Part shown: piece by piece, positions 1 through 64,000 of the stretch
Layout: every line of letters begins with the position of its first letter
Numbering within the stretch: position 1 is the first letter of the stretch
Assembly (NCBI GenBank): GCA_973895155.1
Contig: OZ316891.1
Span: 23,745,899-23,809,898, forward strand
Direction of reading: 5' to 3'
From: Marsupella aquatica
Lineage: Eukaryota > Plantae > Marchantiophyta
Length of the DNA stretch: 64,000 nt
Notes under the pieces: generated by a model
Told to the model about the DNA's origin: nothing
The model's database searches: none
What the model saw: the letters and a program-made list of their open reading frames with translations, nothing else
Translations under genes and position numbers: made by a program

Positions 1-2201
1 ATCTGGTCGCTACCTTGGGTAATCTCGGCTTGCCGAGAATTGCCTTTCTTAACTGCTTCCGGAAGTACGGGCTATTTTTCAATAGCTGACCAACTGTTGC
101 CGAGACTCTAGATTCTAGTACATCTTTAGCCAGGTCATAGGGAACTATCGGCTTCTCTAGTGGTGTCTCCATCTTGGATTCGGCCTGTTTTTTCACGCTA
201 GTCCCCACAGCTGTTGGATCCTCCGAAGCAAACAATGCTTTTGCTCGTTCCACATCCTTGGCTATGGCTTCAGTGTTCTCCAGGGTTTCTAATTCTCGCA
301 GCTGTTCCTTAACACTAGCTGTAATAGAGGGGTAGAACAACTTAGGGTGATCTCGATTGAAATCGCTGTCCTGTGAAGGATTGGGGTCACTGGTGAGCTC
401 ATGGCTTACCTGTGTTGCCGGCGCCTTTCCTTCTCCTTCCGTTGATGTCGACAAAGAGTCAATCTTCTCTTCTTTATCCTTCCCTTTATTTTTGGCTAGC
501 CCATCCCACCTTTCCTTCCTTCTGGTTGATTGAGTAGAGACCCGGTAGCAATCATGATCCATATCCTCTTCTGAAAATGTTGATAGGGCCTCGGTCTCAT
601 CATCAGATGGTCCAAACTCTGCCTCGGCATCCACTTGCCATCCGAGCTCGATGTGGTTGATTTGAACTCCTCCTAGGGTAGTACCTGGCGGCAAGACCTT
701 GACCGGCAAAAGTTTATGATTTGCGGCCAATCCTGCCAACCAAGTAGGACATTGTCCTAGCATATGACCTTCCTGTCGGCATCCCATACATAGCTGAGCT
801 GGTTGTCCATCACCCTGTTTGCGTGCATTCGGGCATTCTCTAGCAAAATGGCCAGGTTGACCACAATTATAGCATGCCGCAAATCTCTGCACATTCGGCC
901 TAGGAGGTACTGACGGATTCTGAATAATCCGAGGATACATCTCTCCCGGATTGTTCCTTAATCCTGACCACAGGGATGCAGGTCTGTTGGATAGGTCTCG
1001 CGCTCCAGTCTCACTGATGCCGAAAACACTATCAGCGGCATCTCCTAAAAAGTACTCTACTTCTCCCTGACACGGTCTGATCTCGGCCACATGCCGAACA
1101 TGATTAGTATTAAGTTTAGGACACGCATCTTTATGGTGTCCGGTTTTATAACATAAGGCACACCATACATAGCTATCCTCCTGTACTACCTTCTTCTTCG
1201 GCTTTACCTCTGCAATTATAGCCTTAAGTCGCTCGGTAAGGGCCACGATGTTATCTGGTGGCTTAGCCTCCAGCTTGACTTTCGTCTTCCCTCTTCTTCT
1301 GCCCTTCCTTTTCCTAGTTTTTTCTTCTTCAGAACTAGAAGATGACTCACTCTTGCTACCTCCACTATCCGAGCTTGAGTTATCACTTCTTGACTTCTTA
1401 GAATGTTTCTTTTTCTTATCCTTTTTCTTATGGGGTGATCCCTCCTCTGATGAGGAACTCTCAGACTTAAGCTGTTTCTTCCGGCTTGTGATATCTGCAT
1501 TAATGTATAATTGAATATCCTTAATTGTATCGGCTAAAGTCTCCGGGTTCTCCTTCCTAATTGCAAAACTCATCTTCTGTGGCAAAGCATTCACCAACCA
1601 TTGATGCATTGGTCTTTGTACGTCTTACCAGTTTCTGAAAGCGTTGCAAGAACTTCCTGAAGGATTTGTTCTCCTTGAACCGAAGTCGTCCTAACTTCAG
1701 CACTGCTAGTTCTGAAGTTCCAATGGGTCGAAACTCCTTAACAAAGAGCGTTCTGAAGATATCCTAGATGGCTTGATCTTCCACATCTAATGCTCTGTAC
1801 CAAGGCCTAGCCTCACCCTTGAACAGGCCGGGAAGAATCTGCATCTTGATGGCCGATTCTCCATTTGCTGTAGCGGTTCCCTCGAAATCATCCAACCATT
1901 CGTCTGGATCCTCATCTCCTCTCCCATGAAATGCCTTATAATGTATGCGCAACCGTTGGCTCAGTCTGGTCCCGGGCCTCTCGTCTGGCCGTGCCTCTGG
2001 TTCCCCCATGTCGGTTGGAGACTCACTTCTCCTTACCGACTCTTCTTCTGGTATATCCTCTTTGACGCCACTTCCAGCTTCGGAGCTACCAGCTCTTTCT
2101 GCCCCTCTCAGTCGCTGTGTATCATGCCACCCGGCGAGCTGCTGCAGTCGAGCTCTCTCCCGTTGAATCACTTTTTCTTCCCTCGGCGTAAGGTCAGTCA
2201 T
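1..2201 (-). pseudogene. gag: gag(-protease) of copy A, disrupted
   Basis: Same protein as 11613..14606 (MTDLTPREE..., CCHC knuckles). TGG>TAG stop at 1764 and a short frameshifting deletion near 1605. Confidence 0.9.
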
Positions 2202-2246
2202 TACCTATGCTTCCTTTCTAACTTCATATCTCACGGCTTAAGAAAT

Positions 2247-2266
2247 GCCCCCTCCATCTAGCGCCA
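2247..2266 (-). promoter_or_regulatory. primer binding site of copy A (probably tRNA-Asn)
   Basis: TGGCGCTAGATGGAGGGGGC 4 nt after the LTR end. One mismatch to the complement of the plant tRNA-Asn 3' end as I recall it (CCCCTCCTTCTAGCGCCA). Confidence 0.75.
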
Positions 2267-2833
2267 AAACTGTGGTGCGTCCCATGGCTCCCTAAACCCA
2301 AGAAACCCCCCAGCTCAAGCCGATTCCCGCAGGTTTTGCGCTTGGCGGGGCCGTTTCCGCGGCTTAGCGGCATGGGACGCTGCTAATCTCCTCTACATCT
2401 ATTAACAATTTACACACATATACTGGACAGATCCTTCATCGGGTCATGAGATATGAAGCCGACCTACTCTAGGCCTTCCCTTGTTTTCCTCTCCTTCTGG
2501 TTAGGTATATTTGGATTCTACCGCCGGAATGATCCCCAATAGGCTTGGTTAAGCCGCTAAGACCTCTCTCAGCTCGACACATCCAACTCTCACTCCGTTG
2601 CTTACTTTCCTTCTCCTATTAGTTGATGTGGGCACTCTTCACACAAGTTAATGCGACACACAAATAGTAAAATGACTCCTTCTGACTGAGTCATACCATG
2701 CACTTGCCATACAAACAGTACATCTAATACACAAGCTCTGCGAACTAAGCCGTGAGGCGAACTCTATTCAGCTCTTAGGCATGAGGAAACATGAATATAC
2801 ACAAGGTCACTGTATGACTAACCGAGAGCTTCT

Positions 2834-5778
2834 TGTCAAACACTTGTCAAGGAGCTTAAGCATCTTTTCCCCTAAAAAACTACCTAATACTTGCTCCATG
2901 TCATACCAGGGTCACAAAGGATTGACCAAACTTCTGAAATGTGCATGCAAGGTCTAAGTACACCATACACAAGTAGTTTCAACTCTCCACTTCTAGAGAG
3001 GTAGTCACCTTGACTACTTTTGCACTCCCACTCTTTCTCTCTCCTCTACTCCAAGGATTAGCAAGGGGGATATCCACTCCAAGCTGTCACCTTAGAGTAG
3101 ACCCTAAAACAAACACCCAAGAACCCCAAGTACTTTTCTCTTCAAGCTTAAGTCCCCTCAAGATCCTCAAGGTAGTGTTACCCCTTAATCTTGCCCCCTG
3201 GCCTTGGTTTGGGTCCACACACCCCCTTGAGCTCTAGAAAAACTCTTCTTGCAAAGAACTCTTCCTCTTGGTTCTCACACAAAGCAAGGTACTTTCCACC
3301 CTCAAGATACAATCCTCTCTAAACCCCAAAGTAGTGCTCCACCTTAACCTTGCCTCCCTGGCCTTGGTTGTGTACCAGCACATCCCCTTCACGATTAGAC
3401 CAAGATTGCATCCTAGCATGGACTCTTCTCTTGCTCTCAAACACTTCACATTTAGTCACACTTAGTGATCACAATGAAGATTGGAAGAATCCTTTTATTG
3501 TATACTCAATCCTTACATAAAAGGTCACTACACACTCTCCACACTAAGCATGGACCTCCTTCCCCTTCTCAATCTTAGCCCCAACTTGCAAGGTAGAGCT
3601 TACACTTAAGAATGAGACTTCTGGTCCTCAACAAATGAAATCTTCCACCTTATATACTATTCTCCTTTCACACCACACCAAGCTTGACCTGGGGTCCAAC
3701 TATACCTCCCCCAAGTCCTCCTAACACACCAAGTCCAAACTATAGTTCATAGCTCACTCTACAACCTATTGCTTGACTCCTTCCAAGCCCTGGAATATGC
3801 CACACATGAGTTGCATGCTTTGACCTCAAAACCTGCTCCCACTTATGGTCCTCTTCATCAGCTTTCCAACGCACTTGAAAGCTCGCAAAAAGAGTACTTG
3901 AGTCCAAAGTTATGCCTAGTCAAAGTTGGCCTTATTTGACTTGTACCCCTTATACTACCCTAAGCAAACTACCCTCTATACTCACTTCTATTAACTTGAT
4001 GGCCTTGCACCTTCGACCAAAGGTAAGTACCCTTCCCTAGAGCCTTACTAAAGTGGTATGGGTACCCAAAGTGTTTGGCCCTACATCTGGTATTTATTCC
4101 CCCTTGGCAGCTCCCGTTTGCAAGCTAGCGGGACCCCCCATGGCGACGGTTTAAAATATCTCTGGGTATTTCTTTTCCTGGGTTTCTACCTTCACTCAAC
4201 AATGTTTTACCTTCCCTTGAATCGGCACAAAAAATATGGGCCCCAACGGATGCCCCTAGCTCAAGTTATGGCATTTTCCCTCTCTCAATCCCTTATGTGC
4301 AAAAGGGCTCCGAATTACACTGTCATAGGTCCCGGTTTATACTTATGTGTATACCAGGTGTCGACCTGAGAGAGTTCCTCATAAGGTCCAGTCTTTCCAG
4401 AAGCTATAGAGCTTAGCATCGTGCCTGATTGTGCAGCTGATTTGATGATGATTCCTTGACTAATTGCTTGACTGATTTTTGCAGTAGCTTCTCCTCTGAT
4501 TTATGACTGAGTCCCTTCTAATTGTTGGGCTGGATTGTGATTGATTTGCTCAGGAGTAGCCATAGCTCACAACTGCTATAAATTGCAGCAGCTGGTCAAT
4601 TCTCAGCACATGGATTCTCAATTGCCAGCCATTCTCTTTTGAATTTACTCAGCACAAGCTTACCTACCCGCAGATTGAATCAGCCAGCACATTGAATCAG
4701 CCAGTAGAGTGAATCAGCCAGCAACATCCACGTTTTCCTTGGCAGCAAGCTCTATAGCCTATGTAGTGCCTGCCCTTTCTCAATTTGTCAGCATCCAGGC
4801 AGATATCACGTTTACTAGACAGCTGCTGCATCAATTTCACATTGTCTAAGTTAGCCGATCTCGTGCTGGAGCAACAATAGCCCACCATAGATTTTCCACC
4901 ATGTGATTTCATAGTCTAATCACTCAACTCGCAGCCGCCCTCGTGCTTAGACTCCTTCCTGCCTCGTGCTAGCCTCGTAGCAGCCGCGTCGTCGCGTTTC
5001 CACACTTAGAAAAAATTTGGTTCTCTCGAGGGAGAACACTTTGTACTAGCCCTTTTTAAAGCCATGCCAAAAATCACCCATAGGTCTAAAAGAACTTCTG
5101 AGCATAGTTATGGGATCCTTGGACATAGGACTCCCTCCTGAATTTGTCAAACTCACTAAATACCCCGCACTGACTTTTCTAAAAATACCTAAGTTTGCCC
5201 ATATCTATAGGTTGCATTACTTTTCCCAATCTTTGAGGTGCTCCCAAAAACTAACCAAAGTTGATAAACTACTTCTTAGACTTTCAAGGGATATTATGGG
5301 CTATACTATACCCAATTTTAATCTCGAACCAAAAATATCTACCCCTTGGCTAATTTCTCCGGGACCCGCTAGATGGTTATTTTAAGTTCAGCCAAAATAC
5401 TCACAATTCCTAGGTTGAGACCCTACTTCACTTCATAATTTTTCAGGGCTCCCTAGGGACCTCCCCGCACCCATGGGAGAAATATTAGCCAAAATGAGAT
5501 GTCAGGTGTTGGGTCATTTTCCGGTCCCGACTTAGTCGCCTATCCTAACTAAGGAAAGAATATTTGCTGCCCTACCATAAAGACCTCACTTATCCCTTTA
5601 CATCTTCTTAGAACAACATATTTTTCCCTTCCATGATTCCCTACTATCCTTCCTTAGTGACTTAGGGTTGCAAACCCTAAGTACTTTACTAATGCTAAAA
5701 TGTATTTCTTACTATCCTTGTACAAAAAGCAAAAAAAATGATGAGTTTCTTACATACCCTATTTTGAGCTAGTCCACA
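2834..5778. mobile_element. solo LTR of a second family (2945 bp), no convincing ORF
   Basis: Termini TGTCAAA...GTCCACA with 5-bp TSD CTTCT (2829-2833 / 5779-5783). Interrupts the non-coding tail of LTR A. Confidence 0.8.
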
Positions 5779-6134
5779 CTTCTCTTACTACTTGATCCCA
5801 GCCCGGCTGGTGCAAACTAAAAACTTGCTAAAGAAGAGGCCCTGAGCTCCCCGCAGCCCAGGTATTTATCCTGGTAACGGATCCGCCTAATTCTTTGTAG
5901 CGTAAGCCTAATCTACCTAATAGTAATCTACTTGCCCGGATCTACCTATGTACAGCAAGGTAGGGGCACAAGTGTTGCTCCTACCAGTGGAACCGCAATC
6001 CCACTAAGCTAAGTGTCAGGGCCGCTCCTGGTCCTGATCCTAATCTTAAACTTGGAGATCAGCGCCCGCCCTGCCCACTCACGCCTCCTCCCTCCACGTC
6101 CGCCCTTCCTAAAAGGAACGGCGCCCTTGCACCG

Positions 6135-6907
6135 TCACGACACCGGTGGTGGATCCTCAATGGACGCCCCCAACGCTTCCTCCTCAGCCATTGCCGTTGG
6201 CCCGCCTACTGACAGATTACCTGCCCTTGACCGAGTCAACTCTCCATCGGCCTGACTGGGTCCACCTTCGGCTTCGGCCTCGACACCGGCCTCGGCAACA
6301 CCCACGGCTTCGGCCTCAGCCACTCCCACGGCTTTGGCCTCCCCTTCTTCTAGGGTAGTTGGATCCTTTGCTGTGACCCTATCTGGGGTCGGTGCTGGGT
6401 CTACCTCCTTGGTCACCACGGCCTGTGGAGTCGTATTACTCCTTGACCCTGAAGGTTTCTGCTTCTTCTTTGTTTTCGGCTTGGCAGCTGGTCCCTTCCC
6501 CTTCCCACTTACTTTCGGCACTGGTGCAGGTGGCGCGGCTTGTTCTTCGGCCAGTACCACTCCTGGTAACTGGTTCGCCCCAACGGGAGATGGACCTGCT
6601 GCAGCTAAGCATTTAAATACTGCGGCTTGTTTCTTCAGCCGCTCTGTTTGGTTGTCGGCCCGCCGCTGTAGGTTCTCCATCTTCCTCGTGATTTCCTCCA
6701 ACTCCTCCTGGGTCTCATCCAGGTCCTTACGTGCCCCCTCCAGCTCGTTTTTGGCCTCCTCCTGCTCCCTGTGGGCTTCCTCCAATTCCTTCTTCAAGGT
6801 AGCCCTCTCCTCCTGGGTTGCTCTTAGCTCTTTGTCGAGCTCTGTCACGATCTCAGACTCCATTTTATTCATCTTGGCATAAGTCTGATCGAGCATATCG
6901 TCCTTCT
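6135..6907 (-). pseudogene. C-terminal part of the LTR-encoded protein, copy A (coiled coil and basic/acidic tail)
   Basis: Matches 9894..10622. Continues upstream at 22392 across insertion C. Confidence 0.88.
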
Positions 6908-9900
6908 TGTGATGCCTAGACAGGAATCACTCGGCCGGTTAAGTGGGTAAAGCAGGAAGGCACCCTAGGAACACCTTAGTATAGGGACAAAACAAGGAAA
7001 ATATAAACAATTAGGGGCAACCATGGAACCCGGGCAGAGGCCGGAGGTAAGGCTGAGGGTGAAAACCCGATTAGGGTTAGGGCGCGTTAAGCGTCGGCGG
7101 CTAGGAAGGATCAACGGGAAGAAGGACCGGCAGAGGAGAGGGGTAAGGAGCGCTTGCAGGAGATGGTGGCTCATTTGCGAGCACGAACTAGGCAGACGAC
7201 TACGGGAGGCCAACTACTGTCAGCTGCTTAGGCAAGCACTCGGGGAGAGAATAGATACCGACAATCGACCTAAGGAGGGTATGAGCAATGTCAATCAAGC
7301 GGCACATTTCTGGGGATGCCTGTTCGAACGGGCAACTGAGTACATCAAGACTTACGAGGACGAGGAGTCAGAAAGGGCAGCTCGAGAACGGCAGGAGCTC
7401 GCTCGATTGTGGGAGCTGCAAAAGACGGCTTTCTTAGGAGGCGAACTCATCAAGGACGAGTTCCTGTGGACGCCTACTTCCAATCAACTCGACGATCTTC
7501 TGTTTTGCAAAGACAGCGTCGTCGGCATCCGAGAGGCCATCAAGAACTGCAATGACATACACTGGGAATTAAAGGGTAGCACGGAAAGATGGACCCAGGC
7601 AACGGTGCTAGGAGAAACCTCCACGGCAGCAGAGATGAAGAGGAAGGGGGCCGTCAACGATGAAGCCACCCCGGCAAAAAGAACGAGGTCGGCGGCACCA
7701 AAGAGGCCAGCCGAGCAGCAGAGCAGGAGGCAGGGAGAAGCCGAAGAGGAGGAGGTCGATCCCATCAAGGCCATTCCAACCAGGGATGACACCTGGAAGG
7801 GCTGGGCGGCAACCCTACCGGTGGAGGTGCAACTACATTTTGCACGGGAGGAGGATGCATGCTTTACGGCCATGCAGACCAAGAAGTACCAAGGCTTCAT
7901 GGCCGGATCCGGCTTAGAGGCCTTTGTAAGATTACCATGGCTGAAGCCGGAGGTACCGGAGTCAGACCTATTAGAATTCGTGGGGTCATGGGAACCCGAG
8001 ACCAATTGCACGAGGATATATGGGAAGGATTTCTATCTTACTCCCAAGGTAATTGCCGAAGTGTTTGGCTTGCCGATAGGCAATAAGACCAAAGTTGATA
8101 CCAGGAAGACCTTGCCTGACAAGGAGTTCCGGTCGTTCCCCGGGCCATCAACGAAGAATGGCTTCTTCCGGAACACCTGCACCAACCCGCACATAGGAGA
8201 GATGATCGACTTCTTGCGGGTGACCATGCATTGTAACTTGCCGAGGGCAGAGATCGGCAAGGCACAGGTCTATCTGGCAGAAAGGCCAGACCCAAGCCGG
8301 GACTACAACGGGTACCTCCTCAACCAATTGAAGAAGATCTTAAAGGAGGAGCAGCAGGTAATCGGCATGGGGAGCGTGTCGCGGCTTGGCTATCACATGC
8401 CGCTGTTGTGCCGGTATGCCAGAGGTCAGACTTTTGCCCCGGTACTTCCCCTGCAGGTAAGGGCACCCGAGGAAGCTCCAACGCCGAGGCCGTTGGCTGA
8501 GAAGCCTCAACCACCTGTTAGTCCTACGATCGAGCAGGTGTTTAGGCCCAGGAAGGAAGACTTGCCGATGCAGCAACCAGGCATGCAGAGTCTGCTGAAA
8601 CTACTGGAGAAAGAAAAGAAATCAACATCGGCAACAACAACGGCAACGGCAACAATGCAGGACACTACTACAGAGGTAGGCCTACACCGGCTCACAAGAG
8701 AAAACCCCTTTGCTGGAGACAAGGAGAGAATCAGGCCGGAATCCAAGCCAGGTGTTCGAATGTACGTGGGAACCTCAAGCTCCGAATCTGAGGCAGAATT
8801 GCCTGAAGCTCCTACCGACGAAGAGGAGAGGGAGAAGCCGGACGTCCAAGAGGTAGAGGAGGCAGTGGAGGACTGCAGCCATGATAATTCCGGCTATGGG
8901 TCGGACCATCACGTTCCAGGAGTAAGGACCTGTGGCCGGTTTGTCCCCACACTTCCAAGGGTAGTGCGAGGGGACCCCAACCAGCAGAGTAGCCCTGAGT
9001 CTCCCCCACCAGATGTTGCTCCCCCGAGCTTCGACGGCATAAAATAGACGGTGCAGGAATTTCAGGAGCGAATCAAGCAGGAGGAGGAGGCCGCCCTGGC
9101 TAAGGAAAAGGATTTACCAGGAGGAGATTGGCCGGAGGACATCAGGCGGCTAGCCGAAAAAGGAAGCAAACCTCTAGCCACGATTGAAGAGATCCGCAGG
9201 ACGGCTTGGGAGCAGAGGCCACGATGGGCGATGCCGATCACTTCTACTTACTCCACCTACGCTAAGAATAGAGCCATGGAGTATGGTGAGATGTGTGGGG
9301 AACTTGCGCTCGGCATCTTTGGAGAGGAGTTGGAGGTAGGACCCTTTTTCCATAGGGAGCAGTTGGAGAAGCACCAATTAGAAGAAGCGGTGGCTTTAGA
9401 GAGAAGCAAGAAGGACGAGGTCATTCGGCGGCTTAGGAGGATGGAAGCCGAGATTGAAGATCTAAGGGCGGCCAAGAAAGCCCAAGATGAACTGCGGATT
9501 AAACGACATGAGCTGAACATCATGCAGGGGCAGTTGGACACCGCGCAGGCTGATAATCAGAATATCAAGGATAAACTGACTCAGACGTAGGAAGAGTTGG
9601 CCGACACGATCAAAGAGAGGGAGAAGTGGAAGCAAGAGCTGAAGAATACAGAGGAGGCCCACATAACAGCCAACAGCCGGGCCATGGCGGAGACCCAAAG
9701 AAAGGAATGGGCGTTGAAAGGGGAGCTCGAGAAAATCCGCGGAGCCCTTGAGCAGAAGGAGGTCGAGTTAGGGAAATCCTATCAAGGGATTATGGCACTG
9801 CAGCAGGAGCTTGCGTCCCTGACGGCCAGCTTCAAGGCCGACCTAAGGGAGAAGGACGAGATGCTTGAACAGACTTACGCCAAGATGAACTAGATGGAGT

Positions 9901-11543
9901 CTGTCATCATTGCAGAGCTCGACAAGGAGCTAAGAGCAACCCAGGAGGAGAGGGCTACCTTGAAGAAGGAATTGGAGGAAGCCCACAGGGAGCAGGAGGA
10001 GGCCAAAAACGAGCTGGAGGGGGCACGTAAGGACCTGGATGAAACCCAAGAGGAGTTGGAGGAAATCACGAGGAAGATGGAGAACCTACAGCGGCGGGCC
10101 GACAACCAAACAGAGCGGCTGAAGAAACAAGCCGCAGTATTTAAATGCTTAGCTGCAGCAGGTCCATCTCCCGTTGGGACAAACCAGTTACCAGGGGTGG
10201 TAATTGCCGAAGGACAAGCCGCGCCACCTGCACCAGTGCCGGAAGTAAGTGGGAAGGGGAAGGGACCAGCTGCCGAGCCACCAACGAAGAAGAAGCGGAA
10301 ACCTTCAGGGTCAAGGAGTAATACGACTTCACAGGCCGTGGTGATCAAGGAGGTAGACCCAGCACCGACCCCAGACAGGGTCACGGCTAGGGATCCAACT
10401 ACCCTAGGGGAAGGGGAGGCCAAAGCCGAGGGAGTGGCTGAGGCCGAAGCCGTGGGTATTGCCGAGGCCGGTGTCGAGGCTGAAGCCGAAGGTGGACCCA
10501 GTCAGGCCGATGGAGAGTTGACTCAGTCAAGGGCAGGTAATCTGTCAGAGAATGAACCTACGGCAGTGGCTGAGGAGGAAGCGTTGGGGGCGTCCATTAA
10601 GGATCCACCACCGGTGTCGTGACGGTGCAAGGGCGCCGTTCCTTTTAGGGAGGGCGGACGTGGAGGGAGGAGGCGTGAGTGGGCAGGGCGGGCACGGATC
10701 TCCACGTTTAGGATTAGGATCAGAACCAGGAGCGGCCCTGACACTTAGCTTAGTGGGATTGCGGTCCCACTGGTAGGAGCAACACTTGTGCTCCTGCCTT
10801 GCTGTACATAGGTAGATTCGGGCAAGTAGATTACTGTTAAGTAGATTAGGCTTACGATGCAAAGAATGGCGGATCCACTACCAGGATAAGTACCTGGGCA
10901 GCGGGGAGCTCAGGGCCTCTTCTTTAGCAAGTTTTTAGTTTGCACCAGCCGGGCTGGGATCAAGTAGTACGAGAAGCTCTCGGTTAGTCATACAATGACC
11001 CTTGTGTATATTCATGTTTCCTCATGCCTAAGAGCTGAATAGAGTTGGCCTCACGGCTTAGTTCGCAGAACTTGTGTATGAGATGTACTGTTTGTATGGC
11101 AAGTGCATGGTATGACTCAGTCAGAATGAGTCATTTTGCTATTTGTGTGTCGCATTAACTTGTGTGAAGAGTGCCCACATCAACAGAAGGAAGGAAAGTA
11201 AGCAGGGGAGTGAGAGTTGGATGTGTCGAGCTGAGAGAGGTCTTAGCGGCTTAACCAAGCCTATTGGGGATCATTCCGGCGGCGGAATCCAAACATACCT
11301 AACAAGACGGAGGGGAAGACAGGGGAAGACAGGGGAAGGCCTATATTAGGCCGGCTACGTATCTCATGACCCGATGAAGGATCTGTCCAGTATATGTGTG
11401 TAAAATGTTAATAGTAGTAGTAGAAGGTTAGCAGCGTCCCATGCCGCTAAGCCGCGGAAACGGCCTCGCCAAGCACGAAACCTGCGGGAATCGGCTTGAG
11501 CTGGGGGGTTTCTTGGGTTTAGGGAGCCATGGGACGCACCACA
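6908..11543 (+). repeat. 5' LTR of copy C (4636 bp)
   Basis: TGTGATGCC...GCACCACA; direct repeat of 17765..22391; followed by the PBS. Confidence 0.96.
7023..10622 (+). pseudogene. LTR-encoded ~1199-codon protein (plant-transposon/Athila-ORF1-like central domain, long coiled coil, NLS-like KKKRK); three in-frame TAG stops
   Basis: ORFs 7023, 9051, 9597 and 9894 share one frame. Stops at 9045, 9588 and 9891 are CAG in other copies. The motif GLEAFVRLPW..LLEFVGSW..IYGKDFYLTPKVIAEVFGLP resembles Transposase_32/ATHILA-type accessory domains (by eye). Confidence 0.85.
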
Positions 11544-11547
11544 GTTT

Positions 11548-11567
11548 TGGCGCTAGATGGAGGGGGC
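11548..11567 (+). promoter_or_regulatory. primer binding site of copy C (probably tRNA-Asn)
   Basis: TGGCGCTAGATGGAGGGGGC after a 4-nt spacer from the LTR end. Confidence 0.8.
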
Positions 11568-11612
11568 ATTTCTTAAGCCGTGAGATATGAAGTTAGAAAG
11601 GAAGCATAGGTA

Positions 11613-14606
11613 ATGACTGACCTTACGCCGAGGGAAGAAAGAGTGATTCAACGGGAGAGAGCTCGACTGCAGCAGCTCGCCGGGTGGCATGATACACAGC
11701 GACTGAGAGGGGCAGAAAGAGCTGGTAGCTCCGAAACTGGAAGTGGCGTCGAAGAAGACATACCAGAAGAAGAGTCGGTAAGGAGAAGTGAGTCTCCAAC
11801 CGACATGGGGGAACCAGAGGCACGGCCAGACGAGAGGCCAGGGACCAGATTGAGCCAGTGGTCGCGCATACATTACAAGGCATTTCATGGGAGAGGAGAT
11901 GAGGATCCGGACGAATGGTTGGATGATTTCGAGGGAACCGCTGCAGCAAATGGAGAATCGGCCATCAAGATGCAGATTCTTCCCGGCCTGTTCAAGGGTG
12001 AGGCTAGGCCTTGGTACAGAGCATTAGATGTGGAAGATCAAGCCATCTGGGATATCTTCAAAACACTCTTTGTTAAGGAGTTTCGACCCATTGGAACTTC
12101 AGAACTAGCAGTGCTGAAGTTGGGACAACTTCGGTTCAAGGAGAACAAATCCTTCAGGAAGTTCTTGCAACGCTTTCAGAAACTGGTAAGACGTACAAAG
12201 ACCAATGCATCTGAAGGTATGCAACTTCAATGGTTGGTGAATGCTTTGCCACAGAAGATGAGTTTTGCAATTAGGAAGGAGAACCCGGAGACTTTAGCCG
12301 AAGCAATTAAGGATATTCAATTATACATTAATGCAGATATCACAAGCCGGAAGAAACAGCTTAAGTCTGAGAGTTCCTCATCAGAGGAGGGATCACCCCA
12401 TAAGAAAAAAGATAAGAAGAAGAAACATTCCAAGAAGTCTAGAAGTGATAAGTCAAGCTCGGATAGTGGGAGTAGCAAGAGTGAGTCATCTTCTAGTTCT
12501 GAAGAAGAAAAAACTAGGAAAAGGAAGGGCAGAAGGAGAGGGAAGACGAAAGTCAAGATGGAGGCTAAGCCACCAGATAACATCGTAGCCCTTACCGAGC
12601 AACTTAAGGCTATCATTGCAGAGGTAAAACCAAAGAAGAAGGTAGTACAGGAGGATAGCTCTGTATGGTGTGCCTTATGTTATAAAACCGGACACCATAA
12701 AGATGCGTGTCCTAAGCTTAATACTAATCATGTTCGACATGTGGCCGAGATCAGACCATGTCAGGGAGAAGTAGAGTACTTTTTGGGAGATGCCGCTGAT
12801 AGTGTTTTCGGCATCAGTGAGACTGGAGCACGAGACCTATCCAACAGACCTGCATCTCTGTGGTCAGGATTAAGGAACAATCCAGGAGAGATGTATCCTC
12901 GGATTATTCAGAACCCGTCAGTACCTCCTAGGCCGAATGTGCAAAGATTTGCGGCGTGCTATAATTGTGGTCAACCTGGCCATTTTGCTAGAGAATGCCC
13001 GAATGCACGCAAACAGGGTGATGGACAACCAGCTCAGCTATGTATGGGATGCCGACAGGAAGGTCATATGCTAGGGCAATGTCCTACTTGGTTGGCAGGC
13101 CTGGCCGCAAATCATAAGCTTTTGCCGATCAAGATCTTACCGCCAGGTACTACCCCCGGAGGAGTTCAAATCAACCACATCGAACTAGGATGGCAAGAGG
13201 ATGCCGAGGCAGAGTTTGTACCATCTGATGATGAGGCCGAAGCCCTATCAACCTTCTCAGAGGAGGATTTAGATCATGATTGCTACCGGGTCTCTACTCG
13301 ATCTACCAGAAGGAAGGAAAGGTGGGATGGGCTGGCCAAAAATAAAGGGAAGGTTACGGAGGAAAGGATCGACTCTTCGTCAACATCAACAGAAGGAGAA
13401 GGGAGGGCTCCGGCAATACAGGTAAGCCATGAGCCCACCAGTGAAACCAATCCTTCACAAGATAGCGACTTCAATCGAGATCATCCTAAGTTGTTCTACC
13501 CCTCTGTTACGGCTAGTGTTAAGGAACAACTAAGAGAATTAGAAACCCTGGAGAATACCGAAGCCATTGCCAAGGATGTAAAACGAGCAAAAGCATTGTT
13601 TGCTTCGAAAGACCCAACAGCTGTGGAGACTAGCGTGGCAAAACTGGCCGAATCCAAGACGGAAACACCACCAGAAGAGAAGCCGATTGTTCCCTATGAC
13701 CTGGCTAAAGATGTACTAGAATCTAGAGTCTCGGCAACAGTAGGTCAACTATTGAAAAATAGCCCGTACTTCCGGAAGCAATTAAGGAAGGCTATTCCCG
13801 GCAAGCCGAGATTACCCAAGGTAGCAACCAGATCCGACGTACTAATGATAGAAGAAGATCAAGGAGCCCCAGCATTACCATTAATGATTCAAGGAGAATT
13901 ATTAGTACGGGTACCCATCGATGGAGGATCAGGGGTATGTATTATGATTGATTCAACAGCAAAAGGGTGGGGTCTAACACCGGAAATGACTGGAAGAGTG
14001 TTGAACATGGCCAATGGATATCAGGTCATTCCGACGGGAGTGTTAACCGGCATCAAGACAGAGATAGGAGGTATCTTCTTTAGCATTAACTATGTAGTAA
14101 TGAAGCCGGTAAATCCTACGTCATTTCGGCTATTGATTGGTAGGCCATGGCTGTACCTAGCCGTGGTAATAGAAGATTGGGGTAAAAAGCAGTTCACTTT
14201 CGGGACCCCCTCTATCACGGTATCCTGGGACACTAAGGATGACCGTAGGAAAAGCATAAGGGAAGTAGATGGGTACGATAGTGGACTGGAGTCAGCCGAT
14301 GAAGTACGTTGGTTAGAATGCCTCACTAACCTAACCGAAGAAGGTGTCTTTGGACCAGAGGTACCCCCCAGCGGATTATGGCAAGAACCAATGGAAGGTG
14401 ACTTGGAAGAAGAAGACGAAGAGGTCGAGGACTACTTTACAATAGAATCCACCTTTTTAGCTGCAATCCCGGAGGAAGTAAAGGATGTATACCAATTGGA
14501 TGAAACGGCTAAGTGGGGAGCAGTAGCAGGGACAGTGGATTTTCTGCAGGCGTTGTGGCAGAGCCGACGGGGTCCACAACGCCATCGATCATCGGCAAGG
14601 AATTAA
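11613..14606 (+). CDS. gag: Gag-protease polyprotein (997 aa)
   Basis: Retrotransposon gag region (EDPDEWL...WY...W..F...F), three CCHC knuckles (CALCYKTGHHKDAC, CYNCGQPGHFAREC, CMGCRQEGHMLGQC) and an aspartic protease (IDGGSG...LLIGRPWL). Confidence 0.93.
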   Translation: MTDLTPREERVIQRERARLQQLAGWHDTQRLRGAERAGSSETGSGVEEDIPEEESVRRSESPTDMGEPEARPDERPGTRLSQWSRIHYKAFHGRGDEDPDEWLDDFEGTAAANGESAIKMQILPGLFKGEARPWYRALDVEDQAIWDIFKTLFVKEFRPIGTSELAVLKLGQLRFKENKSFRKFLQRFQKLVRRTKTNASEGMQLQWLVNALPQKMSFAIRKENPETLAEAIKDIQLYINADITSRKKQLKSESSSSEEGSPHKKKDKKKKHSKKSRSDKSSSDSGSSKSESSSSSEEEKTRKRKGRRRGKTKVKMEAKPPDNIVALTEQLKAIIAEVKPKKKVVQEDSSVWCALCYKTGHHKDACPKLNTNHVRHVAEIRPCQGEVEYFLGDAADSVFGISETGARDLSNRPASLWSGLRNNPGEMYPRIIQNPSVPPRPNVQRFAACYNCGQPGHFARECPNARKQGDGQPAQLCMGCRQEGHMLGQCPTWLAGLAANHKLLPIKILPPGTTPGGVQINHIELGWQEDAEAEFVPSDDEAEALSTFSEEDLDHDCYRVSTRSTRRKERWDGLAKNKGKVTEERIDSSSTSTEGEGRAPAIQVSHEPTSETNPSQDSDFNRDHPKLFYPSVTASVKEQLRELETLENTEAIAKDVKRAKALFASKDPTAVETSVAKLAESKTETPPEEKPIVPYDLAKDVLESRVSATVGQLLKNSPYFRKQLRKAIPGKPRLPKVATRSDVLMIEEDQGAPALPLMIQGELLVRVPIDGGSGVCIMIDSTAKGWGLTPEMTGRVLNMANGYQVIPTGVLTGIKTEIGGIFFSINYVVMKPVNPTSFRLLIGRPWLYLAVVIEDWGKKQFTFGTPSITVSWDTKDDRRKSIREVDGYDSGLESADEVRWLECLTNLTEEGVFGPEVPPSGLWQEPMEGDLEEEDEEVEDYFTIESTFLAAIPEEVKDVYQLDETAKWGAVAGTVDFLQALWQSRRGPQRHRSSARN
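14537..14596 (+). promoter_or_regulatory. putative -1 ribosomal frameshift signal (G GAT TTT plus stem-loop/pseudoknot)
   Basis: Heptamer in the gag frame, 5-nt spacer, 10-bp stem 14549-14558/14574-14583. Conserved in copy B. Confidence 0.7.
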
Positions 14607-17600
14607 ATACCAAGGGATCGGCATACAAGCCGATTACGAGGGCAGAACAAATTGAGGCCCTATTAGAAGCCGAGAGAGCACAGCGGCCTAACTCTCAGGA
14701 GCAAGAAGTGGATGAGATGGACAGACACGATCCAGAGCCAAGGCAGGAAGGGGAGCCGACCACTAATTCAAAACCGAATAGACCGGTAAGGGGACAATCT
14801 ATGGACACCAAGGAAGGGACCGACTCGGCTAGTCCAGCCGAGATCCCAGTTTATGGAGGTATGAGATTAGAGAGACTGGAAGCCGAACTGGACCCGAATT
14901 TGAAGAAGCAGATTAATATGATCCAAGCACGGCAATATCGGAAGCTCGACTTAGGAGAGGGAAGAGAACTGAACTTAGGGAGAAACCTAGCACCTGAGCT
15001 CGAGAAAGAGATCAATGACTTATTGATTGAATTTCAGGATGTGTTTGCATGGAGTCACCAAGATCTAAAGGGAGTAGATCCAACACTAGGGGAACATCGA
15101 ATTGATCTCATGTTAGGAGCCAAATCATTTCGACAACCAATTCGAAGGATGAACCCGAAGTATTCCCTGCTGGTCAAAACAGAAATCGACAAACTAGTGG
15201 AAGCTGGATTCATCACTCCAGTCCTGCATTCAGACTGGGTGTCTCCAATTGTGATAGTTCCCAAGAAAGCTGGACCCGATGGTAAACCCAAGATCCGGGT
15301 TTGTCAGGATTACAGGAAGCTGAATGAAGCAACATTAAAAGACCATTTTCCTTTACCGTTTACTGATATGGTACTAGACATGGTAGCCAGTCATGAACTA
15401 TATTCATTCATGGATGGATACTCTGGTTATAACCAAATCAGGATTCAGCAGGAAGACCAAATCAAGACGGCCTTCATCACGGAATGGGGGATCTATGTCT
15501 TCAATCGTATGCCGTTTGGACTCTGCAACGCACCAGCTATGTTCCAACGATTAATGGGGAACATTTTTCATGATTACTTGAGAAAGTTCATGGAAATCTT
15601 CATTGATGACTTTGCAGTATTCGGGAAGGCATCGAAACATGCTAAATACCTCAGGAAAACCTTCATGAGATGTAGAGAGGTGGGTCTCAAGTTACACCCA
15701 GATAAATGTTTTTTTGCAGTAACCGAGGGGGTGCTACTAGGTCACAAGGTATCAAGGAAGGGCATTGAGATTGACAAAGGTAAGCTAGCAGTATGGCTAG
15801 ATATCATGCAACCTAAGAACATAAAGGATGTAAGATCCTTCTTGGGATGCATTGGTTACTATCGCCGGTTCATCAAGGATTTTGCCAAGCTGGCTTTACC
15901 ATTAACCAATATGCTCAAGGCAGGAGCAGACTTCGAACCCACACCCGAACGAGTCACAGCGGTGGTAGAATTGAAGCAGATGTTAGTAGAGGCCCCAGTC
16001 ATGATAGCACCGGACTGGAACAAAGATTTTCATGTTTTTGTAGATGTCTCGGGTTTCTGTATTGGCTCAGTACTAAGTCAGTTGGATGAGAAAGGAAGGG
16101 ACCATCCCATATACTTCGCAAGCCGTCAGCTTGCCGATGCCGAACGGAACTACTCTACCACGGAAAGAGAAGCATTAGGAGTCATTTATTCTTGTAAAAA
16201 GTTTAGGCATTATTTACTAGGGTACAAGGTAATCTTTCATACTGATCATGAAAGTTTGAAGTACCTAGTCAATAAGCCGGACCTTACAGGCAGAGTAGCA
16301 AGATGGATTTTGCTATTACAGGAGTTTGACTATGAGCTGAGGATCAAGCCGGGAAAGTTACATGCCAATGCCAACTTCTTTTCAAGGATCACAGGTAAAC
16401 CTGCCACGGATTGCATCGATGATCGATTCCCCGACGAGGAGCTATTCGTTGTGGAAATAGCTGGTACATGGTACCCTGAGATTTTACAATTTCTCAGCAC
16501 TTCCAGATTACAGCCAGGATTAAGCCGAGAGCAAGCCGCAGTCTTTGTGCGGAAGGTCAGACAGTATCAGTGCATTAAAGGCATACTGCACAAGCATGGA
16601 ATCAACGGCACGATTCAAAGATGTTTGGAAAAGAGAGAGGTAAAATGAGTCCTACGGGCCATGCATGGAGAGGAGGCCGGAGGACATTTTGCCCCAGTAA
16701 CCACGTCTAAGAAGATATTAAATGCCGGTTACTGGTGGCCCACCTTGCACAAAGATGTCTATCAGTTTATCAAACAATGCGATCCTTGTCAACGAGCGGG
16801 AGGACCAAGGGCGTCCACCAGGCATCCACTGCACCCTATTCTACCTCTGGCACCATTCGAGAAGTGGGGTATTGATTACATTGGACCTCTGAAACCACTG
16901 ACCCACCCTCGACGGAACAAGTACATAATCCTGGCTACGGATTATGCAACTAAATGGGTAGAGGCCAGACCAACAACGAAGGATGATGCAATTACTACGG
17001 CTAGATTCATGTATGAGCAGATCTTCACCAGGTATGGAGCACCCCTAGAATTAGTTAGTGATAGAGGAACCCATTTTTTGAATGATATAATTAGTCGTTT
17101 AAATGAGCAGTATTTAGTTAAACATAGGCCTACTACTCCCTACCATCCAAAGGCAAACGGGTTGACAGAACGAGCAAACGCAATCATAGGAAAGATATTG
17201 AACAAGACAGTAGCTCAGAACAAACTCGATTGGGATGATAAATTGTTTGCTGCTGTTTTTGCTTACAATCTTGCCTATAAATCCACTACCGGTCATACAC
17301 CCTTCTTAACCTTTGGACAAGAAGCCCTGGTACCCATGCAACTTGAGATACCGACATTTCAAGTTACAATTGAGGAAAGAGCCTCAGCGGAGGAGAGCCT
17401 AAAGGAGCGAGAATATAGGTTAGAAGCTTTAGAGGAAGCGAGAATGATTTCAGCCGAGAGAGTAGAATATAGACAGAATATCATGAAGCAGCAGTATGAT
17501 AAAAGGTTAAAAGTAGTTAGTATTCATATCGGTGATCTTGTGCTACTTTATGACAGTAGGTATAGTAGGTTTCCAGGAAAGCTTTACACTCGCTGGTTAG

Positions 17601-17751
17601 GACCCTTTAGAGTAACCATGATGTTCCCCAATGGCTCCGTACAATTGGCCAACATTACGGGAGAGGTATATCCAGTTCGCATCCATTATGACCGCCTCAA
17701 GAAATACTATATGGACGAAGATGAAGTTGTTCGCGAGGACGCTTCACAATT

Positions 17752-17761
17752 AAGTGGGGAG
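17752..17761 (+). promoter_or_regulatory. polypurine tract of copy C
   Basis: AAGTGGGGAG, 3 nt before the TG of the 3' LTR and inside the IN coding sequence. Confidence 0.75.
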
Positions 17762-17764
17762 CTA

Positions 17765-20700
17765 TGTGATGCCTAGACAGGAATCACTCGGCCGGTTAAG
17801 TGGGTAAAGCAGGAAGGCACCCTAGGAACACCTTAGTATAGGGACAAAACAAGGAAAATATAAACAATTAGGGGCAACCATGGAACCCGGGCAGAGGCCG
17901 GAGGTAAGGCTGAGGGTGAAAACCCGATTAGGGTTAGGGCGCGTTAAGCGTCGGCGGCTAGGAAGGATCAACGGGAAGAAGGACCGGCAGAGGAGAGGGG
18001 TAAGGAGCGCTTGCAGGAGATGGTGGCTCATTTGCGAGCACGAACTAGGCAGACGACTACGGGAGGCCAACTACTGTCAGCTGCTTAGGCAAGCACTCGG
18101 GGAGAGAATAGATACCGACAATCGACCTAAGGAGGGTATGAGCAATGTCAATCAAGCGGCACATTTCTGGGGATGCCTGTTCGAACGGGCAACTGAGTAC
18201 ATCAAGACTTACGAGGACGAGGAGTCAGAAAGGGCAGCTCGAGAACGGCAGGAGCTCGCTCGATTGTGGGAGCTGCAAAAGACGGCTTTCTTAGGAGGCG
18301 AACTCATCAAGGACGAGTTCCTGTGGACGCCTACTTCCAATCAACTCGACGATCTTCTGTTTTGCAAAGACAGCGTCGTCGGCATCCGAGAGGCCATCAA
18401 GAACTGCAATGACATACACTGGGAATTAAAGGGTAGCACGGAAAGATGGACCCAGGCAACGGTGCTAGGAGAAACCTCCACGGCAGCAGAGATGAAGAGG
18501 AAGGGGGCCGTCAACGATGAAGCCACCCCGGCAAAAAGAACGAGGTCGGCGGCACCAAAGAGGCCAGCCGAGCAGCAGAGCAGGAGGCAGGGAGAAGCCA
18601 AAGAGGAGGAGGTCGATCCCATCAAGGCCATTCCAACCAGGGATGACACCTGGAAGGGCTGGGCGGCAACCCTACCGGTGGAGGTGCAACTACATTTTGC
18701 ACGGGAGGAGGATGCATGCTTTACGGCCATGCAGACCAAGAAGTACCAAGGCTTCATGGCCGGATCCGGCTTAGAGGCCTTTGTAAGATTACCATGGCTG
18801 AAGCCGGAGGTACCAGAGTCAGACCTATTAGAATTCGTGGGGTCATGGGAACCCGAGACCAATTGCACGAGGATATATGGGAAGGATTTCTATCTTACTC
18901 CCAAGGTAATTGCCGAAGTGTTTGGCTTGCCGATAGGCAATAAGACCAAAGTTGATACCAGGAAGACCTTGCCTGACAAGGAGTTCCGGTCGTTCCCCGG
19001 GCCATCAACGAAGAATGGCTTCTTCCGGAACACCTGCACCAACCCGCACATAGGAGAGATGATCGACTTCTTGCGGGTGACCATGCATTGTAACTTGCCG
19101 AGGGCAGAGATCGGCAAGGCACAGGTCTATCTGGCAGAAAGGCCAGACCCAAGCCGGGACTACAACGGGTACCTCCTCAACCAATTGAAGAAGATCTTAA
19201 AGGAGGAGCAGCAGGTAATCAGCATGGGGAGCGTGTCGCGGCTTGGCTATCACATGCCGCTGTTGTGCCGGTATGCCAGAGGTCAGACTTTTGCCCCGGT
19301 ACTTCCCCTGCAGGTAAGGGCACCCGAGGAAGCTCCAACGCCGAGGCCGTTGGCTGAGAAGCCTCAACCACCTGTTAGTCCTACGATCGAGCAGGTGTTT
19401 AGGCCCAGGAAGGAAGACTTGCCGATGCAGCAACCAGGCATGCAGAGTCTGCTGAAACTACTGGAGAAAGAAAAGAAATCAACATCGGCAACAACAACGG
19501 CAACGGCAACAATGCAGGACACTACTACAGAGGTAGGCCTACACCGGCTCACAAGAGAAAACCCCTTTGCTGGAGACAAGGAGAGAATCAGGCCGGAATC
19601 CAAGCCAGGTGTTCGAATGTACGTGGGAACCTCAAGCTCCGAATCTGAGGCAGAATTGCCTGAAGCTCCTACCGACGAAGAGGAGAGGGAGAAGCCGGAC
19701 GTCCAAGAGGTAGAGGAGGCAGTGGAGGACTGCAGCCATGATAATTCCGGCTATGGGTCGGACCATCACGTTCCAGGAGTAAGGACCTGTGGCCGGTTTG
19801 TCCCCACACTTCCAAGGGTAGTGCGAGGGGACCCCAACCAGCAGAGTAGCCCTGAGTCTCCCCCACCAGATGTTGCTCCCCCGAGCTTCGACGGCATAAA
19901 ATAGACGGTGCAGGAATTTCAGGAGCGAATCAAGCAGGAGGAGGAGGCCGCCCTGGCTAAGGAAAAGGATTTACCAGGAGGAGATTGGCCGGAGGACATC
20001 AGGCGGCTAGCCGAAAAAGGAAGCAAACCTCTAGCCACGATTGAAGAGATCCGCAGGACGGCTTGGGAGCAGAGGCCACGATGGGCGATGCCGATCACTT
20101 CTACTTACTCCACCTACGCTAAGAATAGAGCCATGGAGTATGGTGAGATGTGTGGGGAACTTGTGCTCGGCATCTTTGGAGAGGAGTTGGAGGTAGGACC
20201 CTTTTTCCATAGGGAGCAGTTGGAGAAGCACCAATTAGAAGAAGCGGTGGCTTTAGAGAGAAGCAAGAAGGACGAGGTCATTCGGCGGCTTAGGAGGATG
20301 GAAGCCGAGATTGAAGATCTAAGGGCGGCCAAGAAAGCCCAAGATGAACTGCGGATTAAACGACATGAGCTGAACATCATGTAGGGGCAGTTGGACACCG
20401 CGCAGGCTGATAATCAGAATATCAAGGATAAACTGACTCAGACGCAGGAAGAGTTGGCCGACACGATCAAAGAGAGGGAGAAGTGGAAGCAAGAGCTGAA
20501 GAATACAGAGGAGGCCCACATAACAGCCAACAGCCGGGCCATGGCGGAGACCCAAAGAAAGGAATGGGCGTTGAAAGGGGAGCTCGAGAAAATCCGCGGA
20601 GCCCTTGAGTAGAAGGAGGTCGAGTTAGGGAAATCCTATCAAGGGATTATGGCGCTGCAGCAGGAGCTTGCGTCCCTGACGGCCAGCTTCAAGGCCGACC

Positions 20701-22391
20701 TAAGGGAGAAGGACGAGATGCTCGAACAGACTTACGCCAAGATGAACCAGATGGAGTCTGTCATCATTGCAGAGCTCGACAAGGAGCTAAGAGCAACCCA
20801 GGAGGAGAGGGCTACCTTGAAGAAGGAATTGGAGGAAGCCCACAGGGAGCAGGAGGAGGCCAAAAACGAGCTGGAGGGGGCACGTAAGGACCTGGATGAA
20901 ACCCAAGAGGAGTTGGAGGAAATCACGAGGAAGATGGAGAACCTACAGCGGCGGGCCGACAACCAAACAGAGCGGCTGAAGAAACAAGCCGCAGTATTTA
21001 AATGCTTAGCTGCAGCAGGTCCATCTCCCGTTGGGACAAACCAGTTACCAGGGGTGGTAATTGCCGAAGGACAAGCCGCGCCACCTGCACCAGTGCCGGA
21101 AGTAAGTGGGAAGGGGAAGGGACCAGCTGCCGAGCCACCAACGAAGAAGAAGCGGAAACCTTCAGGGTCAAGGAGTAATACGACTTCACAGGCCATGGTG
21201 ATCAAGGAGATAGACCCAGCACCGACCCCAGACAGGGTCACGGCTAGGGATCCAACTACCCTAGGGGAAGGGGAGGCCGAAGCCGAGGGAGTGGCTGAGG
21301 CCGAAGCCGTGGGTATTGCCGAGGCCGGTGTCGAGGCTGAAGCCGAAGGTGGACCCAGTCAGGCCGATGGAGAGTTGACTCAGTCAAGGGCAGGTAATCT
21401 GTCAGAGAATGAACCTACGGCAGTGGCTGAGGAGGAAGCGTTGGGGGCGTCCATTAAGGATCCACCACCGGTGTCGTGACGGTGCAAGGGCGCCGTTCCT
21501 TTTAGGGAGGGCGGACGTGGAGGGAGGAGGCGTGAGTGGGCAGGGCGGGCACGGATCTCCACGTTTAGGATTAGGATCAGAACCAGGAGCGGCCCTGACA
21601 CTTAGCTTAGTGGGATTGCGGTCCCACTGGTAGGAGCAACACTTGTGCTCCTGCCTTGCTGTACATAGGTAGATTCGGGCAAGTAGATTACTGTTAAGTA
21701 GATTAGGCTTACGATGCAAAGAATGGCGGATCCACTACCAGGATAAGTACCTGGGCAGCGGGGAGCTCAGGGCCTCTTCTTTAGCAAGTTTTTAGTTTGC
21801 ACCAGCCGGGCTGGGATTAAGTAGTACGAGAAGCTCTCGGTTAGTCATACAGTGACCCTTGTGTATATTCATGTTTCCTCATGCCTAAGAGCTAAATAGA
21901 GTTGGCCTCACGGCTTAGTTCGCAGAACTTGTGTATGAGATGTACTGTTTGTATGGCAAGTGCATGGTATGACTCAGTCAGAATGAGTCATTTTGCTATT
22001 TGTGTGTCGCATTAACTTGTGTGAAGAGTGCCCACATCAACAGAAGGAAGGAAAGTAAGCAGGGGAGTGAGAGTTGGATGTGTCGAGCTGAGAGAGGTCT
22101 TAGCGGCTTAACCAAGCCTATTGGGGATCATTCCGGCGGCGGAATCCAAACATACCTAACAAGAAGACAGGGGAAGACAGGGGAAGGCCTATATTAGGCC
22201 GGCTACGTATCTCATGACCCGATGAAGGATCTGTCCAGTATATGTGTGTAAAATGTTAATAGTAGTAGTAGAAGGTTAGCAGCGTCCCATGCCGCTAAGC
22301 CGCGGAAACGGCCTCGCCAAGCACGAAACCTGCGGGAATCGGCTTGAGCTGGGGGGTTTCTTGGGTTTAGGAAGCCATGGGACGCACCACA
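17765..22391 (+). repeat. 3' LTR of copy C (4627 bp)
   Basis: Direct repeat of 6908..11543 with scattered substitutions and a 9-bp indel in the GAAGACAGGG repeat. Confidence 0.96.
17880..21479 (+). pseudogene. LTR-encoded protein, 3' LTR copy of C; stops at 19902, 20382 and 20610
   Basis: Same frame throughout; near-identical to 7023..10622. Confidence 0.85.
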
Positions 22392-24905
22392 CTTCTCCCT
22401 TAGGTCGGCCTTGAAGCTGGCCGTTAGGGATGCAAGCTCCTGCTGCAGCGCAATAATCCCTTGATAGGATTTCCCTAACTTGGCCTCCTTCTGCTCAAGG
22501 GCTTCGCGGCTTTTCTCGAGCTCCCCCTTCAACGCCCATTCCTTTCTTTGGGTCTCCGCCATGACCCGGTTGTTGACTGCTATATGGGCCTCCTCTGCGT
22601 CTCTCAGCTCCTTCTTCCATTTCTCCCTGTCCTTGATTGCGTCGGCCAATTCTCCCTGGGTCTGAGTCAGTTTATCCTTGATAATCTGACTATCAGCCTA
22701 CGCTGTGTCCAACTGCCCCTGCATGATGTTCAGCTCATGCCGCTTAATCCGCAGTTCATCTTGGGCTTTCTTGGCCGCCCTTAGATCTTCAATCTCGGCT
22801 TCCATCCTCCTAAGCCGTCGGATGACCTCGTCCTTCTTGCTTCTCTCTAAAACCACCGTTTCATCTAATTGGTGCTTCTCCAACTGCTCCCTATGGAAAA
22901 AGGGTCGGGGAGAAACATCTGGTGGGGGAGACTCAGGGCTACTCTGCTGGTTGGGGTCCCCTCGTACTACCCTTGGAAGTGTGGGGATAAACCGGCCACA
23001 GGTCCTTAATCCTGGAACGTGATGGTCCGACCCATAGCCGGAGTTATCATGGCTGCAGTCCTCCACTGCCTCCTCTACTTCTTGGACTTCCGGCTTCTCC
23101 CTCTCTTCTTTGTCGGTAGGAGCTTCAGGCAATTCTGCCTCAGATTCAGAGCTTGAGACTCCTATGTACATTCGAACACCCGGCTTGGATTTTGGCCTGA
23201 TTCTCTCCTTATTTTCGGTAAATGGGTTTTCCCTTCTAAGTCTGCTTAGGTTGACCTCTGGGGCAGTGTCCTGCATTGTTGCCGTTGCCATTGTCGTTGC
23301 TGATCTCTTTTCTTTCTCCATTAGTTTCAGCAGATTCTGCATGCCTGGTTGCTGCATTGGCAAGTCTTCCTTCCTTGGCCTAAACACCTGCTCAATCGTA
23401 GGGCTAACAGGTGGTTGAGGCTTTTCTGCTACCGGCCTTGGTGCTGGAGCTTCCTCGGGTGTCCTTACCTGCAGGGGAAGTACTGGGACAAAGGTCTGAC
23501 CTCTGGCATACCGGCACAATAGCGGCATGTGATAGCCAAGCTGCGACACGCTCCCCATGCCGATTACCTGCTGCTCCTCCTTTAAGATCTTCTTCAATTG
23601 GTTGAGGAGGTGCCCGTTGTAGTCCCGGCTTGGGTCTGGCCTCTTTGCCAGATAGACCTGTGCCTTGCCGATCTCTGCCCTCGGCAAGTTACAATGTATG
23701 GTCACCCGCAAGAAGTCGATCATCTCTCCTCTGTGCGGGTTGGTGCAGGTGTTTCGGAAGAAGCCATTCTTCGTTGATGGCCCGGGGAACGACCGGAACT
23801 CTTTGTCAGGCAAGGTCTTCCTGGTACCAACCTTGGTCTTATTGCCTATCGGCAAGCCAAACACTTTGGCAATTACCTTGGGAGTAAGATAGAAATCCTT
23901 CCCATATATCCTCGTGCAATTGGTCTTGGGTTCCCATGACCCCACGAATTCTAATAGGTCTGAATTCGGCACCTCCGGCTTCAGCCATGGTAATCTTACA
24001 AAGGCCTCTAAGCCGGATCCGGCCATGAAGCCTTGGTACTTCTTGGTCTGCATGGCCGTAAAGCATGCATCCTCCTCCCGTGCAAAATGTAGTTGCACCT
24101 CCACTGGTAGAGTTGTCGCCCAACCCTTCCAGGTGTCATCCCTGGTTGGAATGGCATTAATGGGATCGACCTCCTCCACTTTGGCTTCTCCCTGTCTCCT
24201 GCTCTGCTGCTCGGCTGGCTTCGTTGGTGCCGCCGACCTCGTTCTTTTTGCCGGGGTGGCTTCATCGTTGACGGCTCCCTTCCTCTTCATCTTGGCTGCC
24301 GTGGAGGTTTCTCCTAGCACCGTTGCCTGGGTCCACCTTTCCGTGCTACCCTTCAATTCCCAATGTATGTCGTTGCAGTTCTTGATGGCCTCTCGAATGC
24401 CGATGATTCTGTCTTCGCAAAACAGAAGATCGTCGAGCTGATTGGAAGTAGGAGTCCACAAGAACTCGGCCTTGATGAGTTCGCCTCCTAAGAAAGCCGT
24501 TTTCTGCAGCTCCCACAATCGAGCGAGCTCCTGTCGTTCTCAAGCTGCCCTTTCTGATTCTTCATCCTCGTAAGTCTTGATGTACTCAGTTGCCCGTTTG
24601 AACAGGCATCCCCAGAAATGTGCCGCTTGATTGACGTTGCTCATACCCTCCTTAGGTTGATTGTCGGTATCTACTCTCTCCCCGAGTGCTTGCCTAAGCA
24701 GCTGACAGTAGTTGGCCTCCTGTAGTCGTCTGCCTAGTTCGTGCTCGCAAATGAGCCACCATCTCCTGCAAGCGCTCCTTACCCCTCTCCTCTTCCGGTC
24801 CTTCCTCCCGTTGATCCTTCCTAGCCATCGACGCTTAGCGTGCCCTAACCCTAATCGAGTTTTCACCCCCAGCGTCCTTACCTCCGGCCTCGGCCCGGGT
24901 TCCAT
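22392..24905 (-). pseudogene. N-terminal and central part of the LTR-encoded protein, copy A
   Basis: ORFs 24540..24905, 22698..24518 and 22392..22649. In-frame deletion of roughly 100 codons near 22905 (PPPDVSPR|PFFHRE). Confidence 0.87.
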
Positions 24906-25020
24906 AGTCGCCCCTAATTGTTTATATTTTCCTTGTTTTGTCCCTATTCTAAGGTGTTTCCAGGGTGCATTCCTGCTTTACCTACTTAACTGGCCGAGTG
25001 ATTCCTGGCTAGGCATCACA

Positions 25021-25248
25021 TGCATGCTTTACGGCCATGCAGACCAAGAAGTACCAAGGATTCATGGCCGGATCCGGCTTGGAAGCCTTTGTAAGATTAC
25101 CATGGCTGAAGCCGGAGGTGCCGGACTCAGACTTATTAGAATTCGTGGGATCATGGGAACCCGAGACCAATTTCACGAGGGTGTATGGGAAGGATTTCTA
25201 TCTCACTCCCCGGGTGATTGCTGAGGTGTTTGGCTTGCCGATGGGTAA
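25021..25248 (+). pseudogene. fragment of an older plus-strand LTR-ORF copy (target of insertions A and B), left part
   Basis: Encodes CFTAMQTKKYQGF...VFGLPMGN. Continues at 42954 after the GGTAA duplication. Confidence 0.85.
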
Positions 25249-28200
25249 TGTGGTGCGTCCCATGGCTCCCTAAACCCAAGAAACCCCCTAGCTCAAGCCG
25301 ATTCCCGCAGGTTTCGCGCTTGGCGGGGCCGTTTCACCGGCTTAGCGGCATGGGACGCTGCTAACCTCTTCTACATCTATTAACATTTTACACACATATA
25401 CTGGACAGATCCTTCATCGGGTCATGAGATATGAAGCAGGCCTACTCTAGGCCTTCCCTTGTCTTCCTCTCCTTCTGGTTAGGTATATTTGGATTCCGCC
25501 GCTGGAATGATCCCCAATAGGCTTGGTTAAGCCGCTAAGACCTCTCTCAGCTCGACACATCCAACTCTCACTCCCTTGCTTACTTTCCTTTCCCTATTAG
25601 TTGATGTGGGCACTCTTCACACAAGTTAATGCGACACACAAATAGTAAAATGACTCCTTCTGACTGAGTTATACCATGCACTTGCCATACAAACAGTACA
25701 TCTCATACACAAGCTCTGCGAACTAAGCCGTGAGGCCAACTCTATTCAGCTCTTAGGCATGAGGAAACATGAATATACACAAGGTCACGGTATAACTAAC
25801 CGAGAGCTTCTCTTAGTACTTGATCCCAGCCCGGCTGGTGCAAACTAAAAACTTGCTAAAGAAGAGGCCCTGAGCTCCCCGCTGCTTAGGTACTTATCCT
25901 GGTAGTGGATCCGCCTAATTCTTTGCAGCGTAAGCCTAATCTACCTGACAGTAATCTACTTGCCCGAATCTACCTATGTACAGCAAGGCAGGAGCACAAG
26001 TGTTGCTCCTACCAGTGGAACCGCAATCCCACTAAGCTAAGTGTCAGGGCCGCTCCTGGTCCTGATCCTAATCTTAAACCTGGAGATCAGCGCCCGCCCG
26101 GCCCACTCACGCCTCCTACCTCCACGTCCGCCCTTTCTAAAAGGAACGGCACCCTTGCACCGTCACGATACCGATGGTGGATCCTCAATGGACGCCCCCA
26201 ACACTTCCTCCTCAGCCACTGCCGTTGGCCCGCCTACTGACAGATTACCTGCCCTTGACCGAGTCAACTCTCCATCGGCCTGACTGGGTCCACCTTCGGC
26301 TTCGGCCTCGGCACCGGCCTCCGCAATACCCACAGCTTCGGCCTTAGCCACTCCCACGGCTTCGGCTTCCCCTTCTTCTAGGGTAGTTGGATCCTTAGCC
26401 GTGACCCTGTCTGGGGTCGGTGCTGGGTCTACCTCCTTGATCACCACGGCCTCTGAAGTCGTATTACTCCTTGACCCTGAAGGTTTCCGCTTCTTCTTCG
26501 TTGGTGGCTCTACAGCTGGTCCCTTCCCCTTCCCACTTACTTCCGGCACTGGTGCAGGTGGCGCGGCTTGTCCTTCGGCAATTACCACCCCTGGTAACTG
26601 GTTCGCCCCAACGGGAGATGGACCTGCTGCAGCTAAGCATTTAAATACTGCGGCTTGTTTCTTCAGCCGCTCTGTTTGGTTGTCGGCCCGCCGCTGTAGG
26701 TTCTCCATCTTCCTCGTGATTTCCTCCAACTCCTCTTGGGTTTCATCCAGGTCCTTACGTGCCCCCTCCAGCTCGTTTTTGGCCTCCTCCTGCTCCCTGT
26801 GGGCTTCCTCCAATTCCTTCTTCAAGGTAGCCCTCTCCTCCCGGGTTGCTCTTAGCTCCTTGTCGAGCTCTGCAATGATGACAGACTCCATCTGGTTCAT
26901 CTTGGCATAAGTCTGATCGAGCATATCGTCCTTCTCCCTTAGGTTGGCTTTGAAGGTGGCCGTTAGGGACGCAAGCTCCTGCTGCAGCGCAATAATCCCT
27001 TGATAGGATTTCCCTAACTTGGCCTCCTTCTGCTCAAGGGCTCCGCGGCTTTTCTGGAGCTCCCCTTTCAACGCCCGTTCCTTTCTTTGGGTCTCCGCCA
27101 TGGCCCGGTTGTTAGCTGTTATGTGTGCCTCCTCTGCATTCCTCAGCTCTTGCTTCCACTTCTCCCTCTCTTTGATCGCATCGGCCAACTCTCCTTGGGT
27201 CCGCGTCAGTAGATTCTCGATCATCCGGTTATCAGATTGTGCGGTATCCAACTGGCCCTGCATGATATTTAGCTCATGCCGCTTAATCCGCAGCTCATCT
27301 TGGGCTTTCTTGGCTGCCCTCAGGTCCTTGATTTTGGCTTCCCTTTCCCTAAGCCGACGGATGACCTCGTCCTTCTTGCTTCTTTCCAAGGCCACCGCTT
27401 CTTCCAATTGGCGCTTCTCCAACTGCTCCCTATGGAAAAAGGGTCCTACCTCCAATTCCTCCCCAAAGATGCCGAGCGCAAGTTCCCCACACATCTCACC
27501 ATACTCCCTGGCTCTATTCTTAGCGTAGGTGGAGTAAGTAGAAGTGATCGGCATCGCCCATCGCGGCCTCTGCTCCCAAGCCGTCTTGCGGGTCTCTTCA
27601 ATCGTGGCTAGAGGTTTGCTTCCTTTTTCGGCTAGCCGCCTCATGTCCTCCGGCCAATCTCCTCCTGGTAAATGCTTTTCCCTAGCCAGGGCTGCTTCCT
27701 CTTCCTGCCTGATTCGCTCCTGAAATTCCAGCGCCGTCTGTTTTATGCCGTCAAAGCTCAGGGGAGCAACATCTGGTGGAGGAGACTCAGGGCTACTCTG
27801 CTGGTTGGGGTCTCCTCGTACTACCCTTGGAAGTGTGGGGATAAACCGGCCACAGGTCCTTACTCCTGGAACGTGATGGTCCGACCCATAGCCGGAGTTA
27901 TCATGGCCGCAGTCCTCCACTGCCTCCTCTACTTCTTCTACTTCCGGCTTCTCCCTCTCTTCTTTGTTGGTAGGAGCTTCCGGCAATTCTGCCTCAGATT
28001 CAGAGCTTGAGACTCCGGTAGAGGGGTCTTCCCTTCTAAGTCTACTTAAGTTGACCTCTGGGGCAGTGTCATGCATTGTTGCCGCTGCCGTTGTTGTTGC
28101 CGATGCCGATCTCTTTTCTTTCTCCAACAGCTTCAGCAGACTCTGCATGCCTGGTTGCTGCATCGGCAAGTCTTCCTTCCTTGGCTTAAACACCTGCTCA

Positions 28201-29825
28201 ATTGTAGGGCTAACAGGTGGTTGAGGCTTTTCTGCTACCGGCCTGGGTGCTAGAGCTTCCTCGGGTGTCCTTACCTTCAGGGGAAGTACTGGGACAAAGG
28301 TCTGACCTCTGGCATACCGGCACAACAGCGGCATGTGATAGCCAAGCCGCGACACGCTCCCCATGCCGATTACCTATTGCTCCTCCTTTAATATCTTCTT
28401 CAATTGGTTGAGGAGGTAGCCGTTGTAGTCCCGGCTTGGGTCTGGCCTTTCTGCTAGATAGACTTGTGCCTTGCCGATCTCCGCTCTCGGCAAGTTACAA
28501 TGCATGGTTACCCGCAAGAAGTCGATCATCTCTCCTATGTGCGGGTTGGTGCATGTATTCTGGAAGAAGCCATTCTTCGTTGATGGTCCGGGAAACGACT
28601 GGAACTCCTTGTCAGGCAAGGTCTTCCTGGTATCAACCTTGGTCTTATTGCCTATCGGTAAGCCAAACACTTCGGCAATTACCTTGGGAGTAAGATAGAA
28701 ATCCTTCCCATATATTCTCGTGCAATTGGTCTCGGGTTCCCATGACCCCACGAATTCTAATAGGTCTGAATCCGGCACCTCCGGCTTCAGCCATGGTAAT
28801 CTTACAAAGGCTTCCAAGCCGGATCCGGCCATGAAGCCTTGGTACTTCTTGGTCTGCATGGCCGTAAAGCATGCATCCTCCTCCCGTGCAAAATGTAGTT
28901 GCACCTCCATTGGTAGAGTTGCCGCCCAGCCCTTCCAGGTGTCATCCCTGGTTGGAATGGCGTTGATGGGGTCGCTTTCCTCCTCCTCGGCTTCGCTCTG
29001 CCTCCTGCTCTGCTGTTCGGCTGGTTTCTTTGGTGCCGCCGACCTCGTTCTTTTTGCCAGGGTGGCTTCATCGTTGACGACTCCCTTGCTCTTCATCTCA
29101 ACTGTAGTGGAGGTTTCTCCTAGCACTGTTGCCTGGGTCCACCTTTCTGTGCTACCCTTTAATTCCCAGTGTATGTCGTTGCAGTTCTTGATGGCCTCTT
29201 GGATGCCGATGATGCTGTCTTTGCAAAACAGAAGATCGTCAAGCTGATTGGAAGTAGGAGTCCACAAGAACTTGGCCTTGATGAGTTCACCTCCTAAGAA
29301 AGCCGTTTTCTGCAGCTCCCACAATCTAGCGAGCTCCTGTCGTTCTCGAGCTGCTCTTTCTGATTCTTCGTCCTCGTAAGTCTTGATGTACTCAGTTGCC
29401 CGTTCGAACAGGCATCCCTAGAAATGTGCCGCTTGATTGACGTTGCTCATACCCTCCTTAGGTCGATCGTTGGTATCTACTCCCTCCCCGAGTGCTTGCC
29501 TAAGCAACTGACAGTAGTTGGCCTCCCGTAGTCATCTGCCTAGTTCCTGCTCGCAAATGAGCCACCGTCTCCTGCAAGCGCTCCTTACCCCTCTCCTCTT
29601 TCGGCCCTTCCTCCCGTTGATCCTTCCCAGCCGCCGACGCTTAGCACGCCCTAACCCTAATTGAGTTTTCACCCCCAGCGTTCTTACCTCCGGCCTCGGC
29701 CCGGGTTCCATAGTCGCCCCTAATTGTTTATATTTTTCTTGTTTTGTCCCTATACTAAGGTGTTTCCAGGGTGCATCCTGCTTTACCCCCTTAACTGGCC
29801 GAGTGATTCCTGGCTAGGCATCACA
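25249..29825 (-). repeat. 3' LTR of copy B (4577 bp)
   Basis: Family termini; abuts the PPT and overlaps the IN stop codon. Confidence 0.95.
26163..29711 (-). pseudogene. LTR-encoded protein, 3' LTR of B (1182 codons, stops near 29418 and 28374)
   Basis: ATG at 29711; ORFs 28374..29324 and 26163..28364 in one frame. Confidence 0.86.
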
Positions 29826-32800
29826 TAGCTCCCCACTTAATTGTGAAGCGTCCTCGTGAACAACTTCATCTTCGTCCATATAGTATTTCTTGAGGCGGTC
29901 ATAATGGATGCGAACTGGATACACTTCTCCCGTAATGTTGGCCAATTGTACGGAGCCATTGGAGAACTTCATGGTTACTCTAAAGGGTCCTAACCAGCGA
30001 GTGTAAAGCTTCCCTGGAAACCTATTATACCTACTGTCATAAAGTAACACAAGATCACCGGTGTGAATACTAACTACTTTCAATTTTTTATCATACTGCT
30101 GCTTCATGATATTCTGCCTATATTCTACTCTCTCGGTTGAAATCATTCTCGCCTCCTCTAAAGCTTCTAATCTATATTCTCGCTCTTTTAGGCTCTCCTC
30201 CGCTGAGGCTCTTTCCTCAATTGTAACTTGAAATGTTGGTATCTCAAGTTGCATGGGTACCAAGGCTTCTTGTCCAAAGGTTAAGAAGAAGGGTGTATGA
30301 CCGGTAGTGGATTTATAGGCTAAATTGTAAGCAAAAACAGCAGCAAACAATTTATCATCCCAATCGAGTTTGTTCTGAGCTACTGTCTTGTTCAATATCT
30401 TTCCTATAATTCCATTGGCTCGTTCTGTCAATCCATTTGCCTTTGGGTGGTAAGGAGTAGTAGGCCTATGTCTAACTAAATACTGTTCATTTAAATGACT
30501 AATTATATCATTCAAAAAATGGGTTCCTCTATCACTAACTAATTCTAGGGGTGCTCCATACCTGGTGAAGATCTGCTCATACATGAATCTAGCCGTAGTA
30601 ATTGCATCATCCTTTGTGGTCGGCCTGGCCTCCACCCACTTAGTTGCATAATCCGTAGCCAGGATGATGTACTTGTTTCGTTGAGGGTGGGTCAGTGGTT
30701 TCAGAGGTCCGATGTAATCAATACCCCACTTTTCGAATGGTGCCAGAGGTAGAATAGGGTGCAGTGGATGTCTGGTGGACGCCCTTGGTCCTCCTGCTCA
30801 TTGACAAGGATCGCATTGTTTGATAAACTGATAGACATCCTTGTGCAATGTAGGCCACCAGTAACCGGCATTTAATATCTTTTTAGACGTGGTTACTGGG
30901 GCAAAATGTCCTCCGGCCTCTTCTCCATGCATAGCCCGTAAGACTCGTTTTACCTCTCCTTTTTCCAAACACCTTTGGATAGTGCCGCTGATTCCATACC
31001 TGTGTAGCACACCCTTAATGTACTGATACTGTCTGACCTTCCGTAAAAAGACTGCGGCTTTTTCTCGGCTTAATCCAGGCTGTAATCTGGAAGTGCTGAG
31101 AAATTGTAAAATCTCAGGGTACCATGTATCAGCTAATTCCACAACGAATAGCTCCTCGTCGGGAAATCGATCATCGATGCAATCCATGGCTGGTTCACCT
31201 GTGATCCTTGAAAAGAAGTTGGCATTGGCATGTAACTTTCCCGGCTTGATCTTTAGCTCGTAGTCAAACTCCTGTAATAGCAAAATCCATCTTGCTACTC
31301 TGCCTGTAAGGTCCGGTTTATTGACTAGGTACTTCAAACTTTCATGATCGGAATGAAAGATGACCTTGTACCCTAGTAAATAATGCCTAAACTTTTTACA
31401 GGAATAAATGACTCCTAATGCTTCTCTTTCTGTGGTGGAGTAGTTCCGTTCAGCATCGACAAGCTGACGGCTTGCGAAGTATATGGGATGGTCCCTTCCT
31501 TTCTCATCCAACTGACTTAGTACTGAGCCGATACAGAAGCCCGAGACATCTACAAAAACATGAAAATCTTTGTTCCAGTCCGGTGCTATCATGACTAGGG
31601 CCTCAACTAACATCTGCTTCAATTCTACCACCGCTGTGACTCGTTTGGGTGTGGGTTCAAAGTCTGCCCCTACTTTGAGCATGTTGGTTAATGGTAAAGC
31701 TAGCTTGGCAAAATCTTTAATAAACCGACGATAATACCCAATGCAGCCTAAGAAGGATCTTACATCCTTTATGTTCTTAGGTTGCATGATGTCAAGCCAT
31801 ATTGCTAGCTTACCTTTGTCAATCTCAATGCCCTTCTTTGATACCTTGTGACCTAGTAGCACCCCCTCGGTTACTGCAAAAAAACATTTATCTGGGTGTA
31901 ACTTGAGACCTACCTCTCTACATCTCATGAAAGTTTTCCTGAGATATTTAGCATGTTTTGATGCCTTCCCGAATACTGCAAAGTCATCAATGAAGATTTC
32001 CATGAATTTTCTCAAGTAATCATGAAAAATGTTCACCATCAATCGTTGGAACATAGCTGGTGCGTTGCAGAGTCCAAACGGCATACGATTGAAGACATAG
32101 ATCCCCCATTCTGTGATGAAGGCCGTCTTGATTTGGTCTTCCTGCCGAATCCTGATTTGGTTATAACCAGAGTACCCATCCATGAAGGAATATAGTTCAT
32201 GACTGGCTACCATGTCTAGTACCATATCAGTAAAGGGTAAGGGAAAATGGTCTTTTAACGTTGCTTCATTCAGCTTTCTGTAATCCTGACAAACCCGGAT
32301 CTTGGGTTTACCATCGGGTCCAGCTTTCTTGGGAACTATCACAATTGGAGACACCCAATCTGAATGTAGGACTGGAGTGATAAATCCGGCTTCCACTAGT
32401 TTGTCGATTTCTGTCTTGACCATCAGGGAATACTTAGGGTTCATCCTTCGAATCGGTTGTCGAAATGATTTGGCTCCTAACATGAGATCAATTCAGTGTT
32501 CTCCCAGTTTTGGGTCTACTCCTTTCAGATCTTGATGACTCCAAGCGAACACATCCTGAAATTCAATCAGTAAGTCACTGATCTCTTTCTCAAGTTCAGG
32601 TGCTAGGTCTCTCCCTAAGTTCAGTTCCCTTCCTTCTCCTAAGTCAAGCTTCCGATATTGTCAAGCTTGGATCATATTAATCTGCTTCTTTAAATTCGGG
32701 TCCAGCCCGGCCTCCAACCTCTCCAGTCTCATACCTCCATAGACTGGAATCTTGGCAGTACTAGCCGAGTCGGTTGCCATCTTGGTGCCCACAGATTGTC

Positions 32801-33083
32801 CCCTTGCCTGTCTATCCGGTTTTGAATTGGTGGTCGGCTTCCCTTCCTGACTCGGCTCTGGATTCTGTCTGTGCATCTCATTCACCTCTTCTTCCTGAGG
32901 GTCAGGCCGCTGTGCTCTTCCGACTTCTAATAGGGCCTCGATTTGTTTTGCCCTCGTAATCGGCTTGTATGCCGATCCCTTGGTTTTTAACTCCTTGCCG
33001 ATGATTGATGGCGTTATGGATCCTGCTGGCTCTGCCACAACGCCTGAGGAAAATCCACCGCGGCCTCCGGTATTGCTCCCCAC
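29814..33083 (-). pseudogene. pol: Pol (RT-RH-IN) of copy B with several CGA>TGA stops
   Basis: ORFs 32661..33083, 30798..32483 and 29814..30635 in one frame; same motifs as copy C. Confidence 0.94.
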
Positions 33084-35983
33084 TTAGCCATTTCATCCAA
33101 CTCACTTACCTCTTGTGCTTCCTCTGTGATTGAAGCTAAAAAGGTGGACTCTATGGCAAAGCAATCCTCAGCTTCATCGTCACAATCCTCCAAGTCACCT
33201 TCCATAGGTTCTTGCCATAGTCCGCTGGGGGATACCTCTGGTCCAAAGACACTTTCTTCGGTTTGGTCAGCGAGGCATTCTAACCATCGTACCTCATCGG
33301 CTGATTCCAGTCCACTGTCGTACCCGTCTACCTCCCTGATGCTTCTTCTGCGGTCATCCTTGGTATCCCAGGATACCGTGATAGAGGGGGTCCCAAAAGT
33401 GAACTCCTTCTTACCCCAATCCTCTATAACCTTGGCTAGGTATAGCCACGGCCTACCAATCAATAGCCGAAATGACGTAGGGTTTACTGGCTTCATTACT
33501 ACATAGTTAATGCTAAAGAAGATGCCTCCTATCTCTGTTTTGATGTCGGTTAACACTCCCGTAGGAATGACCTGATAACCATTGGCCATGTTCAACACTC
33601 TTCCAGTCATCTCTGGTGTTAGACCCCACCCTTTTGCTGTTGAATCAATCATAATACACACCCCTGATCCTCCATCAATGGGTACCCGAAGTAATAATTC
33701 TCCTTGAATCATTAATGGTAAAGCGGGGGCTCCTTGATCTTCTTCTATCATCAGCACATCGGATCTGGTTGCTACCTTGGGTAATCTCGGCTTGCCGAGA
33801 ATAGCCTTCCTTAATTGCTTCCGGAAGTACGGGCTATTTTTCAGTAGTTGACCTACTGTTGCCGAGACTCTAGATTCTAGTACATCTTTAGCCAGGTCAT
33901 AGGGAACAATCGGCTTCTCCCCTGGTGGTGTCTCCACCTTGGATTCGGCCTGTTTTTCCCCGCTAGTCCCCACAGTTGTTGGATCCTCCGAAGCAAACAA
34001 TGCTTTTGCTCGTTTCACATCCTTGGCAATGGCTTCAGTGTTCTCCAGGGTTTCTAATTCTCGCAGCTGTTCCTTAACACTAGCCGTAATAGAGGGGTAG
34101 AACAACTTAGGGTGATCTCGATTGAAGTCGCTATCTTGTGAAGGATTGGGGTCACTGGTGAGCTCATGGTTTACCTGTGTTGCCGGCGCCTTTCCTTCTC
34201 CTTCTGTTGATGTTGACGAAGAGTCAATCTTCTCTTCTTTATCCTTCCCTTTATTTTTGGCTAGCCCATCCCACCTTTCCTTCCTTCTGGTTGATCGAGT
34301 AGAGACCCGGTAGCAATCATGATCCATATCCTCTTCTGAGAAGGTTGATAGGGCTTCAGTCTCATCATCAGATGGTCCAAACTCTGCCTCGGCATCCACT
34401 TGCCATCCGAGCTCGATGTGGTTGATTTGAACTCCTCCTGGGGCAGCACCTGGTGGCAAGACCTTGACCGGCAAAAGCTTATGATTTGCGGCCAATCCTG
34501 CCAACCAAGTAGGACATTGTCCTAGCATATGACCTTCCTGTCGGCATCCCATACATAGCTGAGCTGGTTGTCCATCACCCTGTTTACGTGCATTCGGGCA
34601 TTCTCTAGCAAAATGGCCAGGTTGACCACAGTTATAGCATGCCGCAAATCTCTGCACATTCGGCCTAGGAGGTACAGACGGATTCTGAATAATCCGAGGA
34701 TACATCTCTCTTGGATTGTTCCTTAATCCTGACCAGAGAGATGCAGGTCTGTTGGATAGGTCCTGTGCTCCAGTCTCACTGATGCCGAAAACACTATCAG
34801 CGGCATCTCCTAAAAAGTACTCTACTTCTCCCTGACACGGTCTGATCTCGGCCACATGCCGAACATGACTAGTATTGAGTTTAGGACATGCATCTTTATG
34901 GTGTCCGGTTTTATAACATAAGGCACACCATACAGAGCTATCCTCCTGTACTACTTTCTTCTTCGGCTTTACCTCTGCTATTATAGCCTTAAGTTGCTCG
35001 GTAAGGGCCACAATGTTATCTGGTGGCTTAGCCTCCAGCTTGACTTTCGTCTTCCCTCTTCTTCTGCCCTTCCTTCTCTTAGTTTTTTCTTCTTCAGAAC
35101 TAGAAGATGACTCACTCTTGCTACTTCCACTATCCGAGCTTGAGTTATCACTTCTTGACTTCTTAGAATGTTTCTTTTTCTTATCCTTTTTCTTATGGGG
35201 TGATCCCTCCTCTGATGAGGAACTCTCAGACTTAAGCTGTTTCTTCCAGCTTGTGATATCTGCATTAATGTATAATTGAATATCCTTAATTGCATCGGCT
35301 AAAGTCTCCGGGTTCTTCTTCCTAATTGCAAAACTCATCTTCTGTGGCAAAGCATTCACCAACCATTGAAGTTGCATCCCTTCAGATGCATTGGTCTTTG
35401 TACGTCTTACCAGTTTCTGAAAGCGTTGCAAGAACTTCCTGAAGGATTTGTTCTCTTTGAACCGAAGTCGTCCCAACTTCAGCACTGCTAGTTCTGAAGT
35501 TCCAATGGGTCGAAACTCCTTAACAAAGAGCGTTCTGAAGCTATCCCAGATGGCTTGATCTTCCACATCTAATGCTCTGTACCAAGGCCTAGCCTCACCC
35601 TTGAACAGGCCGGGAAGAATCTGCATCTTGATGGCCGATTCTCCATTTGCTGCAGCGGTTCCTTTGAAATCATCCAACCATTCGTCCGGATCCTCATCTC
35701 CTCTCCCATGAAATGCCTTGTAATGTATGCGCGACCGTTGGCTCAGTCTGGTCCCGGGCCTCTCGTCTGGCCGTGCCTCAAGTTCTCCCATGTCGGTTGG
35801 GTACTCGTGTCTTCCCACCGACTCCTCTTCTGGTATATCTTCTTCGACGCCACTTCCAGCTTCGGAGCTACCAGCTCTTTCTGCCCCTCTCAGTCGCTGT
35901 GTATCATGCCACCCGGCGAGCTGCTGCAGTCGAGCTCTCTCCCGTTGAATCACTCTTTCCTCCCTTGGCGTAGGTTCAGTCAT
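33014..35983 (-). CDS. gag: Gag-protease polyprotein of copy B (989 aa)
   Basis: Homologous to 11613..14606; slippery GGATTTT at 33056..33050. Confidence 0.92.
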   Translation of the reverse strand: MTEPTPREERVIQRERARLQQLAGWHDTQRLRGAERAGSSEAGSGVEEDIPEEESVGRHEYPTDMGELEARPDERPGTRLSQRSRIHYKAFHGRGDEDPDEWLDDFKGTAAANGESAIKMQILPGLFKGEARPWYRALDVEDQAIWDSFRTLFVKEFRPIGTSELAVLKLGRLRFKENKSFRKFLQRFQKLVRRTKTNASEGMQLQWLVNALPQKMSFAIRKKNPETLADAIKDIQLYINADITSWKKQLKSESSSSEEGSPHKKKDKKKKHSKKSRSDNSSSDSGSSKSESSSSSEEEKTKRRKGRRRGKTKVKLEAKPPDNIVALTEQLKAIIAEVKPKKKVVQEDSSVWCALCYKTGHHKDACPKLNTSHVRHVAEIRPCQGEVEYFLGDAADSVFGISETGAQDLSNRPASLWSGLRNNPREMYPRIIQNPSVPPRPNVQRFAACYNCGQPGHFARECPNARKQGDGQPAQLCMGCRQEGHMLGQCPTWLAGLAANHKLLPVKVLPPGAAPGGVQINHIELGWQVDAEAEFGPSDDETEALSTFSEEDMDHDCYRVSTRSTRRKERWDGLAKNKGKDKEEKIDSSSTSTEGEGKAPATQVNHELTSDPNPSQDSDFNRDHPKLFYPSITASVKEQLRELETLENTEAIAKDVKRAKALFASEDPTTVGTSGEKQAESKVETPPGEKPIVPYDLAKDVLESRVSATVGQLLKNSPYFRKQLRKAILGKPRLPKVATRSDVLMIEEDQGAPALPLMIQGELLLRVPIDGGSGVCIMIDSTAKGWGLTPEMTGRVLNMANGYQVIPTGVLTDIKTEIGGIFFSINYVVMKPVNPTSFRLLIGRPWLYLAKVIEDWGKKEFTFGTPSITVSWDTKDDRRRSIREVDGYDSGLESADEVRWLECLADQTEESVFGPEVSPSGLWQEPMEGDLEDCDDEAEDCFAIESTFLASITEEAQEVSELDEMAKWGAIPEAAVDFPQALWQSQQDP

Positions 35984-37946
35984 TACCTATGCTTCCTTTC
36001 TAACTTCATATCTCATGGCTTAAGAAATGCCCCCTCCATCTAGCGCCAAAAATGTGGTGCGTCCCATGGCTCCCTAAACCCAAGAAACCCCCCCAGCTCA
36101 AGCCGATTCCCGCAGGTTTCGCGCTTGGCGGGGCCGTTTCCGCGGCTTAGCGGCATGGGACGCTGCTAACCTCTTCTACATCTATTAACATTTTACACAC
36201 ATATACTGGACAGATCCTTCATCGGGTCATGAGATATGAAGCAGGCCTACTCTAGGCCTTCCCTTGTCTTCCTCTCCTTCTGGTTAGGTATATTTGGATT
36301 CCGCCGCTGGAATGATCCCCAATAGGCTTGGTTAAGCCGCTAAGACCTCTCTCAGCTCGACACATCCAACTCTCACTCCCTTGCTTACTTTCCTTTCCCT
36401 ATTAGTTGATGTGGGCACTCTTCACACAAGTTAATGCGACACACAAATAGTAAAATGACTCCTTCTGACTGAGTCATACCATGCACTTGCCATACAAACA
36501 GTACATCTCATACACAAGCTCTGCGAACTAAGCCGTGAGGCCAACTCTATTCAGCTCTTAGGCATGAGGAAACATGAATATACACAAGGTCACGGTATAA
36601 CTAACCGAGAGCTTCTCTTACTACTTGATCCCAGCCCGGCTGGTGCAAACTAAAAACTTGATAAAGAAGAGGCCCTGAGGTCCCCGCTGCCTAGGTACTT
36701 ATCCTGGTAGTGGATCCGCCTAATTCTTTGCAGCGTAAGCCTAATCTACCTGACAGTAATCTACTTGCCCGAATCTACCTATGTACAGCAAGGCAGGAGC
36801 ACAAGTGTTGCTCCTACCAGTGGAACCGCAATCCCACTAAGCTAAGTGTCAGGGCCGCTCCTGGTCCTGATCCTAATCTTAAACCTGGAGATCAGCGCCC
36901 GCCCGGCCCACTCACGCCTCCTACCTCCACGTCCGCCCTTTCTAAAAGGAACGACGCCCTTGCACCGTCACGATACCGGTGGTGGATCCTCAATGGACAC
37001 CCCCAACACTTCCTCCTCAGCCACTGCCGTTGGCCCGCCTACTGACAGATTACCTGCCCTTGACCGAGTCAACTCTCCCTCGGCCTGACTGGGTCCACCT
37101 TCAGCTTCGGCCTCGACACCGGCCTCGGCAATACCCACGGTTTCGGCCTCAGCCACTCCCACGGCTTCGGCTTCCCCTTCTTCTAGGGTAGTTGGATCCT
37201 TAGCCATGACCCTTTCTGGGGTCGGTGCTGGGTCTACCTCCTTGATCACCATGGCCTGTGAAGTCGTATTACTCCTTGACCCTGAAGGTTTCCGCTTCTT
37301 CTTCGTTGGTGGCTCGGCAGCTGGTCTCTTCCCCTTCCCATTTACTTCCGGCACTGGTGCAGGTGGCGCGGCTTGTCCTTCGGCAATTACCACCCCTGGT
37401 AACTGGTTCGCCCCAACGGGAGATGGACCTGCTGCAGCTAAGCATTTAAATACTGCGGCTTGTTTCTTCAGCCGCTCTGTTTGGTTGTCGGCCCGCCGCT
37501 GTAGGTTCTCCATCTTCCTCGTGATTTCCTCCAACTCCTCTTGGGTTTCGTCCAGGTCCTTACGTGCCTCCTCCAGCTCGTTTTTAGCCTCCTCCTGCTC
37601 CCTGTGGGCTTTCTCCAATTCCTTCTTCAAGGTAGCCCTCTCCTCCCAGGTTGCTCTTAGCTCCTTGTCGAGCTCTGCAATGATGACAGACTCCATCTGG
37701 TTCATCTTGGCATAAGTCTGATCGAGCATATCGTCCTTCTCCCTTAGGTTGGCTTTGAAGGTGGCCGTTAGGGACGCAAGCTCCTGCTGCAGCGCAATAA
37801 TCCCTTGATAGGATTTCCCTAACTCGGCCTCCTTCTGCTCAAGGGCTCCGCGGCTTTTCTGGAGCTCCCTTTTCAACGCCCGTTCCTTTCTTTGGGTCTC
37901 CGCCATGGCCCGGTTGTTAGCTGTTATGTGGGCCTCCTCTGCATTC

Positions 37947-40525
37947 TGTCACGTCGTAGGCTTCGGCCTTAACTCAGACTTCAGCTTAGACGGGCACATC
38001 CCTCGTAAATCTGAGGGTTCGGGCAGGAAGGGAAGCACGTAATGCACCTTATTCTCGTAAACTAGCGCTAAGTGCGCATACTGCTAAATACGGACACCTC
38101 CTAGGTATGGTTTGTGTTCCGCCGCCGGAACGTACCCTAGTCGATAGCAGGATCGACCCCGGCTTAAGGGCTTCTAAGCCTTCGTGCTGTCCGCCTTCGA
38201 TCCGGATTCGATGATACAGGTCCTCAACCCGTGCTCGCAACCACTTACCCGCAGGCTGCACCCTGTGCACGTCTCGGGTAGTGCGTTCGGCCCGGCGCTG
38301 CCACCCATATACGAGAAACCCACACACATATGCGCACACATGCATACAATCTCGATTTACACGAAGGAAAAATGATGGGAAAGGATTTTTACTACAAAGG
38401 GAACATATGCGTACACTTAGTTGACACGACAGCCCTGGAATGCACAGGTTCAAGGCCAAGGGTGCACACTACAACGGATCCCGGCTCCGCACTCGCCCGG
38501 CAAGCTTAGTCCTACCCCCTCCCCTTGGTACTCTGTCATTCCCAGAGGTCGGGACTCCCCGCATGTCCCGCGGATGTCCGACTCTGAAACTAAAAACCCC
38601 CCCTGCCTCTACCGAGGGGTGCACTAAATACTAAGAGCCGAGGAACGGGGTGTCCTCCCGCCGAAGATTCGCTGACCAAGGTCCTAACTAAGCTGACAGT
38701 CAGGCCGGAAAACGGTTGTGTCTTATTAGAAGATCCTAATCTATGCAGGCTGGACAGCAGGGCAGCGCTGCCGTACCTAAGGCAGGTGCCTGTCCCAAGA
38801 GCCTGACTAAGCCAATCCTAATCCTAATCTATTCCTACTCCGCCGCTAATGCCTGGCACGCTTGCCAGAGCCGCCCGAATGGGAACGGCCATCCCGCTGC
38901 CTTCGAAGCCTGTCATTGTCCGCTTTGAGGAGCTGGACCTGGTCCAGCAGAGATTCGTTCTCTCGCCTCGCCGTGTCCGTCTCCTCTGCTGCCTCCTGAC
39001 ATGCCTCCTCCAGCTGCTGGGCGTCGCTCGCCAGTTTACTCGCCAGCTGGTCCTGCTTCTCGGCCTCGGTTTGGAGCCGCGCCATCTCGGCCTGCAGCGT
39101 GGCTATCTCCGTCGCGTCCCGCTGGGCTCGCTCCTCGGCCTCCTCCAGGTCTTTCTGCCAGGTGACAGCTTGTTTCTTCAAACTGTCAATCTGGTTCCGG
39201 AGTCGTGTAATCTCGGCCTCGTTCCCAGCTTTGGCCTGTTCGGCTAGGGCGGTAAGAGCGTACGCCTTTGCTAACAACTCATCGGCGGCTGCAACCTTGG
39301 GTCATAGTTGCAGAAGCTCAGCCTCTTGAGCCGCCACTTCGTTCTTTAGGTACACGGACTCCACCCGGTACCGCTCTATCCTCTGAAGGGCCTCCGACTG
39401 GGCCCGCCCGGTCAAGGGTGGGGTAGCCTCGTCGTCATCGCTAAGATCCACAGCGTTGATGACGGAGCGTACCTGTGCTGGCTGGGTGATAGGTGGTGGG
39501 GTTTGGCTAGGCTGCGGCTGAGGCTGAAGCTGAAGCTGAGGTTGCATGGGCACGGGTACGGGTACGGGTACGGGTCCGGCTGAGTTGGTCATGTTGGTTG
39601 ATGGCCGAGTTCCCATGAAGCTCTGTAGGTGCTGGTAGAAGTTCTCCGAAGCGAGTGCGGACGCCCTTGTCGAACGGTTGGTACTGGACTCGCCGTTAAT
39701 GACTGCCCGAACCTGGGCAGGGATGTGGTCGAAGTGATGTCGCTGCAGGTCGATTGTACCCGGGATATTGAAGACCTCGTCCGGAAGCCGAAGCAATGCT
39801 TCCCAGAACCCGATATATTTGTCTCTGTCAAAGAAGTACCCAGATACCTCAGCTGGTTGGTAAAGCTCCCTCTGAGACGGGTAGTCAAAGTTAAGGACGT
39901 AGTGGTGTCGTCCTGCTAGGCGGATGGCTCTCTCGTATTCGCGTCGATCTCGTATCGGCGCGGGTTGGCGTGTTTCAATGAATCGGCCAAGTGCCTTCCG
40001 GTAGATAGGAACTGTGTCCAGAATCGAATGGCCGAGCTGGAGAGGATCGCGTGCGACATTCAGAGGAGATAGTAGTGGCGACCTAGAGAGAACGAGAGAG
40101 CTGGGGTCGAAGCTGGCGTGCGGACTGATGGACTGGTGCACTACAAAGGGTTGGCTCCCCTTTTATACTTTGAGGGCTTGTCGATCCCCGACGTCTCCTC
40201 GACGCCCATAGGTTGAACCGCTCACGCTTGTGGTGTACCGGCCACTCCGCCGGTCTGAGTCAGCGTGCGTCAGTGGCCGCTTCCTTAAGTTCATTATACG
40301 GACCCGAGGGAGGGGCCCCTCCATGCTCATAACCCGGGTGTGCGAATAGCGACCCGCCGCCAGCCCGAACCTGAAGTCCCCCTTATTGCCTAATGATGTC
40401 CTACCCCTAATGATTACCTAAATACTATCGTTATGCTAATAATAGCGGCCTAAGACCCACCTAACGCGCGTGCCGAGCGCAGTTAGACTGAATCACTCAT
40501 TAACCGCCGTACCGGCGGCGTCACA
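37947..40525 (-). mobile_element. solo LTR of a third family (2579 bp) carrying its own ORF
   Basis: On the minus strand the termini are TGTGACGCC...ACGTGACA, with TSD CATTC (37942-37946 / 40526-40530). TATAAAAG near 40160-40167. Confidence 0.85.
38846..40141 (-). pseudogene. family-3 LTR-encoded protein (~430 codons, one internal TGA at 39302): globular N-terminus, P/Q linker, coiled coil, basic tail
   Basis: ORFs 39302..40141 and 38846..39277 are in the same frame, 8 codons apart. The start codon is uncertain (GTG; first ATG near 39616). Confidence 0.7.
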
Positions 40526-42953
40526 CATTCCTCAGCTCTTGCTTCCACTTCTCCCTCTCTTTGATCGCATCGGCCAACTCTCCTTGGGTCCGCGTCAGTA
40601 GATTCTCGATCATCCGGTTTTCAGATTGTGCGGTATCCAACTGGCCCTGCATGATATTTAGCTCATGCCGCTTAATCCGCAGCTCATCTTGGGCTTTCTT
40701 GGCCGCCCTCAGGTCCTTGATTTTGGCTTCCCTTTCCCTAAGCCGACGGATGACCTCGTCCTTCTTGCTTCTTTCCAAGGCCACCGCTTCTTCCAATTGG
40801 CGCTTCTCCAACTGCTCCCTATGGAAAAAGGGTCCTACCTCCAATTCCTCCCCAAAGATGCCGAGCGCAAGTTCCCCACACATCTCACCATACTCCCTGG
40901 CTCTATTCTTAGCGTAGGTGGAGTAAGTAGAAGTGATCGGCATCGCCCATCGCGGCCTCTGCTCCCAAGCCGTCTTGCGGGTCTCTTCAATCGTGGCTAG
41001 AGGTTTGCTTCCTTTTTCGGCTAGCCGCCTCATGTCCTCCGGCCAATCTCCTCCTGGTAAATGCTTTTCCCTAGCCAGGGCTGCTTCCTCTTCCTGCCTG
41101 ATTCGCTCCTGAAATTCCAGCGCCGTCTGTTTTATGCCGTCAAAGCTCAGGGGAGCAACATCTAGTGGAGGAGACTCAGGGCTACTCTGCTGGTTGGGGT
41201 CTCCTCGTACTACCCTTGGAAGTGTGGGGATAAACCGGCCACAGGTCCTTACTCCTGGAACGTGATGGTCCGACCCATAGCCGGAGTTATCATGGCCGCA
41301 GTCCTCCACTGCCTCCTCTACTTCTTCTACTTTCGGCTTCTCCCTCTCTTCTTCGTTGGTAGGAGCTTCCGGCAATTTTGCCTCAGATTCAGAGCTTGAG
41401 ACTCCGGTAGAGGGGTCTTCCCTTCTAAGTCTGCTTAAGTTGACCTCTGGGGCAGTGTCCTGCATTGTTGCCACTGCCGTTGTCGTTGCCGATGCCGATC
41501 TCTTTTCTTTCTCCAGCAGCTTCAGCAGACTCTGCATGCCTGGTTGCTGCATCGGCAAGTCTTCCTTCCTTGGCTTAAACACCTGCTCAATTGTAGGGCT
41601 AACAGGTGGTTGAGGCTTTTCTGCTACCGGCCTGGGTGCTAGAGCTTCCTCGGGTGTCCTTACCTTCAGGGGAAGTACTGGGGCAAAGGTCTGACCTCTG
41701 GCATACCGGCACAACAGCGGCATGTGATAGCCAAGCCGCGACACGCTCCCCATGCCGATTACCTGTTGCTCCTCCTTTAATATCTTCTTCAATTGGTTGA
41801 GGAGGTAGCTGTTGTAGTCCCGGCTTGGGTCTGGCCTTTCTGCCAGATAGACTTGTGCCTTGCCGATCTCCGCTCTCGGCAAGTTACAATGCATGGTTAC
41901 CCGCAAGAAGTCGATCATCTCTCCTATGTGCGGGTTGGTGCATGTGTTCCGGAAGAAGCCATTCTTCGTTGATGGTCCGGGAAACGACCGGAACTCCTTG
42001 TCAGGCAAGGTTTTCCTGGTATCAACCTTGGTCTTATTGCCTATCGATAAGCCAAACACTTCGGCAATTACCTTGGGAGTAAGATAGAAATCCTTCCCAT
42101 ATATTCTCGTGCAATTGGTCTCGGGTTCCCATGACCCCATGAATTCTAATAGGTCTGAATCCGGCACCTCCGGCTTCAGCCATGGTAATCTTACAAAGGC
42201 TTCCAAGCCGGATCCGGCCATGAAGCCTTGGTACTTCTTGGTCTGCATGGCCGTAAAGCATGCATCCTCCTCCCGTGCAAAATGTAGTTGCACCTCCATT
42301 GGTAGAGTTGCCGCCCAGCCCTTCTAGGTGTCATCCCTGGTTGGAATGGCGTTGATGGGGTTGCTTTCCTCCTCCTCGGCTTCGCTCTGCCTCCTGCTCT
42401 GCTGTTCGGCTGGTTTCTTTGGTGCCGCCGACCTCGTTCTTTTTGCCGGGGTGGCTTCATCGTTGACGACTCCCTTGCTCTTCATCTCAGCTACAGTGGA
42501 AGTTTCTCCTAGCACTGTTGCCTGGGTCCACCTTTCTGTGCTACCCTTTAATTCCCAGTGTATGTCATTGCAATTCTTGATGGCCTCTCGGATGCCGATG
42601 ATGCTGTCTTTGCAAAACAGAAGATCGTCAAGCTGATTGGAAGTAGGAGTCCACAAGAACTTGGCCTTGATGAGTTCGCCTCCTAAGAAAGCCGTTTTCT
42701 GCAGCTCCCACAATCTAGCGAGCTCCTGTCGTTCTCGAGCTGCTCTTTCTGATTCTTCATCCTCGTAAGTCTTGATGTACTCAGTTGCCCGTTCGAACAG
42801 GCATCCCCAGAAATGTGCCGCTTGATTGACGTTGCTCATACCCTCCTTAGGTCGATCATTGGTATAGGGTTTTGTCCCTATACTAAGGTGTTTCCAGGGT
42901 GCATCCTGCTTTACCCCCTTAACTGGCCGAGTGATTCCTGGCTAGGCATCACA

Positions 42954-43112
42954 GGTAATAAGACCAAGGTTGATACCAGGAAGACCTTACTTGACAAGGA
43001 GTTCCGGTCGTTCCCAAGACCATCAACAAAGAATGGCTTCTTCCGGAACACCTTCACCAACTCGCACATTGGAGAGATGATCAATTTCTTGCGGGTGACC
43101 ATGAACTGTACT
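42954..43112 (+). pseudogene. older LTR-ORF fragment, right part, truncated
   Basis: GNKTKVDTRKTL...FLRVTM continues 25021..25248; homology ends near 43112. Confidence 0.82.
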
Positions 43113-43755
43113 TGGCGCTATGATGTTTCATGGTTGTTTTTCATTACGGTATTCAGTTTTGGGTAGCGCCTGGCGCTATGATGTTTTCACGTATGAGTTG
43201 ATCGCTATGTTTGGGACCCTGGATGATTGAAAGTGAACATTGCATTGGATTTAGAGAGTTTTTACCCATTGACTAGCCGGGTTATTAATGGAATATTCTC
43301 TTTGCACATGAAATTTTGGGATATATTGTTGACGTTTTGGTTGAAATATTTTCCTGTTTCCTTTTTGCTGTTTCCTATTTGGATTTTTCTGTTTCCTGGC
43401 ACGGTGGTGATACCCAAAAAATAAGGACAGAGTTCCGATTTGGTTGAGGATATGTTTGAGTGGTTGTCTGCACTCTGTTAATTCTTCTTGTAATTATTGT
43501 CGTGATGCCCAAAACAAATATCATTGATTGGCATATTTGTGTTGTCGAATTTGGAACGAAGATCCTTGGGTTAACTTATCGCGTTGAATCTTCTTGATTA
43601 GTGTTTAGGTGAACGTTCTTGGGTCAAAAATTTTGTGAATATATTTTTCTTTTGATCAAAGAAATAAAATCAGTTTTTCCATCACTATTTTGTAGGTTGC
43701 TGAGAAAGACCTCACCATCTCATTTATTACTCCAGGTATCCACTCTTATTTTGGA

Positions 43756-44295
43756 ATGGCCGTCATTGAGAACCCTGTCTTTACAAGGTTAGCGATGTCA
43801 TTCGACAAAGAGAAGAAACAAATTCAGCAGAAAAGTGGCCAAAAGGAATCCGGATTGCTTTTGGATGGACTTCCTGATGAGATTGTTGAAATGTTCATTT
43901 GGCCCATTTTGAAAGTTTGTTGTATAGAGGATGCATTTGATTCCTCCAAGAACCAAGCTGATGAAAGATTGATGCAATTAAAAATAATGGTGTGGCTTGG
44001 ATGCACCTCCAAGAAATGGAACCAGCTCGTAATTTGTACACGAGTCTTGGGTATTCTTAGACTAGCAAGAAGCCAGTTTGAGGAAGTAAATAAAATGCTG
44101 ACAAGCATTCTCGATGGAAAACCCCTTCAGAATGTTCATATTGAAGCTTTTGTTAGGATGGAAACACCGAATCTTCCTCCAATCGATAATATAGGTTTAT
44201 TTTCAAGGTCTGACCTAAATCGATTTCAAGAAGACTGGCACAATCTTGAGAAAGATGAGCAAGCAAGGCTCTTGGAAATGTATGGGGAAGCTTAG
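43756..44295 (+). CDS. 179-aa protein with an F-box-like N-terminal motif
   Basis: LLDGLPDEIVEMFIWPIL...LGCTSKKW resembles an F-box with an insertion. Candidate upstream acceptor TTTTGTAG near 43695. Confidence 0.45.
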   Translation: MAVIENPVFTRLAMSFDKEKKQIQQKSGQKESGLLLDGLPDEIVEMFIWPILKVCCIEDAFDSSKNQADERLMQLKIMVWLGCTSKKWNQLVICTRVLGILRLARSQFEEVNKMLTSILDGKPLQNVHIEAFVRMETPNLPPIDNIGLFSRSDLNRFQEDWHNLEKDEQARLLEMYGEA

Positions 44296-44822
44296 AGTCC
44301 GGTTTAGAGTCCTTCCATTCATGTTTTGGACTGCTCATCTTGAATGGGCTCTTTGTTAGAATGGACTCTTTTTAAGAATATCAACTTAGTTTCGAATGAA
44401 TAAAGAGTTTTGTGATTCGACCCTTGCATCAACCACATTTGCCACGCGTAAAATCTATTTGGTTTAATACAAGGACGTGGGGATATGCCTTATCTACATC
44501 TAGTCAGAAACAAAGTCCTATCAAGCGAAAAAAGTATAAATAGACCTCCGGACTCCAACCCTCCGCTTTTGGATACACCTTATCGCCTGTGGATACGAAG
44601 GTGATAAAGTATAAATAGGAGAGCCTGATCAGAAAGTTTACGCTCATTTCTTATCCTTCTCAACTTCGCTTGCCTCCATGTTTTTCTTGGGCTGCAACAT
44701 CTTTATAGCTTTTTGTATTTGCTCCAATCAAAATAAAAAAGCAGGTAAAAACTCAAGAAACTCTCCCCTCCTTGTCGCACTTCATTGTTGAATCCTGAGT
44801 GCAAAGAACATAACATTTCAAG

Positions 44823-45182
44823 GTTGAATACGAGATGGGATACCGCGTATCCCATCTCGCATCCAACACCCTCTTTTTTAGTATTCCATCGGAACCTCCT
44901 AGCTGTTTGTTGACTCTAAATACAAAATGGGATACCACGTATCCCATTTCAGATTCAACTTTGTCTTTCAGTGCAGATTACTAGAAATTCCTGATGTTTA
45001 GGGTTTAGGGTCATTGGGGAGGATCGTTGCAAGAAGAGCCGCATTGGATGATGTTGGATACGAACCGGGATACCCCGTATCCCATTTTGCATTCAACTCC
45101 CTATTTTTCATTCTTTGAATCAGACTCCAAGCAACTGTTGATGTTGGATGCGAAATGGGATACCGCGAAATGGGATGCGAAA
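44823..45182. repeat. array of four ~45-bp palindromic units (GAATACNAAATGGGATAC-nnn-GTATCCCAT...)
   Basis: Units near 44823, 44918, 45053 and 45143; the last is truncated and rearranged. Confidence 0.75.
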
Positions 45183-45490
45183 GAGGAAGGGAGGAGGAGG
45201 GACAGACGTACCACGGAGGAGGGAAACACGAGAGTGAGAATGAAAATTATGGAATAAGTAGGAAATAAAGTTATATTGAGCAACAGAGGTTAGATAGAAA
45301 GTTGCATGTAAAATTCACAAGTGATCACAATAAAACAATACAATACATATGTCATGAGTATGACTCATTCAAAAGTGAATGGCAAATATAAATATAGACA
45401 ATCCTTTTTTTTATATCACCAAACATGAACAAATCAAATATAACATGAACAAATGTCTAGGCTGGACCCAAGTGCATATAAATATGTCCC

Positions 45491-48400
45491 TCACACTTGG
45501 TCCTCATCGGCCTCAAGGTCATCTAGGTCTGATACAATAACATCTGGCTTCTCAGAAACAATGGAACGAGAACGTGGCACATAGGTGATGACAATTGACC
45601 ACTCGGTGTCTAAGGGGTATGGAATGTAGAAACATTGCTCCAAGTGTGATGGGAAAGCAAATGGTTCTGACGTTTGCCAATGAGATGCTTGAACACTAGT
45701 GGCACTTGTCTTCAACCGTGTAAACCCACTCTCATCTTGAAGTACAGTGCAATTTTGACCAACAAGGTTCACTTTGAACCACTTGCACTTGAAGACATAT
45801 TCCTCAAACTTTGAATGGTTGTCATATGATACCACCAAGATCTCCTCTATCTTCCCATAGTGTGGCACAACATCTCTAACAATGTTCCTGTCATGGCGGC
45901 TGCTTCTGGAGTCTTGAGAAAATTCCCCTTGAACTCCACAATCAAAAGTACGACCCCTCTTCTCATCAAGGGAAGAAACCCTGAAATTAACAAAACCCAC
46001 AAATTTTTATTACACTGTAAAAGATACCATTAATGTAATAATCATCAAAATATGACACCTATCCCTAAATAGCCAAAACCCACATGGCCTATGGCATAAT
46101 TATAGAAGCCAACATTACAGTTATGGATGTCATTAATGATAATAGAAAGTTTTTAAACAATAGAAATAACTAATCAAAATAAGGTCTACATGAATTAATA
46201 GAGGAAGAAAGGTTAGGTACTAGTGGACCTGAAGTGTCTCCCTTGTGTCCACATAGCCGTCTTGGATGTCACCACTCTCAAAGGGCCATGAACAATGGTC
46301 CGAACGTCATCTGTGATGGTAGGAAAGTGGGACACATCTCCTCCTTGTGTCACCATGTCATCCAACTCAAGCAACTTTTGCTTCATATACTCATGCATCT
46401 TAGGAAAAATTCTTGCTCTTTGACTTGTTCTCTTGGCATTCTCATAAAACTCTCTCCGTTTCTCCATGATATTACTATTACTCAACATAAATGTTGTCAA
46501 CTGTGACCACTCTGTTGATGTCAACATGCGTGTTTTTGTGGCACCTGTTAAACGGTCCTCCTCCTCTTCTCTTTCCTCCATCCAAGTACGTGGACAAGTA
46601 GGATCAATGGTGGCCAAGATGTTACTACAATAAATCATACTCTCTGCTGCCAAGTATCATGTAGCTATGCTTCCCTCCACCAGTGCACGGTTACGTACAT
46701 AAGCCTTCAACACCGCCATGTAACGCTCAAGCCAATACATCCATCTACAATGCACTGGACCTGCAATGGCAACCTCCCGCACAAGATGCACAAGTAAATG
46801 AACCTGACAATCAAAGAAGGAAGGAGGAAGGGCTTTCTCCAACTTGCATACCACCTCAGCTGCCAATACCTCCATCCCAGGGATCTCTTCTACATATATC
46901 TCCTTTGAGCATATCCATCTCAACAAACGACCCAATGACCAGATGGCATCTTGCACTTCTTCACTCCCTATACCTATAATTGCCACTGGCAATATATGCT
47001 GCAATAGGCGATGATAGTCATGTGTCTTCAGATATCGTGGCCACTTGTGATTGTCCTCCATCCCAAAAGCTTTTCGAAGGTTGGCACCATAGCCTGTAGG
47101 AAACCGCATCTCTCCTATACGGTTCCAAAATTCACGTCTTTGGCCAACACTCAACACCCAAGGAGCAGAAGGACGATTCTCCACACCTGTGATAGGATCA
47201 ATTGTCACCCAAACATCTGGATGCATTTTCATCTCCTCGCATGCCTCCCTAAAATTAGTGTCCTTCTCCCCATAAAAATGCTTTATCAAAGCCTTCCCCC
47301 CACATTTCCCTCTATGTGCATGGGGTCTAAAAGATGGCGGATCTTCAACTCAGACCAATAGGGCAAAGTGGCTAGTATACTCCACCTGGTCAAACCTGTC
47401 CTATCAAAGGTGAAGGAATCATTTGGGTCTGCCACCCTATCAGCTAGTGACTTCCAATGTGCAAAACTTGTTGCATCAGGAATTTCACGCTCATCACCAA
47501 ATGGCATGTCAAAGGAGGAGAATAGAAGTGGGTCAAACCTCATCTCATGCCCCATGGGAAGAAACTTTGTATGCCCAATATAAACAATCTTTCTAATCCA
47601 TGAACAATATGTGGCCATGTCCTCTAAGCTTGGGCCACAAGTAGAGTAAGCTTTGTACCCCTGAGTTTGCAATCCAAAGACAAAACCAAACCCTGCTTAC
47701 ATAGAAGAAATCAAACCATGCAAACTTTATGTTAGAGTTGTCACATGAGAAACATCAATAGGAACTACACATTATTGAAGGGTTGCAAATGGCATGGAAG
47801 TCATCTTACCAGGATAGTCATGCATTGTCCAACAAATGATCCCTCTCAATTGAAAGACATGTGGAAAACCTCCTGTAATTTTCCTGCCATCATATGCCCA
47901 CACTCCATTCCATAATTTTTGAAGTTCTCCAACCAATAGTGCCAAGTAAGTGTCAAAGTTCTTCACCTTTTTTGGACCTGGGATAATCAAAGACAATAAA
48001 AGGAACCCCTTCTTCATGGATAGCCATGGTGGGAGGTTATAATTCATGACAACCACAGGCCAAACTGATGTAGGTTGCCCCTTTCCTCCAAGTGAATGAG
48101 GGCTAACTCCATCAGATGCCAATCCTAGCCTCACATGGCGAGGATCATGTGCAAAGTCTGGCCATGTTGCCTCAATATGTTTGTGAGCAGGGGAGTCAAC
48201 TGGCAACCGCATGACACCAGACTCTGATCGATGAGTCTTATGCCATACCATCAACTCTGCCAAGTCAAAACACCGATACATGTGCAACAACCGAGGAATG
48301 ATGGGAAACCAACGAACAGCCTTCCTTGGCACCTTCTTTGTTAGCATGTTGGGGTCATAGCGAGGCTCATCACATGTTGTACATTGTGTCATGTTTGCAT

Positions 48401-50311
48401 TGGCCCCATGAAATAACATGCAATCATTCACACATGCATGAACAATATGATATTCCATGCCAATAGATGAGAGAACACTCTTTGCCTCCTTCCAAGTTGC
48501 TGGCAACACATTCTCAGTGGGCAACATAAGGTCATGGCAAAGTGCAAACATATCAGATAACAAGACATTGCTTGCCTTGTGTTTGGCCTGTAGGTTCATC
48601 AACCCCAAGATGGCTGAAAGACGACTCAAACGAGCACCCTCATAGATAGGTGTTCGGGCATGTTCCTCTGCTTCTTCCCATTGGCGTTGTCCCTCAGGGG
48701 TATGTCTTGGGCGTGGATCATTGGGGGGCACCTGCCCTTCATTGGGAAGGTCATCACCAAGGTTGTCGGCACCAAACCAATCAACCATAAAGTCATCCAT
48801 GGCTCTATCCTGGTCATCAGTTACTTGTTCATCCGTCCAAGGTACCTCTTCATCAGGGTTACTGCTTCCACTAGCACTTGATGAGGAGTGTGACTCTAAT
48901 CCATGTCCTTCTTCTGGCATACCCATTTCTCGATATGTTGCTCTCAATCTCCGTGGTAACATATTTGGAGAGGGTCGCACATTCTAAAAACAAAGCAAAC
49001 AATTGAAAGTTATATTGCAAAGAGAACACACACAAAAATGGGCTAGGGGTGTGCAAAAATGAAATAATATTGGTTGTGGTGCAAATACAAAATGTGGCCA
49101 AAGGCATATGTAGTGTCCTTTGATATACAACATACCACCTATGACCCTTAACTTAACCCTAATCCCACTCATAGTGAGTAAATAACTCATCCCCTGAGTT
49201 AATGGTCCTTGTTGCTACAACTAGGCAATGGTCATGATGATATGTCTGGCCATAAGGTGCTGGCGGAGGACCCTCAATGAAAACCCACTCACAATTTTGC
49301 CTACGCTTAGGGCGAGTCCCCACGGTACTGTTTATGAAACCAACAATATTCCCAGTCCGTATGGGGTCCCCATCTATGACACGCTGCTCACTATACCTTC
49401 TAGTGTTTCCATCAAAAGTATCCATGTCCAATGCATAAGTCTTCCACTCAGGGTGTTGTGCAAGGATCATGTTCCAATGTCTTCTCTTGTAGATGGGTCC
49501 ACCATAAGGAAACAAAGTAGGCCCCTCTCGGCCGCGTCCACCTCTACCACTCTCGGCGTCCACAATGATGTCCTCACAGGCAAAAACTCCATAGCCATGT
49601 CTATCCCCAAGTGTGGAAGGTTTGATAACCCAACATCTACCCCAAACCTCTACCTCCGCACCGTAGGAAAGCTGTTGTGGCAAACCAAAAGTCTCAGGAT
49701 CCCAGTCCTTGATGACAGGGACACATATGCCAGTGAACTCACAATCACCCCACCGACCCGTAACCACTGCCTTGTACAAATCAGTATCCCCTCGGGCCTG
49801 CCTCTTGGAACGCTTTCTCCCTCTTGGGACAATAGCCTCAACCCCAACTTCCCTAGGACTGGTGGGCCTTGCCGCTAGACCCAAGGCTTTTGAGAATGCA
49901 TTGCCTATAGCATCTAGAACACCTTGTGATGGGACATAGGGTGCTTGTGCCGCAGGTCTAGGCCTATTGGATACCTATTCCACCGAAACCAAAACAAACA
50001 AAAGTAGGTGTGAAATTGCAAACCTTCAACCATTGAGTAATGGGAATAGGGTAGGAAAACTAAGGCATAACACTTACCATATGAGATGAAGAAGCCCCTG
50101 CCGTATGACGTCCACAACGCCCATATCTCTCAATATGTTGGGCACATATGTAAGATTTTTGGGAAACCTGACCCACACATTTGGAACATTCACAAAGTTG
50201 ACGGGGTGGACCGCGAGGAGGAGGTGCGGTCGTGTGATGTTGAGGTGGAGGTGGTGTATCTTCATCAGAGGAGGACGAGTCTATGGTGGAGATTTCAAAA
50301 GATGAAGACAT
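45491..50311 (-). pseudogene. tnpD: TnpD-type CACTA transposase, spliced (exons ~50311-50078, 48983-47810, 47692-~46229, 45980-45491); frameshift near 47295 and stop at 46657
   Basis: Exon 1 has a CECSKC...H..RYG transposase-associated motif. Then PIYEGA, HACVNDCMLF, RHVRLGLASDG, YNLPPW, HDYPG, LDPMHIEGN, FPTGY, KTHDYH, PPSFFD..VHL.VHL, RWMY..ER, EGSI and FKCKW/EPF (Transposase_21, DUF4218 and DUF4216-like). GT-AG sites preserve frame. Confidence 0.92.
49159..49974 (-). CDS. SET-domain (lysine methyltransferase-like) exon inside the first transposase intron; with exon 1 gives ~349 aa
   Basis: IKPSTL..HGYGVFACEDI, YGG, IDGD...GNIVGFINS...NC and LVVATRTINSGDELFTHY. Acceptor AG at 49976-49975 is in phase 0 with the exon-1 donor. 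Frame open to the stop at 49159. Confidence 0.85.
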   Translation of the reverse strand, partial: VSNRPRPAAQAPYVPSQGVLDAIGNAFSKALGLAARPTSPREVGVEAIVPRGRKRSKRQARGDTDLYKAVVTGRWGDCEFTGICVPVIKDWDPETFGLPQQLSYGAEVEVWGRCWVIKPSTLGDRHGYGVFACEDIIVDAESGRGGRGREGPTLFPYGGPIYKRRHWNMILAQHPEWKTYALDMDTFDGNTRRYSEQRVIDGDPIRTGNIVGFINSTVGTRPKRRQNCEWVFIEGPPPAPYGQTYHHDHCLVVATRTINSGDELFTHYEWD

Positions 50312-51986
50312 ATCCCTTGTAACAAGATATAATTAAAATGGGCATGTTATGACCAAAACATACCACAAAATGATATAAATCAAAGTTCCCAAATAATGAT
50401 GACAAGAAACCCAAACCAAAATGACCATAGCAATAAAAAAGGTACCTTTATGAGACCCGGGCTCAGCAGTGCCAATAGGTCTTGTGGCTCTAAGATAATT
50501 AATGAACCCAATCTGAAAGTATGAGGGAAAAGCTGCAACCATTCCATGTATATGTAAGCACAATAATCTGGACCAGACAAGAACAAAAAACCCTATATAC
50601 ATGTCCCCTTTATACATAGTGGCAACCAAAAGTGTTAAGTACATGAAAGGAACACTTTAGCCGATCATGCAATGTTTACCTTTCAGATGCCCGGGCTCTC
50701 ACAATGCATATGCATTAGTATCAAATCATCAAAAAGTGCCGCACCCTGCAAGCTATCATATATTCCCCTCCTTTGTTAGCAAAACCCACGCCAATCCCCT
50801 TTTGATTCATAAACCCAATGAACCTCTCTTAAACCCAAAAGGCTGCAATATAAATCTCATGAAACCTTGCTTTGTCTTATCCAAACCTTCAACCCCAAAC
50901 CGCATCCTACCTATTAAACCTAAATCTGACTTACACACAAACCCAAACCTTTCTTCAACCCTAGAGACCTTTCTATTTAAAAACCCCAAACCCTAAAACC
51001 CTAAACCCAAACCCTACTTATTTCTTGTAAACCAAATCCCACACCTTTATTATTTCTTCTAAACTAATGTAAACCCAAACCTTAGCCTAAACCAACACCA
51101 TACATAACCCATTAACCTGAAATCTGCCTAACCCTGCAAACTCGCCTTCAACTATTATCTAACACCCAAAACATGGCCAAAAAGCATTCCAAATATGAGT
51201 ATAGAGGGGTCCACTTCACCTTTGAAAAAAACCCTTTCAAATGAAACCAACATTCCCCCAGGACGAGTTGCCAATGTCTTGCGAAGCCGCTTCCTTCGCA
51301 AATACCATCACAAATTAGAATTGAGGTTTGCGAAGCTGCTGCTTTCGCACGACCTTCAGAAAAACAGAGCCCGAGAGCATTTCTACGAGAGAGCGAAGGT
51401 GTTGCAAAGCCTTTCACGTCGCAATGGTTTCGCAAAATTGAGAAACTATATGCGAAACAAGAAGAATCGCAAATTGCAAAACGGGTTGCTTTGCAAGTCT
51501 TTCCCGCTTGTACTTTTGCACTCGGCCGCGGCGTACTCAGCGGCATTTGACAAATTTCAAGCGTAGGGAGGGAGAAGGGAGCTCGCGCGCGCTCGGGGGG
51601 TGGCTTGGCTATGGATTCCAGTGGAGCAAATGGAGGTGATGGGGCAGGGGTGAGTGACAGTGGCAATGGGAATGAAGGCAATGGGGAGCAGGAGAGGAAT
51701 CGATGGACCGATTTGATGGCTGAGCACCTCAATGCAGCACAGTTGAGCCACTTAGATTTGACTACACCAGCAAGGATTGCTTCTTTGAGTGCAATCCTTG
51801 GGCAAGCCTTGCAAACGGGAGTAGATGCAGGGAACATTGCAAGGGAGGAGGAGCAAAGGAGTGCAGCTCAACAGAAGGCAAGAGAGAAGAAGCGTAAGAA
51901 GGAGGAGAGGGCCAAGGTAGGAGTAGTCTCACCTGCTGCCCTAGAAAAGAAGAGGAGGAGAGAGGAACGAGATGAGATAAGAGCAC

Positions 51987-54900
51987 TGTGGTGCGTCCCA
52001 TGGCTCCCTAAACCCAAGAAACCCCCCCAGCACAAGCCGATTCCCGCAGGTTTCGCGCTTGGCGGGGCCGTTTCCGTGGCTTAGCGGCATGGGACGCTGC
52101 TAACTTCTTCCTCTACATCTATTAACATTTTACACACATATACTGGACAGATCCTTCATCGGGTCATGAGATATGAAGCCGGCCTACTCTAGGCCTTCCC
52201 TTATCTTTCTCTCCTTCTGGTTAGGTATATTTGGATTTCGCCGCCGGAATGATCCCCAATAGGCTTGGTTAAGCCGCTAAGACCTCTCTCAACTCGACAC
52301 ATCCAACTCTCACTCCCTTGCTTACCTTCCTTTCCCTATTAGTTGATGTGGGCACTCTTCACACAAGTTAATGCGACACACAAATAGTAAAATGACTCCT
52401 TCTGACTGAGTCATACCATGCACTTGCCATACAAACAGTACATCTCATACACAAGCTCTGCGAACTAAGCCGTGAGGCCAACTCTATTCAGCTCTTAGGC
52501 ATGAGGAAACATGAATATACACAAGGTCATGGTATGACTAACCGAGAGCTTCTCTTACTACTTGATCCCAGCCCGGCTGGTGCAAACTAAAAACTTGCTA
52601 AAGAAGAGGCCCTGAGCTCCCCGCAGCCTAGGTATTTATCCTGGTAGCGGATCCGCCTAATTCTTTGCAGCGTAAGCCTAATCTACCTAACAGTAATCTA
52701 CCTGTCCGGAGCTACCTATGTACAGCAAGGCAGGGGCACAAGTGTTGCTCCTACCAGTGGAACCGCAATCCCACTAAGCTAAGTGTCAGGGCCACTCCTG
52801 GTCCTGATCCTAATCTTAAACCTGGAGATCAGCGCCCGCCCGGCCCACTCACGCCTCCTACCTCCACGTCCGCCCTTCCTAAAAGGAACGGCGCCCTTGC
52901 ACCGTCACGATACCGGTGGTGGATCCTCAATGGACGCCCCCAACGCTTCCTCCTCAGCCACTGCCGTTGGCCCGCCTACTGACAGATTACCTGCCCTTGA
53001 CCGAGTCAACTCTCCCTCGGCCTGACTGGGTCCATCTTCGGCTTCGGCCTCGACACCAGCCTCGGCAATACCCACGGCTTCGGCTTCAGCCACTCCCACG
53101 GCTTCGGCTTCACCTTCTTCTAGGGTAGTTGGATCCTTAGCCGTGACCCTGTCTGGGGTCGGTGCTGGGTCTACCTCCTTGGTCACCACGGCCTGTGGAG
53201 TCGTATTACTCCTTGACCCAGAAGGTTTCCGCTTCTTCTTCATTGCCGGCTCGGCAGCTGGTCCCTTCCCCTTCCCACTTACTTTCAGCACTGGTGCAGG
53301 TGGCGCGGTTTGTTCTTCGGCCAGTACCACTCCTGGTAACTGGTTCGCCCCAACGGGAGATGGACCTGCTGCAGCTAAGCATTTAAATACTGCGGCTTGT
53401 TTCTTTAGCCGCTCTGTTTGGTTGTTGGCCCGCCGCTGTAGGTTCTCCATCTTCCTCGTGATTTCCTCCAACTCCTCTTGGGTCTCATCCAGGTCCTTAC
53501 GTGCCCCCTCCAGCTCTTTGTGGGCTTCCTCCTGCTCTTTGTGGGCTTCTTCCAATTCCTTCTTCAAGGTAGCCCTCTCCTCCTGGGTTGCTCTTAGCTC
53601 TTTGTCGAGCTCTGTCACGATTTCAGACTCCATTTTATCCATCTTGGCATAAGTCTGACCGAGCATATCGTCCTTCTCCTTTAGGTCGGCTTTGAAGCTG
53701 GCCGTTAGGGATGCAAGCTCCTGCTGCAGCGCAATAATCCCTTGATAGGATTTCCCTAACTCGGCCTCCTTCTGCTCAAGGGCTCCGCGGCTTTTCTCGA
53801 GCTCCCCCTTCAACGCCCATTCCTTTCTTTGGGTCTCCGCCATGACCCGGTTGTTGACTGCTATATGGGCCTCCTCTGCGTTTCTCAGCTCCTTCTTCCA
53901 TTTCTCCCTGTCCTTGATTGCGTCGGCCAATTCTCCCTGGGCCTGAGTCAGTTTATCCTTGATAATCTGACTATCCGACTGCGCTATGTCCAACTGCCCC
54001 TGCATGATATTTAGCTCATGCCGTTTAATCCGCAGCTCATCTTGGGCTTTCTTGGCCGTCCTTAGATCTTCAATCTCGGCTTCCATCCTCCTAAGCCGCC
54101 GGATGACCTCGTCCTTCTTGCTTCTCTCTAAAGCCACCGCTTCTTCTAATTGGTGCTTCTCCAACTGCTCCCTATGGAAAAAGGGTCCTACCTCCAACTC
54201 CTCCCCAAAGATGCCGAGCGCAAGTTCCCCACACATCTCACCATACTCCATGGCTCTATTCTTAGCGTAGGTGGAGTAAGTAGAAGTGATCGGCTTCGCC
54301 CAACGCGGCCTCTGCTCCCAAGCCGTCTTGCGGATCTCTTCAATCGTGGCTAGAGGTTTGCTTCCTTTTTCGGCTAGCCGCCTGATGTCCTCCGGCCAAT
54401 CTCCTCCTGGTAAATCCTTTTCCCTAGCCAGGGCTGCCTCCTCTCCCTGCCTGATTCGCTCCTGAAATTCCTGCACTGTCTGTTTTATGCCGTCAAAGCT
54501 CGGGGGAGCAACATATGGTGGAGGAGACTCAGGGCTACTCTGCTGGTTGGGGTCCCCTCGTACTACCCTTGGAAGTGTGGGGATAAACCAGCCACAGGTC
54601 CTTACTCCTGGAACGTGATGGTCCGACCCATAGCCGGAGTTATCATGGCCGCAGTCCTCCATTGCCTCCTCTACTTCTTCTACTTCCGGCTTCTCCCTCT
54701 CTTCTTCGTTGGTAGGAGCTTCCGGCAATTCTGCCTCAGATTCAGAGCTTGAGACTCCGGTAGAGGGGTTTTCCCTTCTAAGTCTGCTTAAGTTGACCTC
54801 TGGGGCAGTGTCCTGCATTGTTGCCATTGTCGTTGTCGTTGTCGTTGCCGATCTCCTTTCTTTCTCCAGTAGTTTCAGCAGATTCTGCATGCCTGGTTGC

Positions 54901-56567
54901 TGCATCGGCAAGTTTTCCTTCCTTGGCTTAAACACCTGCTCAATCGTAGGGCTAACAGGTGGTTGAGGCTTTTCTGCTACCGGCCTCGGTGCTGGAGCTT
55001 CCTCGGGTGCCCTTACCTGCAGGGGAAGTACTGGGGCAAAGGTCTGACCTCTGGCATACCGGCACAACAGCGGCATGTGATAGCCAAGCCATGACACGCT
55101 CCCCATGCCGATTACCTGCTGCTCCTCCTTTAGGATCTTCTTCAATTGGTTGAGGAGGTAGCCGTTGTAGTCCCGGCTTGGGTCTGGCCTTTCTGCCAGA
55201 TAGACTTGTGCCTTGCCGATCTCCGCTCTCGGCAAGTTATAATGCATGGTTACCCGCAAGAAGTCGATCATCTCTCCTATGTGCGGGTTGGTGCAGGTGT
55301 TTCTGAAGAAGCCATTCTTCGTTGATGGTCCGGGAAACGACCGGAACTCCTTGTCAGGCAAGGTCTTCCTGGTATCAACCTTGGTCTTATTGCCTATCGG
55401 CAAGCCAAACACTTCGGCAATTACCTTGGGAGTAAGATAGAAATCCTTCCCATATATTCTTGTGCAATTGGTCTCGGGTTCCCATGACCCCACGAATTCT
55501 AATAGGTCTGAATCCGGTACCTCCGACTTCAGCCATGGTAATCTTACAAAGGCCTCTAAGCCAGATCCGGCCATGAAGCCTTGGTACATCTTGGTCTGCA
55601 TGGCCGTAAAGCATGCATCCTCCTCCCTTGCAAAATGTAGTTGCACCTCCACCGGTAGAGTTGCCGCCCAGCCCTTCCAGGTGTCATCCCTGGTTGGAAT
55701 GGCTTTAATGGGATCGACCTCCTCTACTTCGGCTTCTCCTTGCCTCCTGCTCTGCTGTTCGGCTGGCTTTGTTGGTGCCGCCGACCTCGTTCTTTTGGCC
55801 GGGGTGGTTTCATCATTGACGGCTCCCTTCCTCTTCATCTCGGCTGCCGTGGAGGTTTCTCCTAACACCGTTGCCCGGTTCCACCTTTCTGTGCTACCCT
55901 TCAATTCCCAGTGTATGTCGTTGCAGTTCTTGATGGCCTCTCGAATGCCGATGATTCTGTCTTTGCAAAACAGAAGATCATCGAGCTGATTGGAAGTAGG
56001 CGTCCACAAGAACTCGGCCTTGATAAGTTCGCCTCCTAAGAAAGCCGTTTTCTGCAGCTCCCACAATCGAGCGAGCTCCTGTCATTCTCAAGCTGCCCTT
56101 TCTGATTCTTCGTCCTTGTAAGTCTTGATGTACTCAGTTGCCCGTTCGAACAGGCATCCCCAGAAATGTGCCGCTTGATTGACGTTGCTCATACCCTCCT
56201 TAGGTCGATCGTCGGTATCTACTCTCTCCCCGAGTGCTTGCCTAAATAGCTGACAGTAGTTGGCCTCCCGTAGTCGTCTGCCTAGTTCGTGCTCGCAAAT
56301 GAGCCACCATCTTCTGCGAGCGCTCCTTACCCCTCTCCTCTTCCGGCCCTTCCTCCCGTTGATCCTTCCCAGCCGCCGATGCTTAGCGCGCCCTAACCCT
56401 AATCGAGTTTTCACCCCCAGTGTTTTTACCTCCGGCCTTGGCCCGGGTTCCATAGTTGCCCCTAATTATTTATATTTTCTTGTTTTGTCCCTATACTAAG
56501 GTGTTTCCAGGGTGTATTCTTGCTTTACCTACTTAACTGGCCGAGTGATTCCTGGCTAGGCATCACA
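51987..56567 (-). mobile_element. solo LTR D of the main family (4581 bp)
   Basis: Family termini, TSD AGCAC (51982-51986 / 56568-56572), no adjacent PBS, PPT or gag. Confidence 0.95.
52905..56453 (-). pseudogene. LTR-encoded protein in solo LTR D (1182 codons; two neighbouring CGA>TGA stops near 56082-56090; 1053 codons uninterrupted)
   Basis: ORFs 56088..56453 and 52905..56066 are in frame. Confidence 0.88.
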
Positions 56568-58419
56568 AGCACAGCGGGAGGAGCAGTGAAAGAAGGAGGA
56601 AGAGAGGAAGAAGCTGCCTATGATTGCCTTGATCGAAGGCATTCCTACTGAACTGGCCTACACCGGGGCAAAGAGCACTATCAGGCTTATGGTGCGCTCC
56701 AATTTTGCACGAGGAGTTGAGTGGGGGAAACTCAGCAAGGCAGACCAGAAGAAAGGAATGAGTCAAATCAAAGATTCATTTCGAAACGGAGCAAAGATTG
56801 ATGAACAGTGGCTTGCAGATAGAATTTCCAATTCAATGTCTCAAGCACGGTACCATGATAGGAAGAAGGTAAGGGCCTACCTGGCAAACTTGGAGGAGTA
56901 CAGAAACGTGAGGAGGCCACTGCAATTCACTGAGGACATGTGGAATGCCTTTTACAAAGTGGAGGTGCAGATGAGAGCTGCCAGGAACCTTCTCTTCTGG
57001 AAGGAGATGGAAGCCAAGGCACAGAAGGCCGGGAAGTCCGACCGAGAGCTCAAGGCAATGGCTGAGAAAGTGTCTCACATGCAGCACATTGTGGATGAAG
57101 TGGGTGCACCACCCCAAAAATTCATCCTTGCAGCTGAGCGAGTCAGCAAACGGCCCAAGACCACGCACAAGATGGGCCAAGGTGGACTTCCCGGCCTCAA
57201 AGCACACTTTGTGAGTGGGCCCTCTCCTCTCCTCCCCTGCTTCTGTTTCCTTGCTTTCAATTGCTATCCAAACCTGCAATGCCCCCCTGCATACCTCTTG
57301 TTTCTTTCTTACGGCCTGCCTTGTACTTTAGGTCACCCTGACACATTGCGTGCCTTAGAGATTTCTCGGAATTTTTTAAAAACAGAGTTTGCAAAGCTTT
57401 TGCGATGCGGGTTGCTTTGCAAATGTTTCGCAAAGTCTATCATGGCATTTTTTAAAGTTGTAAATGCGAAGCTATTGCAAAATAATTCGCTTCGCAAACT
57501 ACTTCGCAAACAGCCAATTTATTTGAATTTGCGAAGTGGGGAGTTTTGCAAGTGTGTATTATGTTTAAAAAAAACCGCTAAGGGTTATTGAGCCCAGTTT
57601 TGTGTTAGGGGGCACCCTATTAGCACCTCCATGCATTTTTCTTGGGTTTATAGCATATTAACCTCGATTGATTTTGGTTTTGGAATGTTTGGTTGTGGTA
57701 GTATAAGAGGTACCGCAGGAAGATAACAGCAAAAGAGATGGAGATAGGATCTGCGCATGGAGCCAAACATCTCTTTGACTTGGTTGACGCAGAGTTGGCA
57801 ACTATAAGTGCATGTATCCCCTTCAGTTTTTCCCACCCAATCCACTTATCTTTTCATTCCGTAAACCTAAACCAATTTGGCGTTGTGCTGTGCAAACAGG
57901 ATGATGAGGATGCCAGTGATACCAGCAGCACCGATGAGAACAATGAGGGGACCACGACAAAGGGGCCCAAGGTAGGAGGGAGTAGTGGATCTGGACCAGT
58001 AGGAGGAGTTTCCCAGCAGGAGGGGGAGGAAGAGGATGAGGACGAGGACGAGGAGGAACCAGATGTGGAGGAGCAGCCAGCACCACCTCCTGTGCCACGT
58101 CCGGATCGTCGCAAGAGGGACAAGGGGAAGAGGCCGGCGACAAGGAGTAGGAGGACCCCATTCTAGAGCTTGGTGGTGTAGTGCCTATGGGATGCCCATT
58201 TACTTAGTGTCGTATATAGTTTTGATATGGGTAGTCTTATAGGGACCTAGCTTGTCATATGACACCCATCTAGGGTTTAGGGTTTAGGAAACCCTAATTT
58301 TTGTGTACCTATCAATTTTCTATAAAGCAATTTTGATTCAGACCTCATTCTCCGTGTTGGACAACAAGACCCCAACCATAATTCAAAACTCTAAATCTAA
58401 ACCCTAGCCTCAAGACATC

Positions 58420-58849
58420 TTGCGAAACCTATGCGAACAACCCAATTCGCATATTTACCATATTGAAGGTATCGCAAACATTATGCAAACCACATACGTT
58501 CACAAAAATGTGAAGCCATGTTCATGGCATAACTACCATTAACTTAATATCGCAAGCCGATTACCAAACTTCTGGGATTGCAAATATTTAACTGCTTGAT
58601 TATTATCGCAAGCCTCTCGCGACGCCCACGGAGTTGCTTAAATGTGAGTCCTTTGCGATTCTATTAGTGTCGCAAGTTGCGAAGGCATTGCAAAGGTCTT
58701 GCGAAAGACCGGATGCGAACCTTTGGGCTTCGCAGTTTGCGATTCTATTGCAATGCGCGATACTTCGCAAAGGCGAGTTTTGTTTTTTGATTTCCTTTGT
58801 TGTTTGCGATGCTTTCAAGTTCGCAAAAGGTGTAGGTAGTGTTGTAGTG
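58420..58849. repeat. CACTA subterminal repeat region and right TIR
   Basis: Many TTCGCAA / TTGCGAA motifs in both orientations, ending in TAGTG followed by ATT. Confidence 0.8.
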
Positions 58850-59050
58850 ATTCCTCCAGCAATCCATGCATTTGCATAGTATCCTCAATCCTCGCAATTT
58901 TCTTTTTGAATTTTCTAGTAGTTTCACACACTCTCACATAAGAAATTCGACAATGCAAGCTTTTACCTTCAAATGAGCTTGCCAACAAACTATTCACATT
59001 CCAAGCCATCAGCGGGTCATCAGAGACGGCATCCCGCCATCCCGCATTGT

Positions 59051-61691
59051 TTAATGGGATGCCTTTCGGAAATCCTCATTTTCTTCCTTGGATTCAGGGC
59101 CTCTCAACTCCTTTCGATTCCTCCAATGTCCAGGTTTCACCACAGGAAACTGGATAATCCGCAAATCATCTCGACTCCTCACCTTTGCCATATGAGTACC
59201 ATCTGGCAAAACCTTGTATTCCAATCGAGCTTGAGTAATGTAGGGCTGCCCTAAAATCAAGTCATAGGGCAAGCTATCATGCACAAAGATGTTAGTTGGC
59301 TCAATCACATTGCCAACCTTCACTGGAACTCCTGGACATCCTCCCCAAAGTGTATTCTTTGAACGATTGATTGAGTTTACTGACCACTGGGTATCACAAT
59401 CAACCATCCATTGCCCAAGATCATAGATGCTTCTTGACATTAGATTTACCTCTATCCTGTATCAATCAATGCTCGGGCTTTGCCCTCCATCCCCACAAGC
59501 TCCACTTCCACCACTGAGCAAGTTCTTGCCCAAAATGGTTCCAAGATGGACTCCTTGCCATCTCCCAATTCAAGATTCTTCATGGTAGAGGCACACATGA
59601 CCCACACACTTTGTGAAGCCTTGAGTACCTCCTCTTGACTGATTTTTGCCACTTCTTGTGACTTGTCAAACTTTTCTCCCATCAATGGTTTCCATCTTCC
59701 CAAGTTCAATAGCTTAGCTTCTGACATCTTTGGTTCAGAAACTACCTCCTTTGAAGACTCTGGCATCTGTGGTCCAGAAACTTCATCATTTGAAAACCCT
59801 AGCATCTGTGGTCTAGGAATCTTCTACTTTGAAGACCTTGGCATCTGTGGTCCAGGGATCTTCTCAACATTCACTTGATACACTTGACACTCTGTATTAG
59901 CTCTTGAAAATGAACCTTCTCCATCCTCTTCAACTTCAGAATTAAACTCTGCTCCCAATGCATGAGGTCCTTCTTTATAAAATCTTTTTTGCTTCACCTT
60001 TGCAAGTAAAGCATCTTGAGCTTTGGAGTTCATGCAAGCAAAAAACTCCTCATTGGTGACTCCACTCACTGTGGCTTTCCAAAACTTGTCAGCAACCTGG
60101 TCATACTCTATGTGTTGCTCCACATCCCTTCCAAGTATCCAACCAGGTCCTTTCTTTTCTGCCTTCTCCTTTTTTACTACTTCCAACTCCTTTGAAGGGG
60201 TTGAAGTAGACTCTTTTTGTGTGCTTACTCTATCCTCAAATCGAACACTCCTTCTCATTGGCACATCAGGTGATGGCCTAGGAGTAGAAGGTCCGAAAAC
60301 CACTTTCTATTTTCCTTTAGCACGTTCTTCCAAGGCTCCACAGACTTTCTTTTCTCCTCCACCATAGAATCCCATAGAGACCCTACTTCTGCAGTAAAAG
60401 CATAGATCAAAACAGGATCATTCCATTCTGATTTCCTTCTTACAAACTCTGCTAGCCTTTTCTTCTCTGTCTCTGAGGATCCTACTAACGAAGGATCCCC
60501 AAACACAATGTAGACATCTGCTTCATGCTCACCCTTGTCCCCATAAGCTGCAGCAATAGCTGAGTTATGATGTTTGGCCATTCTCTTCTCCACTAGTACC
60601 TTCATGCCACCTTTGTTGGCATTGACTAGAATAAGTTCACCTAAATCATGGTAGGCAAGCTTTCTTATGTCATCATGCTCAACAAACTTAACCATTCTCA
60701 CTTTTAGAGCAGCAGACAGCTCAACACACTCTCTTCTAGAGTGCTCTTTGCTATCACACCAGATACAATTCCAGCTTCTTGGTCCTCTGATAGAACTTCC
60801 TGCTCCTCCACTACCTCTTGATGGTGGTCTCGATGTGTTGCCTTCAATTTGTCCCAAAGCTTGGGTGGCAAGAATGGTAAGATTCTTCATGAGTTAAGAC
60901 AACTCATCCATCTTGTCCACACTCTTCTCACCCCTACCGGTTGTTGATTCCATCTTCTCCACTCTTCTCATAGAAGTCACAGGTGCTACTGTGTCCAGAA
61001 CACCTTCATGATTGAGTTTCTTCCTTTTGTGCTTTTGACTGACTCTTAGCACAGCAATCTCAACCTCCTCCCAAGTTGGCTGATTAGCCCCACAACTTGG
61101 GTTAATTAGTTCTAGAGCAAGCTCTAACTCATCCTGAAGCTTCTCATCAGCAGCTCGGATGAGTAGAGTAGCCTTCTGGACCTTCATAACTTCAGAGCCT
61201 ATCTCAGGAAGTTGGTTGAACTTCTTGACAAACTCCCTCATCAACTCTTGAGGTCCCAACTTCTTACTTCTGTCAGTCACCCAATCAAGGAAAGATGCTT
61301 GGGTGACCCTATCTGGATCTTTCAGCTGAAATTCTTCTTTCATTCTCAGCTCAAAAATATTCCATGCCTTTTCTCCATTAGCTCCCTCTATCAAGGAAAC
61401 AACAATTTCCTTGAGTTCAGGTTCCACCAAAGACACAAGCTCCTTGAGTGCTACCTCAGCATCAATCTTGTGAATTGTAGCCTCTGTCCAGTATCCCTTG
61501 AGATACCTTGTCGCATTTTTCCCATCAAATTCTCCTTGCTTAGTAAGGACCGAGTGCAAGTACTTGGTGGTCCTTCCAAGCAACTCCTTCTTCTTCTTCT
61601 CTTCCATCTCCTTCTCCTTCATTCCACGTAAGTATGCAGCAACCAAAGATGAAAACCTCTCCATGTCAGTTGGATTAATCTCAGTTCCCAT
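59051..61691 (-). pseudogene. degenerate gag-zinc knuckle-aspartic protease region of another retroelement; no RT or IN seen
   Basis: FDGKNATRYL gag-like motif, CIWCDSKEHSRREC knuckle, ALIDTG(x)EVNLMS and YDLILGQP protease motifs; several stops and frameshifts. Confidence 0.75.
59721..59870. repeat. 39-bp coding tandem repeat, ~4 units
   Basis: CATCT at 59725, 59764, 59803 and 59842; encodes roughly EVSGPQMPESSKE on the minus strand. Confidence 0.8.
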
Positions 61692-62461
61692 GATTGCAAT
61701 TCTTCCCTCTTGACTAATGATATACTCACAATTGAAGGACTTATAGTTCCAAAATCATATCTCTCTCTATCAACCAAAACTTAGACATGCACAAGTTAGC
61801 TCCAAAATCCATGGATCCCACTTGGTATTCGACCCACCAAATTTGGCTCCAAGGCTGCCCCTCCCTGCAATTCTGGCACATTTGGACTCCTCATTGAACA
61901 CTGGACACAGCTATCTTCACTCCCGGAGAACAAGACATTGGAAAAACCAACGGAGATCTTCGGGCGGGCCTACATGGTAACGTTGTTCTTGGCATTAAAA
62001 ACCGGGGCCTTCATCTTCGAAGATCTGTCGGGGTTCGCGGAGAACCAGGTGTCTCTGTCATAGGAACTACATTAGGCTTCTTTATAAGTAGAGGTCGTTT
62101 AAGAGGTTTACTTGGAGAGACATAGTATGAAATCGAAGCACCCACAACACTCCTACAAGACTCTGATTTCTCAGATTCTGAGGAAAATGAAATCTCTGGC
62201 ACTACTCTCTGTGAGATGGTAATTCATTCATCACATGAGATGGAATAAATTTTTGAACAACATCTGGCAAAGATGCATCTGAACTGTAAATTGACTCATC
62301 ACTTGAAGACGCCATAGAGAATCAAACAAGGGTTGTATAGGAGTACGTATTCCTATCCAACAGAGATAATTCAGATTACAGTATTCTATGAAAACAACTA
62401 CTCAATACTGAACGAACCTCAAAGTAATCGCGAGAAATGAAGATGAAAAATAGATGCGAGC

Positions 62462-62516
62462 TCTTCCTTTTATAGTTTTTGGGGGCATTGTACACGTGGC
62501 ATTCCCTGATTGGTCC
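62462..62516 (-). promoter_or_regulatory. putative Pol II promoter (CCAAT, G-box, TATA)
   Basis: The minus strand reads CCAATCAGGGAATGCCACGTGTAC...CTATAAAAGG, upstream of a degenerate ORF starting MASSSDES near 62315. Confidence 0.45.
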
Positions 62517-62660
62517 GTACGAGGGTTTTTTCAAGTGAGAGTCTGTCTTTTCAAGGAATGCTGAAATTTAAATTGTAGATTTTTGAGGAAATCGTCGTGG
62601 ATCCCAATTGGTCTTCAAACTGAAATATCAAGGTATGCGATGCAAAAACTTCAAAATGTA

Positions 62661-62870
62661 GAGGGTGAATACTAGATGGGATCCATGGATCCCATCTGGT
62701 ATTCATCCTCCTATTTTCCCAATGAGTTTTTGGACTTGCAAAAAAAATAGGATCCATGGATCTCAGTTGGTATTCATGTCGAAAGATCTCCAGATGCAAA
62801 GTTGCAGGTGGAAAACATTGAGGTTGAATACGATAGTGGATACTTAGATCCCGTCTCGTATTCATCATGC
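62661..62870. repeat. palindromic units related to 44823..45182
   Basis: 50-bp near-perfect palindrome at 62661-62710, degenerate units near 62749 and 62823, and a half unit near 61807. Confidence 0.75.
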
Positions 62871-62911
62871 GTTATGGGCTAAAAAGTTTTCGGACATGTT
62901 GTCGGGTTAAC

Positions 62912-63992
62912 TTAACTAACTAACTGTGTGGTTTTGGTCAATCTTGCCACCTTGCTTGGCAAGTCTTTGAACATATGATCTTTGTCGGTGTGGAGCGTCC
63001 TCAACACAGTCAACTCATCTGAAATTGATCTTGACTGGGAGTTCAACATCTCAATTGTGGCCTCATGTTGCTTCAGATCAGTCTGAAGGTGTGTCAAGTA
63101 ATCGTTGGGGGTCTGTCACAAAGAATAAAAAACAGAGTGTCATTCATCAACTCACAAATCATATTAGCTGCAAGCTACTAATCTCAGATTTCCAACGTTA
63201 GTGAAGAGAATAAATAGAAAGTGCGATAAAAACTAATGTGGAAATTGATCAGAGTGAAACCTCATCGTCTTCACATTGGTTGCCTTCTTCCAACTCAATG
63301 GCATTCGTGGTTTCTTCATGCTTCTCTTCTTCATTTGATATTGAATCCTTTACAAGCTTCAACTCCTCCTCTAGTTTGCAAATTTGATGATGAATCCGCT
63401 GCAGTGCACTTCGCCGGTCGCACTCTGAAGATTTCAAATTTTCCAGGCTTCAAAGAAGTTTCTGAACATCTTCGCGGGCCTCTCTTACTTGGTTCTTACT
63501 CCATGACATTTCTGATTGAAGCATGGATAGTAACAAGGCACGAGGGGGGGTATTTGGCGACTGCGCAAGAGTGGAAGGACTTGGCCGCACCCACGGAATA
63601 GGGGAGGCAGATGCAGTACCAAGTAGCTCAACAGGAACTTTTTTGAGGGAAAGAACATCCCATCCGCTCTCGGGGAAAGAGAGGCTTGAAGGAACTTGGG
63701 GAGGAACTGCCTCATGAATTGCATCCTCAATAACTTGTGCATCTGCGCGCTTATAGACACAACCAGTCTTCCTTACACAAGGGGGCCCATTAGGCTTACC
63801 TTTGCCTTCTTTATGCCATTGAACAATCTGGCTTTTCAACTTAGATGCAGCATATGCGGCCCAATTAACTGTCCTCCCCAACACTCGCTCAACATACACT
63901 CCCTTAACAAATGTATGTGCCAACACTCCATTGACCGGCTTCTCATATCCATTGACAACTTGGGATAAATGTAAGACATCCTCTTGTGGCAA
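62912..63992 (-). pseudogene. 3' part of a spliced gene for a transposon-accessory-type protein with a C-terminal coiled coil
   Basis: GRTVNWAAYA motif, coiled-coil exons 63249..63437 and 62912..63113, GT/AG sites near 63260 and 63114, frameshift near 63445. Continues beyond the window. Confidence 0.45.
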
Positions 63993-64000
63993 GCCTGTGC

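Follow-up and report, generated by a model that had tools for sequence, protein, structure and literature searches.

The long terminal repeat (LTR) of a Ty3/gypsy retrotransposon in the window (the whole stretch of 64,000 nucleotides of Marsupella aquatica DNA analysed here) contains a real gene which has evolved under purifying selection. According to the predictions, the encoded protein would form coiled-coil oligomers in the nucleus and bind DNA or chromatin by a VANC/PMD-like domain; it could well act in trans to keep its own family transcribable against host methylation. The gene lies in the LTRs of element C and of its relatives, which occupy the following positions:

6908..22391, plus strand: element C, a full-length non-chromovirus Ty3/gypsy retrotransposon with the target site duplication (TSD) CTTCT on both sides, inserted into the LTR of copy A
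6908..11543, plus strand: 5′ LTR of element C, 4,636 bp, TG at 6908 and CA at 11543
11548..11565, plus strand: PBS-like primer-binding site of element C, TGGCGCTAGATGG
11613..14606, plus strand: gag-protease ORF of element C, Retrotrans_gag and zinc knuckle by Pfam, protease motif by eye
14513..17776, plus strand: pol of element C (RT, RNase H, integrase), one internal stop
17765..22391, plus strand: 3′ LTR of element C, holding another copy of the ORF with 3 stops, one of them common to the 5′ LTR
22392..25020, 5779-6907 and 2271-2833, minus strand: pieces of the 5′ LTR of element A, whose gag runs off the window at 1
25249..42953, minus strand: element B, 3′ LTR 25249-29825, 5′ LTR 36053-37946 plus 40526-42953, TSD TTACC
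51987..56567, minus strand: solo LTR D, TSD GTGCT, whole ORF with two early stops followed by 1,058 open codons

Element C was assigned to Ty3/gypsy by its TG...CA LTRs, TSD, primer-binding site (which we take to match tRNA-Asn), purine tract and the order GAG-PR-RT-RH-INT, the protease being absent from the Pfam listing. Its two LTRs are 99.4% identical. In the integrase piece of 375 aa, whose end is at the LTR, Pfam matched no chromodomain behind the integrase, and scanning gag-pro, pol and the ORF of the LTR with Pfam showed a single RNase H stretch and no additional one. The purine tract lies directly ahead of 17765; pol reads through it to a stop codon within the first 12 nt of the 3′ LTR, and there is no 3′ internal spacer between pol and LTR. 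Element B has inserted into a family remnant (E), solo LTR D is surrounded by unrelated CACTA-like DNA, and the TSD is 5 bp long at C, B and D.

The 5′ LTR of element C is organized as follows:

7002..7007, plus strand: TATA(A/T)A, the sole one in the LTR, kept in 5 of the 5 copies retaining the region
7023..7280, plus strand: likely 5′ leader, open in frame and evolving neutrally, holding ATG 7023
7281..10622, plus strand: LTR-resident ORF from its likely start, 1,113 codons, 3 internal stops in this copy
7281..7600, plus strand: N-terminal domain of about 105 aa with weak similarity to the N-termini of relatives from Calypogeia and of the ORF in solo LTR F (see below)
7638-7682, plus strand: bipartite-like KRK...PAKR motif
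7794..8420, plus strand: core domain of about 210 aa, open in this copy and for the most part modelled at pLDDT about 90, best structural match VANC21
9351..10124, plus strand: proline-free, charge-rich coiled-coil-like region, about 250 aa, with approximate limits mapped from copy D
10287..10301, plus strand: KKKRK NLS-like motif
10623..11543, plus strand: non-coding 3′ part of the LTR

A preliminary description of this DNA had placed an ORF of ~1,190 codons wholly inside the 4.6-kb LTR, 115 nt after the TG and ~920 nt before the CA, and these coordinates were confirmed: the sense frame runs from ATG 7023 (115 nt past the TG) to the TGA at 10620-10622, 921 nt before the CA, and counts 1,199 codons in C and about 1,180 in B and D. 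The claim that it is present in the LTRs of C, B and A and in solo LTR D also held, since the ORF aligns in six of six copies (C5, C3, B5, B3, A5 and solo D), and in addition in the small remnant E. Indels starting inside the ORF of these six copies are of four kinds (+3, -54, -6, -315), all frame-keeping as had been described, and those outside the ORF mostly are not; remnant E has one -1 gap, at its edge. The 14 internal stops occupy 12 positions, all where most other copies read CAG, CGA or TGG, and every one of them fits the proposed origin by deamination. None of the six copies in the window is intact (1-3 stops each), and the breaks are mostly CG/CHG transitions, that is methylation-type C-to-T changes. 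The 5′ LTR of B has lost 258 nt including ATG 7023 and the TATA box and is also split by an insertion, and copy A lacks 105 codons. In the best frame of the region there are 3 stops compared with at least 19 in 200 dinucleotide shuffles. The proposal that each insertion delivers two copies of the gene and that the gene survives solo-LTR formation is right as to the layout; an escape from inactivation finds no support, every copy including that of solo LTR D being broken.

The evidence for selection comes from differences between C and B which were counted only where they are common to both LTRs of each element (1,033 codons). These pre-insertion changes amount to 113.5 synonymous and 84.5 non-synonymous ones. 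The dN/dS check proposed in the preliminary description, run here on the window copies, thus gave 0.20 between elements, or 0.28 with transition weighting, which is not near 1. After insertion, i.e., between the two LTRs of one element, 23 synonymous, 44 non-synonymous and 7 stop changes were found (dN/dS 0.76-0.88), and the contrast between pre- and post-insertion changes is significant (Fisher p=2e-4). In the core domain there are 18 synonymous and 2 non-synonymous changes (dN/dS 0.03-0.04; p=4e-6); for comparison, dN/dS is 0.23 for gag-pro and 0.16 for pol. At sites split 2:2 among four insertions the codon-position bias is 15/12/50, highest at the third position. That the frame is a passenger which has no role today, either as a relic or as a frame open by chance in purine-rich LTR DNA, could be argued from the absence of intact copies and from the neutral first 86 codons. 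However, the values for the core, the in-frame indels, the third-position bias, the relatives and the confident fold described below all speak against a passenger, and since the contrast between pre- and post-insertion changes refutes it we regard it as extremely improbable.

Codons 1-86 show no signal of selection (21 non-synonymous, 10 synonymous and 1 stop change), and in C, A and D the leader contains an out-of-frame ATG at 7163. Because these codons are without selection, the protein probably starts at ATG 7281 and not at ATG 7023 as had been assumed with the ~1,190-codon frame. The TATA motif at 7002..7007 is the likely promoter of the ORF. A histone-tail-like peptide (ARTRQTT) encoded in the leader's -1 frame was discarded as a candidate, this frame having 23 non-synonymous versus 9 synonymous changes. 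Rfam gave no match at E<=1 over 6908-11700; the consensus RNA fold of the LTR end had 1 of 124 pairs compensatory, which with three near-identical copies is uninformative, and lineage mosaicism along the LTR gave no placing of U3/R/U5.

A second LTR family in the window is built alike:

37947..40525, minus strand: solo LTR F (2,579 bp, TG...CA, TSD GAATG), from a related family that has diverged
40059-38846, minus strand: ORF of solo LTR F, about 400 codons, with a frame change near 39960 and one stop

This ORF has the N-domain, a coiled coil and a basic C-terminus and no VANC-like domain. Its LTR contains a single TATA at 40167, and in both families there is one TATA per LTR, upstream of the ORF. 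The region 10623..11543 and the 3′ part of solo LTR F are collinear and have a 29-nt block (11274-11301) in common. An Atlas search with a piece of the solo LTR F ORF gave no usable match.

Since the sole TATA(A/T)A in either family is upstream of the ORF and none is near the LTR 3′ end, the ORF might alternatively belong to R/U5, with the genomic RNA beginning about 30 nt past the TATA at 7002 and carrying the ORF at its 5′ end, and serve the RNA phase, i.e., export, packaging or control of gag-pol translation, with gag-pol being made from spliced RNA; Ogre and Tekay are described as carrying an extra ORF 5′ of gag (PMC6317226, PMC3485330). We consider this arrangement unlikely, because the strong-stop DNA would have to be 4.5 kb long and gag would be preceded by an ORF of 1,100 codons, the protein matched by fold is DNA-bound, and the missing pol-LTR spacer more simply fits the capture of a 3′ ORF into U3. 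We favour such a capture because pol ends inside the LTR and leaves no spacer and because each LTR of both families has its one TATA ahead of the ORF. Ancestrally, an Athila/Tat-type extra ORF under a promoter of its own would have lain between pol and LTR, and a shift of plus-strand priming to a site directly behind pol would have brought it into U3. The TATA at 7002 would then drive transcription of the LTR gene, with ATG 7281 as its start codon, and each LTR, whether solo or one of a pair, could express the gene by itself until C-to-T changes driven by methylation disrupt it. In our preferred reading the gene would thus be an accessory gene of Athila/Tat type taken into the LTR, and its product likely a nuclear trans-activator or anti-silencer.

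Coding sequence in or overlapping U3 is known from MMTV sag, HIV nef and foamy virus tas/bel, and Cassandra carries a 5S domain in its LTRs. The retroviral U3 genes likewise come in two copies per integration; they are, however, much shorter and vertebrate, whereas here an unrelated protein takes up about 3.3 kb of a 4.6-kb plant LTR. Such an LTR-ORF layout in plants was not found in the papers searched. LTRs are generally handled as non-coding DNA and a solo LTR as a dead end, and surveys of extra ORFs describe the internal region. The selected 3.3-kb LTR gene and the second related family mean that annotation misses such genes, which are present at LTR rather than element copy number.

For the extra ORFs of Athila (ORF1), Ogre and Retand, positions in the internal region are described, either upstream of gag or in the interval from pol to the 3′ LTR (PMC7264820, PMC6317226, PMC11963269). 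Like these OTA elements (Athila ORF1 PF03078 / Transposase_32 PF20167, Ogre PMD PF10536, Retand TRP28 PF04195), element C is a non-chromovirus gypsy element with a long accessory ORF, and the protein resembles theirs in having a folded domain, low-complexity linkers, a coiled coil and NLS-like motifs; unlike theirs, the ORF is situated wholly inside the LTR, with no pol-LTR spacer and no Pfam match. OTA|Athila elements are described with a 5-bp TSD, no extra RNase H and a tRNA-Asp/Asn/Ala primer (PMC6317226). Element C agrees with Athila in the 5-bp TSD and the single RNase H, but the Athila extra ORF lies between pol and the 3′ LTR whereas in element C pol stops inside the LTR, where the ORF also lies. 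The liverwort Tat Z2 is also described as having no extra RNase H (PMC13468544), whereas Tat elements with aRH (TatI-III, Ogre, Retand) have the additional RNase H which element C lacks. For Phygy and Selgy a 4-bp TSD (NCGN for Phygy) and no extra ORF are given (PMC6317226), in contrast to the 5 bp at C, B and D.

The preliminary description had further proposed a long coiled coil, NLS-like motifs and an Athila-ORF1/Transposase_32-like domain. The first two were found, as a region of about 250 residues and two basic motifs (KKKRK and KRK...PAKR) which we take to be NLS-like from general motif knowledge. The domain assignment had no support from Pfam, which gave no Transposase_32 or ATHILA match at E<=1 when two pieces of the window ORF were scanned, or at E<=0.1 in any of the 19 protein relatives; what is left is an Atlas lead, the neighbours including Transposase_32 and ATHILA clusters at a score of 0.89, under the bar of 0.9. 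The Pfam model of PMD (PF10536) matched neither the window ORF nor the 19 relatives, of which the named ones come from the liverwort Calypogeia. In contrast to env-like proteins, which have a transmembrane helix, the LTR-resident protein has no transmembrane stretch (highest 19-residue Kyte-Doolittle mean 0.98, in an Ala/Glu repeat). Single-sequence word searches yielded none of 5,455 candidate relatives, and none of 6,692 in a "longer" search; a metagenome scan with the core domain confirmed none of 41 stretches, and profiles of the core or N-domain had no significant match at 20 integrase-scan loci (32-79% identity), most of them short.

The fold model was built from a 28-sequence alignment; from the single sequence pLDDT was 37. 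Foldseek against the PDB ranked VANC21 first with a probability of 0.82 (next 0.03) and E=0.31. In a structure comparison with 48,161 chains VANC21 again ranked first (Z 8.5, rmsd 3.8, 199 aligned residues, model 173-380, 9% identity) and was the sole chain at Z>=8, the other 49 matches listed spanning the N-terminal helices only; a repeat comparison gave Z 8.8. These three first ranks all derive from one predicted model, and the Z values are just above the 7-8 typically reached by models with no clear match, so that we have moderate confidence in a VANC21-like fold of the core domain. No link to VANC21 emerged when the PDB was searched by sequence with two alignments, which gave 0 and 3 rows at chance level, and a viral structure library gave no match at E<=0.001.

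VANC21 of Arabidopsis VANDAL21 (PDB 9LNJ/9LNK), with which the core model superposes over about 200 residues (Z 8.5-8.8), is like the LTR-resident protein a transposon accessory protein with a coiled coil. VANC is, however, encoded by MuDR-type DNA transposons (VANDAL) and has been called dicot-specific (PMC13547354), whereas the present gene belongs to a gypsy LTR. A common structure has been reported for VANC and the PMD protein MAIN, and in models VANC, like the Athila domain, oligomerizes through coiled coils (PMC13547354). By this published match the core domain would fall into one fold family with MAIN/MAIL1 and PMD-A, the latter among the PMDs encoded by Gypsy elements (PMC13547354, PMC5418596). 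The PMD proteins are described from angiosperms (PMC5418596), whereas the named relatives of our protein come from a liverwort. For this reason the gene bears on the ancestry of PMD proteins, which has been left open (PMC5418596), and on the proposal that VANC derived from host MAIN (PMC13547354).

The role of retrotransposon accessory ORFs has been stated to be unknown (PMC7264820, PMC11963269), and for a class of them the predicted VANC fold provides a testable function. The VANC21 match lends independent support to an anti-silencing role, although a shared fold by itself shows no function. Both LTRs of C have one common stop, ahead of the coiled coil; the parent of C therefore likely transposed with a truncated gene, which we count for action in trans. 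VANC-type protection of non-coding regions would give fewer CG changes there (PMC10398659), and post-insertion CG changes affect 2 of 99 sites in the non-coding LTR and 30 of 327 in the ORF (p=0.016), this being one among several comparisons and a contrast which any promoter could produce. In A and D it is weaker (p=0.08 for all non-coding sequence, 0.03 for the 3′ part alone), and CHG sites show none (p=0.59). Against protection, the ORF body is unprotected, as the breaks in all six copies show; against a VANC role, the related solo LTR F is devoid of the VANC-like domain. VANC targets are described as tandem arrays of short motifs (PMC10398659), whereas in 10623-11612 no 6-8-mer exceeded the shuffles, the only array being a 10-nt unit in 2.8 copies. 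The top 7-mer occurs 4 times, as in 35 of 200 shuffles, and CGGCTTA as target motif was rejected as not above shuffles. It is a tentative idea, and on balance an unlikely one, that a gypsy lineage of seed-free plants turned the LTR into an anti-silencing cassette (promoter, VANC-fold gene and target sites) scattered by solo-LTR recombination, the domain predating MAIN/MAIL1 and VANC and possibly being their source.

A chromatin- or DNA-binding protein could also steer or scaffold integration by binding chromatin or family DNA and tethering the integration complex, which would lead to nested clusters such as transposon-type centromeres. Three of the four family insertions with readable target (A, B and C) sit inside another LTR of the family, as do two other solo LTRs (F and H), and the integrase is without chromodomain. 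For 9 of 11 bryophytes, centromeres made of transposon clusters are reported, in which young insertions are nested in both orientations (bioRxiv 10.64898/2026.09.17.752431), and Tat/Phygy/Selgy-type elements are described as enriched in predicted Apopellia centromeres (PMC12885004). However, family LTRs fill much of the window, so nesting is expected even with no targeting, solo LTR D lies in CACTA-like DNA, one window cannot show a centromeric position and C joined the cluster despite its own truncated gene; we judge such steering possible but rather unlikely.

Host PMD proteins silence rather than activate (PMC5418596), and as the same fold acts there in silencing (PMC5418596, PMC13547354) the protein might, like MAIN/MAIL1, be a self-limiting repressor which restrains copy number or competing families and which solo LTRs could supply long after loss of the element. 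This seems quite doubtful to us, since purifying selection as strong as on gag in a replicating lineage is easier to understand for a replication helper, and since the 36,107 contigs of sequencing run X2 lying on the element suggest many copies. Runs X12 and X13 hardly cover the LTR at all, which says nothing on expression. Summed contig depth, which is no copy number, is higher over the ORF than over gag by 3.9x in run X2 and 3.1x in run X4.

Self-comparison shows that a single retrotransposon family forms the nest in the window. Element C is a full-length member, and the copies and solo LTRs discussed here are the following.

Repeat insertions of the window
6908-22391, plus strand: element C, full-length, LTRs 6908-11543 and 17765-22391 (99.4% identical), TSD CTTCT
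Copy B of the same family, minus strand, TSD TTACC
Copy A of the same family, 5′ LTR split in three pieces
Remnant E, a further copy of C's family
51987-56567, minus strand: solo LTR D of C's family, TSD GTGCT
37947-40525, minus strand: F, apparent solo LTR of a related second family, TG...CA, TSD GAATG, inserted in B's 5′ LTR
2834-5778, minus strand: third solo LTR (H), 2.9 kb, TG...CA, TSD AGAAG, in A's LTR

The nest spans 1-43117 on both strands: remnant E holds A and B, A's LTR holds C and H, and B's LTR holds F. It is possibly a centromere or pericentromere of the transposon type. In element C a purine tract precedes the 3′ LTR, and the primer binding site lies 4 nt past the 5′ LTR. Pfam matches in its internal region run from gag with a zinc knuckle through reverse transcriptase and RNase H to integrase, and include neither a chromodomain nor a second RNase H. 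With a 5-bp TSD and only one RNase H, the element is neither Phygy, Selgy nor aRH-bearing Tat on the characters tabulated in PMC6317226; it would fit Athila or the aRH-less liverwort Tat described in PMC13468544.

The LTR of this family contains a gene. The frame 7023-10622 of element C aligns in all six LTR copies (6/6), bearing out the preliminary description of a long sense ORF within the LTR. Indels starting within the ORF (+3, -54, -6 and -315) keep the frame, whereas most of those outside it are frame-shifting. All 14 internal stops, at 12 positions, stand where most other copies have CAG, CGA or TGG; in 200 shuffles of the sequence, even the best frame never had fewer than 19 stops. None of the six copies is intact, each carrying 1-3 stops; solo LTR D has two early stops, and the 5′ LTR of B has lost the TATA and the first ATG. 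Contigs of three sequencing runs (X2, X4 and X6; three studies, three organisms) cover 30 of 30 bins of the LTR and internal region, and those of X6 have non-stop letters at all three stops of C's 5′ LTR, so that the family is present beyond the assembly, though one of the best-covered runs may be the source sample.

Because each element has two LTRs, changes that became fixed while the elements replicated could be told apart from those that arose once they had inserted. Over 1,033 codons, the fixed differences between C and B comprise 113.5 synonymous and 84.5 non-synonymous changes, giving a dN/dS of 0.20 (0.28 with transitions weighted 4:1), a sign of purifying selection. Differences between the LTRs within elements comprise 23 synonymous and 44 non-synonymous changes and 7 stops (dN/dS 0.76-0.88; p=2e-4 for the contrast). 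Constraint is strongest in codons 261-470 (18 synonymous versus 2 non-synonymous; dN/dS 0.03-0.04); codons 87-210 have 17 versus 6, and the linker, coil and tail reach 0.2-0.6. For comparison, gag-pro gives 0.23 and pol 0.16.

The start at ATG 7023, 115 nt past the LTR's TG, which had been proposed at first, is not supported. Codons 1-86 show 10 synonymous versus 21 non-synonymous changes and 1 stop in five copies, which resembles neutral change (p=1.0); the same tally for the whole frame is 180, 175 and 6 stops. The usual distance from TATA to start exceeds 21 nt, and the sole TATA(A/T)A in the LTR of C lies at 7002, only 21 nt upstream of ATG 7023, which is therefore unlikely to be used. Together with the MSNVNQAAHFW at 7281, which is in register with the relatives' N-termini MSGEGTARYFW and MSAIQFW (weakly by hhalign, probability 29%), this suggests a protein of 1,113 aa likely starting at ATG 7281. 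Among the four insertions, the prevailing grouping within 8015-10345 is AC|BD as far as ~9550 and AD|BC beyond it, a switch that on the sequence pattern indicates between-lineage recombination within the LTR gene.

The protein begins with a 105-aa domain, which a basic linker joins to the 210-aa core; a Pro/Glu-rich linker, a coil region, KKKRK and an acidic tail follow, and there is no transmembrane stretch. In the coil region, ~250 charged residues without proline are of coiled-coil type, in keeping with the long coiled coil noticed earlier; KKKRK likewise agrees with the NLS-like motifs noticed then. At E<=0.001, 19 relatives with 25-47% identity emerged from an exhaustive search; the 10 from the profile search are all 'unnamed protein' entries of Calypogeia fissa, the longer ones sharing the order of parts. 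Distant as they are, these relatives make a seed-free plant the likely host. A model built from 28 sequences is confident across the core domain. VANC21, a VANDAL anti-silencing protein, ranks first for it in Foldseek against the PDB, bound to DNA (E 0.31, probability 0.82 versus 0.03 at rank 2), and first of 48,161 chains in VIA-align (Z 8.5, rmsd 3.8, 199 residues), where it is the only one covering the core among the matches listed; a second comparison gave Z 8.8, all three resting on one predicted model with Z barely above common background. The suggested Athila-ORF1/Transposase_32-like domain fared less clearly, since Pfam gave nothing on the LTR ORF beyond weak coiled-coil matches and the Transposase_32 and ATHILA clusters of the Atlas (0.89) are leads only. 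In the literature, VANC is reported as a structural homologue of MAIN, and coiled-coil pentamers are modelled both for VANC and for the Athila domain (PMC13547354); Transposase_32 is tied to Athila ORF1 (PMC11728184); and Gypsy-encoded PMDs are described, with PMD ancestry left open (PMC5418596). From these links we infer that the early guess and the VANC match probably name one superfamily. A motif like the core-domain end ('LG..VNWA / GRKVDWAQ') recurs in fragments at 63450-63998 (minus) and in L015-L017, loci outside the window, at ~9100-9350 (plus), one upstream of a gag-like ORF and the other directly behind a truncated integrase; their profile E-values (1.4 and 13) are not significant.

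The VANC-like predicted fold would make the function of the LTR gene testable. Each LTR would be an expression unit, whose product, going by the model, would likely enter the nucleus, oligomerise and bind family DNA or chromatin; action in trans is likely, as the parent of C had a stop ahead of the coil. We put the chance that it is a trans-activator or anti-silencer at about even. For anti-silencing speak the predicted fold and the post-insertion CG changes, 2/99 in the non-coding LTR versus 30/327 in the ORF (p=0.016). Against it count the lack of this contrast at CHG sites, the quick decay of all copies, the silencing role that the same fold has in MAIN, and the failure to find motif arrays of the VANC kind, judged by those in PMC10398659. 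Targeting of integration by the protein is unlikely, an RNA-phase role from a possible R/U5 position slightly more so, and self-repression improbable.

The insertion F looks like a solo LTR from its sequence; no full element of its family was seen in the window. It has one TATA and, 108 nt downstream, the first ATG of ~400 codons broken by one frame change and one stop. The ORF start aligns with the Calypogeia-type N-domain at an hhalign probability of 67% (pairwise E 5e-5; 14-21% for a second segment), and the six rows that the N-domain profile gave across the window all lie on F or on C-family N-domains, none being significant singly (E 0.5-6). Its C-terminal end has a coiled coil and KRARH; the core domain is absent. 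The 3′ non-coding parts of F and C align with a score of 112.5 (100 shuffles: mean 64, max 93.5), while that of C gave no alignment above shuffles with LTR H. The N-domain likeness, the coil and the 3′ alignment suggest that coding LTRs probably characterise a lineage whose members need not have the core domain. LTR H has no long frame (longest 111 codons) and serves as non-coding control.

The pol frame of C reads across the purine tract to end 12 nt within the 3′ LTR, so that a pol-LTR spacer is absent. From this we infer, as the simplest origin, that an extra ORF at the 3′ side, driven by a promoter of its own as in Grande (PMC7264820), would have been captured into U3 when plus-strand priming shifted to the end of pol. 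C's LTR gene belongs with the gypsy accessory ORFs; its position and size are unusual. In reviews, extra ORFs are assigned to the internal region (PMC6317226, PMC7264820, PMC11963269), and Retrosat2 has 3.2-kb LTRs with ORF0 upstream of gag-pol (PMC3485330), whereas C's ORF lies inside the LTR. No plant retrotransposon whose LTR contains a gene came up in phrase searches of the full-text literature, which are blunt and leave Repbase, REXdb and subscription journals outside their scope, and the presumed novelty of the layout stands to that extent.

Directly behind pol at L001:880-945, a locus outside the window, an integrase relative of 61% identity shares the pre-LTR motif (GTTCGCGAGGACGC, purine tract, TG); its contig ends before the stretch in which an LTR ORF could show. 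A more distant relative has a 252-codon frame shortly behind pol (L009:7076-7831, plus), which the profiles did not match. Within the window, CACTA-type transposase pieces (Transposase_21, DUF4218, DUF4216) occupy 43696-51900 (minus) and 51551-58166 (plus). Directly upstream of such pieces and on the same strand, a 271-codon SET-domain ORF at 49159-49974 (E 1.6e-5, above Pfam's cut-off) is possibly a transposon-borne histone methyltransferase-like gene.

Follow-up and report, generated by a model that had tools for sequence, protein, structure and literature searches.

Results

Organisation of the locus

Within the window, by which we mean the whole 64-kb stretch of DNA that was analysed, a CACTA transposon carries its transposase gene on the minus strand, with an exon encoding a SET domain placed ahead of the transposase (TnpD) exons. 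Coding exon 1 (50078..50311) spans 234 nt and 78 aa and ends in a phase-0 donor, ATG|GTAAGT, as originally predicted; its protein opens with an acidic, Ser-rich stretch followed by a CxCxxC-x13-H motif, the Cys/His residues of which are invariant (13/13). The SET exon (49159..49974) follows the acceptor AATAG|49974, its assignment being based on PF00856, homologs, motif tallies and selection, and it encodes in order a 62-aa basic linker, a conserved pre-SET-like beta region and a SET domain ending in ELFTHYEW-D-stop. Joined to exon 1 it yields 349 aa with a single terminal stop, the product size that had been estimated beforehand. TnpD occupies exon 2 (47810..48983; phase-0 acceptor TTTAG|48983, first ATG at codon 8, Transposase_21), exon 3 (46229..47692; the end of Transposase_21, then DUF4218) and a last exon (45491..45980; DUF4216), with domain matches to PF02992 (E 7e-39), PF13960 (6e-28) and PF13952 (3e-8). 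Between 50077 and 48900, the acceptors at 49974 and 48983, both expected to be open and in phase 0, are the only T-rich AG sites that open phase-0 frames of at least 100 aa.

Two further properties ascribed to exon 1 fare less well. The transposase-associated motif is present as the CxCxxC...H pattern, but it has no counterpart in Pfam (the transposase-associated domain there is presumably PF13963): no family matches the window exon at E up to 1, and in P0002 and P0004, gene models that contain exon 1 plus SET, SET is the sole Pfam family at E up to 5. Nor is exon 1 likely to be the first exon, because two conserved, non-coding, leader-like blocks of the form GCAYTG..RGCCC..AG|GTA lie upstream (50443..50707, minus strand) and end in donor sites; they are likely leader exons, and such donor-ending blocks are found in 15 of the 41 loci listed and twice in the window.

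Divergently oriented to the transposase gene is an accessory gene on the plus strand, TnpA-like by position. Its 5' part (51611..51986) matches 11 loci at 45-55% and its remainder (56568..58166, with later exons at 57702-58166) matches 10 loci at 57-62% in the main part; it sits upstream of exon 1, on the opposite strand, in 11 loci and forms a single continuous ORF in two of them (L033 and L041). The protein is rich in long Lys/Arg runs, and Pfam, PDB sequence and Atlas searches assigned it to no family. In the window the gene is split by a 4.6-kb LTR-retroelement-like insertion (51987..56567) with TG...CA ends and a 5-bp duplication, AGCAC, which is foreign to the CACTA element; contigs of four runs depart from the window sequence at 51986. 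A stop codon at 56587-56589 further interrupts the gene, and Rfam gave no match in 43000-59000.

The TnpD frame is likewise damaged: it shifts near 47296 and meets a stop codon at 46659-46657. In run X1 all of the depth at 47296-47297 lacks two window bases (2029.5 + 606.5 of 2636), so the lesion near 47296 is atypical of the family, and 4 of the 5 loci checked have a sense codon in place of the stop. With TnpD and the divergent gene both broken, the window copy is dead. The original prediction had set an intact SET exon against this broken TnpD; the lesions stand, but we reject the contrast as a sign of selection, since, given two lesions in ~3150 nt of TnpD, none in the 816-nt SET exon is expected by chance (P ~0.60) and the contrast therefore carries no weight.

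The end of the element upstream of the transposase gene is marked by a CACTA terminus, CACTACAACA..., at 58836..58849 on the minus strand. The same start recurs in loci L006, L008/L039, L029 and L040 with flanks that differ four ways, and four different flanks across five locus termini indicate dispersed, independent insertions. A CACTA-type end was found on one side only, both in the window (58849) and in L006, L008, L029, L039 and L040, and no second end was found within the 64-kb window. Locus L029 offers a degenerate right-end candidate at 16135, which would delimit an apparently whole 9.9-kb element (6243-16135) with an ACA/ACA 3-bp duplication, a single case with its right boundary placed by eye. 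Subterminal repeats of the TTCGCA/TTGCGA type extend over 58420..58830, as judged from motif density per kb: TTCGCA-type matches number 23 in 58001-59000, 13 in 51001-52000, 11 in 57001-58000 and at most 4 in any other kb. Such repeats cluster at both ends of L029, as they do at window 58001-59000.

A non-canonical SET domain

The SET exon matches PF00856 with 25.7 bits (E 1.6e-5) against a curated cut-off of 22.4, which bears out the SET domain proposed for 49159..49974. The Pfam score is marginal: scores run from 25.7 to 26.7 bits with 4 of 5 tested homologs above the cut-off, and the Calypogeia protein P0002 falls below it at 21.7 bits. With E up to 10 allowed, PF00856 is found in all 27 members of the alignment (best 7.5e-8), and none of the 27 matches the PR domain, PF21549. 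The top ESM Atlas matches are SET clusters, at 0.97 for a Streptophyta cluster, which is probably the element's own, and at 0.95-0.96 for mostly haptophyte clusters. PDB sequence searches reached no solved SET structure; two AlphaFold2 models of the SET protein had a mean pLDDT of only 40.6 and 40.0, and a fold search with the second returned no match.

SET domains are described by the motifs GXG, YXG and NHXCXPN (PMC7412744). The window domain carries GYGVFA, YGG, GNIVGFINS and ELFTHY and is without post-SET cysteines, so that the residues predicted from the letters (GxGVFA, YxG, GN..FIN, ELxxxY, INS in place of NHS) are all as described. Across 53 aligned sequences, with gaps set aside, the residues of the Gly-rich motif are kept in 40/42 and 41/42, the Tyr of YxG in 45/46, the Asn of the NHxC position in 46/48, the terminal Tyr in 39/42 and the Trp in 43/45. 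The His of NHxC is absent in 48/48 (Ser in 39 and Asn in 5 of these), the Cys is nearly always absent, and the chain terminates three residues past the terminal Tyr; as a SET lysine methyltransferase the domain is thus non-canonical, departing from the NHxC motif. In the window protein this Asn is residue 293 and the terminal Tyr residue 346. The active-site motifs are otherwise retained as far as Riccia, at 39% identity, and high conservation extends to surface stretches such as HWNMILxQHPEW. Scans that reach fairly close relatives only gave 10 pattern matches in viral contigs and 28 in prokaryote genomes, none of which was confirmed.

Two acceptors behind a probably common exon

Both flanks could be matched in 15 loci, all of which have a GT donor at the end of exon 1 and a single open, phase-0 AG ahead of the SET exon. 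Public gene models from Calypogeia and Sphagnum contain the exon 1-SET join, which P0002 (351 aa) and P0004 (343 aa) place at homologous sites. At the TnpD acceptor, 20 of 22 loci read TAG and 22 of 22 continue with AAT, and the seven codons before the first TnpD ATG keep N-V/I-R-P-S through synonymous changes. When five chosen loci are compared with the window, exon 1 and the SET core are 68-75% identical, intron 1 48-53% and the SET-TnpD gap 32-40%; the introns have drifted, but the three splice sites are conserved. Identities for TnpD were disregarded in this comparison, since the loci in question are truncated. Contig joints in this region were rejected as evidence of splicing, as they reflect diverged introns and the contigs are of unknown or DNA type. 

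The original prediction held exon 1 to be common to both products. Its join to the SET exon appears in gene models, as noted above; its join to TnpD is only likely, as none of the 13 exon-1-containing proteins among 89 candidates shows it directly. An exon 1 confined to the SET gene would leave a leader spliced to 48983 and TnpD beginning at its own ATG (MLPRR), with the SET gene nested inside. That codon-8 ATG is invariant in 22 of 22 loci and present in the window and in Riccia P0050, leader-like donors do exist upstream, and the missing exon 1-TnpD model also fits such a nested arrangement. However, the seven codons ahead of the ATG show conservation at the protein level (differences at Arg and Pro are synonymous, and the V/I and N/D replacements are conservative), the 48983 acceptor is in phase 0 and matches the exon-1 donor, and plant TnpD proteins usually start with a Cys/His module. 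We consider the nested gene unlikely; from the conserved sites, exon 1 is probably spliced to TnpD and more surely still to the SET exon.

Both the window and each of the 22 loci listed have a stop directly behind SET. The gap from there to the TnpD acceptor, 139-178 nt, varies in length and frame; because of the stop, a complete SET-transposase fusion is impossible, and a full fusion of the SETMAR kind was rejected. SETMAR is a fixed host gene in which SET is fused in frame to mariner. The likeness drawn to it earlier extends to SET and transposase sequence sharing one locus and not to structure, since SET here is closed by a stop ahead of the transposase exons and their acceptor, and the element is multi-copy and mobile. 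Models P0029 and P0050, in which a truncated SET that has lost the terminal Tyr motif is joined to TnpD, are likely annotation joins, although a phase-1 GTGAGT at 49292 occurs in locus L002 as well.

The SET exon as a family trait

Searches for SET homologs gave 40 at E <=0.001 among 1585 candidates, and 57 with a profile among 7984. The named ones come from Calypogeia, several Sphagnum species and Riccia sorocarpa, with the leafy liverwort Calypogeia fissa providing the nearest named protein. Metagenome data added at least 41 loci, from at least 596 pattern matches; the 41 listed resemble Sphagnum models and mostly represent one subfamily, not 41 independent events, and we count about 3-5 independent lineages (the window group, Sphagnum, Riccia, P0017 and P0021).

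Further copies with SET in the same intron, which the earlier note had proposed to look for, were found: among the 41 listed loci, TnpD is next downstream of SET in 23 of 27 testable cases and exon 1 precedes SET in 18 of 20. The four loci without a downstream TnpD all have a truncated SET match. Because SET was the means of finding these loci, the linkage tells us that SET goes together with TnpD but not whether all relatives of this TnpD have SET. The Riccia gene model P0050 also holds SET together with Transposase_21 and DUF4218. Identity to the Sphagnum-like copies is 72% for SET and 66-81% for TnpD, and to Riccia 39-42% and 44%; SET and TnpD diverge in step. The distribution of these sequences identifies the SET exon as a trait of the family across mosses and liverworts, not as a one-off capture.

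A tree was built from 21 SET cores, those of the window and of 20 chosen homologs (midpoint-rooted and without a clade test). In it P0007 is the window's partner (95/93), Calypogeia P0002 is attached to the window more loosely (86/91), and two Riccia rows stand far from the other 19, which include Calypogeia and Sphagnum. The window's liverwort element is nearer to moss elements than to those of another liverwort. Synonymous divergence to the Sphagnum-like copies is 0.7-1.4 (dS), which together with the placement in the tree suggests either horizontal transfer or old paralogous lineages.

Selection on the SET exon

Compared with 21 of the 41 listed loci, the SET core has a pN of 0.163 and a pS of 0.47 (dN 0.185, dS ~0.7), a ratio of ~0.26 that is biased upward because dead copies are included (9 of 21 with stops). 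Exon 1, compared with 19 loci, has a pN of 0.146 and a pS of 0.52, with a dN/dS of ~0.18 (19/19); the corresponding ratios are ~0.12 for the TnpD core (7/19 loci) and ~0.32 for the divergent gene (9/11). Differences in SET fall mostly at third codon positions, for example 37/25/71. Among loci, the ratio drops from 1.0 at dS <0.05 to 0.33 at dS >0.4, and close copies are near neutral (0.75-1.0 at dS <0.15). This is the pattern that neutral decay after insertion, combined with selection in active lineages, would produce, and the substitution data support purifying selection on the SET domain.

CACTA elements often capture fragments of genes, and the ratios near 1 in close copies are what a neutral, recent capture of a host-gene fragment would give. 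Against such a capture stand the identical position of SET in the window, the Sphagnum-like loci and Riccia, its divergence in step with TnpD at a dN/dS well below 1, and the lack of any recognisable non-transposon parent among the 57 matches. A one-off neutral capture, which the original prediction had named as its own undoing, is thus contradicted by the homologs in Calypogeia, Sphagnum and Riccia and by the selection ratio; the idea is largely refuted and we regard it as highly improbable.

Discussion

Relation to known SET-carrying transposons

DNA transposons that carry SET genes are already known; what is new here is a land-plant element whose transposase gene would use SET as an alternative exon. 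The closest parallel is Plavaka, a member of the EnSpm/CACTA superfamily in red algae, whose accessory gene PAG2 carries SET (bioRxiv 10.1101/2025.02.11.637652), and the novelty claimed in the original prediction, which knew of no described SET-carrying CACTA family, was accordingly too strong. The two share an EnSpm-superfamily DNA transposon, a PF00856 SET domain and a proposed role in chromatin modulation. PAG2, compared here by description and not by SET homology, is a separate gene of a three-gene cassette with SET fused to an N6-adenine methylase; in our element, SET is unfused, is preceded by a Cys/His exon and sits within the transposase gene of a land-plant transposon with a CACTA terminus, and PF00856 is the only family found in the SET exon of the window and its homologs, with no N6-adenine methylase. 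SET genes are also reported on Helitrons and HarbingerS (10.1101/2025.02.11.637652) and on an oomycete MuDR (PMC12730594), DNA transposons of other superfamilies in which they are accessory genes, no shared-exon layout being described in the available text of these accounts.

The layout itself recalls maize En/Spm and Arabidopsis Spm3, which make TnpA and TnpD from one gene via alternative splicing (10.64898/2026.08.24.746577; PMC13547354), with Spm TnpA acting as a sequence-specific anti-silencing factor (10.64898/2026.08.24.746577). In both cases a single transposase locus is predicted to yield a transposase and a regulatory protein, but here the alternative product would be a SET protein of predicted enzyme fold instead of the DNA-binding TnpA; the gene in the TnpA position is separate and head-to-head, whereas separate genes in Arabidopsis are described as head-to-tail (PMC13547354). 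The term "SET domain" is absent from the main texts of both reports (10.64898/2026.08.24.746577; PMC13547354). VANC of VANDAL elements shares a possible self-directed anti-silencing role; it belongs to a MuDR element and is a DNA-binding factor that induces hypomethylation, with no SET described in the text available (10.1101/2025.02.11.637652; PMC12730594). Searches of openly accessible papers and preprint main texts listed neither a bryophyte CACTA element with SET nor SET as an alternative transposase exon.

A putative self-directed chromatin writer

We envision that one promoter region would serve the divergent accessory gene in one direction and the leader-exon 1 unit in the other, and that acceptor choice would then decide the product, the proximal site giving the SET protein and the distal site the transposase, both with a common Cys/His N-terminus. 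The 349-aa SET protein, a predicted SAM-dependent lysine methyltransferase, would methylate lysines at the element and so keep it expressible, against silencing. The module encoded by the shared exon 1 could recruit this protein, by contacting DNA itself or by docking on the divergent protein, which would bind the TTCGCA repeats; as sequence-specific binding in Spm is done by the helix-turn-helix domain of TnpA (10.64898/2026.08.24.746577), exon 1 is as likely to be a docking module as a DNA reader. To this whole chain, in which alternative acceptors give a transposase and a SET writer that marks its own chromatin against silencing, we assign a probability of about 0.4 from sequence evidence. 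Taken by itself, catalysis by the SET protein is probable; we infer more weakly that its substrate would be a histone with an activating or anti-silencing effect, and that recruitment to the element would run through the shared exon 1. A fuller version, in which a histone methyltransferase of an uncharacterised SET class, lacking the His and the tail, is made as a splice isoform, is brought by the shared zinc module to the sites that the transposase binds, lays down a protective mark and has moved horizontally between peat moss and leafy liverwort, is doubtful as a conjunction.

The absent NHxC His and Cys and the missing post-SET region would also suit a catalytically dead domain serving as decoy or reader, whether by binding to histone tails or by occupying a silencing complex of the host, as would the conservation of surface stretches such as HWNMILxQHPEW. 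Yet from the window to Riccia the Gly-rich motif, the Asn, the two Tyr residues and the terminal Trp persist, and a dead domain would have no need to keep these residues. For precedent, the SET-fold domain FOG-PR did not bind cofactor, and activity is reported for several PRDM proteins without the full NHxC, though the motif is thought important (PMC4146578); the PRDM likeness is one of style only, a SET fold with an incomplete NHxC (PMC4146578) and neither a PF21549 nor a PDB match. In PRDM9, residues past the pseudoknot form much of the binding sites (PMC4146578); here, with just three residues left beyond the Tyr, the chain lacks the part that completes the cofactor site of PRDM9 unless a partner supplies it, which counts against an unaided active site. 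On balance we judge a dead domain to be unlikely. Were the enzyme active, it might instead act on a non-histone substrate, such as the element's own Lys-rich accessory protein, the transposase or a host silencing factor, and thereby tune transposition. The long Lys/Arg runs of the divergent protein are consistent with this, the shared N-terminus would co-localise SET with the transposase, PDB and Atlas comparisons found no close kinship to a known histone-specific family, and many SET enzymes methylate non-histone proteins (PMC4023394). Published SET-carrying transposons have, however, been interpreted as chromatin modifiers, by proposal (10.1101/2025.02.11.637652; PMC12730594), and a non-histone target is not a likely account.

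The mark could also be repressive, so that the element would hold down its own activity or would silence its competitors or defence genes of the host. A minimal SET without post-SET cysteines resembles the viral vSET, which lacks them too, a likeness again of style only, as PDB sequence searches gave no match. vSET methylates H3K27 and silences (PMC4023394), and bryophyte transposons bear H3K27me3 or H3K9 methylation (10.1101/2022.10.24.513474). Against a repressive writer, no SET relative was confirmed in viral contigs, and the transposon regulators tested, VANC and TnpA, activate (10.1101/2025.02.11.637652; 10.64898/2026.08.24.746577); we hold this option to be distinctly improbable and retain a protective, self-directed writer as the leading reading.

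Implications

The plant transposon anti-silencing factors tested so far, VANC and TnpA, bind DNA and rely on enzymes of the host, and the SET genes on algal and oomycete transposons have, in the accounts available, been catalogued rather than assayed. The present family offers a small (349 aa), well-conserved candidate writer with usable genetics in nearby hosts, and it therefore makes the idea of a transposon writing its own histone mark directly testable. If the proposed mechanism is true, alternative splicing would couple an enzyme, and not a DNA binder, to transposase expression, and the protein would test how far a SET active site can depart from NHxC. Because CACTA elements are reported as the most abundant classified repeat type in Sphagnum, at 6.8% (PMC9946827), a self-protecting CACTA family could matter to the Sphagnum genome.

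Leader motifs and a candidate splice site

Upstream of exon 1, the minus strand carries two copies of a non-coding GCAYTG..RGCCC..AG|GTA motif (50707–50677 and 50472–50443), which recurs in 15 of the 41 homologous metagenome loci, among the matches listed, and is kept while its flanks drift. The blocks are likely to be the ends of leader exons, and the motif is possibly a cis element. Inside the SET exon, a phase-1 GTGAGT donor-like site is found at 49292 (minus strand), at the Asn-Cys-Glu codons. It is also present in the homologous locus L002 and lies near the point where the public gene models P0029 and P0050 exit SET; its use could yield a shortened SET isoform.

Accessory sequences and neighboring retroelement-like sequences

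A conserved, divergently oriented accessory gene occupies 51611–58166 on the plus strand, with counterparts in two homologous loci (L033, 383–1615, and L041, 655–1884, both minus strand) and no match in Pfam, PDB or Atlas. Since TnpA-like proteins, according to a preprint, are apparently confined to flowering plants (10.64898/2026.08.24.746577), the product may be either a bryophyte counterpart of TnpA or a new accessory protein. A retroelement-like insertion with TG...CA ends and a 5-bp duplication is found at 51987–56567; it encodes a 1058-aa coiled-coil ORF (52905–56081) without a domain match, and this copy lacks a pol gene. The repeat is very abundant, with related copies near 2269, 6000–11545, 17765–22400, 25249–29825 and 36053–43117. 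Directly past the CACTA terminus, degenerate minus-strand frames (59051–61754) were assigned by eye as gag/protease-like retroelement sequence.

On the other side, 3′ of TnpD, both the window and the locus L029 have an unrelated opposite-strand ORF with short inverted repeats beside it (43696–44295, plus strand, and 44820–45170 in the window; 14696–15330 in L029). The 199-aa window ORF has no Pfam match, and it and the 143-aa ORF of L029 do not match each other; such ORFs are possibly variable cargo. In the window, this downstream stretch is covered in all four runs.

Contig depth and possible history of the element

In the run X6, summed contig depth over 45659–49870 reaches thousands to tens of thousands in coding parts and 5–40 in non-coding parts; this is a strongly amplified, diverged subfamily, in which the SET exon is covered too. 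Between the window and the loci, pS within the same elements is lower for the SET core (0.47) than for the TnpD core (0.62) or the SET linker (0.64), which may reflect added nucleotide constraint or module exchange. In the midpoint-rooted tree of 21 SET cores, the Calypogeia and Sphagnum elements are much nearer each other than either is to those of Riccia; a horizontal transfer between moss and leafy liverwort is possible.
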